Shown here: one piece after another, positions 1 to 64,000 of the stretch
Numbering within the stretch: position 1 is the stretch's first letter
Layout: every line of letters starts with the position of its first letter
Translations under genes and position numbers: made by a program
Notes under the pieces: generated by a model
Told to the model about the DNA's origin: nothing
Database searches by the model: none
What the model saw: the letters and a program-made list of their open reading frames with translations, nothing else
Source: Vermamoeba vermiformis
Lineage: Eukaryota
Reading direction: 5' to 3'
Assembly (NCBI GenBank): GCA_045837725.1
Contig: JBEWZL010000152.1
Coordinates: 496,001 to 560,000 of the forward strand
DNA: 64,000 nt

Positions 1-506
1 GTGATATAGTAAACGTGACTAATGAGATGACTTTAAGTGCGGCGTTCGTGCGCACAGAGAAGGTGATTTTGGGGTCTGGGACTCTGACATGGTCCCATTT
101 TAACGGGAACCGTGCACGAAGTTAGGGCTCTATCGGTACTGAATTGGCCCTCGATGTAAGAGCTCATTGCAGTCACATTGCAATTTGACTTTGCGAAACT
201 ATTCTTGACACAGCCAAAAATAACTAACTTTGCTAAGTTCGAGTCAAATTCTGAACTGTAGAACCCATTTCTTAAGAAGAGTATTGATTGGGTTCATTGA
301 TGCACCCCAACAACTCACAATTGCTGTGCGTTGGCACATGCTTGAATTCTGGAGGTGTGGATCTCCCAACACGTGACTTTCAGACAAGATCTTCGAAACT
401 GCTTGGCCATAATTTCAAACGCACTTGTATAATTAACAAAAACTTGTTTATTTGTAAATCGAAGTGTTATTTATTGACAAACACTGTAAAGGACTTAAAA
501 TTCTAA

Positions 507-1437
507 ATGGTACGACATTCGCTACTGTAGCCTACATACAATAACTCACTCAGTAACTTTATTTAATAATTCCATGACTTTTGAAATTGTCAGGAGCTGA
601 CATCCATTAATTTTCTCTGCAGATCAGATCCCGACTAGCACGATTTTTATTTATTGGTTTGCCGTCACCTTTCGTATTAATTGGGGGTATGTACTGAAAC
701 GGACGTGGTCATTTTTAATTCAATTATTTTTTGAAAATTAATTTTTGGATCTAACCCAATAATAATTCAGGCTACAACCTATTGGCCGCACAAAAATATC
801 AAGGCCATGTTAATTTTACAGTAGCAGAGAAGAAAGACGGCTACGAGATCCGTCAATATTTCCCTCACTTTCAAGCTGAACTCAGTGTGGCAGCTCCGTA
901 CTACTCACAAGCCCTGCAGAAAGGTGCTGATGAATTGAAGAGGTATGACTCAAAACACTCCATTAGACCTTAATTAACACACTAGGCAGGTATTTACAGC
1001 GCCGAGAAAATACACGCGAGCGAATAGTGCGTGTGACCTATCCATTTGCAGCGCGTGAAATGAGTGCTGAAGAGGCTGCAAAGTATCCGCGCTTTGTGCC
1101 CGTGAAAGAGACCGTTGAGAAGCCGAAAGACAACAAATCTTACGTCGTGACCATTGCACTCGATGACACGTACACTCGCGCGTCAATCCCCAAGCCGTGG
1201 AACCCATTCATTTTCTTGCGTGAAATTCCGACTCGACCAATGGCAGTGCGCACATTCAGCGGCTGGATCACACAAGACAAAGTAGAAAAAGAGATTGAAG
1301 CATTTAAAGCAGACTTGCAGCGCGATGGTCTGCAGTACAAAGAGCTCAAAGTCGGTGATTGGAACGACGTTTTTATGCTGTTCTGGCGCAGGAATGAAAT
1401 TCAAGCCGTGTTGAGCGACAAGAACGACAAGAAATAA
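507..1437 (+). CDS. SOUL/heme-binding family protein (spliced; likely N-terminal membrane anchor)
   Basis: Exons join as M|IRSRLARFLFIGLPSPFVLIG|GYNLL...FTVAEKKDGYEIRQY...PKPWNPFIFLREIP..MAVRTFSGW...FWRRNEI. The YEIRxY, VRxFSG and RRNEI motifs are typical of SOUL. The ATG-only first exon at 507 is tentative. Confidence 0.8.
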
Positions 1438-1542
1438 ATGTCGAATGTTATGTAGCAAATATTCCTTCAAAATCAAAGTTATGAAGCTCGGTAAAGTTGA
1501 GCTGACTAGCATGAAGTGAATATTATTTAACTGAATCTTACA

Positions 1543-3276
1543 TTACACAACTAATAGCGCAGGATCACTGACAAGTCGCTTGAATTCTTCCAAGAATTGT
1601 GCGGCGTGTTCGTCGTTCACTGCGCGGCCATCGTACGACAGTGCGACCTTAATCGTGTTGCGGACTTGCGGCACTCCTTTTTCAAGGTCCAAATCTAACT
1701 TCTGTTGAATGCCACCGACAGCCATGATGCATGCCTAATTAGGAAATCGATCGATTAGATAGTGATTGACAACTACACTAGTGACAAGTCATACTTGAGG
1801 TGGGTTGATGACAGCAGTAAATTCTGAGATGCCAAACATGCCTAAATTGGAAATGCTGAAAGTACCGCCTTGGAACTCGTGCGGCAACAATTTGTTGGTG
1901 CGAGCACGGTCAGCGAGGTCCTAGTTAAATAGCGTGAGCTCATTGTGCGACATTAACAACGCATTCCTCGCACCTTCATGTTGGCAGAGATCTCTGCGAC
2001 ACCCTTGCCCGAGGCGTTCTTGATGATCGGTGTGATCAGACCAGTGTCGAGTGACACGGCGACTGACACGTCAACTGTTTTGTGTTGAACGAGCTAACAC
2101 GCAGTCAGTAAGCAGCACTTGACACGTGTCAAACAGAGCACTGTAACGTACCTCTTGAGTCTTGAGGTCCCATGAAACATTCACTTGAGGCACGCGTGTC
2201 AAAGCGACGGCAGCGGCCTTGATGATAAAGTCGTTGACTGACACTTTGACGTCTTGAGCTGCACATGACACGTGTCAATTAGTAACCTGCACGATGTTGT
2301 ACTATTAAGTCAATCACTTACCGGCCAATTGTTTTCTGAGTGCCATCAACTTGTCTACAGTGCACTCTTCGGTGAGATAGACGTGTGGAATGGTTGATTT
2401 GGACTCGGTCAATCGTTGTGCGATGACGCGGCGCATTGAAGACGCCTAGGTGACACGTGTCAACATGAGTCAAGTCATTGACACGCGATGCAGTGTGACG
2501 ACTTACAGGTTGATCAACAAACTTAGGACCACGTCTGTTGTTAGCAGCGCTAGTGCTAGTGGCAGCAGCGGGACTGGCAGCACTCTTGGGGGCTGGGGCA
2601 GTGCTGGGTGCGGGCTTGGACTCGTGTTGAACTGGTGACTTTTTAAGACCTTTTTGGGCTACAATAATATTCAAGCAGGTCAGTTAGTACATTGTATTAA
2701 TTGATTTGCCGATAACACCAATGTGGTGCAGTGTTGTGGTATAATGATTATATGCAACGGTGAAAACATGCGAGTAAGTGCTGCAGATCCACTTACTAAT
2801 AAATGCCAGCACATCGCCCTTGAGCAGACGGCCGAGTGGACCAGTGGGTGTGACGTCCTTAGCATTGATGGCATATTCGTCGAGCAATCTGCGCACTGAG
2901 GGGAATACTCCGCGCTCGAATTTCAACGTTTCAGCATCTGGGTGGTGGATCCAGGTTGTTAATTGAAAATTTACGCAAAAAAATAGCGGTATAAATATTC
3001 ATATGCATTGGATCATTATTTTATGAGGCAAATGGCCTACGTTGTAATTTTGGTTAAAAAAAATATCAATTATGTAAAATTAATTTTGAATGCAATGTGA
3101 GTTCAATATAGATGACAATAGGTGCTATAAAATCATATAATTAATTATATAATATTTTATGCGGACTTACGTTGCTTATTTGAAGTATGAAAGTTCTTGA
3201 GACTTATGGCTCTCGATCCGTTACTGCTAGTAGTACGAGTGGCAATACGGATACCACGATATAATTGACTTAACAT
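1543..3276 (-). CDS. PDHX: Mitochondrial pyruvate dehydrogenase E3-binding protein/PDHX-like (PSBD + inactive acyltransferase core, no lipoyl domain)
   Basis: Arg/Ser-rich presequence [14 protein letters not shown]..., then PSBD (PSVRRLL...[13 protein letters not shown]), an Ala/Pro/Ser linker, and a core with [12 protein letters not shown] and [13 protein letters not shown]. The catalytic DHR motif reads DGRAVND. Confidence 0.85.
2119..2462. promoter_or_regulatory. Cluster of intronic TGACACGTGTCA palindromes (G-box/E-box core) in three consecutive PDHX introns
   Basis: Exact 12-mers at 2120, 2266 and 2451, with further copies elsewhere in the window. Function unknown. Confidence 0.5.
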
Positions 3277-3389
3277 GGATTAAAATAAATATTAATAGCC
3301 GTTGTGATCACTTTGAGCAAAATGACAAAAAGATCTTCGTTGATCTATTTTTCATTAAACCAACAAAGGAGTGAACATACTGGCCCATC

Positions 3390-5973
3390 ATGTCACGTGC
3401 ATTGAAGCGTATGTTAGAAGAAAAAACCGAGCCTAATAAACAAAAGCCCGTTGAAGAAGAGAGTGAGGATGAGGATGACGCGCCAACCGGTTTCGTGAAT
3501 CCGTTTGACTTGGTGCGTAGTATTATTAAATGACGATAAATAATTATTATAATAATTATGCACCGTAATTGCCGCATAATAATCACTTTCTGTAATTTGA
3601 GAATTTTTTCATAATTTATTTAGTCAATTTGAACTTGATAACGCGTCATCAACAGTTAATAGCAGCAAGCAGTACTTAACATCACATTTATCATAGCTTA
3701 ATCAAGGAGGAGGCAATGACGATGATGAGGACTCGGAAGAAGAAGATCCAAAGCCCGTTCAGCCAGCCAAACCAGCTGCGGCAGTATGTAGTCTGGATGT
3801 GCTCAATTTGAACACTTATTGATTGACTTGCATACTATAGAAGCAATCTGCTAAAAATAATAACAAGAAAAAGAAAAAGAAAGGCAAAGCTAAGCCAGAT
3901 CCACAACCAAAAAGTGAAGAAAAAGAAGAGGACATCGATCAGCTCGTTAAAGAGTAAGATCAAATAGACTTTATATCAGTGCCACTAATATTGCATATAT
4001 AGACTTGGTCTCGAGAATACACGCTCTGAATTAGAGCAGGCTGAGAGTGAAGGACTCGTCGAGAATTTATTGTCGTTACAAGCCATTCACCTCGATGCTG
4101 ATGCGGAAATGAGGAAATTGTTCGGTCCTGGAGTGGTATGTATACTAATATATGCAGCAGTGATTATCATAGTCGTGTTAACAATTGAGTTTTAGATCCC
4201 CAAAGAAAAGCGTGATCCAAGAATTAAGTACGTAACGATAATAATGGCCTATTACGCTGGTCAATCATCCTAAACATATTACAACAGGCGCGTGGCTCAT
4301 AGAAAATCATTGATTATCAAGCCAAGAGAGTTCTGGCCGCGCATGTCGAGTGGTTTGAGTATGGATCTGATCGACTCCAAGTCCGGCGTGAATTACTTCA
4401 AAATTAACTGGAGCAAAGAATACAAAGAGATACAAAAGCAGTTCATTGCCTGTGTTAATACGGGTGATCCAAACACGCTCGGTCAGGTACGTCTCATTCT
4501 AATCCTCCATGCTTTATTTTTTCCCTAATTTGGTAATCAGCTATTGCACGTGCACCCGTATCACATCGACACATTGTTACAACTCGCCGAGGCCTTCAAG
4601 TTTATGGGCGAGTTAGACAGTTCCCTCGACTTGATTGACCGCGCACTGTACGCCTTTGAGTGTTCGTGGCACAATTTGTTCAATCCAGTCACGCACAACA
4701 ACCAGCGATTGGAGTACAAACATCCTGAGAATAGGTATGGCACGCGACATTAACTTAAATTCAACGACTAACATGTTTGCTTAGATCATTTTTCTTGGCC
4801 ATGTTCAAACACGTTCAAGATCTGGGACGGTAATGACAAGATTAATACTAATTTCACGGCATAATATTAATACGTTTACTTTTAGACGGGGATGCAGTCG
4901 CACGGCTTTAGAGTTCTGCAAATTGATGCTCAAACTGGATCCGTCAGATCCGCTTGGCGTGTTGTACTTGATCGACACCTACGCCGTTAGAGCGCGACAA
5001 TACGACTTTTTGATTGAATTGACCTACTCGAAGATGTTCCAAGACCGCTCGTTGTCTTATTTGCCTAACTTTGCCATGCACGTCGCACTCGCCAAATTCT
5101 ACCTCGAAAAAGAGGGCGAAGAGGTAAGCCCAGCAGTGCATGAATTACAATGTAATAACACACTGGACTTCAAGGGCAACACGAACAACAATGCATTGAA
5201 CAAGAAGAACTTGCGCGCGTCCTCGAACAAATTGTTGTCGAGCTCCGAACTGTTGCAGAACGCACTCATGTTGTTCCCGATGATCTTGCCGCCAATGCTC
5301 AAAAAGATGTCCATTAACTCGCTCATGCACCGTGAGGCTGATGGCACTTCCAGCGACGTCATGTTGCACGGCTATTTCACTAGCCCGCCATTCGTGCCAC
5401 CCGCCGTGCAGTATTTAAGTGCCTTGTTCGTCGAGAGAAATGCAGCGCTGTGGCGTGACCCTGATGTAGTCACGTGGCTCAAAGAGAACGCCATCAAAAC
5501 CAAAGTGCGTGCTGAGAGTCAAGATCCAATGGTCGAGAACTGCGCTGTCATCTTGCGCGAGGAGCACGAGACAGTCGCGCCGAATGTTTATCGACACATC
5601 TTGTTGACAGGTACGCATCATACACCCCCGTATCGTATTAATGACACGTGTCACGTTAATTTTTAACCGTGTGTTGACAGATGACAACGAGGTCGTAAAT
5701 TCCTTGCCCGCAGATGTGGTGAACGAAGGCTTCCGAATCTACGACGACGAAGAAGAGAAGGAGTATCGCGTGCAAGACAACAACCAGCGCGGCAACACGA
5801 CTGTGAATGCAATCGGAGCTTTGTTGAGCTCGATCTTGCCTTGGAACACACGACCCACCGGCGAATGGCTGAGCGAGCTGGTGAATCGAATCAACACAAG
5901 CAATGCTGAGGGTGGTGCTGAGAATACGGACAATGCCGATGAGGGTGATAATAATGACTTGCATGAGGACTAA
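3390..5973 (+). CDS. TCF25: TCF25/Rqc1/Nulp1 ribosome quality control protein (multi-exon)
   Basis: Acidic/basic N-terminus with NPFDL; core motifs HPYHIDTLLQL, DLIDRALYAFE, RRGCSRTALEFCKL..LDP.DPLG, LPNFA. Confidence 0.9.
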
Positions 5974-6307
5974 AATGTACATAAATTAGATCGGATCGGA
6001 ATCCGGCGCTTCTCGTAAAGATTTTATTACTGTGAGTCATTTATATGGTACTTGAGTATAATACTATTCATTAGCGTAACACCACATTTACTTGGATTCT
6101 ATCGTGCTTTACTTGCCAAATTTGTCTGAAGATTTTCCGTAGCTTTTTAATTAGTTTACGGTTGATTAAACACGGTCGATAGTGAAATATGGTATCAGAA
6201 CTATAATAGTGAGGTAATCAATATAATTTCAGAACATTACGTGTGCATCTAAGCGGAGTTTTAGGAATGGTTCGTTGATTTATTTAACTAATAATAACGT
6301 AATATAG

Positions 6308-9300
6308 ATGCAAGGTCAATTGTCGTTGAAAAAATCCGAAGGATTTTTAAAGAAAAAAGTTTGGAAACAATATTGGTTCAAACTGACGGATCAGAGCTTT
6401 GTTTGCTCGAAGACCGAAGATTATAATGACGTCGAGGATACTATTAAAATTGATAAAGGTAAATACAAACTTTTGTTTAACTGGTCGATTCTGGCAATTT
6501 ATTTAATTGAAAAAAAGATTTTTTCTGATTTTTTACGGTTATAATTCGTGTCGGTAACATGTAACGAGCCGGCATTCAATTAATACTTAAGGAATCGATA
6601 ATTAATAATTTTAAAAATTGTTTCAGACGTTTCTTTGACCTTGAAGAAAAATTCGGATGGCAAATCCGTAATGACCGTCGCCCTGAAAACAAAGAAATGG
6701 TCATTAATGGCAGAGACCGAGGACGGTTTTCAACGATGGCAAGAGGCTGTAAAATCAGCCGTAACAAAAGCAGGCAAGTATTGGCAGATCCGTACACTTT
6801 TTCTCGTTTGTAGGTAATCACTGGTAGCTGACTATATTAACTCCATAAGGCGGCAAAGTCGTAGCATCGAAGGTGAAGCCCGAGGACATTGTTATTGAGC
6901 GCACAGACGTTCCTTCAAAGCGAGACTCACGCACTGACTCGCTGGGCGGACCTCCGTCCAATCCGAGCACACCACGTGCTGCACGCGAAGAACAGCCGCA
7001 ACATCAGAGCGGCGAGTTCAGCGTGTCGGGCGGTGAGCCATCGAGCACGGACAGTCAAGACAGACCTCCCCTGCCTACGCGTTCTCCGTAAGTACTCGTC
7101 GCGTGTCAAAAATGTCACACGAGACTGACAGTCACTTCAACAGGAGCGTGCAACAGTTGGGCGGTCCATCGCGACCACAGATCAAGAAACGTAAGTGACA
7201 CGTGTCGAGCACAATGGAGAGGTCATTCTAACCACGCATTAGCGCCATTGCCACCGCGTCCAGGCGAGACAAAATCACCCTCACAGCCACCACGTCCCGA
7301 AGAGAATGGCAGTGGTAACACCAGTGACGCGAGTGGTGCCTCGAGCCCCGTACAAACAGATTCACCAGCCCCCACGAGTCCTCCTGACCCAGCTGTCCGC
7401 AAAATGTTCCGTGCTCCGAGTCAGTCAGTCGTGCTCAACAACAGCGGGGGCTCAGCAGTGCCAACACCTCCTTCGCGAGGTCCAGGCAAGGGTCCGATGC
7501 CAGGGCGAGGTAAATTCTCTCCAGGCCCTGGTGGTCCACCTGGCATGGCGAAAGAAGGTGTCAATCCCGTGCCTCCTCCGCGCGGTCCTAATGGCGTGAG
7601 CAGTAAGTCTTACTGACATGATTACAATCAACGGCGAAAATTAATGCCGTGCACAGCACCTCCGCCCTTGTCTCCGAAGAAGTCAGTCAGCGCACTCCCC
7701 ATCAATCAAACACCAGTCGTGGACACTCCACAGCCCGAACAACCAGCTGATAAAATTCCTTCACCGCGCGAACGAGCACCAACAATGCTGGGAGAGAAAG
7801 AAGGTATTGCCATTCAAATTAGGATTGATTGACATGTTGTGCTCATTTACTTTTCAGCTCATCGTGCCAAGATTGCGCGTGAAATTTTGGAGACAGAACG
7901 AGGATACTTCAAGTCTATTAACAGTCTCATCACAGTACGTATTATTATTGATAATATTACGAAAAGATACTAATAGTGCACTAGTTCTACTTGGGTCCAT
8001 TGACGAGTCAAGCAGCAGCGATGAACGTGCCCATTGAACACATCAAAACATTGTTCCCGACGAACTTGGAGCTGATCATTCAATTCAACAAAGAATTGCT
8101 CGCTCAATTAGAAGAGCGCATTAACAACTTTACACCAGTGACTACCATTGGTGACGTGTTTATGAAACTGGTGCGTCGTGACAGATGTCATTATAATGAT
8201 ACAACAGAACTAATGCTGTGCTGCTGCAGTCCCCGTTCTTGAAGATGTACAACGAGTACTCGAGTGCCTATCAAACAGCGCTTAACATGTACAATCAACT
8301 GCGCAAAGACAATCCGTTGTTTGTGAAAGAGCTCGAGGTAATTCAACACTATTGTTGTTATATATAAGTACGGCATATTAATCCCTCACAGACCTGTCGC
8401 AAATCATCGGGCAGTCAATTGACGCTTGAAGATTTGATTATTATGCCCGTGCAACGTATTCCCCGTTACAAATTGTTGCTGGAAGATTTCCTGAAGAACA
8501 CAGACAAAGCACACGTCGACTACGCCAATCTTCAAGCAGCGCTGTCCAAGGTGAATGAAGTCGCTGCATTTATCAACGAAAGTGTCCGCAAATCCGACAA
8601 CGCCAAGAAGATGATGGGCATGTCCAGCAAGGGCGCCAATTTTGATGTAAGTCACAACTCTGCGTATATTAAGGCGGTATTAACACGTGAGTAGAATTTG
8701 ATTGCGCCGCATCGCTTTTTGATTCGCGACGGCAGCAACAAAGTGACGGAACACAAGCGCAAAGAAATGAAACATTTCTTCTTGTTCAACGACTTGTTTG
8801 TGCACGTCAAAGAGTCGTTGATGAAGGACGGACACGACTTGTCCAATCCTGAATTTGTCTGGCCGCTCAACTTGGTCTGGATCAGCGAAGCTCTATTGCC
8901 CAAAAAAGGTAATTTTTGTTATTAGTGCTGAATATAGTCCACAGATTAATGCCTCAATCACAGTCGAAATCATTGGTCCCAACGGCTCGATGACTTTGAA
9001 CGTCAAAAACGATCAGTCGTGGGTCAAAGATTTGAAGACGCATTGTCAGAACTTGCTCAACTTGTTGAACGAGAACGATCCCAGTGCGAACAACAGTAAG
9101 TAACGACTGGTCTGCGAGGTCAGTTCATTAACTCACCTCCCTGCAGACAATTCACACCGCAAGGGCAAGTACACTTATCCTGGCGGCAGCACTTACGATG
9201 GTGATTGGATTGATGGTCGAGTACGTGATTGACCCTGTGTAGTGACTGCACGATTGTATCTAATCACTGTTATTCAGCGACAAGGTCTCGGCACGTTCAG

Positions 9301-10876
9301 TCAGTGCGGCAACATTTACACGGGTGAATGGGTCAATGACAAGCGCAATGGGAAGGGCAAGTTGATCTTTGCCAATGGCTACGAGTACGACGGCACTTGG
9401 AAGGACGACATGCCGAGTAAGTTGACAGCTCCCAATACCTCTATTCTGAGATGAATTTGACACGTGTCATTAGACGGCAAGGGAATCATGTTCACACCAG
9501 ACAACGGGGCCAAGTACGAAGGTGACTGGAAGGACGGCAAACGTCACGGCATTGTAAGTGTGCTGAGAGGTCTGACACGTAGTTCTAACAACGACACAGG
9601 GTCATCTCGTGTTCCCTAACGGTGATGTCTATGACGGCGAGTTCTCAGATGACGGCATCAGTGGCCGCGGCAAATTGACGTGCTCGAGTGGCATGGTCTA
9701 CGAGGGCGAGTTCAAGGACGATTTGGTACGTAGAACAGCGATTGAGGACGATAAAAACATCTTCACTAACACTCGTTCAGTTCCACGGCATTGGCAAGCT
9801 GATTCTGCCGAACAAGACGTCGCAACTGGTCTACGAAGGCAGCTTCAAACAAGGTCTCAAGCACGGCAGAGGTGTGTTGAAGTACCCGCACGGCGCAGTC
9901 TACGAGGGCGAGTGGCAAGAGGACATGGTACGTGCTGCGATTAAACAAGTGTCTTGTACTCATCTTTGTTCAGCGCCACGGCAAAGGTGTGATGAAAGAA
10001 AAAGACAATTCGAGCTACGAAGGAGACTGGGCCAATGACATGTACGACGGTCAGGGTGTGAAGATCTATCCGAATGGCAGCAAATACAACGGGCACTGGT
10101 CTCGCGGTGTGAAAAAAGGCCAGGGCCAGTTCATTTACAGCAACGGCACTCGTTACGACGGCAACTGGGCCGATGACATGGTACGTCCACGATTGACACG
10201 TCATTCGTTCTGAGCGGTGTCTAATGTCTTCGCAGCGTCAAGGCATCGGTGGTTTTGTCGACAGTGACGGCAGCACGTACCAAGGTGAGTGGGCGGCAGA
10301 CAGACGCGAAGGCAAGGGTGTCATGACGTACGCATCGGGTGCTCGTTACGACGGCTACTGGCACTTTGACAAGTTCCACAAGACTGGCACGTTCACTGGT
10401 GGTGCTGAAGATTTGATTTCAAAGTACGAAGGTGAATGGCAGAACGGGCGCATGCACGGCAAGGGCACACTGCACTTCACGAACGGTGACGTGTTCAAGG
10501 GCTCGTTCAAAGACAATAAGGTACGTTCATACATTAATAATAGCTCAGTGACTAACCATTTCTATCCGCAGTTCCACGGCCAAGCAGTGTACAACTACGC
10601 GAATGGTTCTGCACTCAATTCCAAGTGGAACTACGGCGTGAAAGAAGGCAAAACAATGTTCACCACGCAAGAGTAAGTAATTGACCTATTACTGCGAGTG
10701 AGTGCAGCACTAATGATTTGTGTTGCAGCAAAGAGACGTTCTCGGGCTCCATCAAAGAGCCGCTGAGCAATGTGATTGAAGAGAAAGGAGATCTGCTGCA
10801 CATTGCCCCGACCTTCCCGCTGATGCCGATCTATTTCGACACCGAGACTGGGCGCACCTCGCTCTCACGGAATTAG
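6308..10876 (+). CDS. RhoGEF with N-terminal PH, Pro-rich linker, DH-PH and a C-terminal MORN-repeat array (alsin-like, no VPS9 seen)
   Basis: PH (QGQLSLKK...WKQYWFKL); DH (IAREILETERGY, LIIMPVQRIPRYKLLLEDFLK); PH (HFFLFNDL); many YEGEWxDDxxHGxG MORN repeats from ~9150 to 10670. The exact start exon is uncertain. Confidence 0.88.
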
Positions 10877-10978
10877 ACGAAGAAATGCGTTGAAGTGTGT
10901 TTGTTCGTGTTGAAAAAACTACTTGTAATTTTTTAGCTTAAAACTTGTATTGTACAACACCTGACAGTGACGCGTGCC

Positions 10979-12227
10979 TTATTTGTCTTCTTCAATTTCG
11001 AGGCTCAATTCAAGGTCGTCTTCAAGGTCACCACGGTCTGTTTGAGCTTGCAATAAATATTCGACGCGACTGCGGTCCAAGCAGGCAGGTTTTCTGATGA
11101 TGCCTTTGTGCACCAGCGCGAAGAGTGCTGCAGCGAGTGTGACAACGATGCTGACCGTGATCACTCCGATAGCCCATCTCGGCCACAACACACGCATCGT
11201 GATCGTTTGACGAAGTTCACCGATCGGGTTCGTCGCTGTGACGGTCAATTCAGCGCCGTTCAAGCCACTGTGCGCCGTCAATTTGATCGAGGGCTGTGTC
11301 TCTCTGAAGATGTCCTTGCCGTTGAGTGCCCATTGAAAGCGCGTGTAGCCATCGTCTACAAACTGCACAGTGATCTCGACCTCTTCATTGGCGTATGCTG
11401 TCACGCGCTGCGGCAAGTTCTTTTTGAATCTTGGAGCCATGGGCTTGATAAGCTTAATGCGACGACTGAGCACGGAGCCAGCAGGGTTGGTGACGCTGAG
11501 TTGGAACACGGAGTTGATGTCTTCGCGGCCGACAGTCAGCTGCAAGTCCCCCTTGTCCATGTAGACCAAGCCGTCCTCAGACCAGCTCATTGCTTTTTCG
11601 TTCTGCATCCACACCCACACCAGTCCCTCGCCGGTCACGTACTGGGTCAAGTTGATGGCCCATGTCTGACCAATGAATACGGGCAAGGTGATGTCAGAAG
11701 CGTCGTTAGAGAAGGTGACTGGAGAGATGCCAGGAGTGAGGTGAATCTCATATTGTGGCACATTCATGGACGGCTTGCCCAGCACGTACAAATACGCGGG
11801 ATCTGACGTCTCGAGCAGATCTGCGTCGGAGTAAACTTGGGCGTGGACCTTCGAGTCATTCATGCCTTCTTTTGCGTCAATTTTAACGCGCGTAGAAATG
11901 CTGTCGGACACTGCTTTGTCGTTCAAATACCAGATCACGCGTCGGTGGGTAACTGTTGAGTCCACCTGAATATCAAACGATGCTTTCGTGCCAATAAATG
12001 CCGAAGTTGATGAGGGTTGGCGAGTTATTACTAAATAATACTGTAATTAATATTCAAACGGAATTTTTACATTTTCTGAAATTAATTTTCCATTTTCCGT
12101 GCTTTTTTAATGCATAAACAATTGCGATTTGAGGATCATTACCTTTTTCTGTAGTACGTGATTGCGCTAATAAAATTAATTGCACAATTATAGCAAAGAG
12201 AAGAGCGGATTTGAATTTCTGAAACAT
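10979..12227 (-). CDS. Type I membrane protein with about three cysteine-less Ig-like (I-set-like) domains
   Basis: Signal peptide MFQKFKSALLFAIIVQLILLA; Ig-like units ITRQPSS...ASF..W, SVTNPAGSV, APRFKKNLP...FQWALNG...TATNPIG; TM AIGVITVSIVVTLAAALFALV; acidic cytoplasmic tail. Confidence 0.72.
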
Positions 12228-12478
12228 GGTTGTGTTTGGTCGGTTAAATATTTGAATGCAGCCAGTCACAACCGATGATATTTACAATAGTTCTTAAATA
12301 TAATACAATGGCTATCAATAAACGGTGTAAAAACAAATGACTTTTGGTTTGGGACCAACAATTTCACCGCTTTTTACTTCTAGCTTTTTGACAGCGGAGA
12401 TTGCAGGCAGATTATTTCAGGTACACTAAGCGGATCTGGTCATAATCGGTGTTGTAAATATACTTAATAGTATTTATT

Positions 12479-13453
12479 TCAATCGTCGTTGGTTTCACTG
12501 CTGTCCACGGGCTCCTCTTGATCCTCTCGCGGTACATTGTAATCGAATCCCTCGTGCGTGATGTCAGCAATGAATGGAGAACACTTCTCTATGAACTCGC
12601 GCACATCGAGACCTAATTTAACATCCTTTTCACCTCCTCCAAGCCAAATAAAGCCAGGAGACAGATCCAAGATGCGTTTTGAAAGAACGATCGGAACTTT
12701 TTCAGTCATGCCGAGCGGCGAGACACCATTGTGCAAATAGCCAGTCAATCGGTCGTTGTCGCTCGATTTAGCGAGATTGAAATGATAATTCTTTTTGGGG
12801 ATTGTTTTGTTGGTCACTTCGCGCAAGTAAGTGAACAGTTTGTGGCTCATTAATCTAGGAGGTAAATACAGTTAGATCGTCGACTATATGATTTTAATAT
12901 ATTAGCCGGGACTACCTCGTGGTATATTGAATGATGACGCAGTAGAATCGACTGTTCTTTGGATCCGAGCAGTCATTGCGCGTGCACATCGTGTTCTCCA
13001 ATATAATGCTCTTGCACAAGTGATGCACTGAAGGGGCTCCCAATAGCATTCTATAACAATATAAGCATCATATGAAATATTAATAGGAAACTTACCTTCT
13101 TTCATGCAAACTGAGCGTATAATAGTGTTCAGGCACTCGCTTCATTTTGGATCTGCGTGAATAATGGAGTTAATTATTTTAAAATTTCTAATATTATTTA
13201 AGTATCAATATATATGCATAATGTGTCCAATACTAGTATTGTGTTAATTAAAAATAATGTTTAAGATCTGACACGCATACTTGGCGAGTCCCAATTCTTG
13301 CGCAGCTTTAACCACACGCTGTTCATTCTCAGTGTACACGACGGGTAACATTGCCGTCACTTTTTTGTGGGCTTGTTCGGCTTCAGCTTGCAACTGCTCT
13401 AATCTCTCTTCAAGCTTCTTCAATCGCTCTTCTAATTGTGCATCACTCGCCAT
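12479..13453 (-). CDS. YbaK/aminoacyl-tRNA deacylase-associated domain protein
   Basis: Exons include HLCKSIILEN and LTGYLHNGVSPLGM..VPIVLSKRIL..IWLGGGEKDVKLG; N-terminal coiled coil. Confidence 0.85.
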
Positions 13454-13585
13454 TGTAAATTATACAAAGTAAATACTAAGATATTAATGCTAAGTAGTTG
13501 AGGTGCTCTTTTTGAAAGGAGATGAACAAATTGTTTTCCTGCTTCGCTTTTATGAACACCACAACTCAGAAAATAATTAATTAAA

Positions 13586-15066
13586 ATGCAATCAATATCG
13601 AGGCGTATATTTAAATCTGTTGGTGCCTTCTGTAAATCAAAACAGACGAGATCTTATTCAAAACCGCCCATTAAATCCAGTTCAGGCTTGAGCGGCGTAT
13701 TTGCGCCAATTCCGACATGCTTTGATAAGAGAGGAGACCTGGCAATTAAAGATTTTAAATACAATATATCTAGGTACTATTTAAATCAAATATTTAAAAA
13801 ATATCACTCTGCACGGCATAAATTGCTCTAATCTTGATATTCATTGTATTAATTATAAATAATTTAATGCAGATTTAATAAAACGAAGTTGGATGGCCTC
13901 GTAATCATGGGCAGTAATGGAGAATTTCCATATTTGTCAATGAACGAGAAGAAAGAATTGTTGAAGGCAGCAAAGGTGATTAAACCCTCGTTATATATAC
14001 CACTATATACATATTCATGTGGCAATAGGAAGCAACGGAATCAAAGATGTTAATCGCCGGAACTGGATCAACGAATTTCCGCGAGACTTTAGAACTCAAT
14101 CAATATGCAAAGGAGCTCGGTTATGACGCAGTGATGGTTATTACACCATATTATTTCCTGTCTAAGGTATATTCTAGATATTGCTATTGTCTCAAGATTG
14201 TTTTGATTAAACATTTCATCAGATGAATGATGCCACACTCGAGGCCTATTATTCAAAGCTAGCCGATGCAGTCGATATTCCACTCATTCTATACAACATG
14301 CCGAGTTACTCGGGTATTAATATGTCAGTATCAGTAGTCTCGAAGCTATCCACACACAAGAACATTTTTGGGATCAAAGACACATCCAATTCAATCAATC
14401 AGACCTTCAATTATCACCTCGAAACTAAAGGCAATGGGTTCGACGTACTTGCTGGTAATTATTCATTGAATATTCGTCGCAAATAGGTGACTTATCGGTG
14501 ATTTTAGGCTCTGGCACGTTCTTTTTGCATGGTTTAATGCTGGGCTGTACTGGAGGTAAATTTGCTTCAAATTTACTTAATACTCGTTCAATATTCGCTA
14601 TTGTGTCCGAACATTGGTTCACTATTCAATAGCCCATTGATAATTTCGGCACTGCAAAACTAACTTTAAGTCTGAAACTCAGAACCTAAAAATAACTTTA
14701 CTCTGTAACAGGCGTACTGGCACTAGCGAATATAGTGCCTAATACTTGTCGTGAACTATATGAGATGAGTTACGGCGCCGAACATCACCGCGCAGTTGAG
14801 CTGCAGAATTATGTGACACCACTGAACGAAGCAATTACTTCTAAATATGGCATACCTGGCATGAAATACGTGATGAATCAGCTCGGATTTGAATGTGGCG
14901 AGGCAAGGTGAGCGCTGAGACAGCTCTAGTCGGTTAATTTCCTTATTAATCTCCATTCAATCTCGTCAGATTTCCAATGCCTGCACTGAACGACAAAGAA
15001 AAGGCTGCGCTGAATCAAATGATAGACAAGTACGCAGATATACTGGCATGGACTAAGAAGGTGTAG
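13586..15066 (+). CDS. HOGA1: DapA-family aldolase, 4-hydroxy-2-oxoglutarate aldolase-like (mitochondrial presequence)
   Basis: GVFAPIPTCF, GSNGEF (HOGA1-type rather than DHDPS GTTGE), ILYNMP, Schiff-base Lys in GIKDTS, YGIPGMK. Confidence 0.8.
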
Positions 15067-15621
15067 AGAGATATACGTTGAGTTACAACGATGATTCATT
15101 CAGTACAGATCTAACGGAGAATTTTTTTCTCAATTTTGACGCTTTGCACTTGTGGCCGATAGATTTGAGAGAATTCTCGCAGTACTGTCTTGACAACACA
15201 AGCCAATGATTACACTCAATTGCCAATATGTGCATAAAGAAATCAATTTAACAGCAGCGATTTGTGTGTTGGCAATGGAATTGAATCGATGTCAGATCCC
15301 GTTACAATTCTTTGTGCTAATAACGCTGCTATTAAAGGACTCATTCGTAGTGGTATCTACGAGTGTTCTAAGTGCACTTTGCCATAAATTTATTGTAGAA
15401 AACCGTCGGGAACAAAGGTGAGATCTCGCGTATTTTTTCAGAGGAAACAAAATTACCGAAGCTGAAGGAGATATTTCGTAGATAATAGCCATTAGAACGC
15501 ACAAAGTTGACCCTTCATCGACTGTCATAAATCTGCTACAACTTTTTGTTCATTATTTTTTTTATTCCAAACGGATCAACGCCAACACAACCCAACCGCG
15601 GCAGCATTTTATATTTATGCA

Positions 15622-17862
15622 ATGTCCAAATCAGATCTGCTTAAAACGCGGCTTTTAGCACGCCAACAATTAGTGCCTCAGCTGGAATGTTCAGTATATC
15701 ATGTAAGTCTATTAATTGTTTTGATAATTTTTAAAAATCAAGAAAATTGCAATTACATCCAATTTTGACAATTTGTTCTCGAATAAATTGAGCTCAATAT
15801 TATGGACCGTGTATCGCTTCATGGAACAGACGTTTATTAATGGACTGTTGTCGGATCTCGTGTCATACTTGACAACTGACTTACATTCACTTTAAAACAG
15901 CATATGTTTCATATAATAGGTCGCGAATTATTCCCAGTATGGACCTATGTTACAAATGGCATGCACCAATTCCACCAAAAAGAGATCATCTTCGTATTGA
16001 AATGTTTGCCTGAAGAGCGAACAGAAGACTTCCCTTCAGCACCGTTATCCCTATTTAAAATTATATTTGACTTCGCTAAGCAAGGCATAGTCGTAGATGA
16101 AGGTATATACAGCGACCCTTGCGTTGATGTATTCGAAAAATTTTCCTTCTGCAATGTTATTAACGGATCCCCCGTTACGGAATTTTAGGCGACACGACCG
16201 AGTTTGGTCCTTCAGGATTTTTAGGAAGAGTAGATTTTAAAGGCGTATCATACGTCAAACCAGAGTTTGCCTCGTTGCCAGGTACGGATCTACTTTTTGT
16301 AGCATTTCTATTGAAGTTTTAACCAAGAATCGCTTGATTTCGAGCTTTATTTCACCGAGTTGATCTGCAAATATTGCTCGATTAGTCCATGTTTATGTGC
16401 GAACTCTTATTGCTTTTTCACTGTGATTTCATCACCGAATTCTGTTAGAAATTTCTATTAAAAGATTATAACGGAGATTGCAGCAAGCTTCGGCTACTGT
16501 CATGCCTAATACTATATTGTAATAGCATTATATAGCGCTGGAGGTTTTTAATTATTCTCCTTGGGTTGATCCATCGTACTAACATTTGATTTAAACAGAC
16601 GAAATACCGCAAGACAAAGACTACTTGGTCGTTGTTACATTGATGCCTAAAGAATTTGAAATAAGCAAAAAACACGGAATTACAAGGTACACATGTTGTG
16701 TTGTAATCTTTGACACTTTACTAGGTGGACGTTGAGTCAACACGTGCTGCGATAAAATCGCAATGCAAAAGCAATCTTATTGACGTCATTTATTGTGCAG
16801 AATATTAGCAATGATGGGCATGCAAACACGCTATTATCCCTTCCCGCTCTGGACTGACCGACAGCGCGTCAGTGTGGTGCCTGAAGATTTGATGCTTACA
16901 ACAGATCCCATCTCAGAGGTAAGTCGTTTATAGCTTTGAAGAATTGTTCCGTACTTATACTAGCCGCACAGTCCCCGCACATGATGCTCTGTGAAGGCGG
17001 TGCTCATCTCGAGCGCAGCAAGAACATGATTTTTATGAAGCTCGCCAAGGCCCTGACCACTAAACTGCGCAACGAACTCGCCAAGATCCCCGATGACGTG
17101 GCAGTGGTGTGCTGTCTCGGCTTTGACCCATTCAGCGACTGTCACCTCGTCTGGCAGCCTAATTCAGGTATGTCCAGTACCACGTCATACTGTCCCACTG
17201 ACACGTGTCTAGATGCATTGCAAGCGATCAGTCGGCCAGGCAGCAAAGGTGAGCGAATGGGCTCGTCGTTTATTGCCTTCATCCCACAACAGAAAGAAGA
17301 TTACGGCATGTTGCACGAGGATGGATTTTTGATTATGTTAACGAACGAGTCCTGGGCGCTGCTGCGCAAGTGCTTTATCACGGGCAGCAAAGCTGTCATG
17401 TTGTCTGACACCGAGGACGGCATGAATTTTGAATTGAGCTTTTACGAGAAGTTAGTGCCCGCACTGCCCGGCAATCAACAATCATTTGCCAACGAATTCG
17501 AGCAACAAGGCAAGGACAGAAACGTCGCTATTAAGTTCATCACTGCGGACCACCTGCTGATTCAACGAGTGTCCGTGCAAGACATGGCTAATTACACGAA
17601 GAGCGTAACAGCACGCGTGAAGGAATATTTGGCCGCCAACAAGCCATTGTTTTCAATGCTCAAAGAACTGTATTTGTTATTCGAAGTCGTCCCTGGTGCC
17701 AAGCTTGATATGCGCATTGTAGGCAACCCCGTCACGCGCATCGATTCAGCACTTGAAGATCAGATCGTGGCTGTTGTTAATCAACTGCCGGTCGTTGAAG
17801 TGCAATACGGTCCAGTCGATTTTCAAATCACTTTTCCGATTGAATCTTATTATCCTGCGTAA
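15622..17862 (+). CDS. SARA/endofin C-terminal (DUF3480-like) domain protein without FYVE, with an extra C-terminal domain
   Basis: WTYVTNGMHQFHQKEIIFVLKCLPEE, GFLG...FKGVSYV, GITRILAMMG...YYPFPLWTDRQR, DCHLVW and MLHEDGFLIML resemble the ZFYVE9/16 C-terminal region. Confidence 0.75.
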
Positions 17863-18262
17863 TAAAATTATCGAAAAGAACTTCAAAACTACTACGCGAG
17901 GTCTATTGTCCAAAAATAACTATAAAATTATAATTTCACTTAACGTACAAACTGCTGGCACCCTGATCCGTACACACAAAATGCGAATCGCTTTGTGATT
18001 TTGAAGGGAAAATTTCGTAAAGGTAGCCCCTTTGCCTCCAGGCTTCATATTTAGTTCTTATTCACGAATGAGTACAACTGAATTCAGGAAATAGATTGCC
18101 TCCCGGCCATTGAAGCGCCAGGGAGGAAATTTTTTCATCAATTTTTGTTCGAGAGCGCCTGTTCATTTCTGAAGACAATTTTGCTAAAGCAACACGTATT
18201 AGCCAATATTGTCTCGTTAACAAGTCGACTATATATCATATTATTAACCGAACACGTACACA

Positions 18263-19590
18263 ATGAGCGCCACTGTTCATCCAGTTCAGGTACAACACGA
18301 TCGGTTTTTTCTGAATTGCCATAAACTCACTAAATATCATTCCATAGGACTACCCTTTCCACAACCAAGGTCTTCGCGACGAGTCTAAGACCATTGATCA
18401 GTTCCGCAATTACGAAACCAGTGCACGCGACGAGATCGTCCGTCAAACTTACCGCTTGCACCACGTTAACCAGACCTACGACTACGTGCAAGAAAGAAAG
18501 CAAAAGTATCTCCAATTTAAGATTGCTAAGTTGACTGTCTGGCAAGCAATTGAGAAACTCGGTAAGATGTAAATCCTCTTCCGGAAAGAAATTTTCAAAC
18601 CGGCCAAGTCTCGCTTCTCGTGCATTTAAGAATGAATTGATATCTAATTAATTGAGTGCCCTATCTCTTTTAGCGAAATACTCTACGCGCAATTATACAC
18701 ATTTAATTAATATATTTTCCTGTTTCAGATACGCTCGTGGACGAGTCCGACCCTGACACTGACTTGCCTCAAATTATGCACGCTTTGCAAACTGCAGAGG
18801 TAGGCATTATTTATTCATTAAATTGTGTCCTATTCAGCATTGCAAATTTCAGGCAGCTTTCTGCCGACAGATTCAAAACAAAAAATATATATTAATAATT
18901 AGTTCATAATATTTTGGGTTTAGTATTAAGGTGTATCACACGTCTTACAAAGTGAACGAAGTACTTTGAAATGTGATTCAATCTTTCATGAAAATTTTTT
19001 TAGCTCGATCTAGTACTTAGCAATTCATTAAACAGAGTCTGCGCGAGATGTATCCCGAATATGACTGGCTTCATTTGGTTGGTTTGATTCACGATCTCGG
19101 CAAGGTGCTCGCTCTCCCTGAGTGGGGTTCTGAGCCTCAATGGGCTGTTGTTGGTGACACTTTCCCCGTTGGTCTCGCGTACTCAGACACCATCGTGCAC
19201 AACCAATTCTTGAAGGAGAACGAGGACTACATGAACCCTAAATACAACACCAAGTACGGCGTGTACTCACCCAACTGCGGTCTCGACAATGTGCACTTCA
19301 CTTGGGGTCACGACGAGTACATGTACCAAGTCTGCTTGAAGAACAAATGCAAGATCCCTCCTCAAGGTCTCGCTTGCATTCGTTATCACAGCTGCTACCC
19401 TTGGCACAACGGCGGTGCTTACCGTCACATTATGGACGAGAGCGATGAAGAGAAGTTGGTTTGGGTGCTCAAGTTCAACAAGGCCGATCTGTACAGCAAG
19501 AACGCTCAAACCCCCGACGTTGAGAAATTGAAGCCTTACTACCAAGGTTTGATTGAGAAGTACTTCCCTAATCCCACCCTCGAGTGGTAA
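18263..19590 (+). CDS. MIOX: myo-inositol oxygenase
   Basis: FRNYE, LVDESDPDTDLPQIMHALQTAE, GLIHDLGKVL, QWAVVGDTFPVG, WGHDEYMY, IRYHS, DLYSK. Confidence 0.96.
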
Positions 19591-19885
19591 TTTGTTTTTA
19601 TAATTGTTAGAATTTTTTATAATGTGAATACTTCGTGTGGCGGATCTCTGAATTTTTGAGGTCGCTAATCGGCTTGTATAAATAAATTTGCGATGTGCTC
19701 ACAAGATCTTGTTTGCCCTAGGGCTTCTTCAGTTCTCGAAGTGCATTCTAGAAGCTAAGAATTGTTTCGAATATTCTCATTGCTTCCTTTACTCACTTCC
19801 CCGCGGCCATTGACACGGACAAAAACGGTGACATGCCTTCGTTTGATTTATTATCACTAATCTATCAACGTAGAACTACACAATT

Positions 19886-20309
19886 ATGTCAGCTAAGCAA
19901 GTTATTCACATGGTTTGGTTCAAGACCAAGGCCGAAGCCTCCAAAGAAGCTATGAGCCACTTATTTGCTGGATTTGAAACTTTGAAAAAGATTCCGGGCG
20001 TACTTTCCGTTGATTTTGGTACGCATATTATTGATACAAAATATTGTTATTTTTTGGCGAGTTAACGAGACTCCGAAAAATATTTAATTTTATTTTTTCG
20101 ATCTTGATCTAACGGGTATTGTATGAAAAGGCAACAACTTCACCGAAAGATCACGAGGATTCAACGTTGGCTTGTACGTGTTGTTGAAGGACAAGGAAGC
20201 ATTGAATGTTTACAAGGACCACGAGCTGCACATCAAATTCATGAATGATTACTTGGCTCCTGTGAAGGAAGACGTTGTTGCTTTGGATTTTGAATCTAGC
20301 TCCCACTAG
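19886..20309 (+). CDS. Dabb/stress-responsive A/B barrel protein (2 exons)
   Basis: VIHMVWFK...LKKIPGVLSVDFG|NNFTERSRGF...YKDHELH..F...VVALDF. Confidence 0.88.
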
Positions 20310-20526
20310 AGACGCAGTTAGTCATAAATAAAACGCGATCCGTGTTTCCGGATCATTCTGGAAGCCGCTACAACTGTTGTGCACTGCAATTTAATATCCA
20401 CATTGCTACTGACAAATAATAATATCAAATCATGGGTTTCCTTCAAAAGCGGTTGCCTGAAAGTACCTAGGAAAAAGCTTGTTCTTAAGCGTCAGAAAAA
20501 AAGCTTCATTTTATTACAATCTCAAA

Positions 20527-22488
20527 ATGGCTACTAGGCATCTTGTATTCTGCTTTGGTATTGCTATTATAGTTAACCTCTTGTTGCCTGCCGAGGCAGC
20601 ATACTGCGTTCCGGTAAGCAATTTAAGCTGGAAGGATCTTAGCTCAGTTATAAGATTTTAGTTTATCGCTAAATTTTCGATTTTATTATCGTCAATACGT
20701 TAAAAGAAACACAGCTAATGACAATTATGACCTAGCATTCAACAACACCAAAGAGAAATACAAATCCGATCTGGCGAGCGCCACCCAAGCTTTTAAGCAC
20801 AACAAAGAACGGCAAGGTAATTTCAACAGTGCTGATATTTATTTTAGTGCTTAAATCAACGGTCCCTCGGTGATATCCGTCGATCCATCTTTATCTCATT
20901 TGACCTTCCAATTGTTCATTTACCGAAATCAAGTTTCATAAGCTACTCTATGGGCAATTTACTATCGATTATAATTGATTAAATCGTTAAATATAGCTCT
21001 ATTCCATCGGACCCGATAACGCCAAGATCTTGCACGTGTGGGGCTCTGCCTATGAAATGGGCTATGCTCATGGAACTCTTTTGAAGGTATAGCTCAATGA
21101 AAATTTCATTTTGACCAGTGCACAATTAGTTATTACGGTTAAAGGATCCTAAATCTGTCTCCATTGTAGGAACAACTCCACACCTTCTTAGACGACTTGT
21201 GGGTATATTTGGACGAGAAAGTAGCGCCTAAGGTCATGCCTTACCTACCACCTTGGCTCGCGTACATCGTTGCTGACTTGGGCTTGCAAGCAGCTTTGGA
21301 GACCTATTATTACATCACCAAGCCTTACACCGGTGATTATTACTACCAAGAACTGCAAGGCATTGCTGACGGTACGTAGCTCTAGAGTGCTTGCTCGAAA
21401 TTAAGTCTAACACATCACAGCTTCGGGCGTGGCATTCAGCCGCATCATGCAGATCCAATTGCTCGGTGAAATCACCAAGGGTCGCTGCTCGATGTTCGGT
21501 GCGTGGGGTGACTCCGTGCCGAGTGGTCTGTTGCAACTCCGCGCCCTCGATTGGGACGTGGAAGGTCCGTACAAAGATCACGCCTTGATTGTCGTCTATC
21601 ACGCCGACAATGTCAACAACAACCCCAACTCATTCATCAACGTTGGCTTTGTGGGTTGGGTCGGCTCTATTTCTGGTAGGTCTAAACACAGCTGCCTTTA
21701 CTACCGTGCATTTCTGACTACTTTTCTTAGGCATGTCCTCGAGCCAAACAGCCATCTCTGAGATTGGTGTTAGCTACCCTGATGATACTTTTGGCGACGA
21801 AGACCCGTTTGGCACTCCGTTCGTGGTAAGTCGTGTGGCGCTTACTCGCCTCGTTCTCGTGGCCTAATAAGTTCAGTTCTTGTTGCGTGACATCTTGCAA
21901 TTCGACCTCTCACTTGACGACGCCCTCAATCGCATGATGAATGCTCAGCGCACTGTGCGACTGATCCTCGGTGTTGGTGACGGCAAGGTAGTACAAACAG
22001 TTGCTATTCCACCAAGTACTAAACACTAGTGATTCAGATCGAGAGTTTCCGCTCCGTACAATACTCGCACTCCGTTATGCGCATTATGGACGACAAGAAC
22101 ATGTTGCCCTACAATACTACTTGGCACCCGCGCATTAAAGACATTGTGTACTACGGCATGGATTGGATGTGCCCTGGCTACAACAAAGTACTGTCCGAAC
22201 AAATCCAAAAGTTCTACGGCAACATTACGGCAGAGAACACGATCAGCGACATCTTGCCCATTGTACAGACTGGTGACTTGCACGCTGCGATTTACGACCT
22301 CGTGAATATGCGATTCTGGGTTGCTTTTGCTGCTCCTTCATTCTCCTCGGATCCAAACGTAAGTTTATACCTAAGTGCCGCGTTTGATATAGTAGATTTT
22401 AACAGCATTGTATATTTAGAAAATGGCTTACAATCGCCAATATATTGCGTTGGATGCCGAAAAACTATTTAACGAGCCCAAACCTTAA
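20527..22488 (+). CDS. Secreted Ntn-hydrolase, Dictyostelium dcd1/acid-ceramidase-like
   Basis: Signal peptide; LHVWGSAYEMGYAHGTLLK, ELQGIAD, nucleophile Cys in GRCSMFGAWG, QLRALDW, ISEIGV, LLRDILQF, GVGDGK. Confidence 0.82.
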
Positions 22489-22692
22489 ACGAGGTAATCA
22501 GCCACTTGTTTATTAGTAGTAAATGGTATTGGCAAATGGCACGCCTACTTTAGTTAATGTATTTGAAAGATCGCCACGGATCCAACTGAAATCTGTTAGA
22601 AATTTGGAACGATTTATTCGACCGAGCTCAGTTTGCCTTATTTGCAATCGATACGACTCTAAACACCATATGTGATTTAATACTTACTTACA

Positions 22693-24160
22693 ATGATATC
22701 TCTACTCGCGAAAACGCTTGGCACTCATTATCCAACAGCATTCGCGTACATCCCCCGAAAATTTTTATTCACTACGACTGCAATAATAGCATTTGGTGCG
22801 GTATCTATCACAGCACGCATAGTAAGGCTAATTTCCAAGTCATTTCAACAGTAAGTAGCTTCATAGCTGAAATTGAATTTGATCCAAGATTTTTGACATG
22901 TTTTCAATTTTGATTTCAGCCACCAGCAGAGCTCGGCATTCCCACAAGAGACTGTGCCTATAGAACTGCAATTAGAAATTCTGAGTCATGCATTGCATGA
23001 CGTTTCAGATCAGGATGTGCTGAATCTGATGTTAGTTTGCCAAGAATGGAACTACTTACTCAATAATAATCTCAAATATGAATGGAAGAGCAAATTTATG
23101 AGGCTTCGTCGCTCTGACTTCCATTTGCCCACTTACAGATCGCAGATCGGACGCGTAACTAAAAAAGGCAAGCGAGATCTGGTCACGACACGCGAAGAAT
23201 CCATTCTGGACTCCAAAAATGCTTTATTTCTTATCTAAAAAGCGACCACAGAATCCCTATCACTCCTCGCTCTCTATTGACATTCCAAACTCGACAAAGG
23301 TGCCGTGGTACGTGTCATGAATTCTCTCGTAGGTTGACGAGCTAACTCTTTTCTCTCATAGGTACCTGCCATGGCGTAGAATTAGTTTGTTGAAAGATCC
23401 GCTGCAGATCTTTCACTACTTGCACTGCGTGTTGTTCACACCTGAATGGTTCAATTTCTTTACCGTGAAACAACTCGATCTGAAACAAGGTCTGCAACTG
23501 GACCTGTCAGAGCTCAAACACTTAAGTGGTCTGATTACTCTGTCCTCGCTATTACTCAATGTACCTCTGCTCGATGTACTCTTCTCAGGCGAGTTTGGTT
23601 CACAATTGTCCTGGGCCAATCTGTGGGACCCTGTCAAGCCCTGGTCGACATCTTATCAAATCATTGCCACGTGTCAGCTCCTTGCATTTCAATTGTTCGA
23701 GTTGTCCACGAGTTATCACTGGCTGTTGCCCGTCAGAGTGGGCGTGTTAGGCCTCTTCTGCATGTTCTCGAAAGGCGCCAAATTCTTCTTGCAACAGTCT
23801 GCAGTGACAGGAGCGATGTATCTAATAGCTTATTTGACCAAAAAGAAGTTCAATAACAACCCGACTGAAATGGCAGCTGTGCACTATGAGATGATCAGCG
23901 CCACAGGTATGACAGATCCAACCACTTACACTTAAAGCTAACAATGTCCAGATCTATTGGTACTCGTGATGGCAGGCTCACTCTCAGTGGCATATCCGCC
24001 AATTATATTCACTGTTTTGGGCTTCAGTCTCATCGCGCTGTTCACCAAGTCCCTTCGCGGAGTCCTGGGCCGCTCCCCGAAAGAAAGTGCAATTTCTTTC
24101 AGATTTAGTTTTATATTCGGCTGTATAGTACACGTGTGCAGCCTCCTTTGTTGGTTATAA
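22693..24160 (+). CDS. F-box protein with hydrophobic C-terminal segments; apparent 1-nt frameshift near 23161-23166
   Basis: F-box VPIELQLEILSH...LNLMLVCQEWN. Downstream exons are hydrophobic. The frame continues only if one A is removed from the A6 run. Confidence 0.6.
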
Positions 24161-24282
24161 ACAGGGTGCTTGACAAATTCAGTCAAAAATTTTCTGCCCA
24201 ACTGTAGAACAGACAAGATTGCGTGTGGCCTTCTTACCATTTTCTAATGTAACCAGGCCAATGAACGGCGTGAACTACATTG

Positions 24283-27200
24283 ATGATGTCCACAAAATCC
24301 CGGGACTTTCGCGATGAGCTTGCCAAGATCCACCAGCAGCTCAAAAATCAAAGGTGAGTCTCCTTATAGAACGACAAATTTAATTTGCCCTTATACGCGG
24401 GTTATTTTGGCAATTTATCCACCCTGCAAAGGGAATTTTGGCTTGTCTAACTTACAATCCCAATTTAGAACCGAAGACGAAAGATCTCTTGCTTGCATTG
24501 CTCTAAACAATTTGGTAGATATTAGAAGAGAATGAATATAGTATTCAACCAACTAACTGCTAGTAATTTCAGACCCAGGTTCAATCCCGAGAACTGTCAT
24601 CTGAGCATTTCGCCAAGTTCGCAACTGAGCTCTTTAAATTAATCAGTGAACTCATTCACAGTAATAATCAGAATGACAAAATCGGCGGCATTATAGCATT
24701 AGAAGCCTTAATTACGTCTGACACTCTGCCCGATCGAGCGACCTTGATGTTCAATTTACTCTGTCGTGGTGGAATGACCAGCAAAGATGAACGAGTATTA
24801 ACGCTCGCAAGCCAGACGTTGGGACGGCTGGTCCACATTTACGGCCACAGCATCGGAGATCTCATTGACGCAGAGTTAGTTCGGTCGTTAGAATGGCTGG
24901 CCGACCCAAAATCTGGTCACGTGCTCGCTGCACTATTAATCACATCCCAGATTGCCGCCAACGCATCGCTCAACATCTACTTGCATCTGTCACATTTGCT
25001 GGACTTGATTTGGCCCGCATTGCAAGACAGAGATGTGAATGTTCGTGTGGCAGCCAAAGAGACACTTCAAATTTGTTTGCGACTGATCAACGATCGCCAG
25101 TCACCCTCAGATACGCACCATATACAGATGAAGGCGGTCTATGAATCAGCAGTCAAGTGTTTGGAGCAAAGTCATCAAAGGAGCGAACACTTGCACGGTG
25201 CACTACTTGCCCTCAATGAGCTCGTGTTCTACCCCTCGTACTTTTCCGAAAATGACTTTCAACACGTGTGCGACGTTGTAATGAAGCTTTGGGACGCCAA
25301 CAACAGCATGGTACGTGCTCAAGTCACCTCGCTACTCCCAGCTCTCGCCGAACTGCTTCCGCAACTCTATTCTGAACGTCATTTGGCTGCTATCATGAAA
25401 TTGCTGCTGAGTGCGCTTGCACAACGCGATTCTGCTGAGCGCGCACGAGCATTTATAACGATTGGCAAACTATCCCTAGCAGTTCGCAGTCACATGCAAG
25501 ATTACGTTGAAGAAGTTCTCACGGCTGTTCGTGCTGCCGTGTCATCGAAGAGCAAGTCGGTGTTCAAAGAAGCGTTGATCTGCGTATCCATGTTATCTAC
25601 AGCTGTCGGCCTGTCAATGCAAAGATACGCGAAGGAGTTACTGCAACAGATCTTCGGCGGTGGACTGTCACAAGAGCTAGTTGACACACTCACCGCGTTA
25701 TCTCAAAACATCCCCGAGCTATCTTTTGACATACAGTTGCGTCTGCTAGATGCAATTTCTCGCGTGCTAACGAAGAAAAGTCTTTTGCAATCGGGCTCCC
25801 AGTCACGCAAGCTAGACAAGTCAAGCTCAATCCACGACCTCGAACACGATCATAAAACATCATTTTAGCCTTGCATACAGTGGGATCGTTTGCTTTTGAC
25901 CGCGACATTCTCACGCAATTCTCAAATGATATTTTAATCACGTATCTCTCGCACAAGGATACGCAGATACGAAAAGAAGCCTGTTTGATGTGCTGCAAGA
26001 TTTTATCGCGCCTGCCTGCAACTACAACAACCAACGACATTTTAACAAAGCTACTCGAGACAGGCATTGGAGACACAGAGGAAAGCATCCGATCCGCGAT
26101 AATTTTGAACCTCGACACTTCATTTGACACGCTGTTGGCCCAACACGACAAATTAAGTCTGTTATTTCTTGGCCTGTACGATGAATCGCTCGAGATCAGA
26201 GAGCACATCGTCCGTATCTTGGGTCGTTGTGCCGCCAGAAATCCTGCCTACGTACTACCAGTGTTACGAAAGCGTTTGTTGGAGCTTCGTGACGAGCTCG
26301 CCTATAGTCGAGATAGCGTAACGTGCGAACAAAGCGCTCGTCTGCTAGCTTGTTTAGTTGGTGGTCCTGAACTCTTTGCAGAAAGCTCCTATGACAGCGC
26401 GCAACATGAGGTCGACTGGTCGCACGAGAGAGGCCTTTACAGCCCAGTGCATCATCGACTAGTAGACCCTTACGTGGATTCGTTGCTACGTGTGCTAATC
26501 AGGCGAGCTAAGGATTCTGATCCGCGCACTATTGCTTCCGTCTTACGGGCAATATCGGCCGTAGTCTATCAAGCACCATTAGAACTCACTGCTGAACACG
26601 TCGAAGAGCTTTTCAATCTAATTGCACTCATACTTGAAGATCATTCATCCACATTGAAGCGAGTGATGGCTCTGAAGTGTCTCGCTGTCGTGGCACAGTT
26701 CACTAGCCCCGCAATGAAGTCCTTACTGCACACTTCCAAAGTGTACGAGCAAGTATTGGACATGCTCAAGTCGGATCATTTACCAGCCATAAGAAACATC
26801 ATTACGTCTGTAATGGGCACTTTTGGAGCTGTAGATTCTCAATGGCACCGGCGGATGCAGCTTGAAGACCAAAAATCCAACGAGACCACTGTGTCGTTGC
26901 GTGGCGTGTTCTCTAATGCAGAAGACAATATCTATGCCAGAACTGTAGTTGACGCCCTACTGCGAGTCATCAGCGACCCATCTCTCAGTTCACATCATCG
27001 CCAAGCATTACAAGCACTCGTGTTTCTGTTTGACAGCCTGGGTCAAGGATGCGCTCAATTTTTCCGAGCAGTACTCGATGCCCTACTCCTTCTGATACGC
27101 AACAGTGACTCGCTCCTTCGTGAAATTACATTGCAACAGCTCGCCGGCCTAATTGCAGCAATTAAAGAGAGTGTACGCGAATACTTGCCCGAGATAATGT

Positions 27201-30200
27201 TGCTGATTGGCGAGTACTGGCAAGTGCATTCAATGCAAGTGCTACTGCTGATCGAAGTAACTGCTTCGTCTTTGAACGAGGAGTTCGAAGCCTACATGCC
27301 TCAGATTACTCCGTACTTACTCGCCATTCTGAAAGAGCCCTCACATCAGCGACTTGTGAAAATCAAGGCTTTGCATTGCGTCGAGTTGTTAAGCAATTCC
27401 GGAGCATTCCAGAGCTTGATGAAGCAGCTCTACGTAATTATCCCTGCGATTACATCGCTATTCACAACGTCTGTTCCATTTGACGTGTCACATGAAGCAC
27501 TTGCAACGGTAGACAAATTAGTACAACGTGGAGACTTATCTCGATATACCTCTAGTATCGTGCAGCCGTTAACTCGAGTGCTAAGCAGCAGACCCGAGAG
27601 ACACGACATTGCCATGCAACTCTTGTGTTCATTAGCTGCTCAATCGCGACAGGCTTTCATCGTCTTCATTCCATCAATCAGAAACATCTTGAATCAACAT
27701 AACATCGTGCATATCGCTTACAACAAGCTAGAAGAGCGCCTCTTAGCAGGTGACATTGAAGACGAGGAACAATCGTCAGAGCTCAATCAACCTGAAGTCG
27801 ATGACGCTCCCAGAGAGTACAAGAAAAAGCTGAAGGTCAACGAGCAACTCTTGCGCAGGGCTTGGAACACATCATCGAAGTACACGGCAGAGGACTGGCA
27901 CGAGTGGTTCAAACGCTTCAGCGTCGAGCTGTTGCGTGAATCACCTTCACCTTCAGTGCGCTCGTGTATTGTTCTCTCCGACTACAATCCCATTGTACGA
28001 GAACTCTTCAACATTGCATTTCTGTCGTGTTGGACATCACTGTCGTCTGAAGACCGAGAAGAACTCATGTCACATCTGTTGAAAGTGTTTCACTCCGACA
28101 CAGTGCCAGGCGATGTTCTACAAACACTCCTTGACCTGGCAGAGTTCATGGAGGACAACAGCAATCCGCTACCGATTGACGTGGAGGTGTTGATTCATCT
28201 CACCGAACGCTGCCGTGCCTATGCCAAATCACTTCGCTACCTCGAGACTGAGATCAAAGCATCACCCAATGCTAACGTGATTGAACGTCTCATTGGTGTC
28301 CACAACAAGCTCGGATTGCCGGAGGCGTCTAACGGCATTCTCAAATTTGCACAACAAACATACGAAGTGCAACTCAAAGCTTCATGGTACGAGAGGCTTG
28401 GGCGTTGGGAGAAAGCTTTGGCACATATTGACGAGAACGACAGTTCGCTGGAGGCAACACTGACACGAGTGCGCTGTTTAAAGGCCCTCGGTGAGTGGCA
28501 AGAGCTATCGAAAGTCGATGCAGAAAGGATTGGCCACGATTTGAACAATCAACGCAGCAGACTATTGCACCAATGGCACTAGCAACATCATGGGCACTTC
28601 GAGACTGGGATGCAATGCGCAACTACGTTCAAGTACTTCCTGCAGCACATCTCGAAGGGGCGTTCTATCGCGCCGTATTCCACATTCACCAGAACGAGTT
28701 CCATGAAGCTCATAAACACATCAACATTGCGCGAAGTCTGTTAGGTCCAGAGCTGAAAGTGCTGCTGACTGAGAGCTATCAACGAGCGTACCACGTTCTT
28801 GTGCGCTTGCAGCAACTTACAGAGATGACAGAAGTGATTGACTACAAGCAAAACAGTGCGTGCATTGATAGACAGACTGCTCTGTTACACAACTGGACTG
28901 AGCGATTGAAGAGCTGCGAACGCGATCCTGATGTGTGGTATCAGATCTTATCCGTACGCTCGCTGGCTGTGGACGCGAACAAATACGCGGATGTGTGGCT
29001 CAAGTTCGCAGCGCTGTGTCGCAAAAACGATCGTCATCATCAGGCCCATGATGTGCTGCGTTCACTACTAGGCTGCGACCTCACTCTTGACGTGTCTGAA
29101 CAAACGCTACTTCAAGCCCCAAAGATTTCTCTTGCGTTTACAAAGCTTCTCTGGACCGAGGATAAGCGCCCTTTGGCCTTCAAATACTTGCAGCGGCTAG
29201 CTGTGAATTATCAAGGAGACTACAATCTGCAAGCACGCATGCTCGTCAAATTGGGACAGTGGCAGACCAGTCTTCAAGATGGACTGCGCGAAGACAACTT
29301 ATCGAGCGTGCTGGCAACATTCAAGGCTGCAACAGAACTTGATCCAGACTATCAACAAGGATGGCACGCTTGGGCCATGGTCAACTTTGATGCAATTGCT
29401 TACCACGAAAATCAGCTGGGCCACACAAAAGATGCCAAAGCAGTCGCTGACAGCATCAAAGCACACCTCGTGCCCGCTGTCACAAGTTTTTTCCGTGCAA
29501 TTTCACTGAGTCAAGGCAACGCGTTGCAAGACACGCTACGTCTCCTGACACTCTGGTTCAAATACGGTGCCAGCAAAGAAGTCGAGAATGCTCTGCTCGA
29601 AGGATTCGACATGTGTCCGATTGAGACTTGGCTGCAAGTGATACCTCAACTCATAGCTCGCGTGCACTCCCCTGTCGAAGCTGTTAGACGTCTGTTGCAC
29701 GATTTGATTGTTCGGTTAGGGCGTGAGCATCCTCAAGCGCTCGTGTTCCCTCTCACGGTGGCCAACAAGTCACCCAGTCAGCAACGAGTGCTTGCGGCTC
29801 GTGAAATTATAGAACGAATGCGTGTTCAAAGTGCAAAGTTGCTAGACCAAGCACAACTCGTCAGCAACGAACTGATTCGCGTCGGATATTTGTGGCCAGA
29901 GATCTGTCTCGATTCGATCAGAGAGGCCCACATGTTGCTAGCAGTACAGGACGTTGATGGCGCGCTCGACGTGTTAGGGCAAATGCACGGTGAATTTCTG
30001 AATCCGAAGACGCATTTTGAAGTTGAGTTCTTGCAGGAGTATGGTCAAGCGTTGGATCAAGCATTGGCGTGGTGTCAAGTAAGTGTTGACTTTTCATCCT
30101 CCAATAAGCTCAACTAACAACCGGACAGAAATTTGCGAGTGAAGGTCACAGAAGTCACCTGAGCAATGCGTGGACTCTGTACAAGCGTGTTTACGACAGA

Positions 30201-31571
30201 ATCCACAAGAAATTGTTCCAAACATTCGACCTGAACCAAACGTCACCACAACTGTTCACAGCGCACGATTTGGAACTGGCAGTGCCGGGCAGTTATAAGC
30301 CACATCAATCTATCGTTACCATCGCCAAGTTTCAGTCGCAACTCCACGTGTTCCAGACTAAACAACGACCTCGCAAACTAGCGTTAATGGGCTCTAACGG
30401 CACCAAGCACAGCTATTTGTTAAAGAGCAGAGAAGACTTGCGATTGGACGAGCGAGTGATGCAGCTCATCAGGCTCGTCAACACGCTGTTGAAGGGCGGT
30501 CACAAGACACAGCACAAGAAGAGATCGATCAACACGAATAAGAACCTCTCGCACCTCTCCATTGCGTACTACGCTGTCGTGCCCCTCTCACCAGACAGTG
30601 GACTGATTGGCTGGGTGCCGCACTCGGACACATTCAATCAACTCATTCTGGACCACCGACAGGCACACAACATTTCAGCTTACGAAGAGCACCAATTCAT
30701 CTCTCAGCGTGGTCCTTACGACACATTGCCGCCTCAAGAAAAGTACGAGGTACTGAAGGAAACTTTCCAAAACTATTCGCCCCAAGACCTCGCACAACTC
30801 TTGTGGTCGAAGAGTCCTAGCAGCGAAGTGTGGCTCGAGCGCCGCACCAATTTTACTCGGTCACTCGCAGTCATGTCCATGGTCGGATATGTGCTCGGTC
30901 TCGGTGACAGACACTTGTCCAACATGATGCTCGACCGATACACCGGCCAAGTGATTCACATTGACTTTGGCGATTGCTTTGAAGTAGCCATGCAGCGCGA
31001 CAAATTCGCCGAGACTGTACCATTCCGATTGACACGGATGTTCGTGAATGCAATGGAAGTCAAAGGTCTCGAAGGCATTTACCGCGCCACAAGCGAGACT
31101 GTGATGACGTTGATGCGCGAACACAAAGAGTCGTTGATGGCGGTGCTGGAGGCCTTCGTGTACGATCCACTCATCAATTGGCGCTTGATGGACAACAGCA
31201 ACAAGTCGCGCAGTGAAGACCAACAGAGCGACGAATTCACACTCGATTCTAACGAGCACATCAACTCGCCCTTTTCGCTCGAAACATTTCCTGGTCACTC
31301 GCACGAGAGGCGGTCCAAGTCGCTCGATTTAGACTCTCCATCTGAAGACAACACACCCAAACAGAACAACAACATTGTGGCAGCACAAGTCGGGGCACTC
31401 AATCAACGCGCAGTCGCAGCCATCAATCGCGTAAATCAAAAGCTCTCTGGCCGTGACTTCGTTGAGAACACGACGCTGAATGTCTCCGATCAAGTGACAC
31501 GTCTCATTCAACAAGCGACTTCCCTCGACAACTTGTGCGTCATGTTCAGTGGCTGGTGTCCGTATTGGTAG
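24283..31571 (+). CDS. TOR: Target of rapamycin (TOR) kinase, divergent; two frameshifts in this assembly (~25855 and ~28511)
   Basis: HEAT N-terminus (DKIGGIIALEAL, RNPAYVLP.LR), FAT (LLRESPSP, LQDTLRLLTLWF), FRB, PIKK kinase (LLKSREDLRLDERVMQL, GLGDRHLSN, HIDFGDCFE), FATC (GWCPYW*). Only three introns seen: two at the 5' end and one at ~30079-30128. Confidence 0.93.
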
Positions 31572-31847
31572 AAGCGCTTGGGATAATAGAGGACTTGCAG
31601 TAAGAACTCCGGAGTTTTATCAAATCTGGTAAATCTTTTATCGACTGTTTCCTGCTTCAGATGACCAACAACGCAAAGTACGAATAAAGGAATATTCGGA
31701 TATTCGAATTTGCTGTGCCTCCCAACGGTTCCAGATTTGCCTCCCTCGCGGATTCAATTCCGAATCCCGTTCCGACAGTCGAAACTATAAAAAATCATCA
31801 TCTTTGCTAAATTATTTCAACAACAAGAGCAGCAACACAATTAGACA

Positions 31848-32936
31848 ATGTCAAGTAAACCTTTAGCTTTAGTTACCGGGGCATCTGGTCAAACAGGATC
31901 TACTGGCTATTACGCAGCCAAAGAATTGGTAGCACGCGGCTACAGAGTGCGTGCATTCGTTCGCAACATCGATCACCGAACCGCTCGCTTGGAAGCATTA
32001 GGCGATGTTGAGATCTTTAAAGGCGATCTGCTCGATTACGAGTCAGTCAGACAAGCGGTGAAGGTATGCGATTTTTACAATAAAATTCGTAACTAACCAG
32101 TCTACACAGGGTGTGAAGCGCATCTACTTTTGCTTCCCCGTGCACGACGGTCTACTGAAAGCGACAACTTACATGGCCAAAGCAGCGAAGGAAGAAGGCG
32201 TGAAAGGACTGGTCAACATGTCGCAAGCTTCTACTCTCGACGTAAGGGCTCAGATTGTGCTGCATTGACTGGTTGACTAACTTTGGTACAGAAAGCAACG
32301 AAATACAGCCTGGCGACTCAAGGCCACTGGTGTTCGGAAGAGATCTTCAACTGGGCAGACATTGGTGCTATTCACATCAACCCCTACTACTTCATGGAGA
32401 ACTACCTTATCTTCCCCGGGCCAGCCCTGCAACGAGAAAGCACGGTCTATGTACCTTATGACCCGAAGATGAAGCACGTAAGTTGCTTGATTTCGTGCAA
32501 AAATACTCGTTCTAACGATTCAAACCAGCACCCAGTCGCAGCTGAAGACCTTGGCCTGGTGATTGCCAAGCTCTTGATCGCACCCGAAGCCTATTACGGC
32601 AAGCGAATTCCTTTACTCGGTCCCAACAGAGGCTCTTGGAAAGAACACTTCGAAGTGGCGTCGAAGGTTATCGGCAAGCAGATCAAGTATGTCTTCGTGC
32701 CCGAAGAAGCTTGGGCCAAAGGGTCGGAAGGACACATTCCGGAGTACACCGTCAAGCACTTGTGTGGCATGGCGCGCAACTACAACGCTGGTGGCATGGA
32801 CTGGGACCCTTCGCTCTCACGACTTGATGAGTTCATTCCGCGCGAACAGCAGACGACTATCGAACAGTTCTTTGAGAACAACAAAGAGATGCTTGGAAAG
32901 CTAGGCTTGAAAGTCATTTACAACCTCGACGAGTAA
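31848..32936 (+). CDS. NmrA-like atypical short-chain dehydrogenase / NAD(P)H-binding protein
   Basis: LVTGASGQTGSTG Rossmann motif, VRAFVR, GDLLD, FMENY, PVAAEDLG. Confidence 0.88.
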
Positions 32937-33029
32937 GGCTCTGTCACTCAAGACAAGACAAACCACTTCAGTGGTCTGTTAATCAGACAGAATCGTTAAA
33001 GTACATCGTTTATTCTATACATCGTGTTG

Positions 33030-35883
33030 TTACTTCTTCACTCGTGGTAGTACAGGTGGGGGTGGCATACCGTTGGGCGGTGGAGTGGCTTGGCTGACAT
33101 TGGGTGGTAGTGGCGGAGGATATTGTGGAGGCATGGTTAAGCGCGGTGAGATTTGCGGCGAGTGTCCTGGCGAGGGTGAAGGTGAGCGCGGTGGTGGCAG
33201 TGGTGGTGCAGTGGCCTCCATAGCACCTTTGGAATTGGCGCGTAGAACGAGTGGTGGGGGAGGTGGTGGCAGCTTGGATGGTGCGACTGGTGCCATTTTA
33301 GGTATGCTGGGCACACTCGGCAGTGGCCGCGGTGACAGTGTGGACGACATCACTTGCAAGCTGCGCGGTGACTCAATGGTCTCGTTGCTCGAGGAACGAC
33401 TGTTGCGACCCACTGACTCGTTGCTGTTGCGTCGCAGTTCAGTGGTCTGATTGCTCGGTGTGCGGCGATGCGTTAGTTCCGCGGTACTTCTGCGCGGACT
33501 GGCCGAGTCTTGGTGCAGCGATCGGACTTGCAGCTGTGGTGCTGGATCGACTGACTTGGGTCCGTCACCGGCCAAATTGAGTTTGGGGAACGATTTGGCC
33601 AGGTTAGCGCCAATCGAGTCCCGTACCGCCGTCGGCACCACGATTTTAATGCGATTAGAATCGACTTCGAGCATCAATTTCTACCGGACAAGCGTTAATT
33701 TTTTCTGTCACATCACGAGACAAAATAAATTTAGGCTTACCTTGAATAATTCCACACTGATCTTTCCATACGCCAAAATTGACGCTAATCGCGTCTTGAT
33801 AGTTTCGAACAGTGCGTTAAATTGCATGTAAGTCGCGTTCTGTTTGTGCCACTCGACATCGAGCTTTTCAAATATGATGCAGTACATGTTGAGCAAGCCA
33901 TTGGGCTCGAATATCATCGGATACACCTTGTCTGCCGTTGTGAACACATTTCCCATCAAATTTGTAATGTTGATGCCCGCCGTGGCGACTGTGCACGGGT
34001 CCAAGTTAGCACTAGTGACACTTTGACACGCGAGAGTTCATACGTACCAGGATACTGTCGCTCAACAGGCAGCGTGTTCTGCTCCGCTAAGATCTTCTTG
34101 AAGTTGTTCGGATAGGTCTCTGCGAAGTACACCAAGTGCTCCAAACCCAACAGACCCGCTGCGCGCAGATCTGAAATTGGATTCTTGCCTTGAAATCCCA
34201 AGTCAATCCACTTGGCACTGTTGAGGCCTGGAAACTCTTGGTCACTATTTACAGCTTTCCACAGCCTCTGAATCAGTGCGAGATGTGTCTCGTCTTTTTC
34301 ATCGAATGCGACTGACTTGTGTTGAATCAAATATGACACGTAAAGACACTATTGACATGTTAATACCATTGCTGCACTAATGTACTGCGTTCAATGCCTT
34401 ACTTGAAATTTGACAATTTCTTCTTTCAAAAATGCATTGTGATCGATATCAGCTTGTTTCTACAACAGAAATTAGGACTCTATAATTATATATTACACTA
34501 CACGACGTACCTGCACGACTTGTATCACATCTAAGCTCTCAAAAATGTATCGCTCGAACTCCGCAATGTCCTCTTCGGGTGAAAGGTTCGCGTGACTGTT
34601 GGGCTGATCTGTGGCCAGTTCGATCGATTTGAATTGTCTTCGCATGGTAGCCTTTGAGTTGCTTGTGTTCACAAACACTTCTTCTCGAATAGCGCGCAAG
34701 AAACTATTCAGAAAATTGAGCGTAGCGACTTGAATACCAATGTCGCTACTCGTCAAAAATGAAATTACTTGCGGCCAGTTCATTTGCCATTTTCGGCTAA
34801 AAATATTAAATTAGAATTACGAGGGTCGTTACTAAGAGTCAATATTACGTACCTGACTAAGAACAATATGGCGCTCATATCGTGTATTTTGGATCCGAGC
34901 AACAAAGCCAAAAACTGCATTGCTGGCCGTGCGACATTAATGTTTCCGTCCTTGACAATCTCAAATACTTTTTTCATGAGGTTGGATCTGCATTTGAGCA
35001 GTGAGACACGCGTATTTAGTTGTGTGTTATGAATTATTGAAATCTCGCATGAAAATTAGACCGCGAGCTGTGCGTAAACTTGATTATAATAATAAATTGA
35101 ATGTTATTGTCGTGCACGATAGAGTAAATTAAGAGTATTAAGCACGATCCGGGAGTACCAAATTTTTTGTTTGGATAAATAATGTGATTACCTGACAGCT
35201 GGAAATTTATTGTTGGAATTCATGAGGGTAACTAAGGCATTGAGTGTATATGCGAGTGTATTTCCAACTTTAAGCTTTTCAACGGTGTCGATCAGCCGCA
35301 CGGTTCCATTTTGCTTAATAAACAAGGTTGCGTAATCGTTATTCTGAAAATTATCGTTACAAATTAATACTAAGTTGAAAAAGTACTTTTAAAAATGATA
35401 GTACGGGCACGAATAATGCCAAATTTAGATCGTTAATTCGGTGGATTTGCTTGTTAATTTAATAAAACAACTCACCTTTAAACCTTCCACTAACTCAAAT
35501 ACTGCGCGCTTTAGTGTAGTTTGATTATCCGAATCCAAATCACGTATTTTTTGCAGCACATCCTTCAAGCTTGCGTTATCCTTCAATTTGTGCGGATGAA
35601 CCACCAACGTCAGTTTAGGATTTTTTGTGAGAGTATCTGGTGTGGCAGTCTGTAAATATTACGTAATTAATAATTATTACGGTTAATTAATTTGTTGCAT
35701 CCGTACCTCTTCTTTCAATATTGTGCCATCTGGTAATGATAGGGCGTAGATCGCGGGAATTCCGACCAATTTTGAAACTCCGCTGCATATTGTGTTAATA
35801 TTCTGCTCTAAACCAATACCGCAATCATAAGTGTGCGGTATTTCGGCAGTTTCCGTTTGGATGCTAACAGCGATCTTCGCCAT
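33030..35883 (-). CDS. ELMO/CED-12 domain protein with armadillo-like N-terminus and proline-rich C-terminus
   Basis: WIDLGFQGKNPISDLRAAGLLGLEHLVYFA, YP..TAGINIT, W....ATYMQFN; poly-Pro tail. Confidence 0.88.
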
Positions 35884-36195
35884 GTATTTGTTATTTTTCA
35901 ATTATTTGAATATGTGATATTTCCCATTATTAATACGAGTTGTGTTTGTTATATACAAGCTGTAATTTTTTGCACGAATCTTTTTCTCTCGGGTTAATCT
36001 CAACCGCAATGCTAAAGAATTCCCTCATGATTAGAATTCAAGCAAAAGCTCCACAATGCCACTGCAGAAACACTAGAGTGGGCTGTGAAATTCGGCTGGC
36101 CTTAATTTCATAGTGTACAACGGATATCCAATACTGATCTTGATTTACTAATTACACTGGCGTTTGTACATTTCTTATTGACATTACAGACTCTA

Positions 36196-38720
36196 TTAGA
36201 CATCAAATACAGCGGTTCGTTTCAAGTCGTCATACTTCTCCAATTGGTGCGTGAAGTAACGAACTTGGTAAGATCCGCTTTGCTCGGGCACATTCAGCAA
36301 CATCCAGTTCTGCTTGGGATCGATGTACTTGAAAGTGACGTATTGTTTGTTGTTCTCTTCGCCAGCCTTGTAGATACCGATCCAGTCTGAGGCAGTGGAC
36401 TTGACGGACAACAACTCCCAAGTTACCTTGAGTGCAGTGCCCTCAATGCTGACAGTCAACTTGTCCTTGTCTTCAATCTCAAACGCCTTGTTCATCACCA
36501 CTGAACCCGCGCTCTTGCTGTAGTACTTGAGCTCGTACTTGCCAGGTCTCCAAGGGGCGTTGAATTGCAATTGACCTTCCTTCAAGTCAACGTACTTGTA
36601 CTCCTGGTAGTCGTTGTGACCGGCACGGTAGACACCGATCCAATCAGAGGCAGAGGGAACTTCTGACTGCAAATCGTACTTGACAGTCAAGGTCGTGGCG
36701 ACTTGTTGCTCGTTCTTTACGAGGTCAAGGTCCAACTTGTTCTTGTTGAGAATGAGAATCACATTGCTTCGTGCAGTCGAGTTATAACCAGCTCCGTAAG
36801 GGAAGTAACGGAATTCATATTGACCTGGCTTGCGAGGAGCGTCAATCTCAAAGGAGGTCTTGTCCTTGGGCACGTAGGCCGAGTGCAAGTATTGACGGTT
36901 AGGACTGTCTTGGACGAAGAAACCAATCCAATCGTTCTTGGTCAGCTCACCAGACTTGACCAACCAGTTGACCTTCAGCTTGTTGCCATTTTGGGTGGCA
37001 ATCAAGTGCACTTCGGGACCCAACAAAAAGACGCTGCTCTTGGCAATCATCATGTTGCTCTGCGTGAAGTAGCGGAACTCGAACAAACCGGGCGATGAAG
37101 GTACGGGAACTTGGTCGTTGCCCAGCTTCTTGCCACCAGTCTTAATGTAGCTCTTGTACTTCTTGTTGCGAGCATTGAAGCGGTACAGGCCAATCCAATC
37201 GCTGTTGGTAGGTTGGATGTTTTTGTCGTTCACGTTCCACGAGACCGCAAGAACGGTCTTGCTGGACTGATCGACCTTGATAGTGCAAACTATAACGCAA
37301 TTAATTTATGAATTGGCGTCGACGAGTATATGCTAGTACTTACGCTTGTCTTGCTCTTCCTTATTCAAGCGCGAGTTCTCCAAGTCCTCGCCCTCTTCTT
37401 CCTCGTCACCAGTGCTGCTGCCTTGCTCGACAACTTGCAGAGTCGAGGTCCTTAGCGAGCTTGTTGCGCTCAACCTCTTCCATCTTGCGCTGCTCTTCTT
37501 GTTCCTGGCGAATACGTTCCTCGAGTGCCAATCTGTTGGCTTTTTCCTTCTCTTGACGCTCAATCTCTTCTTGAGCCTTGCGTGCAGCTTCTTGTTTCTT
37601 CTTTTCTTCTTCTTTAAGCTTCTCTTCTTGAAGACGCTCGTTCTCCAGTCTCATTTCTTCAAGTTTGCGCTCCATTTCCTCGCGCTCTTGTTGTTCACGT
37701 TCGAGTCTTTCAGCCTCTTCCTTTTGTTTGCGCAACAACTCTAAGCGAGCACGTTCCTCGGCTTCTTGTTTAGCCAGCAATTGAGCGAGTTGCTTCTCCT
37801 TTTCCACGAGCAACTTTTGTTGTTCTTGTTTGAGTCTCAATTCTTCAATCTTCTGAAGTCTGAGTCTCTTTTCTTCTTCTTCAGGATCAACAGCAGGCTT
37901 CTGAGGCGCGACGGGCTGCTTGGGAGGCACTGCAGGCCACTTGGGCGGCTCTTGGACAGGCACAGGCTTGGGTCCAACAGGCTGGTTTGGTTGACGAGGG
38001 TGCTCGACGACCACGGGCTTCTTTTGGTTGGCATGTTGACGAATTTGGTTCACAGCTTCAGGGTCAGAACCAATGTCGAGCAAAGTCTCAGCTGTGCGTT
38101 CGACATCACCCTTGTTTTGTTGGTAGACGGTGGAAATTACAGATTCAGTCAAGTCTGCTTGTCCACGGAACATGCCCTTGATGGTGTTGATGTCACGTCG
38201 TTGTTCATCGAAAGGGTTTCCTTGCTGAGGTAGTTTAGGCTGCACTGGGACTAAAAAAAGACTCGATCAGAAAATTGAAGAATTGTTTCAGAAAAGAAAA
38301 TCGGAAATTGAAAGAATAAATTTAGGTAGCGAACGTATATGAAATAGTGTGAATGCCGAACACTATTAAAACAGCAGCTTAAATTTCAAGAGGCAATCGA
38401 AAGAATTTTCGGTGGATGCAAGCGTGAATTACAAACAGCTTGATTATCAACAATTAAAATATCATGAATTATGCAAACGGGGATGATAATAATTATCATT
38501 ATTTCGAAAAATGCAAGAAAACGAGTTATGACGTGGATTTACCTTGTTGCTGTTTTGGCTTTACGCCAGTTACGTCGTTCGTCATATTGAGCAAAATATC
38601 AACAGTACTGTCATAATCGCCATTTTCAGCATCGAGAATGTTGCCAATGACTGACTTCGTGAGATCCGTTCCTTTGCCGAATTGCTCGAACAAAGCGTTC
38701 ACTTTCTGCTCTTTATTCAT
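36196..38720 (-). CDS. Protein with two CUE-like domains, Pro-rich region, long coiled coil and four SKICH-like (DWIG) repeats
   Basis: Two related helical units (LTKSVIGNILDAENGDYDSTVDILL; MF...LTESVISTVYQQNKGDVERTAETLL), an E/K/Q-rich coil, and four repeats of DWIGxY/F...P..PG.YExRY. Confidence 0.72.
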
Positions 38721-38968
38721 GTTGGTTGCTTGTGCAGTGAACTGTGTTTGACTATGTAAAAATAAAAGAACCTGGTGCGCAAGTGTTTTTCGCGTCCCAT
38801 AATTTGAAGAACGCCCGACACTCAGAAATTTCAGGTGTTTCTGTGGTTCCCGGACAGTCCCCGGAGAAGGGAGTTGAATATTTACTATTAATTTAAAGTT
38901 AGCACTACTGCAAGTGCCTAACATACTTATACAGCAGCGACAATTGAAGGTAGATCCTTACCAAACTA

Positions 38969-40720
38969 ATGGGTTTCGCCAAATTAGGAACGCTTATAAT
39001 TTTTGCTCTATTGGCCATTGGCATATTTTATCTTGACGATACACTAGAACCGGGAACACGATCATTAATTACGGCACCAAAGCCGAAGAGTTTTTTAGAT
39101 GAATTTAATAGACCCGTGCTTCTGAGCCACCGTGGGTCAAGGTAAATATTGGATAATTATTACATTAACTTAATAAGGCTAAAATCAAAGCCTGCGTGCG
39201 GGCCCGATATTTGTATTATTAATTATTGCGATCAGGTATCTCGGACCCGAAAATACAATTTTTATGCATAAGACTGCACTCGATATCGGTACTGATGTCA
39301 TGGAATTTGGTAAGTGCTTTATTCCCATTAAATTTCTTGGTTCTGACCAAATTTCTCTGCAGATGTACGTTTAACTAAAGACAATCAACTGGTAGTATTC
39401 CACGATTCTACCGTTGATAGGTACGCAGTTTATCTATCTGTCTAGCTATTTATATTAAAATCAACATTCAGAACGACGAATGCTATTGGTTTGGTTAAAG
39501 ACTTCACTTTGGAGGTACAACACGCTTGATTTTGTTTCAAACTTCATCACGATTGCTTAATAACGCTGCAGGAACTGCGCAGTCTCGACCTCGGCTTCAG
39601 ATACACTCCGAACTTGAACGTAAACAGCACCTCGTTGAAGCACAATGATCACGAAATGGACGCTCACGAGAAGAAGATATTTGATCCCAGCACTTACATC
39701 GATGAAGAAGGCGCCGATGTGAAGAAAAGTCATCCGTATAGAGGTCTTGGAATCAAAATCTCAACGCTTGACGAGTTCTTGGACGCTTTGCCCGAGCCAT
39801 TCAAAAACATCGAGGCTGGTTAAGTGTCATTAAGTCGTCGATTGTGGAGCTAATTGTACTTCTAAACAGATCAAGGACGAGAACAATTTGTCAGCAGAGC
39901 TACTTTGGAAGGCTATTGAGAAGCGTCCGGGCCAATCAGCCAAAATGGTCGTCATCAGCAGGTAAATTTTCACCAAATAACAATAGCGCATTAAGATACC
40001 GACTGGATCTAGATTCTGCTCGGTATTGCAACACTTTAGAGTCGTTTCGAACAACAAAGTAGCGACTGCTGTAAGTCATTAATGTCCTACTCGTGGAAGT
40101 ACGTTGACCTAACCCTTGAATAGGCTTGTGAAGGCGAAGTGGTTCCTATTGTAATCGCAGCTAAGGCGCACGTGTCGAATATTATGTTCACTTGGTTTAA
40201 GAGCATTCCTCACGCCCTCACTGTGCTTCAAATCCCCACCGAGTCAGGTGGTATCATTCTCGACACTCCTGAAGTGATTGCTTCCATCCACAAGCTTGGA
40301 TTGAAGGTATTGATATAATATATAATACATAATTGTAGCGTTTTAATTGTGATTCAGGTGCACTATTGGGTTGTGAATGACGCTGCAGCCATGAAGCGTA
40401 TTTTGAGCAGTGGGGCTGACGGCATTATCACCGACAGAATCGATCTTGCAGTGCAAGTAGCCAATGAGCTCGGCATTATTAATAGACCCAGCAAAGTTCC
40501 GCAAAGTTCAATCAACACTACCAATGCCTATTTCGTACCGTCGCTGAACCCCGAAGAAGTGCACCACTGCATCAGTGCGTTGTGCCTGCTGATTCAAAAC
40601 TTCCAGTATATTGCAGGTGCTATTGTCGTGGTAATGCTCTATTTTTCAACAAGAAAGAGCTCGCCGCCAAAGAAGCCGCCAACACAAAACAAAAATGCGA
40701 AACCAAAGAAAGTCAAATAA
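38969..40720 (+). CDS. Glycerophosphodiester phosphodiesterase (GDPD) family, membrane-anchored
   Basis: SHRGS..PENT, MEFDVRLTKDNQLVVFHD..VDRTT, VHYWVVND, GADGIITDR; hydrophobic N- and C-terminal segments. Confidence 0.92.
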
Positions 40721-40906
40721 ACGTGAGTAGATTTTTAAAGCTCGTCAATTTGACCGTGCAGCATTCTATTTAATGAGAAGTATTAAATGTCAGTTGGTCT
40801 AAAAATGGATCCAGCCAGATTTTTTGGGTGATTTGAAAAAAACCGCTGCTACTTCTGCAACATTCCTTATCTACAATCCAACATAGTAACATACGTCTAC
40901 TTCAAT

Positions 40907-41789
40907 ATGCAATCCGCTGACGGCAAGCGCAATCTGTTCATCTTCCCTCACAAGGGTTTCCGCTTCATGTTCTGCGAACTGTTAAGCAAGGTGCGTTACT
41001 AAAGAGCAATAGTCTCATATTCTTCAATATTTTATGTATTTTGCATACGTTTTCGTGCAAGTAAGCGAAAAATAATAGTCGTTGGTTATATACAATTTAC
41101 TTTTTTTAAATCCCAGCGCCGCTAACACGTATTAGATTGGAAATGTGAACTACACAAACGACAAAGAACTCGAAGAGTTGCAGAAGGAGGTTAATTACGC
41201 TACTCATATGTATACTGCTCACAACCACGATGAATCGACTTACTGGGCCGATCTTTTGAAAGAAAAAGAGCCTGAAGTCGTAGACAAATGGTTGAAGGAC
41301 CACAAGGAGCACGAACACGAGCTTCATGAGTTCGACAAGAACATTGCAAGCATCATCGCCGAGAAGAGCAACGAAAAACGAGCTGGCATGGTGGATTCGC
41401 TCTACCACAGCTTGGCAGAGTTCTTAATTGGCGATTTAGCACACATGCGAGAGGAGCAGACTATCATTAACGACTTGTACTTGAAGCATTATACTGTTGC
41501 CGAGATCGACAGGTTAGAAATGGAATTTGTGAAGCAGATGGATCCAAAACATTTGCAAGGCTTGACTCCTCTATTGATGCGTGCTCATAACCTCGATGGC
41601 CGTGCATTTCTCTTGGGTGCCATTAAGAACACCGGCGCTCCTCCCCAAGCCCTTCAAGGTATACTTGGTTTGCTCCGCTCGATCAACGTTCCCAATGACG
41701 AGATCACCGAGATTTTCACCCGCGTTGGTCTTTCTAATATTCTTACTGACTCCCTCCAACAAGGAGTGTCCGGTCTTGCTGTAAAATAA
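40907..41789 (+). CDS. Hemerythrin/HHE cation-binding domain protein (bacterial-like), 2 exons
   Basis: NLFIFPHKGFR, HNHDE, DHKEH and HMREE His/Glu metal-ligand pattern. Confidence 0.8.
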
Positions 41790-42073
41790 GAAAGCTTCAG
41801 GTTTTCGGAGCACCTATCTATAAAAGGAAAAGACCGTTTTTTGTAGCGTTCAGCACTCGCATTAATATTGAATTCTATGCTATATCAATTGCAACGTCTC
41901 AACAAAGACGAAAGGATCGCGATAGTGCTTTAATTTCAAAATTATCCAAGAAGATCAAGGTATCGGATTACGACCAATAATTAGGAAATCAATACCGTTT
42001 TGTATTTAATTAATTATCTATTTTTTTACGATTTCAAATTTTCGTTTGGAATCACAATAGTTATTTTTACAAA

Positions 42074-45000
42074 ATGTCGCTAATCAACGCCACAACGGCT
42101 TCTCCTAGAGCCATGAGTAGCCCGGAAATTCGCTCAGAATGGTTCCTAAACGTATCTGAGATCGTTTCGGCGAAAGACATCACGGTAAGCAGCATAACAA
42201 GCGAGATCTACTGGCGGAAGAGACTTTCTGACCTTTTTAAAATAGTCTCTCGCTTCGCTTTGGGAAGAAATATTCCCTAAGCAAGCTACTAAATGGACCA
42301 AGCACAGAAAAAGCACTCAAAATTTGGAGCCTATTTATAAAAAGTTAATCGAAAAATGCCGAACAGCGGTTCACGATCCGAAGGTAACAATAAAATCTTA
42401 AATATTTAAATCTAATGGCGAGGCTAAATGCACATAAAATAGCCAGATGCGAAAAATTTTCAAAATATTATCGAAAATTAAATCATTTTCGGTTGTCACT
42501 TCAGGGCGTATTTGAGACTAACACTTAGTACGAAATAGGCTGAACAAGAGCTCGATAAGATTATTTTAGAGACAGAAGATTTGTGCCTGTACGGTGTTGT
42601 TCGCGCCATCCACTTTCGCGTCCACTTGATTGAGCTCGACAAAGAAGTCGAGGAGGTCCGTATAATTACCCTCAATATTCACAATTGGCTAATTTTATCA
42701 CTCTAGGTCGAAGTGGTGCCACCAAAGGAGATGTCATTGCCCGACATTTTGGAGTCCAAGCTGATCTTGCAAAGTTACTTGGACTATTTGCGCAACAATG
42801 GACCGGACAAATTCGGAGAATTCGTCAACAACACCTTGCTGCGCTTAATTTCTACCGTGCACCCTAATGAGACCGAACGTACGACCAACTTGATGCACTA
42901 CACGAGCGTGTTGGAGAAGTACTTTGAGTGGAAGAAAGATTACCAGTCCATTCAAACACTGCACACTCGCTCAGCTGAGTACAAGATTCGTCGTGAGAAA
43001 CTCAATCAATTGCGACGAGCCATCAAAGCTGAAATCGAAGGATTATGGTACGTCCTATTCAATGCCGTATAGCATAGTATTAATTATGTTATATTTAATT
43101 AGGCAAAGCAATCAGTTGCGCAGAGATCCTATCCCTGTGCAAAGCGAGGCACGACGTATTTTGGAGCGCTATCGTGTCATCATCAAAGCGTTTCCGACCT
43201 TTGTCAAGTTCGTGAAGCACTTGGCTCGTGAAGCGTTCTGGCTGTATCAAGCTAGTGTGTACTGCCAATCCGAGAAGTGGAAGCGCACCTTTGAAGGCAT
43301 CTTCAAGACTGGTCGTGGCAGTCGTAACGACAAGCTGCGTGCCATCAAAAAAACTTTCACTGCCTTGGACATCCGCTTGACACCTCCTAGAATCGCCGCT
43401 CCGATCATTACTTTCGGTACTTGGAAGGGTATGCCGCTTTCGTTTTATTTATTGGCCAATAAATAACTAACACGTGGCTCAGGTGGTGACAGAGACGGTA
43501 ATCCATTCGTCGTTGCTTCATTCACAAATCAGACTTTCGTCGATCAAAAAGAGTTCGTGTTAGAACGATACATCAAGATTCTGCGTCACTTGATCGACAA
43601 GCTGACACCTTCAATTGACCACATTTCTGCTTCCGAAGAGTTGTTGAACTCCATTAAGAAAGATCAGAAATCGTTCCCTTATGTCAGTGACATCAAGCCG
43701 CATGAGCCTTACCGCTGCAAGATTAGATACATTCTGGAGAAGCTCGAAAACACGTTGACACGTGTCAAGGAAGTCAAGAAACGTGCCGGAGAAACTACCA
43801 AGCCATTGCTTGGTCAAACTCTTGTTGGTCCTTCGGGCTACAACAGCTCCTTACAATTGTTGAGCGATATCGACGTTATCTACAATTCCTTGGTGCAAAA
43901 CGGAGGCAAAGCTCAAGGTCGTAGCTCGGTGCAAGACATCAAGATTTTGGTCGAGACTTTCGGCTTTCACATGGCCTCCATTGATTTCCGTCAATTGAGC
44001 ACCAAGAACTCATCTGCGTTGAAGGAGTATTTGACCGCAATCAGTCACCCTCAAGCTGCTAAGTTCGACCAGTTGGACGAAAAAGAGAAGCAAGCAGCTC
44101 TCGTGTCATTGATTCGCTCGGAGTACATTGAAATGGACCCCTACGCAATCGCTTCACTGTCGAAGATTTCTCGTGACACGCTCGAGACCATGCTGATCTT
44201 TGCTGACGCTGCTCGAACTGATCCTAAGTAAGAATATCAATCTTCACTGCTTGTGCTGATCTAACTGTGTAACAGAACCACGGGCAAGTTCATTATCAGT
44301 ATGTGCCAGAATGCTAGTGACGTGCTGACCATGCTGATGTTAATGAAACTTGTCGGCATGTTGATCACCAAGGACGGTGAGATCTCTTCGTGCGATTACG
44401 ATGTCACTGGTCTGTTTGAGACTGTCGACGATCTCAAATCTGCTCCTCGTATTATTGAGGACTTGATGGCCATTGATTTCTACCGCGATTATGTGGTCAA
44501 GTTGCGTGGTGGCAAGCTCACCGTCATGATGGGCTACAGTGACAGCGTTCGTGACGGCAGCTCTTTGGCAGCTGACTCGCAAGTCATTCGCACCGCGTTG
44601 TCCTTGAGAAACCTAGAAGAGGAGTTGAACCGCAAGTACGACACGCAACCTCGCTTGGAGTTCATTTACTACCGTGGTCGTGGTGACACCATTCCAAGGT
44701 AAGCAAGTGCCACATTGAATAAAATAACATGGCGTTAACCTATCATCGTGCAGAGGCTTTGGTGGTTCAATTACGAAGGCCATTGGCTCACAGCTGATTA
44801 CTCGTCGTGCTGAGGATCACACCGAACAAAATCGTTACTTGCGTGTCTATGCTTCAGTCCCCAGCGCAGTACATCACTTCCACTCAGTCTACTCTGCGCA
44901 CATCTCGTCGCAAGTTAATGTAAGTCCAAATAGTTACTATCATTAGGGTAGGACTAATTGTTACGCTAGGAAATTAACTTTGACATCAATCGCTACCAAT

Positions 45001-46418
45001 CGTACTTTGAGTTCTTCGGCAAGATCTCGAACATTCACTGGAACTCCTTCGTGCGTGGCCCGGTTGGCAAGATCTACTTTGACATCTTGATCAAGTACAG
45101 CATTTTGCCGCACTTGCACAAGTCTCACTTTGCGTCACGCCCCATCGCTCGTGAAGGTAAAGCCACGTGCAATGATTGGTGCCTTCTTGTATTCGTCCTT
45201 TCTTTATTAACACGACGTTGCAGGTGACAAATACGACATCGACACGATTCGAGCTATTCCGTTCACTATGGACTTGGCGCAACTGCGCGAGTTCACCGTG
45301 GCTTACTACGGTACCGGCACTGCCTTCACCATTGGCGAACCCATTCTATCGTCAGGTGAGCGAGGTGCGCTGAAGTTGTTGCGTGAATTGGTCAATGGTG
45401 TGGACGGTAACGAGGCGCTCGAGCAGCTGTTGGAAGTCGACGACATTTTGGAGCGCGTTGAGCCGAAACTGGCCAAGCTTCTTCGCTTCTGTTTTGCAGC
45501 CGACTTGAGCTCGACAGACGGTAGAGCCAAGTTGATCGAGCGTGCCTTGGCTGTGAAAGACGAAGACACCTGGTTAGTGCAGATCATCGAGAAGTATAAC
45601 AGCAAGTATGAGGGAATTAATGAAATCGCGGGAATTTTGTTGGATTTGTTGGAAAAGGTAAGCTCATTTTACACTACTGTATCTGGACAACAGAACGACG
45701 AGTTTCAGACCTCGATCCGCTCTTTTCCAAATTTAGACACATTAACGCAATCTTGTCTACGAATCAATTTTAAATGGTGGATATTATATTATTACCTTAC
45801 TAACCTACCTCAAAGAAATTGACCGTGGTAGATGTGCTGCGCGAAATGTACCGCACATATCCGCCTTTCAGATACAGCATGGAAAACAAAGAAACGGCAC
45901 TTATTATTCGCAACAAGAAGGTAGTTGATGAATACACTAAAGAGGTAAGTTGAGTTTTGATTCGTTTTTAAAACGATCCGGATCATGATAGAAATTTGGG
46001 CAATGATTAATTTTTAACTATAGGCTTCTTCCGAAGAGAAAGCAGTATTGGATATGAGTGAACACGAGGCTCAACTCACTCGCGAATGGATTTTGAAAAT
46101 CTCCGAGCAACAAAGTACGTACACCCCAAGTAAACTGTACATTATTAATGCTATTATTTTTAAGCGCTTACGTCTAAAACACTCAAACAAGATTTTAACA
46201 GCAGCGAGTTATTCTTGTTGCATAAGATCCAAAGCAAGCTGATGCGCGAGTACCGTGCCACACTGGCTAAGAAGCAAGCTCTTTCGACTGACAAGACCTT
46301 AAAGCAAGAGCAAATCGAGCTCGAGCATAAGCAATTGCAGCGCACATTGGATAATTTGTCCGTTTACATCCAGATGACGATCCTCGCCGTAAGTGAGGCC
46401 CTCGGTTTTGGTGGATAA
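42074..46418 (+). CDS. ppc: Phosphoenolpyruvate carboxylase, divergent (multi-exon)
   Basis: STVHPNE, FGTWKGGDRDGNPFV, IDFRQ, GLFETVDDL, VMMGYSDS, GRGDTIPRG, TEQ, SRP, IRAIPF. Confidence 0.88.
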
Positions 46419-46642
46419 CCGCCCTTAATAAAAGGGTTTTGCGTTTACGCAAATTATTTATGAAAAGGATAGCTTGCATCGGAGCTCGAACCGACCAAGT
46501 CTAAAATTAGGACAAGATAAAAATCTCCGCTACCATTTTTGAAAGCAGGGCCCAGCATTATTTAATCGTAAAATTTTGATGTCGTTGTTCAACAAGACAC
46601 GAGTGTGCATATAATTATTACTCGGTTGCTTGGATATCGACA

Positions 46643-49600
46643 ATGACGAGCCTCAGTTCTCCCCCGTCCAGTCTGAAGAAGATGAGCTTTGTTGAAGGAA
46701 AAGGACCAGTTTCTTCAAAGACTTTATCTGTGCTTGGTAAAGTATGTTGCGGTATCAACATAGAAGCATAGCAATCAAATTAACCATTTTATTTGTTTAA
46801 ATTTGCTAACGTTATTTTTTTATGAATAAAAATTCGGATTTAGAACTCCGAAAAAATTGCATGAAAATGATTGCGCTAATATTTATATATAAATAGACGA
46901 TATCGCACAATATACAGGAAGGCACCGCTTTCACTCAAATCGAAAAGCCAGAGAAATTATATTTTACTGTGGATGAGTTTGGCTATATCGCAGGTTTTAC
47001 AGAGGCTAGCAAACGCGGAACCGCGAAAAAAACATTAAGATGCTTTTATGATTTAAAAGGAGCGAGTGTATCGGACAAGGTAATGTACCGAAGCCAAATT
47101 TCTTATGCAGTCCAGTAGCTGATCTCGGTCGGTTTTAGGACAAGAAAGTAACAATCAAATGCAAAAACGGACAAAAGGTTGTATTGGCCGATTTTTCCTC
47201 GTCGGCTGACGCTGGCTCTTGGAAAGAGGCTATTCAAAAATCGATTAAACAAGCGGATGCGCTTTCCAAAGAGACCTTTCAACTATCTTGGCCGCAAGAA
47301 TTGGACCCTTATCGTACGTACCAAATGCTAAGCGGACTTTCCGTCGGTTAGTGGAGCGCAATCCAGAATCTAACGAGTTCCACTTTAGTTCCTGCCTCAC
47401 ATGTTGACGATGTAAATATTATTGCAAACACTCCTATAGGTAAGCTCAAGTTAATTCAACTTCCTGATAACTTTTGGAGTAATCGAAATTTTACATCCCA
47501 CAGATCTCGAAGGAGTTCACTTAGAAGATTCATACGGCGCAAAAATTCGACTATTTGAGCTTACTCGACAACCTCGAGTATTCGTATTATTACGACACTT
47601 TGATTGGTAAGAGAATCACCGGATTTGCGTTTCCGGATCTTCCCTTTTGAACTCAGTGACCACTATGATATATCTAATCGAAATGGGTTATAATTATTGT
47701 ACCATTTATATTGCAATATGTTATTTGTTTATCGGCACTTGATTCTGCCAATTCACACGTCAATCTCGTCATTCGCTAAACAAACTAAATTTTATTTATA
47801 AAATTATAGCCTGCTATCTCGACGCTCGCTTCGTAACTTGACCAATCACGCCAGGTTATTCGAGCAAAAGTACGTAATAATAAAACGATTAATCAATGTT
47901 TGTGTGATCCCTAACGAAGATTTTGTGCACAGAGGTTTTGAGTTGACAGTCGTTGGGCTTGGCGGCAAAAAAGAAGCGAATGCATTGAAGCACGAATTCA
48001 AATTGCGTAAGTCAAGCGAGCGATAGCATTTTTACACTTGAAACTAACCCAAATTAGGAACTATTTACCGCGATGTGGATCTCACGTTATACCGTGCGTT
48101 GAGTCAACGACGAGGAGTGCGTTATGCATTGAACGATCAAACTAAAAATAATACGCTCAACGCATTGCAATCAGCGCTCTTGTTTGGTGCAACAATCCCC
48201 GACGAGTTTTTGTGAGTTAATAATTATTGTAAAAATCGTAGGATATTATCATAATTATTATAACAAGCCCACAACTCGGAGGATTATTTGTCTTCGTTAA
48301 TGAAACGATTTTATACGAGCAACGCGAACAATATGCCGGCGAAGATATGAATTTTGAAGCTGCAGTAGCGGTAAGTATCATTTTCAACGCGTATTATAGT
48401 AGAATGGGAGAATGGTATTAAATATTATCGCTATTTAGGCTTGCAAAGATTTTAATATCAAAACAAATCGTGACTTTTGGTCTTCACCCAAAGAAACAAC
48501 ACTGCAACAACGTAATTGGGACAAAATAATTGTACGTAGAGTATAATATGATTACAATAAGTTTTCTAATATTTTATAGCCAATGGATTACAATGAGCGC
48601 TGCGAAAAATCACCATTCGTGTTGGATCACAGTTTTTACAACTACGAATTGGGAGCACCTGATGTTCCCTATGAATCGGAACTGCGTATCGATAATTTAG
48701 AAGAGGACACGACATTTTATCGCTCTATTATGATGGAGCGCGAGCACTACAATTTTTTGGGCAAGAAGCGCGATGACCCCAATCTCGGGAATGCGTTCTT
48801 AATCTCGTACTTGCACGTGCCCCTGGAAGCTGATGAATTCTCTTCCAAGAAAGTAATATTCCGTGATAAGAAGGTAAGACAATTTCTTTTTTTGAGTGCT
48901 GATCTGACACTTTGCGTTCTTAGGGCAGCGTTAGATTTATAATACCGGACTCAGCAATCATGTCTGAGTCAGAGATCCTCGAGTACATTCTATTGCGCCA
49001 AAAAGTTATCAACGACAAGTCAGAGATTGAAAACTTGTCAATCGTGAAGATCACCGCTGACTCGATCAAAAAAGATTTGTGCAAGTTCGAGTCAATTTCG
49101 CTGTTCAAGAGCTACAAATTTGGTGTCATGTACATTGCTGCTGATCAAACCACGGAACAACAAATCTTATCGAACCGTATGTACTTGCTATACCACGATC
49201 CTACCGGCTCTTATTAACTAATTGTCCTCATAGAAAATCCAAGTCCCGATTTCTTTAACTTTATGAACGCACTTGCCGATCGTATCGAGCTGAAAGGCTT
49301 CACTGGTTATCGCGGTGGACTTGACGTGCTTCGTAAGTTATCGAGCCACATCTGAAAAGCTTGCTAACCTCTGGCTTGACAGATGAAACCACCGGCAAAG
49401 AATCATACTACACCGAGTACGCTGGTTTTGATATAATGTTCCACGTGGCTCCTTTCTTGCCTTTCAATCAAAATGACTCGCAACAACTGGAACGCAAACG
49501 TCACATTGGTAACGATGTGGTGGTGCTCATATTCAAAGAGGGCAATCAGAAATTTGATCCCAAAGTCATTCCTACCCAATTTAATCGTAAGTTAATTGTC

Positions 49601-50578
49601 GCTAAACTACTGCAAGCATTCTTCTTTATTAACATGGTATTAAGATGTGTATATAATCGTCGAAGAAGTGAAAGAAAAGAACGCATACAGGTAAAGAAGA
49701 GGAACACCGGTTCTTCTTTGTTAATTATTGCGTGCTAACAATTGCTTCCTAGACTGTCAATTTGTGCTCGTAAAGGTGTCGTTCCATTCGCACCATTTTT
49801 GGAAAACGATGCGCTGATTTACAAAAACGATCCCAATTTGCGCAATTTCATTTTGGCTAAACGTATGTGCAATAGTGGCTTAACGATATCAAGCAATACT
49901 AATCTTTGGCCTTTAGTGCTGAACTCTGAACGCGCCAGTTTGTTAGCTCATGTGTTCACTGACAAATTTGAACGAACACGCCGCGAACAATTAGAGCTGC
50001 TAATGGATGGATATTTTGACGAAGATAAGGCCTCTAAAGTATGTAGAGTATAATCAAAGACATTACGCGATATTAAAACATTGCTTCTATAGCTCAAAGT
50101 GGTTACCGCGAAGAAAAAGACAGTCCGACTCAGATCCAAGTCAACGGTAATTCATCTTTAGATCGCTTAGCAGTTGTACCTTATGAGCTAACTTTGCTTC
50201 ACGTTTAGAAAAAGAAGAACAAGAGCCATATCAACATTCAAGACGACTTTTTATCGCGTACCACAGACAGCCAGTCTTCGGCAGGCAGTTTTGAATCGCG
50301 CGACGATGATTTGAGTGAAACGGCCTCACAATTCAGTGAAGCAGACAGCGTAGCGCCGTTCACTGCCTGCGCTAATCGTGCGCAACAAGAAGTTCCCGAA
50401 GGACTTTGAGTTCATGCAGTACCACTCGTCGATGAGCCTCAACAAGCTGTCGAGTGAGATTGGCAAGTTGATGCGACAGCGAGTAGGCAGTCTTGAAGTG
50501 CAAGGTGTCGTATTGAGAACGGAACACATGGCTCTGTTACGCGACGGAGACACGTTAGATGCGGTGTTCAAAGATTAG
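46643..50578 (+). CDS. Rap/Ran-GAP domain protein with N-terminal PH-like region(s)
   Basis: EHYNFLG, YKFGVMY, LKGFTGYRGGLD, IMFHVAPFLP, QQLERKRHIGNDVVVLIF, LNSERA. Confidence 0.9.
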
Positions 50579-50761
50579 GCTTGTAGTGAGTAGCGAAACT
50601 TTGTAAAATAATATTGTTAGAAATAAACATAATTTACCTATGCATGCTCGGGAACCTTACCAGTAAATTTCGACTTCCTTCCGTCCAGATTCCGCTCCGT
50701 GACAAATATTTCATTTCCGCAATCATTGGTAAATTTAATCTTAATCAAACGTACGACTATA

Positions 50762-52626
50762 ATGCGCACTTGGGAATACGCACTGATATTTACATCCTTT
50801 TTGCATTTGCTATTCGGATCACCTGTCACTCTGATCAGCGTCGCTGCCTCTCTAGGTCTGCAGGTTTTTCTAGAATCTCACCGATGGCAATTATATCCTG
50901 TATATGCAGCATCGACGATGTTGCTTCTGACTGCCTTATTTACGTTCTCTGGTAAGCACTTACGAACAATTTTGCATTTAAAATTGAAAAGAATATTTTA
51001 AAAAATGCAGTTCTAACTTACAACGTAATGTAGCATCACCTGCGATTATTGTTAGAATATTCTCATTTTTGGGTGTTGCAATTTCTGCAGCTCTCGGATT
51101 TGTGCTTCCAGGTACGCACTTATCGCTTCTGTTTGCTTCAATTGCCTGCTAAAATATTTACATCGTACATTAGTGCCTAAAATTCCAAAACTTGAAAAGC
51201 CAGTTGGTACATTGGAACATACCATACTTCGCAGCACTGTGTAAGTATCAATTAACACATTATTCGTCATTATTCTATTTTTAACGGTCTTTAAATAGTA
51301 ACGACACGCAGTACACTCTACTCACGAATCTTACTAAAGACGTTCGAGTTCGGATCTGGTACCCTGCTAAGCAATCTAACTCAATGTAAGTTGCTGACGT
51401 TTTGAGCCTCGCATTCGATGTTGATTGTTTCACAGCCCCGCAGTATATCGTAATTATTACCCCGAAGGGTCCGTCGCACCCATGCTGAAGATTGGATTGA
51501 GCGACAAATTGCCGCAGTTCTTCGGCAGTCACTTTTACTTGATGAAGAGCAATGCTGCTTATGGCGCGCCAGTCTCGGAAGAACGCATGCACTGGCCCGT
51601 GCTGTTGATGTCGCACGGTCTCAAAGGGTATGTCGCACCCGTTGTTCGAAGTATTCAATCTTTAACGTAAATGCAGCATTCCAGAAACTTACATCACGCT
51701 CGGTGAGCAATTGGCGAGTGAAGGTTTTGTCGTGCGTATCTAAGTGCTGTTGAGTGTGTTATTTACAACTAATCCATTTGTTTCAGGTCGTAGCTCCCCA
51801 GCACACTGATGGCACGTCACCGATGAGTTATCAGAACACCAACACGACGCAAGAGATGCGCAACCAACAGCTCAATCGGCGATGTGAAGACATGCAACTG
51901 GTTGTTGACACGCTGAAGAAAGGTACGCGTATAAATCGAGCTGGATCACCGCTGACAAATAGCTGACGTGGCGATGATGTTAGGCGGCATTCCGTTGTTG
52001 AAAGATCACATCGATCTGCACGAGCTTGGCATCTGCGGCCATTCATTTGGAGGTGCTACAGCGGTCAAGTACGGGCAATTGAATCCCGATGTTAAAGCAC
52101 GAGTCAGCTGGGACGGTTGGATGCATCCGTTATTGCCCAAAGACTTGAAGACTCCCTGTGATGCTCCGATCATGTTCTTGAACAGCGAGTTGTATCAGTG
52201 GGAGGCTAATCTTGACGACATGAACACGATCTGTGCTCACACGAATGGCGGCGGCTATCTGTTGACGGTCAAGGGCACTTCGCACCACAACTGTAAGTTT
52301 GACAAGTGTGCTGCCGTAACAGTGCTAATGTATGTTGTTAGTCAATGACATCGCTCTTTATTCTCCAATTGTTACAAAGCAGTTGGCCAAGAAAGACAAA
52401 GGCTTTTTGGGTCCCATCGATCCGTAAGTATTCCGTTTGATCTTCGTTTCATATGTTTAAATTATGTTATTATAGTCTACACAGTTTAACCATTGCTTCA
52501 AAATCAACGGCCATGTTCTTCCACAGAAAATTTGCGCACCTTCGCGACAATTCAGTTGTGAAAAAGCTTGTTGAGTCCGATTTTGAGCACTTTCCGGAGG
52601 TGAATTATTCTTATTTGCATGGTTAA
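50762..52626 (+). CDS. PAF-acetylhydrolase-like alpha/beta hydrolase with N-terminal membrane segments
   Basis: RIWYPA, PVLLMSHGL, LASEGFVVVAPQHTDG, nucleophile GHSFGGATA, DGWMHPL, GTSHHN. Confidence 0.88.
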
Positions 52627-52766
52627 ATCTTTGTATGATTCTGTAGTTAAATGTCCGATCCAAAAATAGCCACAAAAATTCTCATTCGTTTCAACGAAAT
52701 TTTTTTCTTTTTGTTTTTACCAAAACGTTCGCAACGACAACGTTATTGTTATAATAGTTAGGTGCT

Positions 52767-53354
52767 ATGCAATATCATTTTTTGGTGTTTGTTATATTAT
52801 TTTCCGCAGTTTACTGCGAGTGGTTATACACGACGTTCTGCGGCAACCCGGATCTTTCTGGATTTGCAATTAATGGCAATTGCGTAGCACTAAATTCACA
52901 ACAAGATAGCTTTCGATATATTCAGTGCTTGGACGGTGTGAAAGCAGTTGAGTACAATTGCACCGATCCACTTTGTGCAAACTGCGAGAAGGTAGACACA
53001 TACAACATAAATGATTGTTACAAGAGCGGTATTTTCGATCTATTAACAAGGTGCTTCAATGAAGAGCCTAATTTTAACAAACTCGCTCGCCCAAATCACA
53101 CCGTAATCAAGCACTTTGTACCCAAGGCGAACTGTGGCTCAGAACCGTTGCACGCGGAGGTCTATCCCACAAACTTTTGCTTTGCCGGTCAGTCAGCATA
53201 TACTAGCATCCAATGCAGCAAAACAGCTTTTTATGCAGTCTCTTATTTCGACAACGATTGTGAAAGGAAATCAGACGAGATCCTCTTGCCTTTGAACAAG
53301 TGCCAAAACGGTACTTACATTGAATGCTTTGGAAAGATTGGCACTGAATTTTGA
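52767..53354 (+). CDS. Secreted cysteine-rich protein of unknown function (intronless)
   Basis: 195-aa ORF with signal peptide MQYHFLVFVILFSAVYC and two loosely similar Cys-rich halves. Confidence 0.7.
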   Translation: MQYHFLVFVILFSAVYCEWLYTTFCGNPDLSGFAINGNCVALNSQQDSFRYIQCLDGVKAVEYNCTDPLCANCEKVDTYNINDCYKSGIFDLLTRCFNEEPNFNKLARPNHTVIKHFVPKANCGSEPLHAEVYPTNFCFAGQSAYTSIQCSKTAFYAVSYFDNDCERKSDEILLPLNKCQNGTYIECFGKIGTEF

Positions 53355-53859
53355 ATTACCACTTGTCAACTTCTTAGCCGAGCGTTGAATCGCGTTCCAC
53401 AGCGCAACGTAGCCGTAAAATTATTATTGCTTGTAAATAATAAAATTAGAGTTTTATTGGAGTATTTAAGAATTACGATTTAATTCGTGTTTTCCCTACA
53501 AACAATACGAATCCGGATAAAACCGGATATAAAAATAATAATAACAACGGTGGTACACACAATACAAAATTTTCCGTTAAATATTCGATCTCGCTAGTTT
53601 TGCTAATGCACTGCAGGCAGCAAGATTTTATTCGTGATTTAACTCTAAAAAAAGGGATTGTTTGTTTTGGCACGAAGCCGAAAGTATTGGCACGTGCTCG
53701 AAAGTCGCCAGAAAGAGTTCAGATCCTTCTGTCGGTCAACCGAAGAACATTCTTCTCCGAAGAAGGCAAATCGCTCGAAGAAATTTCTACAGCGAACCTA
53801 AAATTTTGTACCTCGAACTGCTGCTGTCCTTTCATGTTCTTTTACTTGCACTGCAACAA

Positions 53860-55568
53860 ATGAAGCTAATTATATTTATACTTTGCGCTTTATCAGTCTA
53901 CGCTCAAGAATGTGTACCAGGTTACACTTACGACGCTAGTTTCAGTGGTTTAAACTTCACGTGCTCCATATCGGGCAGTTGGACTTTTATTCGTGGTCGT
54001 CAGACATACTTCAACGGCTGGCTTGAAGGTCCAAACGAAGGACCTTGCTTGTTCTACTCATCCGGATTACCATCTCAAATTTCAATAACCGTCAATAATA
54101 ATGCGTTTGTGGACGGAAAACAATCGTACGCTCAATATTGCTATATTACCAATTTTCTAATTTATTTTTAGAACGTGGTCTTGCTACGGAGGTCATTCGT
54201 TAGTGTTGGATGTGCCCGCAGATTTACCTTTAGGTGAATCTACTTGGACGCTCATTGTTAGTCGTAACAACGTGGTCAATTATACAATGTGCTCGCATAT
54301 TCGCATCATAGACGTTCCCAAGGTGCCTCGAAATCCAGTTGACAAATCGAATCTAACGGTGCCCGCTCTCGAACTATGGGAGGCACATATGATCAAGTAT
54401 GCTGATAAATATTGCCAGATTAGTGGATGTTGTTGGGAAGGCGCATCGTGGTATTATGATGGAGTTAAAGTGTACCATCAAATCCGCGATTACTTTGGCA
54501 ACGATTCGTACATACCTTGCATCGAATCCCATCGAGACTACTTCGAATATGTTCTTTCTACTAAAGGTGCGTACCATGAATGTTCTCTGGATCTCATCTC
54601 GAGATTTGTTTTTAGGAGGATTTGGTGGTTGGAGAGTTTTTCCTCATGGCTTGTACCTCGAGTATATTCGAACCGGAAACGAGTCTTATAGGGACGGTGT
54701 CTTGTTCTTGGGCAACAATTCAGCGTTGGCGAATAGCGGAGGGGACGCATCTGCAGACAATAACCGAGAGACTGCCTATCTAATCCATACCTACAATATG
54801 ATGTCTAAATTAGGTGTGGATGTTCCTAAGAGAGAAAAAGCGATCCAAAACGCCATCGGTCACGTCGATCAGTGGTTCATCTCCAAACAACCGTTCTTGA
54901 TCCAGTCTTTCATGGTGGGCTTGACTTGCGACGCTTTTATCGAGTACTGGGAAGAAACTAAAGATGAACGAGTCCCTTGGATAGTCCAAATTGCACTTGA
55001 AGGGTAAGTGTCAAACAAAAGATCGTAATCCGTTGTACTTTTTAATTGTTTCTTCCAGACTTTGGGATGTATTTTACAACGAGACTGACCGAACATTGAA
55101 TTACAATACCGAGTCACTGACATCGTACTATGATCTGAACTTGATTCTCGCACACGAATTTATTTGGTTGTGGGCTTATACCGGAAACACTACGTATCGG
55201 GACCGAGGAGATATTTTATTCGAAACTGGCGTCCAAAATGCCTACTTGGGTACGTAAATCAATACTTATTTTCAAGCGGAGTTAACAAATTTTTTAACAG
55301 ATGGTGGAAAACAATTCTCGCAAAACTACGTAAGAATGAAAACACACTCACTACCATGTTCTAATTTTTTTTAAAGAGAAATTCGTTCAAGTTTGTTAAG
55401 TGGAGACAAGATCCGGATTTGATATCCGGTGCAGCAGGACCAATTTCGCCCTCTGTCTCACCCTCTGGCAAAACTGTTAAATCAAGTGCAGGAAAGAGAG
55501 AAATCAGTTCTGTTCTGGCATTTTCTGCCTTAGTACTCGTTTCTTGCTCCCTTGTGTTAATTTCTTAG
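53860..55568 (+). CDS. Secreted, probably GPI-anchored protein with a bacterial-like alpha/alpha-toroid domain
   Basis: Signal peptide MKLIIFILCALSVYA; beta-rich N-domain; helical domain WYYDG..VY..I.DY, FPHGL, RETAY, FMVGLT..A.I.Y, DLNL..A....WL...TG...YRD.GD.LF..GV, KQFSQNY; hydrophobic C-terminus SSAG...SVLAFSALVLVSCSLVLIS*. Confidence 0.65.
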
Positions 55569-55577
55569 ATCGAACAC

Positions 55578-55680
55578 TGTAACGTGTAAGGGCAAAGCCT
55601 AGCTGGATATATATACGAATATTAAAACTAATTAAATAAATAAAAGGGTTAAACACGATGACGTGTTATGTTTACTATCA
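55578..55680. repeat. Possible short LTR or transposon terminus (TGT...CA)
   Basis: Starts TGTAACG 9 bp after the upstream stop, contains TATATATA and AATAAA, and ends ..ACTATCA, followed by GTGCGAGCC. No second copy in the window. Confidence 0.3.
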
Positions 55681-55749
55681 GTGCGAGCCGTAATTGACCA
55701 AGGGTGAATTAAGTGCGGAACTGTGCAAAGGAACGAACAGACGTACGAT

Positions 55750-56160
55750 TCACACTGACAGGTTCATTATTTTAGCCAAAAATGATTTGCCATTATCTGA
55801 CTGTAGTATTTCAGGGAACTGAAGCTCATTCAAGAAGAGTTCGAAGATGTAATGCACAATTGGCTCTACCTCTTGAGTTGGAAAGCACTTGGCCCAGGCA
55901 AATTTCGAGAAACAATCAATGATAGTGAGCATATGGCAGTCGCCTGTGATGGGGTCTGCATATTCGAAGCTAGTGAAGTCGATTTGAAGCCATTCCAAGA
56001 TCCGATCAGCAGTTATTGGCTTAGTTGGTGGCTTTGGAATTCCAGTACATATTTTCATCATGGCACAATGTTCACACTTGTCAATGAATGTGTTGACATC
56101 GTTGGTAAGTCCAACCCAATAGTATTTGGCTTGTAGTTCGTAAATCATGGTGTTTAGGGC
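55750..56160 (-). pseudogene. Truncated Ginger/gypsy-type (rve) integrase fragment
   Basis: KYYW.GL..DV..FI..CEHC (half of the HHCC finger), LQIDF, LTIIDCFSKFAWA, ILQSDNGKSF. The N-terminal His pair and the third catalytic residue are missing. Confidence 0.85.
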
Positions 56161-56414
56161 CAGGGCTGGCCACTTTTTTAAAATAAAATTGTACTTCAAA
56201 CATGGGTAACCTTGTTCTTGGTGCAGCAGGAGGGCGTCAGACCGTCTGACGGCCTAGGGATGGGGGGTGCGTCAGACGGTCTGACAGCCTCAGGTGCAAA
56301 GGCATTGCACATGCACCTGCACCCTCAGTCATGCACTGCAACAGCAAAGGGTGCAGACGGTCTGACGGCCTTGGACAGGGGGGGGGTGCGTCAGATGGTC
56401 TGATGGCCTAGGGA
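56161..56414. repeat. Putative DNA-transposon left end: CAGGGCTGGCCA terminus plus four palindromic GTCAGAC-N-GTCTGAC subterminal repeats
   Basis: The integrase homology stops at ~56160. Repeat copies are at 56236, 56271, 56353 and 56390, each followed by (G/A)GCCT, and are arranged as two pairs each joined by a G-run+TGC. Confidence 0.6.
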
Positions 56415-56720
56415 TTAAACGATAACTATTGTAAAATCAAATAAATGCGTTATAGATTATTTATAAATAATTAACTATTTAATCTATCGTAATATTGTGT
56501 TAAAATGATAGTCACTCATGGATCTGACCGCCGAATCTAGGCAACGGCAGATCGCGAAAAAATTTATTCACTAAAAAGGGACCTGTTTTAAAGACTTACA
56601 TCCTAAGCTTAGACTTAGCAGTTTCCAAAATATGACGCTTATTTGAGGTGTTTGTGCGGAGAATCGGCCCTGAACTTTTTGATTTTGGATCAAAGACCGA
56701 CGTAGTCAACCACAAGAAAA

Positions 56721-57928
56721 ATGACTGACCGCATTGTTTATGATTATGTTAATGTTCCTTATGGGAAACCTATGGAAGAGACGATTGATTTACCTGCCCT
56801 GACGGAAGAGGATTTAAAAGAGTATCGGACCGTAACGACAAGGTAATAAATAATTTTAAATAATTTAATATTGGTAAAATATCAATCTTCCGTTGACCCA
56901 ATGAAATATTATGATTTGCCAATTATTATTTTAATTCTTTAATTTTTTTTAGCACCGTTTTCAAGGACGATTACGGCAGTACTGCCATAGCTTTTTTCCA
57001 AGGGGTGCTCGAGAAAAAGACTGTCGATGACGCCAAAAAAGCTGCCCAGTCGTTATTAAAAAATTTAAAGCCATCTCAACCTGGGACTAGCGCGCATACA
57101 GGCGAATGGCGAAAGAGCAGCGATTGGATATTCAAAACCAAAGACACAGTCAACGGTGAAGAGTACTACAAACGAGTTAACCGAAAGCCCTTTTGGCAGA
57201 ATGCTGCCACAAAAAAGATCGTCAAAAAAGTTGATAACTACTTTTCAAGAACAGCGAGCGATTTATGCGAGGCATATAAAAGAATCAACGCAGAACGCAT
57301 TTACGGAGGCTCGTACCTCATGTGCGTTATCAACACTGGGGTAGTTGGGCCTCATTACGACGAGAAAGACGAAATTGAAGGACTTTGCTGTGTCGTTCCA
57401 ATGGGCGTATTTGATGGTGGCGACCTGGTGTTCCGACAACAGAAGCTTCGTTTTCAAGTACGAACAGGAGACATCATCTTCTTCCGCTCTCGCGAGTTGA
57501 TGCACGAGAACTTACCTTGCACCGGAGAGCGATATTCGTTAGTCTTCACTACTGACCACGACTCGTTTACGGAATTTGGTCAACCTGCTCGTCAGTACAT
57601 GCATTGGAAGCAACCAAAGTTAAACAGTCACGCCACTATTGAAGCACAAGGATTCAAACCCGAAGACGTACCCGAGTTACGCAAAACAAAGGTTGTTGTT
57701 ATCGACAAGGTGTACACAAAACTAACGCGTGCAAATACACCACGAACAAAATTTGGTACGTTAAAGCTACCCTCACAAGATGGAAACCCAAGGGCACCAA
57801 TTTCTCTTCGAAAAAATGCCAAGAAAAAAAAGAAGGCAACGAAGAGAAAGAGAAAAGAGATCGACGATGACGAGAGCCATTCTGAAGAAATATTGCTCGA
57901 AACAAAAAGACGGCGTATACAAAAATAA
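56721..57928 (+). CDS. TET/JBP-family 2OG-Fe(II) dioxygenase with basic C-terminal tail (2 exons)
   Basis: IN....PHYDEKD (HxD), LCCVVPMGVFDGGDLVF, GDIIFFRSRELMHENLP (distal His), RYSLVF (RxS 2OG-binding); NLS-like KKKKKATKRKRK. The intron (~56843-56952) keeps the frame. Confidence 0.82.
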
Positions 57929-57929
57929 T

Positions 57930-59270
57930 TTATTTGTTACGATAAAAGAAGAACGATAATAAATTGTTAATTTCCATTTGGTATTGATTACGAGTGTAGA
58001 GCTCTTTCATATAATAAAATAAATCCAAATTATTCGGCAAAGTTGACAAATTAGCTGATGCTAGTGGAAGCGAGGGCAGCAATTGGGGAGGTAATGAAGG
58101 TTGAGGCATGCTGAGCGACTGGGCATTATTTTGACTTTGCAAGTCGGGGGTCTTAAGCGGTGGCAACAGGGCTGGCTCATTGTCTACTGACCTCGGCAGA
58201 GGTAACAATGACTCCTCGTGACCCTCCTCTTGCTTTGTCTCAGGAGGAGTTTGAACCAACTTCTTTTTTTGCTTGTACCGCCTCTTGGTGAGCTTATATT
58301 CACCTGATGCATCATCGCTTATAGAACGATCAACAACAACACGTGTCTTCTTTCTTCGGGTCATAGATTTTGACTTCGCAGCTGCCGTTGGACTTGCCGT
58401 CTTTTCATTTTTTCTTGCTCCTTGCGATCTTGTCACCCGTCGTTCAGGGCCAGGAGTGCTTTTTTGCTCTACTTTCTTTGTTACTCGGGCCTTTTCTTGT
58501 TTTGAGGGTGGTACTACTTCCTCTTTAGAATGTGTTCGTTCTGGTGAAGACTACTAGGATTAAAAATTTGTTAATTAATTTGAGCTTACTTTATGTGTGA
58601 CTTCTCCAGACAGAAATTGTTGCCAAATTGTCGTCAATTGTTCGTTTTGCTCGGTTGGGATTTGTGCCGGGTCTGAAAATTTTCTGAACTGCTTAACGTC
58701 AAGCAAACACACCTCGTCAAACTTTTCTGTTGTTGCAACTATCCTTGGACTTAAACCCTTTCAAACCGTAGTTACAAATTATAAAAATAATTAAAATAAT
58801 TGTTAAGTAATCGTTCTTACCCTTTCAATTGCTAAAATTATATATGTAGTGCTTCCTTCATTCAGTAGAATGCGATTGCCAGAACCAAGAGCAATTTTAG
58901 AGTTGGGAAGTAAAACAGAACCGTAGTAACGACCATTGATTGCACTTCCATTGTAGCGTGCAGTACTATGAAGTTCGTCTATCAAAGTTTAGCATGTGGC
59001 AACCCTATTATTTGCTTGTACCGCTATCTTCATCCTTTTTCACGTTGGATTTCTCTTCATCTAGTTTTTTTATTGATAAATTTGGCTTGGTTTCCTCTTT
59101 CAAAGTAGTTAAATCTGCTTCTTATATAATATATTAATTCGTCTAGTAGGTAAAAACATGTAACTTTTTTTTACAAGCCAGATCTTACCGAGAGCAACCT
59201 GAGTACTTGTTGGTAAATCATCATTCTTAGTAGTTTCTTCATTACTTATTGAGGACTCATCAGCACTCAT
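57930..59270 (-). CDS. Spliced gene of unknown function: acidic N-terminus, small beta-rich domain, K/R-rich and Pro-rich low-complexity C-terminus
   Basis: Five exons join in frame through GT-AG sites: MSADESS...|EADLTT...|DELHSTARYNGSAINGRYYGSVLL...IILAIER|GLSPRIV...|SSPERTH...FFFYRNK*. Confidence 0.62.
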
Positions 59271-59482
59271 TGTTATGGTTGTGTGTATCCCAATCAAAAC
59301 GTTACTATCATAAGTAGTTTTACTTTGCCGACATGCATTTTCGAAGCTTCCTTTCCTTTTTTGGAAATTCAACGAGCAATTTTTTCCCTGCTTTACCAAG
59401 CCTTCGTTAGCATTAAAATCAGGTAGAACCACCACAACATACTTTGGAAAGTGATATACTTGCAATATAATATCAAAATAAT

Positions 59483-62400
59483 ATGGCAGATAATATACTA
59501 GGTAAGATCTTAAGAGTTGCTGTTCGGATCTTGATTTCTAAATATTTTTTTACTTCGGCACATAACTTATCTTTTTTAACAAGATTAATTAAGTCTATAT
59601 CTTACCTCTGTTGTGTAATTGGCTAGGCAATTATGCAATGTCGGATTAAATCTGAGCATTTTTACATTAGGTATCGAAATCGAAGGAGCGACAGTAAGTT
59701 TTAAGCATTACGCACATGATTTTTAATTTATTTAGCCCATTCCAAGTGATTTACAAGGGTTTGTATGGGGATCCGGAGGTTGAACTATTTTGTTACAAGC
59801 ATAATTCTAACCGGTGTACAGGAATTATCAACTTGTGTACCATGGAAACATTGTGCTTTATATTTAAACAAGCCCTAGTGGTATACAACATGGTAGTTGA
59901 TTGTGAATTTTTTCGACTATTGCGCAACACTCTGGATGCCGTTACATTTGATCAACTACACACCAGTAAATTACCAATAATTCAGTTTTTCCAAAAGCTG
60001 TGTCCTACTTGGGTGCCAGGAAGATACGTTGGCGTAAATGAATTACTAAATCCTTTAATCAAATCGGAGCTTGTTTTCAAGACCAAATTTGAGCTTTGCT
60101 TCACCAAGTCAGTCAACTGTGATTGTGGCCAAGAAGTTCAAACTCTCTTTAGCAACTCTCTGGTGGTATCTGAAGATTACTTGAAACAAACAAATTCAGT
60201 TACTGCATCAATAAGAAGATCAATGTTTCGAGAGCAAAACTTAGCAGGTGTCTGTTGCTTTTGTCACTCACCAAGGCACTTGAAAGGTAGATAAACTGTT
60301 TCAAAACTAACTTTAACCAACCTTCTTTAGAATCAATAACAAAGCTTCCAGACTTGTTGGTTGTGGAGTTTGACACTGGACATCAAAACTATCTGTCTTC
60401 TACATTTGATATTGAACAAATTGTTCGCTTAGAAGATGGAGATTTTTCATTATTGAAGGCATTGAGAATTGATGGGAATCATACTACTGGATTCTTTCAT
60501 AAAAATGGTCGAGTGCATGTTTATGATGGCTTAAAAAATGAGGGTAAAGCAATGGAGCTGCAGTACTCTAAAATGCACTATCTACCCTTGGAAGATTTTA
60601 AATATATAACACACTTGATTTACATTCGTACTGCCAATTTTGCCAAAGGTAATAACATTAAATTCAAGCTTACTACTCTGTTGACATGCTAATGTACTTC
60701 TTAGACTTGGTTCTTTCAGATAGCAGTCAATTACTATTCTCACAAATCAATGCAGCAAAAAAACTCACTCCCCTTGGAGATAGTGGCTCAACCTCCAATG
60801 AATTGGCAACTGTCGAAGCTACCTCATTATTTAGTAGAATGAATCAAACAGTCAATAACACAAAGAGTAGCTCTTTGGCTAAACAATCCATGTTGAAAAA
60901 GAAGTTAACCCAAGAACATGCCTCAAAAAGTATGTGCATCTACCGTTAACTATAGAGCATAATGCTAAATACTGCTTTAGGTTTACGTTTTAAGTGCTGC
61001 ACAAATGAGTGCTGTTCTAAATTTGATCTATTCCAAGTCGTACATTATCGAAACCAATTACTACAAGACAACCATTTCAATTCGAACTTTATTAAATCCT
61101 ACATTCGACAACATGCCAACAACGAAACTATTTCTTGGCAATTTGGAGGGTTAGAAGTTTGTCAAGCAGCATGGTACACACTATATGGATTTTCGTCAGT
61201 TAAATTTTTTAAAGCAAAAAAAGAAGAATTACAAGGTAAACTCTGCATTACTTGAATTGTCATTAATATTGTTTAGGGTCTTATCAAGTGCTTCACGGGA
61301 ACTATTTTCGAGAATATCCAAAGCCAAAGAGTATTAGTGTAAGCGCATGGCTTACAAACTACTGTGAAAAGTATGGAGATTATGTTCCTACAATCAATGA
61401 AATACATTTAAGTGGCAATTTAAGGTAAGTAACGTTACAATTTGCTGTAAGCCTTTAATTGTATGTGCAAGTTTACAAGAGTGGTATGAAGAGTATCATG
61501 CTGAAGCATCAGTCACTTTGGGTGACGTAGCAAGTTTTAAAACCTTTTGCTATGTTCGTAATTCCCAATTTTCGCATGTGAAGTTTCCAAAAGTTACTAG
61601 ACTGGGCAAGTGCTCCATTTGTGTTTCAAATAGAAAATCAAGATTACTTTGTAGTAACCTTGAAGACATCATATCATTGAAATCTGAGTTAAAGGCACAC
61701 TTTAGCGTTACTGCCGGAGAAAAACAACAGTACCATGGCAGAAAGATAAAAGCCAGGCAATATCCAACTGCAATTTTGTCATTTATTAGTGATAAAACAA
61801 AAGATGTAGAAATTCCAACTACCAACCCTCTACCAAAATCATGGACAAGAGTAAAAAGACATCCAGTTGGAATTATGGGCATTTTAAATCATTCGTTAGG
61901 AACCAAAGAATTTGTTTTGTTTTCCCCAGAACAGTGGACCTTGGACTCAAACTTTTTTCTAACAATTTTACATAACTCGATTATGAACTCTCTAAAAGCT
62001 TACAAGGCAGAAAGGCCCAGAGTTTTATATATACAAACAGATAACTGCAGTGCAGAGTCAAAAAACCAGTATTTATTAGCATATTTGGCTCTACTAGTCG
62101 AGTACAAAATTTTCGATGAGATTTACTTCCACACTCTAATTCCTGGTCATACTCATGAAGATATAGACCAACTATTCAGCGTTCTGCACCAAAAATTAGA
62201 AACTGCTACTATTGAAACAATATCACAACTAATCAACTTCATGGAAACAAAAGTTTTCTCAAGTCGTCCAATTGTAACATGGATTCGAGCTGTGTATGAT
62301 TGGAAACAATGGATGTCTGGTTTTTGTAACAAAATATCTGGTCACAAATCACCACATGCTTTCTTAATTAAGAATGGTTCTGACTCTAAGGTGCACCTAT

Positions 62401-63135
62401 ATTATAAAAAGTACTCTCAAGATATGGAATGGTTGGGAGACCATAATCAAAATGTCATTTTCAATTCAAAACCTGCAGCATGGCCAAATATCCTTCATCA
62501 AAACCAGTTTGATCATGAAGCAATTAAAAAGATGGTAGATCAATGCAGGTCACACATCTCGGAAACGGTAAGTTTAAAACTTTGAAAAGCAATTAACAAC
62601 CTTTAGAGTGTTCAATGGTGGCAACATATTGATAAATCAGTTAAAGTCCTACCTTGTTTGTCAATTACACCCAATCCATTTGCTGATTTTCAAATATCTT
62701 CTGTTGTTCAACATGAATTCAAAGTTGTTTCAACACAAACACCAGTTATAAAAGTAACAAAACCTAGGCAAAAAAGAAAGCCAGAAGGTTTGTACTGTTT
62801 ATTATATAGAACGGTTCTAATCATTTCTAGATTGGCCTACAGGAGCTGTGAAAAAGCTTCGTTCTGCAAAAGTAAAGGATGATTTGTTGGATTTATTGGC
62901 AAGCCTTAGTAAATCCTTTGAAGCTAGTCTGCATTATCCTATTCCAACTCTACAACAATCTCTTCGCAACTTACTAGGGTTTGGATCTCCATTTATAACC
63001 AACATTTCAATGAACAAAGAGTTTGAAGAAGAAATTGGATCACTACGGTCAAGAATTGAAGCACTACAGTATTTACATACACTGTTAGAAGATTATGACA
63101 GCATTGTAAAAGATTTGAAGCTCAAAAAAAAGTAA
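59483..63135 (+). CDS. Sola1/DUF7869-like DDD transposase with N-terminal USP-like cysteine peptidase domain and Cys-rich region (multi-exon, apparently intact)
   Basis: Peptidase: HNSNRC, CDC/CCFC Zn ribbon, ITKLPDLLVVEF, GNH, YDG. Transposase: CC...CC, VCQAAW..LYG, HGN, W....GD..P, LGKCSIC, FISD, LYIQTDNCSAESKN, GHTHEDIDQLFS, YDWK.W. All introns from ~60288 onward keep the frame; the first exons are tentative. Confidence 0.82.
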
Positions 63136-63203
63136 ATTTGCCTTTATTTGGTTTTACATTAGTTGCCGTTAATGTTCAACGACTTTCGGTTCAAAGAGTA
63201 AAT

Positions 63204-64000
63204 TTACAACTTCGAAGCAGTACTAGGTGGGTCTAATTTAAATACATGACAGGCGGTCTTCCACAAGAACTTGTCTTTGGCATCCGACGAGAGGCCTAAA
63301 GTATCGACATTTTTCAATGTCTTCTCAAGATTCAATTGCGGAAAATTCGTGCCAAACATCACTAATATAACCTTATTAGCACTTGTATAATATTGTTTAT
63401 ATTAAAAGTCGTACCTTTGTCAGATCCATAAGTCTTCATATAATGAACTAATGCTGGCGGGAAGTATTTAGGATCATAAGCGGAAGTATCTATAATATTA
63501 TAAAGAAGCGTTAATAAATTATTGTAATTTCCATATAAGGATAAAATACGTACCAATATAAACGTTTTGATGCTTCCAACAAACTGCAATCATTTCTTCG
63601 GTCCAAGGATATCTAATAAACAATAATAAGACCCCATTTCATATATATATTATATATATGTTACTAACTTACCCAAGATGACCGCCAACAATTTTCAATT
63701 GAGGAAAAGTTAGCGCAACTTCGTCGATGTACGGGATCGGACGACCAGTCTCGGAAGGCATAAGCGGCCCTGTATGCCCCACTTGACAACAAAATGGTAT
63801 GTCTAATTCGATGCACTTGACATATAACGGATAATACAACTTGTCATTGGGAGGAAGTTTCCACATCCTGATCGCACGAGAGAAAACTCATTAATAAACA
63901 CGAAATCATCCATTAGGATATAATTATGAGAGTTCAATGCATAATATTTACCATGGAACAACTCGAAGAGCTTTAAAACCGTATTCTTTGACGCATTTTT
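63204..64000 (-). CDS. Amidohydrolase_2-family protein, 5'-truncated by the window edge, ending in PTS1 (-SKL)
   Basis: PPNDKLYYPLYVKCIELDIPFCCQVGHTGP, FPQLKIVGGHLG, IDTSAY, MFGTNFP, ...PPSTASKL*. Confidence 0.88.

Follow-up and report, generated by a model that had tools for sequence, protein, structure and literature searches.

In Naegleria, the NgTet paralogues presumably serve host DNA modification, and transposon-encoded TET/JBP dioxygenases of fungi were reportedly the subject of earlier Kyakuja-Dileera-Zisupton work. In the portion of a 2025 paper that bears on the question, fungal Tet genes are placed on DNA transposons of many superfamilies (Kojima 2025, PMC12730594). The NgTet1 pocket, in the part of its description drawn on here, sets a preference for cytosine through N147, which reads O2 of 5-methylcytosine (5mC), and D234, which reads N4; F295 stacks on the base, and H297 contacts N3 (PMC4678852). 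In human TET2, the stacking residue is Y1902 and the N3 contact is H1904; according to the pertinent section of another source, substitutions at H1904 and N1387 move activity toward thymine, and D234 of NgTet1 has an aligned Asp in TbJBP1 (PMC11804724). Phage relatives, in the excerpt cited, oxidize T about as readily as 5mC (PMC13229309). The small Tet-like enzymes found in protists and fungi serve as tools and inform the evolution of DNA demethylation, and the clade to which the gene described here belongs is unstudied.

Judged by its sequence and predicted fold, the product of the Tet gene in our window (the whole 64-kb stretch of DNA that was analyzed, from a little-sampled microbial eukaryote) is a small single-domain dioxygenase of the TET/JBP superfamily, of the Naegleria NgTet1 type. 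The gene is modeled at 56721-57928 on the plus strand as two exons around one intron (Table 1), and it is intact. The spliced coding sequence of 1098 nt is an open frame with one stop, at its end, and encodes 365 residues; its start codon, at 56721, is the earliest ATG downstream of an in-frame stop. The gene called in the initial annotation is thus real, and both of its motifs read as described there. The family profile alignment crosses the exon junction, starting at residue 29 of the spliced protein. No read or contig among the RNA runs and contigs compared with the window spans this junction, so the splice is a predicted one. The contigs of run X3 can be taken as RNA because, over the adjacent gene, they contain three joints of the GT-AG type. 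Of the 976 nt in exon 2, they account for about 770 (56992-57186, 57266-57440, and 57502-57903), and they are absent from the Tet intron, the upstream DNA, and 59276-59700. Exon 1 and the junction are uncovered.

Table 1. Features of the Tet locus and its surroundings, in window coordinates
Feature	Position	Strand	Remarks
Candidate left terminal inverted repeat, AACTATTGTAAAATCAAATAAA	56424..56445	+	TTAA 4 nt outside
Tet exon 1	56721..56842	+	40 codons + 2 nt; family profile reaches its last ~12 residues; no RNA contig coverage
Tet intron	56843..56952	+	110 nt, GT..AG (GTAATA...TTTTAG), 17% GC; predicted from the open frame, the splice signals, and a profile alignment that runs across it
Tet exon 2	56953..57928	+	Ends in TAA; double-stranded beta-helix catalytic core and basic tail
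HYDEKD	57353..57370	+	Fe(II) ligands H175/D177 (365-aa numbering); D180 = NgTet1 D234 equivalent
Second Fe(II)-ligand His	57503..57505	+	H225 of 365 aa (= H184 of P0001); invariant in both alignments
RYSLVFTT	57530..57553	+	RxS Arg (presumed 2-oxoglutarate ligand), Ser, Val, Thr at R+6
Asp at R+8, after RYSLVFTT	57554-57556	+	
Basic, mostly disordered C-terminal tail	57626..57925	+	Contains KKKKKATKRKRK and KRRR runs
Convergent spliced gene, basic low-complexity protein	57930..59275	-	Between Tet and DUF7869 genes; 5' limit provisional
Multi-exon DUF7869 (transposase-like) gene	59716..63135	+	Pfam PF25273, 177.7 bits, E 2.5e-52; outer limits approximate
Candidate right terminal inverted repeat, AACTAATGTAAAACCAAATAAA (minus strand)	63143..63164	-	8 nt past last DUF7869-region frame

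A homologue search gives 504 relatives at E ≤ 1e-3. Taken alone, the protein stays under the gathering score of Pfam Tet_JBP (PF12851; 13.9 bits, E 0.032, cut-off 34.9), which is an operational threshold and no biological feature, and a single-sequence PDB search returns only CcTet, at E 0.63. At the family level, however, 47 of 53 aligned relatives match Tet_JBP at E ≤ 1e-3 (best E 3.6e-16), and in a search with a profile of 53 sequences, headed by the window protein, NgTet1 scores E 5.9e-15 and 1.6e-14, followed by CcTet at 4e-10 and, as the next family, prolyl hydroxylase at 0.0098. The AlphaFold2 model has a mean pLDDT of 80.5, rising above 90 for residues 1-200 (the core). When compared with the PDB by Foldseek, it is closest to NgTET1 (4.8e-13; TM 0.64 when normalized to the target), CcTet (1.8e-9), and CMD1 (4e-9); the best-ranked 21 matches shown are all to one of these three, and AlkB-type and other oxygenases appear from about 2e-7. 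Both the profile and the fold thus support the TET/JBP assignment of the initial annotation, and the refuting outcome named there, a lack of any TET/JBP profile match, did not occur.

The wider set of relatives is consistent with this placement. Viral TET/JBP proteins rank first in a BFVD search, and among the 30 Atlas clusters that lie nearest, 24 carry Tet_JBP. Among ten long relatives, eight have Tet_JBP, one has DUF6532, and one is without any domain; neither a CXXC nor a DUF7869 fusion was found in these ten. Rhizophagus irregularis and Acrasis kona are represented among 20 cluster representatives. A homologue search from the family alignment gave 9 proteins, a viral scan 32 loci, all distant matches (22-46% identity), and a metagenome scan 6 short loci; for gene context, L002 (described below) was the single informative locus. 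The relatives tree, a quick tree with SH-aLRT support only, was built from representatives without named references and holds 93 of 153 rows; rows with no recognizable motif, with <60 residues before HxD, or with <10 after the Arg were left out. The enzyme belongs to a distinct and so far unnamed clade within TET/JBP and is otherwise an ordinary member, save for its base pocket.

The catalytic residues are given here in the numbering of P0001 (Table 1). N127, D136, H184, R193, and S195 are invariant in the 53 sequences, with H134 and D139 present in at least 90%; in an 18-sequence subfamily, N127, H134, D139, H184, R193, and S195 are invariant and D136 is present in at least 90%. These alignments show conservation of the iron ligands (HxD...H) and of the arginine in RxS. 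A distance of 48 residues from HxD to the second His leaves no large insert in the core, and Pfam detects no CXXC or Cys-rich domain in the Tet protein. Its exon 2 portion has 5 Cys over residues 1-224, and its tail has zero. The earlier description of a compact domain without a CXXC or Cys-rich insert therefore stands, and so does that of a basic tail: the last 100 residues hold 28 K+R versus 14 D+E. The tail is predicted to be disordered (pLDDT <50 for 240-305) and may function in nuclear targeting or DNA binding.

Two motifs had been singled out as departing from the norm. HYDEKD does not depart from it: HxDxxD, with its D at H+5, is present in 126 of 130 relatives and also in NgTet1 (HKDNLD in the profile alignment), and the middle residue of HxD varies freely (R 23, Y 22, I 19, and K 17 in the 130). 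RYSLVFTT does, with a Thr at the stacking-aromatic position and an Asp at the position of the N3-contact His. In the ungapped register of the profile alignment, T199 falls at NgTet1 F295/TET2 Y1902 and D201 at H297/H1904. N127 and D139, the equivalents of NgTet1 N147 and D234, are kept, and R224, the other stacking partner in NgTet1, sits in an NgTet1-specific insertion of the profile alignment. The Thr at R+6 is shared by 28 of 130 relatives and, in the tree, by every one of the 10 rows that form the Tet gene's own clade; RYSLVFTT is clade-specific. An NgTet1-like 5mC pocket is only half kept, with the O2 and N4 readers present and the stacking Phe and N3 His replaced. Since two of the residues that contact the base in solved Tet enzymes are replaced, activity on 5mC is not to be assumed, and with Thr for the stacking aromatic and Asp for His the enzyme may depart from NgTet1 in the base it prefers or in its range of products. 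A change of substrate can reasonably be hypothesized from the sequence; 5mC is still probably the most likely substrate.

Downstream of the Tet gene lie a convergent gene and a DUF7869 gene (Table 1). The convergent gene has introns at 58551-58589, 58757-58819, and 59121-59188, seen as three CT..AC joints in the run X3 contigs; it has no Pfam family, and no homologue of it was found in the related locus L002. Its opposite orientation and lack of relation to the genes on either side count against a single mobile unit. Within the DUF7869 gene, the domain itself occupies about 61857-62423, and introns at 61236-61276 and 61425-61471 restore the frame. A PDB sequence search with the DUF7869 frame gave no match, and its single-sequence fold model has a pLDDT of 42.4. 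PF07592 occurs in 11% of one Atlas cluster. An affinity with Zator or IS630-Tc1-mariner is only a lead, on which the presumed Zator-TP36 link bears. We found no paper that mentions DUF7869, and a literature search on Kyakuja, TET/JBP, and PF12851, judged by the titles listed, showed none on a DUF7869-linked or non-fungal transposon Tet. Elsewhere in the window, no methyltransferase was found among 29 frames scanned against Pfam (a minor part of the 64 kb), Rfam gave no match in the full 64 kb, and Pfam matches among the window frames included Ig, SKICH, and HECW_N. These three matches had pointed to an animal, a reading that was dropped: the TOR kinase region shows just 47-56% identity to all of the 120 proteins listed for it, and slime molds, chytrids, animals, and plants do equally well.

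The Tet and DUF7869 genes are enclosed by a candidate inverted repeat in which 20 of 22 positions match (Table 1). In dinucleotide shuffles of the two 500-nt flanks, 0 of 300 reach 20/22 and the maximum is 18, a comparison to be read with the repeat being short and AT-rich and the flanks having been picked after the match. The repeat motif has just these two matches in the 64-kb window. Apart from the TTAA shared by the repeat ends, no target-site duplication was recognized; no second copy is present in the window, and the motif was not found in L002. In locus L002, a protein homologous to Tet (40% identical across 180 aa, E 2e-36) is followed on the same strand by a DUF7869 frame (33.8 bits, cut-off 26), and the locus shows the same CpG contrast as the window. 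In locus L001, no DUF7869 was found in the ~1 kb downstream of the Tet homologue. The linkage is thus seen in one of the two close related loci with downstream DNA. The Tet gene and the DUF7869 transposase gene appear to move together, and 56424-63164 is possibly a non-fungal Tet-carrying transposon of 6.7 kb.

It had been claimed that the Tet gene keeps many CpGs and the neighboring transposase does not. The contrast is real, with a CpG observed/expected ratio of 1.32 for the Tet gene and 0.42 for the DUF7869 region (59698-62900), but the outlier is not the Tet gene. Its value ranks only at the 93rd percentile of 1256 same-size windows, and the DUF7869 value is far under the minimum (0.91) of 1130 non-overlapping windows its size; these ranks locate the anomaly in depletion of the transposase gene rather than in enrichment of the Tet gene. 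Also depleted (0.49) is a fragment of a retrotransposon integrase that lies upstream of it, and host genes in the window lie at ~1.0-1.3. Codon use divides in the same way: the Tet gene is host-like (GC3 0.46, Arg codons CGN 17 versus AGR 6), and the DUF7869 frame differs (GC3 0.30, CGN 3 versus AGR 10, CpG 0.41). We note that this mismatch in composition is odd for one co-evolving mobile unit. An excess of TpG+CpA was considered as a deamination signature and set aside as uninformative, as mTOR gives the same 1.30. Transposon-restricted loss of CpG suggests that the host methylates transposons and spares gene bodies, and the CpG-depleted transposon sequences make a methylation target in the host plausible.

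Taken together, it is fairly probable that the locus encodes a functional TET/JBP dioxygenase of the NgTet1 type, probably acting on 5mC and linked to DUF7869 in an apparent inverted-repeat element. A rival reading is a resident host gene, no cargo of a transposon, that sits in a transposon-rich patch, between a retrotransposon integrase fragment and a DUF7869 element, and encodes an enzyme for host DNA modification, as is presumed for the NgTet paralogues. Codon use, GC3, and CpG of the Tet gene match host genes and not the DUF7869 gene, a host-like spliced gene separates the two, no target-site duplication or second copy turned up in the window, and L001 lacks DUF7869 over the ~1 kb seen. 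Nevertheless, we consider a resident gene somewhat unlikely, since the order Tet-then-DUF7869 is repeated in L002 despite only 40% Tet identity, since none of the 300 shuffles equaled the inverted repeat around both genes, and since capture of Tet by transposons has fungal precedent in the part of the literature cited (PMC12730594).

The choice of base and the integrity of the gene raise two further readings. An enzyme active on DNA could have a main substrate other than 5mC, such as thymine (JBP-like, giving 5hmU), N6-methyladenine, or N4-methylcytosine. T199 and D201 in place of F295/Y1902 and H297/H1904 fit such a change, as do, within the passages relied on, the thymine-favoring TET2 substitutions at H1904 and N1387 and the TbJBP1 Asp aligned with D234 (PMC11804724), the phage relatives that oxidize T about as well as 5mC (PMC13229309), and the existence of a CcTet structure with 6mA DNA (7w5p). 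The cytosine-reading equivalents of N147 and D234 are kept, though (N127 invariant, D139 in at least 90%), of the solved relatives the 5mC oxidase NgTet1 comes closest in profile as well as in fold, and the CpG-specific depletion in adjacent transposon DNA fits host 5mC, so that a different main substrate is in our view unlikely. A copy that is decaying or inactive, or an oxygenase of the 2-oxoglutarate type with a target other than nucleic acid, would agree with the single-sequence Pfam score under the cut-off and with an exon 1 and a splice unconfirmed by RNA; the raw RNA runs X17, X18, and X19, labeled as from the same species, give 0, 1, and 0 reads, a result that counts as no test. This last reading is very improbable, because the frame is open, the iron- and 2-oxoglutarate-binding residues are all intact, model confidence is high, TET/JBP outranks every other oxygenase family by profile and fold, and RNA-derived contigs lie over exon 2.

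For the preferred reading, a DUF7869-linked Tet dioxygenase, we propose the following mechanism. By homology, the enzyme would flip a 5-methylpyrimidine, most probably 5mC, from duplex DNA into the β-helix core and hydroxylate its methyl group. The basic tail would supply nuclear targeting or DNA affinity, and the altered pocket (Thr, Asp) may change base preference or products relative to NgTet1. Both genes appear to lie within one 6.7-kb inverted-repeat-bounded element (56424-63164), and, by analogy with fungal Tet transposons, the enzyme might serve in anti-silencing by removing the methylation marks that silence the element. The intact gene, its family, its conserved catalytic residues, the linkage at two loci, the inverted repeat, and the RNA-derived contigs over exon 2 are observed; the splice, the substrate, the mobility, and the anti-silencing role are inferred. 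A more specific joint reading, of a Tet transposon with a transposase type (DUF7869) not known to have been linked to Tet genes, in a non-fungal microbial eukaryote, whose enzyme has a target base different from 5mC or yields other products and at whose Tet gene methylation is spared or erased, is tentative, and as a whole we find it doubtful. Under it, loss of the stacking aromatic and the N3 His would account for the other base or products, and sparing or erasure of methylation at the Tet gene for the CpG contrast at two distant loci. The clade shows natural variation at two residues that, when mutated in human TET2, move activity from 5mC to thymine, in the section cited (PMC11804724), and so offers a cheap natural experiment on substrate choice. 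If the DUF7869 link is true, demethylase-carrying transposons would reach beyond fungi and to another transposase type.

Among described systems, NgTet1 (Naegleria gruberi; PDB 4LT5, 5CG8, 5CG9) comes closest, as it is likewise small and single-domain, without CXXC, Cys-rich region, or insert, and is the best match of both profile (E 5.9e-15) and fold (E 4.8e-13). The two proteins have in common HxDxxD, including the Asp that corresponds to D234, as well as the counterpart of N147, V293, and the RxS arginine. Identity is only 16-17% in the structural alignment, however, and the Tet protein has Thr for F295 and Asp for H297, lacks the R224-bearing insertion, and adds a long basic C-terminal tail. 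CcTet (Coprinopsis cinerea; PDB 7VPN, 7W5P, 8JKK) shares superfamily and fold but differs in its HRDTSG, without Asp at H+5, in the Phe kept at R+6, and in its larger size (430 aa). Metazoan TET1-3 share the HxD...H...RxSLVF catalytic core; unlike them, the Tet protein is without CXXC, Cys-rich domain, and low-complexity insert, and it has D for N1387, T for Y1902, and D for H1904. The window element, putatively mobile, differs from fungal Tet transposons in its DUF7869-type transposase and in a host that is not identifiable as a fungus. It resembles them, as far as the relevant part of the source describes them, in a small Tet gene by a DNA-transposase gene, in a putative inverted-repeat-bounded element, and in a proposed anti-silencing role (PMC12730594).

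Sequence comparison and structure prediction both bear on the initial annotation's proposal that the gene at 56721-57928 (the Tet gene) encodes a minimal TET/JBP-type dioxygenase. All queries were made with P0001, the 324-residue translation of exon 2 (full-protein residue number = P0001 number + 41). On its own, P0001 matches Pfam Tet_JBP only weakly (13.9 bits, E 0.032, below the cut-off of 34.9) and reaches Coprinopsis cinerea Tet (CcTet) among PDB sequences at E 0.63, but the broader evidence of membership is clear. An exhaustive homologue search over 1.84 billion representatives returned 504 relatives at E ≤ 1e-3, of which 54 reach 1e-10 or better and 6 reach 1e-30 or better. Identical protein sequences of several close relatives (the P0005, P0007 and P0009 clusters) lie on up to seven contigs, the longest of 659 kb, a recurrence that could reflect multi-copy genes or one organism sampled repeatedly. 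Tet_JBP is matched at E ≤ 1e-3 by 47 of the 53 aligned relatives (best E 3.6e-16), and a profile from this alignment recovers CcTet at E 4e-10 and, more strongly, Naegleria gruberi Tet (NgTet1) at 5.9e-15 and 1.6e-14; prolyl hydroxylases, the first non-TET family, follow at E 0.0098. The AlphaFold2 model, with the same alignment as input, has a mean pLDDT of 80.5 and exceeds 90 over residues 1-200. Its best Foldseek match in the PDB is NgTET1 (E 4.8e-13, TM 0.64 by target length), followed by CcTet (1.8e-9) and the algal TET homologue CMD1 (4e-9), with AlkB-type and prolyl-hydroxylase folds entering only from about 2e-7; a BFVD search is headed by viral TET/JBP proteins, and the closest Atlas clusters are Tet_JBP clusters from Basidiomycota, Ascomycota and phages. 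N127, D136, H184, R193 and S195 (P0001 numbering) are invariant across the 53 relatives, and H134 and D139 are conserved in at least 90% of them. The relatives' Tet_JBP matches, the profile, the predicted fold and the conserved residues together show that the gene encodes a TET/JBP-superfamily enzyme whose catalytic apparatus is intact.

Features of the window discussed in the text (window positions)
Feature	Position	Strand	Details
TOR kinase gene	24567-31571	+	four long frames
Phosphoenolpyruvate carboxylase fragment	43467-44231	+	144 bits
LTR-retrotransposon integrase fragment	55750-56253	-	rve 32.4 bits, Integrase_H2C2 29.2 bits (Pfam)
Four copies of a 33-nt unit	56229-56415		built around palindrome GCGTCAGACGGTCTGACGGCC
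Tet gene	56721-57928	+	two exons, open spliced frame
Tet exon 1	56721-56842	+	ends directly before GTAATA
Tet intron	56843-56952	+	110 nt, 17% GC, 3' end TTTTAG
Tet exon 2	56953-57928	+	terminates with TAA at 57926-57928
HYDEKD	57353-57370	+	P0001 134-139
RYSLVFTT	57530-57553	+	P0001 193-200
Basic, low-complexity Pro/Lys-rich protein gene	57930-59275	-	spliced, X3 contigs
Multi-exon DUF7869 gene	about 59716-63135	+	DUF7869 in largest frame, 177.7 bits, E 2.5e-52

An in-frame stop precedes the Tet ATG, and exon 1 is required because exon 2 offers no usable in-frame ATG. Joined by coordinates, the exons give a 1098-nt coding sequence for 365 residues with a single terminal stop, and the protein-family profile, starting at residue 29 of the spliced protein, spans the junction unbroken. 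The compact core and basic tail described previously are both borne out: a Pfam scan found no CXXC and no Cys-rich domain, the iron-ligand motifs are 48 residues apart and the core therefore has no insert, and the C-terminal 100 residues, predicted disordered in the AlphaFold2 model, hold 28 Lys and Arg versus 14 Asp and Glu. The convergent Pro/Lys-rich gene, for which no Pfam family was found, is crossed by contigs of the sequencing run X3 that leave out 39, 63 and 68 nt at three exact joints with CT..AC ends. This marks X3 as an RNA run and shows the gene to be transcribed and spliced. Only 2 nt separate its stop codon from that of the Tet gene, which makes a 3' overlap of the two transcripts probable. 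In the RNA check for expression that the initial annotation had proposed, X3 contigs cover Tet exon 2 at 56992-57186, 57266-57440 and 57502-57903 (word depth 2.7-4.5), leave exon 1 and the exon junction uncovered, and are absent from the intron, the DNA upstream of the gene and 59276-59700, a distribution consistent with the Tet gene being transcribed.

The initial observation of this gene stands, and its interpretation was half right: the minimal enzyme and an unusual second motif hold up, but HYDEKD is not unusual. We counted motif residues in 153 family sequences, keeping the 130 with a recognisable HxD...H...RxS and at least 10 residues past the Arg. HYDEKD is ordinary for non-metazoan Tets, because Asp occupies H+5 (HxDxxD) in 126 of the 130 and NgTet1 reads HKDNLD in the profile alignment; the middle residue varies (R 23, Y 22, I 19, K 17). 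As described in PMC4678852, D234 of NgTet1 makes a hydrogen bond to the N4 amino group of 5mC, fixing cytosine preference, and mammalian TETs have Asn at this position. RYSLVFTT belongs to a C-terminal strand that does differ. Counted ungapped from the invariant Arg, V293, F295 and H297 of NgTet1 correspond to V197, T199 and D201 of P0001; in the accounts of PMC4678852 and PMC11804724, the flipped base stacks against F295 (TET2 Y1902) and is contacted at N3 by H297 (TET2 H1904). Across the 130 sequences, R+6 is F in 59, T in 28, Y in 11 and H in 10, and R+8 is H in 57 and D in 34. A maximum-likelihood tree, built quickly from 93 rows, places the protein in a 10-member clade (SH-aLRT 97) with Thr at R+6 throughout; the sister pair has Phe, and Thr arose multiple times, well-supported branches forcing at least two changes. 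Named relatives include those from Rhizophagus irregularis and the heterolobosean Acrasis kona, both placed in other clades.

The enzyme's substrate cannot be read from sequence alone. Human TET2 is described as shifted toward thymine by substitutions at H1904 and N1387 (PMC11804724), and phage relatives as oxidising T and 5mC about equally (PMC13229309). With limited confidence, 5mC ranks first among the possible substrates, given that N127 and D139 are retained and NgTet1 is the closest solved relative.

The downstream DUF7869 gene (PF25273) looks intact, its frame being restored by two short GT..AG introns of 41 and 47 nt, and it likely encodes a transposase: Atlas DUF7869 clusters come chiefly from arthropods and nematodes, and in one cluster 11% of members additionally carry a DDE transposase family. 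Single-sequence fold prediction of the frame gave a pLDDT of only 42.4. Upstream of the domain, frames at 59698-60949 (+) contain Cys/His clusters (CDCG...CCFCHSP) and a 'GNHTTGFF...VYDG' stretch; they have no Pfam match and may encode a zinc-binding or protease-like N-terminus of the same transposase. In the metagenome locus L002, a homologue of Tet aligns over 180 aa at 40% identity (E 2e-36), and some 1.3 kb downstream of it, in the same orientation, lie frames matching the window's DUF7869 gene (33.8 bits to Pfam DUF7869, cut-off 26). L002 alone shows this order among 38 loci examined, and is one of two close relatives with downstream DNA, the other, L001, showing no DUF7869 within its roughly 1 kb of downstream DNA. 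A comparison of 55000-60000 with 62300-64000 for inverted matches gives as its best pair 56424-56445 and 63143-63164, which agree at 20 of 22 positions; the left arm lies some 275 nt upstream of the Tet start codon and the right arm 8 nt past the final DUF7869-region frame. None of 300 dinucleotide-preserving shuffles of the two 500-nt flanks, picked after the match had been seen, reached 20 of 22 (maximum 18). The motif has no further occurrence in the 64-kb window, and no target-site duplication is evident at the arms except a TTAA near each. The 33-nt palindromic units, pairs of which make inverted repeats, are flanked by the integrase fragment on one side and the candidate left arm on the other.

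CpG composition bears on how the two genes have evolved. The initial annotation's impression that CpG is kept in the Tet gene and lost in the transposase is confirmed: observed/expected is 1.32 in the Tet gene (93rd percentile of same-size windows) versus 0.42 in the DUF7869 region, below the minimum of 0.91 among 1130 non-overlapping windows of equal size. The whole window (1.07) is not depleted and mTOR stands at 1.04; the integrase fragment (0.49) is depleted like the DUF7869 gene and unlike host genes. The contrast recurs in L002, an independent metagenome contig (Tet, 508-1416, 1.08; adjacent DUF7869 part, 2418-3685, 0.53). Tet codons (GC3 0.46, Arg CGN 17 versus AGR 6) resemble those of mTOR, TCF25 and phosphoenolpyruvate carboxylase, and the DUF7869 frame has GC3 0.30 with CGN 3 versus AGR 10. 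Because the two genes differ in CpG and codon use, composition argues against a simple single mobile unit evolving uniformly. It fits CpG methylation directed at transposons, which would supply the Tet enzyme with something to act on.

The host is a microbial eukaryote with very short introns. Its lineage is poorly represented in databases, since the TOR kinase/FATC part shares only 47-56% identity with each of the 120 matches listed, among which scores are similar for slime moulds, chytrids, animals and plants. Phosphoenolpyruvate carboxylase is not known from animals and fungi, and its presence helped to set aside an animal as the host. The window also holds TCF25 and NmrA-like genes.

A literature search by name found no paper mentioning 'DUF7869', and no title among the Tet_JBP papers listed reports a DUF7869-linked Tet; to that extent, this transposase type has not so far been linked to Tet. 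Unlike in NgTet1, where the second stacking partner R224 sits in an insertion, the Tet protein's family lacks that insertion. There is precedent both for small Tet enzymes and for Tet genes carried by transposons; this analysis adds a distinct clade whose base pocket is altered and a probable partnership with the DUF7869 transposase type.

Follow-up and report, generated by a model that had tools for sequence, protein, structure and literature searches.

Gene structure and surroundings

The window (the whole stretch of DNA analyzed, 64 kb in length) contains a transposase gene at 59716-63135 on the + strand. According to the splice model it forms a single open frame of 1032 codons in 8 exons, and the frame is held open by seven GT-AG introns of 39-56 nt each. 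An oxygenase-like gene precedes it and a candidate pair of terminal inverted repeats encloses both genes. The features are as follows.

56424..56445, no strand, candidate left terminal inverted repeat, low confidence
57005..57928, + strand, TET/JBP-like 2OG-Fe(II) dioxygenase ORF, weak match, 1.8 kb upstream on the same strand
59716..60286, + strand, exon A, residues 1-190 plus 1 base, an ORF with relatives P0014-P0016
60287..60330, + strand, intron 1, 44 nt, GT..AG, phase 1
60331..60648, + strand, exon B, residues 191-296
60649..60704, + strand, intron 2, 56 nt, GT..AG
60705..60929, + strand, exon C, Ser/Thr/Lys-rich low-complexity linker
60981-61235, 61277-61424 and 61472-62567, + strand, exons D, E and F, Cys-rich N-terminal region and DUF7869 DDE core
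62607-62787 and 62831-63135 including the stop codon, + strand, exons G and H, basic stretch and C-terminal helical tail, from splice model and open frame
63143..63164, no strand, candidate right terminal inverted repeat, 8 nt past the stop codon, low confidence

An earlier note on this DNA had described a peptidase-like set of motifs, spliced in frame through a linker into a transposase. The gene model agrees with this, as 59716-60286 and 60331-60648 join through the 44-nt GT-AG intron and all 1032 codons of the 8-exon model stay open. The relative P0014 runs uninterrupted from the part corresponding to exon A into that corresponding to exon B and so spans the A/B junction, while an unbroken alignment with DUF7869 proteins of sea urchins runs across both the D/E and the E/F junction. 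No homology support was found for exons G and H. In three RNA runs labelled with the same species, 56400-64000 received 0, 1 and 1 reads, too few for conclusions on expression or splicing.

The ORF at 57005-57928 matched Pfam Tet_JBP (PF12851) below threshold (E 0.03; score 14 bits, cut-off 34.9), and its HxD motif and distal His were aligned with those of CcTet (7vpn) at E 0.59. The bases of the inverted-repeat pair are complementary at 20 of 22 positions (blastn-short E 0.005 when 1.1 kb was compared with 1.5 kb). No target-site duplication was seen at the candidate repeats, and no second copy of the element was present within the 64-kb window. The IS3EU ends TAYGG..CCRTA were looked for at the candidate termini and not found. 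The transposase gene and the TET/JBP-like gene probably sit in one DNA transposon of ~6.7 kb.

The DUF7869 transposase and the junction with its putative N-terminal domain

Exons D-F matched Pfam PF25273 (DUF7869) with an E value of 1.9e-52 (score 178 bits, cut-off 26). D107, D190 and E229 (exon F numbering) were invariant in 12/12 sequences. The AF2 model of the DUF7869 core had a pLDDT of 78.4, and the eight Foldseek rows at E<=0.001 comprised seven IstA or retroviral integrases and one acetyl-CoA carboxylase chain. By Pfam match, D-D-E residues and fold, exons 4-6 encode a DDE transposase whose RNase H fold is integrase/IS21-like. A published name for the DUF7869 family was not found in the literature.

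Among the close comparisons are the DUF7869 proteins P0001-P0012 from sea urchin and other sources, which share 28-31% identity with the protein over ~480-570 residues. The Cys-rich N-terminal region and the invariant D, D and E are shared as well. Their N-terminal extensions are unrelated to the domain encoded by exons A and B, which was detected in 0/12 of these longer relatives.

The fusion of this domain with the transposase depends on the junction across intron 2 (60649-60704), because retention of that intron places a stop in the exon B frame at 60690-60692. No homology support for the B-to-C junction was found among the relatives; a blastp alignment over exon C was weak and low-complexity and was rejected as homology. 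The locus could be divided into two genes, one encoding a stand-alone protein of ~313 residues that ends at 60690-60692 with intron 2 unspliced, the other a transposase starting from the ATG at 60686. That ATG shares the frame of exon C, whereas the frame of exon B ends by 60692. Such a division would also suit the lack of real homology between exon C and the relatives, the absence of the domain from the longer DUF7869 proteins, and the relatives of exon A, for which only short ORFs (127-218 aa) are known. However, the two reading frames would share 7 nt, with no space between them for promoter or terminator sequences. In its GT..AG ends, its length (56 nt) and its low GC content, intron 2 is also like the other six introns, and its removal restores the frame. 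Long, unrelated N-terminal extensions are moreover carried by the DUF7869 relatives P0002 and P0003 (227-455 aa). Two separate genes therefore appear rather unlikely. Under the gene model, a single fused protein of domain and DUF7869 transposase is the probable product.

The N-terminal domain and its likeness to ubiquitin-specific peptidases

Within the N-terminal 296 residues the earlier note had named several motif strings, all of which were found at their place on the + strand. In the numbering of the spliced product they are HNSNRC (residues 29-34), CDC (135-137), CxxC (180-183), LPDLLVV (196-202), GNH (239-241) and YDG (255-257). The candidate functional positions are as follows.

59800..59817, + strand, HNSNRC with C34, the Cys box of the earlier note, probably not catalytic
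59836..59838, + strand, codon of C41 in NLCTMET, Cys in 3/3 covering sequences, most likely nucleophile
60118..60126, + strand, CxC knuckle of a putative zinc ribbon, C135 and C137, invariant in 4/4
60253..60264, + strand, CxxC knuckle of the putative zinc ribbon, C180 and C183, invariant in 4/4
60480-60482, + strand, codon of H241 in GNH, exon B, aligned by hhalign with USP GHY
60525-60527, + strand, codon of D256 in YDG, exon B, aligned by hhalign with USP ND

A search of 1.84 billion representatives gave six matches at E<=0.001, one of them the window's own ORF. Two others (P0017 and P0018) were tandem-repeat proteins, aligned in 10 short pieces, and were dropped as spurious. The remaining three (P0014-P0016) were true and independent relatives of the N-terminal 296 residues, with 40-54% identity. 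Searches for longer homologues of exon A and for near homologues of exon B yielded no further relatives, nor did metagenome contigs searched with profile A1 of the exon A family and with profile A4, or viral contigs searched with A1. The family alignment contains 24 invariant columns, all four zinc-ribbon Cys among them. Since three independent relatives share these columns, the domain exceeds a chance set of motifs.

Conservation did not bear out HNSNRC as the Cys box. C34 is a Cys in only 1/3 covering sequences, the others having a Ser and another non-Cys residue, and this assignment was therefore rejected. N-L-C-T-[ML]-E-T is kept in 3/3, including the Asn two residues before C41, and C41 lies at the start of a predicted helix (43-57) in a low-confidence AF2 model. 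A low-confidence greedy hhalign alignment pointed to another Cys, C26; the confident hhalign region stops short of the Cys box. C135, C137, C180 and C183 are located in predicted beta hairpins in the manner of a four-Cys zinc ribbon. Such a ribbon is frequent in the fingers of USPs and absent from some of them.

Several approaches related the domain to USPs. Among the Atlas language-model neighbours of exon A alone, 17/30 were in the PF00443/PF13423 set with a top score of 0.91, the top neighbours having only 126-130 of 256 features in common. Exon B alone gave 5/30 in a set with 11% PF00443 members, and a 100% UCH cluster at 0.87. Shuffled proteins score >=0.9 with this method in 4-10 of 100 cases. 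The sole Pfam match of P0016 was UCH_1 (E 0.019; score 15.1 bits, cut-off 22.2), over the zinc-ribbon region and profile positions 125-203 of 317.

Profile-profile comparison (hhalign) of the spliced A+B product was made with 46 giant-virus USPs, a reference set containing PF00443 in 46/46. It gave a score of 24.56 (P 0.013) over 81 aligned columns, pairing LPDLLVVEF with LPxILxIxLKRF, GNH with GHY and YDG with ND in collinear order, and placing the CxxC knuckle (C180, C183) just upstream of the USP LPxIL strand. Among the controls, 1/150 column shuffles reached 24.56, the reversed query scored 16.2 and the unrelated profile A3 scored 15.5.

The structure search against USPs suggested with the earlier note was run, and the Foldseek rows were mostly USP-fold though sub-significant. 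For the exon A model, 38 of the 41 rows listed were USP-fold (26 USPs, 11 coronavirus PLpro and 1 Pan2), all at E>=0.11 with a TM of ~0.2, the query being a poor AF2 model (pLDDT 45.4, pTM 0.28). Co-folding of exon A, exon B and Zn with ESMFold2 gave ipSAE values of 0.72, 0.76 and 0.75, compared with 0.00 for the best of 3 controls. The mark used for this tool is reached by 51/78 solved complexes versus 2/108 mismatched pairs. At least 82% of contacts agreed between runs, and the partner pLDDT was at least 78. The interface comprised residues 41-42, 44-45 and 48-49 of chain 1 and residues 49-53 and 64-67 of chain 2, the latter being the N-H and Y-D segments, which face the start of the C41 helix. 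This result may reflect likeness to solved USP structures. In a USP fold, exon A would supply the thumb and fingers (Cys box and zinc ribbon) and exon B the palm (LPDLLVVEF strand, GNH and YDG).

Other tests gave no USP support. Pfam UCH was not matched at E<=10 by exon A, exon B, P0014 or P0015, and no family member reached a curated PF00443 or PF13423 threshold. Sequence searches of the PDB (phmmer, hmmsearch) returned no USP, with zero matches for exon A and unrelated chance rows (E 0.22-1.2) for exon B and profile A1. The exon A family profile alone, compared with the 46 USPs by hhalign, gave a probability of 0.09% over 9 columns, and an HMM of the 46 USPs scored four family members at -2.5 to 0.3 bits. 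A wide VIA search was non-specific, with a USP in 1/50 rows and generic helical proteins in the rest.

These negative results would fit a lineage-specific zinc-binding domain that resembles the USP boxes by chance. All tests with a significance threshold failed, and the non-specific VIA search, the low AF2 confidence and the Atlas scores of shuffled proteins point the same way. This explanation nevertheless appears improbable, as six methods each picked the same pre-specified family from thousands, and chance would hardly produce the collinear series of Cys box, zinc knuckles 1 and 2, LPxxL strand, His box and Asp. Six independent lines, individually weak to moderate, point in one direction, and 59716-60648 (296 residues) therefore very probably encodes a deeply divergent USP-fold domain (clan CA, C19-like). 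The earlier claim of a USP-like peptidase is partly supported by these lines; its choice of C34 is not borne out, and no curated C19/UCH threshold is reached.

The complete Cys-His-Asp set in USP order had likewise been claimed. All three residues are present in that order in this copy, with the Cys reassigned; H241 and D256 are known from this one copy, as the sequences of the relatives do not reach them. The likely triad is C41, H241 and D256. The chances that the USP-like domain is catalytically active, as this putative triad would allow, are put slightly under even.

A USP fold without activity, serving as a ubiquitin-binding or docking module like the USP domains of Pan2 or Sad1, is in our view not the likely case. 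The USP domain of Pan2 is inactive, and a paper reportedly deals with the inactive USP domain of Sad1. Pan2 was among the Foldseek rows listed, the domain is extremely divergent from active USPs, and Thr follows the His where Tyr is usual. On the other hand, Cys, His and Asp all occur in this copy in the order usual for USPs. C41 and the Asn two positions earlier are shared by 3/3 covering sequences, and the predicted interface puts the C41 helix at the His and Asp segments.

The share of coronavirus PLpro, which has a USP fold, among the Foldseek rows listed (11/41) would fit a self-processing protease that frees the transposase from a polyprotein, and exon C would provide a long flexible linker between the modules. 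However, this linker contains no Gly-Gly, the one GG in the N-terminal half falls within the stretch that aligns with other DUF7869 proteins, and no precedent was found in the literature searched. Self-processing is thus very improbable.

Comparison with known systems and significance

The domain resembles USPs (MEROPS C19; USP1, USP2, USP14, Ubp8) in the predicted order of its elements, namely a Cys heading a helix, a helical thumb, two zinc knuckles placed in beta hairpins, LPxxLxV, His and Asp, and USPs were its top Foldseek rows among those listed and its language-model neighbours. It differs from them in several respects. The Cys box is NLCTMET, compared with NTC[FY]xNS in the 46 giant-virus USPs, the His box is GNHT instead of GGHY, and the domain has a size of just ~296 residues. 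The first zinc knuckle is CxC, while CxxC is the usual form in USPs.

A protein of Trichomonas vaginalis combining peptidase C19 with transposase_11 (IS4/IS5-like DDE) was mentioned by Bao, Kapitonov and Jurka (2010; PMC2836005). As described in that passage, this eukaryotic protein too unites a USP-type hydrolase domain and a DDE transposase. Its transposase belongs to pfam01609, in contrast to the integrase/IS21-like DUF7869 enzyme here, its C19 domain was recognised by CDD whereas the present one is missed by Pfam, and the passage does not mention a TET/JBP partner.

UCH, OTU, VTD and Ulp1 domains have been captured by Helitron-like elements, according to the parts of HELIANO (PMC11417382) and Erven et al. 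2022 (PMC9741609) that concern them, and the occurrence of UCH domains in Helentrons is already published. OTU and Ulp1 on Ginger1 and Ulp1 on Mutator transposases are mentioned in PMC2836005. Deubiquitinase activity was demonstrated for VTD (PMC9741609), and the role proposed for the captured hydrolases in these accounts is to shield transposition proteins from degradation. As the present element would, these systems encode a hydrolase of ubiquitin or a ubiquitin-like modifier next to the transposition enzyme or fused with it. Their carriers are rolling-circle (RepHel), Gypsy-integrase-like or Mutator enzymes, whereas the enzyme here is a DDE transposase of the cut-and-paste type. The hydrolase domain of Ginger1, as reported there, is C-terminal, and the USP-like domain here is N-terminal. 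Our literature search for cut-and-paste transposases bearing a USP domain turned up nothing beyond the remark on Trichomonas and the reports on Helitrons.

Fungal DNA transposons with a TET/JBP-like gene by the transposase were described by Kojima 2025 (PMC12730594), where this gene was proposed to counter silencing by methylation. The carriers given in that text are KDZ, hAT, Harbinger, IS3EU, EnSpm, ESTA, Plavaka and Helitron. The element analyzed here similarly has a TET/JBP-like gene adjoining its transposase gene. In the main text of PMC12730594, the terms ubiquitin, peptidase, protease, Ulp1, OTU and USP have 0 occurrences.

Considered as a whole, a USP-fold peptidase forming the N-terminal module of a 1032-residue DDE transposase, beside a TET/JBP-like gene, is the reading we regard as fairly likely. 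The domain would hydrolyse ubiquitin or a ubiquitin-like modifier, either in cis or at the transposition site. Hydrolysis could stabilise the transposase against ubiquitin-dependent turnover, or clear ubiquitin from nearby chromatin or repair factors; both target and benefit are speculation.

Peptidase-transposase fusions are already known, and the USP-like DUF7869 arrangement would be an unusual variant of them. Ubiquitin and SUMO hydrolases (OTU, Ulp1, VTD, UCH) have been gained repeatedly by transposons, and among them measured activity is reported in PMC9741609 for VTD domains only. A USP-type domain fused to a transposase beside a TET/JBP-like gene would give a compact test case, in which C41 point mutants could separate, in one protein, deubiquitination of the transposase from that of chromatin. 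The domain would also represent a USP-fold branch that is missed by sequence-profile libraries and still recognised by language-model and structure methods. It is a long shot that it is the founding member of an unrecognised, transposon-specific USP-fold branch, built into the DDE transposase of an element with two erasers of host silencing marks, one acting on ubiquitin (chromatin or transposase) and the other on 5-methylcytosine (DNA).

Gene model of the locus

In the splice model, a single open frame of 1032 codons runs across eight exons and seven GT-AG introns of 39-56 nt. The GC content of the introns is 26-35% each, versus 36% for the exons. An apparent intron of similar size was read by eye at about 30080-30130 in the mTOR host gene of the same window.

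Features of the gene model (motifs by residue of the spliced product)
59716-60294, +, ORF, in a different frame from ORF 60354-60692
60354-60692, +, ORF, in a different frame from ORF 59716-60294
60287-60330, +, intron 1, 44 nt, GT..AG, bringing both ORFs into one frame
59716-60286, +, exon A (with exon B, the putative USP-like domain)
60331-60648, +, exon B
60705-60929, +, exon C (Ser/Thr/Lys-rich linker)
60981-61235, +, exon D (D-F, DUF7869 region)
61277-61424, +, exon E
61472-62567, +, exon F
62607-62787, +, exon G (G-H, basic stretch and C-terminal tail)
62831-63135, +, exon H
Residues 29-34, +, HNSNRC, Cys box of the earlier note
Residues 135-137, +, CxC, first zinc knuckle
Residues 180-183, +, CxxC, second zinc knuckle
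Residues 196-202, +, LPDLLVV, strand motif
Residues 239-241, +, GNH, His motif
Residues 255-257, +, YDG, Asp motif

All strings quoted in the earlier note (HNSNRC, CxC, CxxC, LPDLLVV, GNH, YDG) were found in the spliced product, and its in-frame splicing of two coding blocks held at the level of the gene model, with the 44-nt intron. The joining of exons A and B is independently supported because P0014, a relative of the USP-like domain, crosses the junction: its sequence continues unbroken beyond the exon A part and covers the initial 35 residues of the exon B part, where 20 positions are invariant. P0014 carries about 16 extra in-frame residues where the window has intron 1, and ends after ...DDANVQ, past which exon B of the window goes on. 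Apparently an intron is read through in frame here, and P0014 then has its next intron at another position.

The N-terminal domain and the USP fold

The N-terminal domain of 296 residues represents a genuine family of proteins, though one with very few members. A HMMER search of 1.84 billion representatives (E≤0.001) returned six matches: the window's own ORF, three relatives (P0014, P0015 and P0016, with 54%, 40% and 42% identity to the window domain) encoded on contigs of 1.1-5.3 kb, and two tandem-repeat proteins, which matched in ten short stretches and were discarded as spurious. The four-sequence alignment displayed 24 invariant columns, including C135, C137, C180 and C183.

Sequence and model comparisons indicate that this domain is very probably homologous to the USP fold, since six methods, none of them decisive by itself, all picked the one family named beforehand, and did so in collinear order. 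The USP-like assignment of the earlier note was favoured by the language-model Atlas, hhalign, Foldseek and ESMFold2, but UCH was not matched in Pfam at E≤10 by either exon or by P0014 or P0015, and no USP was found in the PDB searched by sequence and profile. The sole Pfam match of P0016 at E≤10 was UCH_1 (E 0.019), across the zinc-ribbon region. In the Atlas, 17 of 30 exon A matches belonged to the PF00443/PF13423 set (top score 0.91), with just 126-130 of 256 features in common. Exon B alone had five of 30 matches in a set with PF00443 in 11% of members; a 100% UCH cluster appeared at 0.87, and the top matches (0.95) were unnamed clusters.

For comparison, viral contigs were scanned with a back-translated USP Cys-box motif, and 73 complete ORFs from the matches, which lay on IMG/VR giant-virus contigs, were thinned to 46 USPs, all with PF00443 confirmed (46/46). 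At least 120 stretches matched the pattern, and among the matches listed 73 loci yielded USP ORFs that were complete and compact (258-527 aa). When the 46 were aligned, their consensus lacked zinc-ribbon Cys pairs. The exon A family gave nothing against them in hhalign (probability 0.09%, 9 columns), and their HMM scored only -2.5 to 0.3 bits against the four family members. In hhalign against the 46 USPs, the profile of the spliced A+B domain and its three relatives scored 24.56 (P 0.013, 81 columns), a value attained by 1 of 150 column-shuffled queries (mean 14.6, SD 2.8); the reversed query scored 16.2 and the unrelated DUF7869 profile 15.5. In this alignment the second zinc knuckle falls directly ahead of the USP block LPxILxIxLKRF, itself opposite LPDLLVVEF, while GNH lies opposite GHY and YDG opposite ND.

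The structural checks called for in the earlier note gave a mixed picture: in Foldseek, 38 of 41 listed rows were USP-fold (26 USPs, 11 coronavirus PLpro and one Pan2), but the AlphaFold2 model of exon A, built with the four-sequence alignment, was poor (pLDDT 45.4), and the best row, USP1, had E 0.11, with none at E≤0.001. ESMFold2 runs with exons A and B as two chains plus a zinc ion gave ipSAE of 0.72, 0.76 and 0.75 (best of three controls 0.00), passing a mark that was attained in 51 of the 78 solved complexes and in 2 of the 108 mismatched pairs, although a pass can arise from resemblance to solved structures, which is the question here, and says nothing on activity. Contact agreement between the runs was at least 82% and partner pLDDT at least 78. 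In the confident predicted interface, exon A strand 147-151 pairs with LVVEFD, a strand of exon B. Exon A also contributes residues 41-42, 44-45, 48-49 and 52-53, and exon B contributes its N-H and Y-D segments, at residues 49-53 and 64-67.

The earlier note had proposed a Cys-His-Asp set with C34 of HNSNRC as catalytic Cys. Its GNH and YDG align with USP GHY and ND, but C34 is Cys in only one of three covering sequences and was rejected, while C41 is Cys in all three, with the Asn two residues earlier also retained. The family's N-L-C-T-[ML]-E-T resembles the N-T-C-[FY]-x-N-S core of the 46 USPs. C26 lies opposite the USP Cys solely in a zero-confidence part of the greedy alignment. Because C41 is conserved, starts a predicted helix (43-57, low-confidence exon A model) and lies in the predicted interface, the putative triad is proposed as C41 (59836-59838), H241 (60480-60482) and D256 (60525-60527), the His and Asp being known from this copy alone.

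The DUF7869 half and its probable link to the USP-like domain

The downstream transposase of the earlier note was well borne out. Exon F matched DUF7869 (PF25273) in Pfam at E 1.9e-52, and 12 longer relatives were obtained at E≤1e-5 (1638 candidates), all 12 with PF25273; the best are sea-urchin proteins of about 30% identity. No paper using the name DUF7869 was found in the literature searched. Exon F residues D107, D190 and E229, in blocks 'D', 'QxDNC' and 'GHTHEDID', are invariant in the 12-sequence alignment, with which AlphaFold2 gave pLDDT 78.4 and pTM 0.73. Seven of eight Foldseek rows at E≤0.001 were the IS21 transposase IstA or retroviral integrases, the other an acetyl-CoA carboxylase chain. 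The Pfam match, invariant D/D/E and IstA/integrase fold matches justify the name transposase for this integrase-like DDE enzyme.

Around the first catalytic Asp (61790-61813), the window reads ISDKTKD versus IIIDGxDQ in relatives, with two residues deleted and the Asp itself retained; transposase activity may be weakened or unaffected.

Spliced-product residues 373-849 align in one unbroken piece to residues 52-529 of the DUF7869 relative P0001, and since this alignment spans both junctions, the D/E and E/F introns are confirmed. The link between exons B and C depends solely on the intron modelled at 60649-60704. If this intron is retained, the exon B frame stops at 60690-60692 and a separate transposase gene could start at the in-frame ATG at 60686. 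Two such genes would, however, share a 7-nt overlap, and the modelled intron resembles the remaining six. All 12 longer DUF7869 relatives lack the USP-like domain, and three RNA runs had 0, 1 and 1 reads at the locus. On the gene model, one fused protein is the likelier arrangement, by a modest degree.

The candidate element and its meaning

Features around the gene
56424-56445 and 63143-63164, strand not assigned, candidate inverted repeat, 22 nt, 20/22 bases, AT-rich
57005-57928, + (as the transposase gene), weakly TET/JBP-like ORF, Pfam E 0.03, below threshold
55750-56199, -, retroelement integrase fragment, rve E 8.4e-8, Integrase_H2C2 E 8.9e-7
Right of the element, other strand, amidohydrolase gene
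24744-31571, +, mTOR/TOR kinase gene of few very large exons (HEAT, mTOR_dom, FAT, FRB, PI3_PI4_kinase, FATC)
4833-5666, TCF25 host gene
36196-37233, -, SKICH/HECW_N protein, host gene
43557-44231, PEP carboxylase piece, host gene
51968-52348, PAF-AH, host gene

The candidate inverted repeats, the right copy 8 nt past the stop codon, would give the element a length of about 6.7 kb; no target-site duplication was seen at them. Directly left of the left copy, 56229-56415 contains four copies of a 33-nt unit with the palindrome CGTCAGACNGTCTGACG, 35-81 nt apart. The integrase fragment abutting the element on the left suggests a transposon-rich patch. The TET/JBP-like ORF gave E 0.59 against CcTet, with HxD and the distal His aligned. 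Between it and the USP-transposase gene lies a 168-aa low-complexity Lys/Pro/Ser-rich ORF (57930-58436, -), which matched no Pfam family. Animals and fungi do not usually have a PEP carboxylase.

By analogy with other transposon-borne ubiquitin hydrolases, the USP-like domain would most likely take ubiquitin or a ubiquitin-like protein off either the transposase itself or proteins present where the element excises or inserts, and it may act together with the TET/JBP-like neighbour in escaping silencing. The peptidase-plus-transposase idea is already known, since a Trichomonas protein joins transposase_11 to Peptidase C19 and, in keeping with the earlier note's mention of Ulp1/SUMO or OTU peptidases on some DNA transposons, Ginger1 carries OTU/Ulp1 and Mutator transposases carry Ulp1 (Bao et al., 2010; PMC2836005), UCH domains are stably included in Helentron-type elements (HELIANO; PMC11417382) and active VTD deubiquitinases were demonstrated in Helitrons (Erven et al.; PMC9741609). 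Fungal transposons carrying TET/JBP have been catalogued (Kojima, 2025; PMC12730594), in a main text that uses none of the terms ubiquitin, protease, peptidase, USP, OTU and Ulp1. The novelty here lies in the family to which the transposase belongs, in the TET/JBP-like neighbour, and in a USP-like domain that is N-terminal and extremely divergent.
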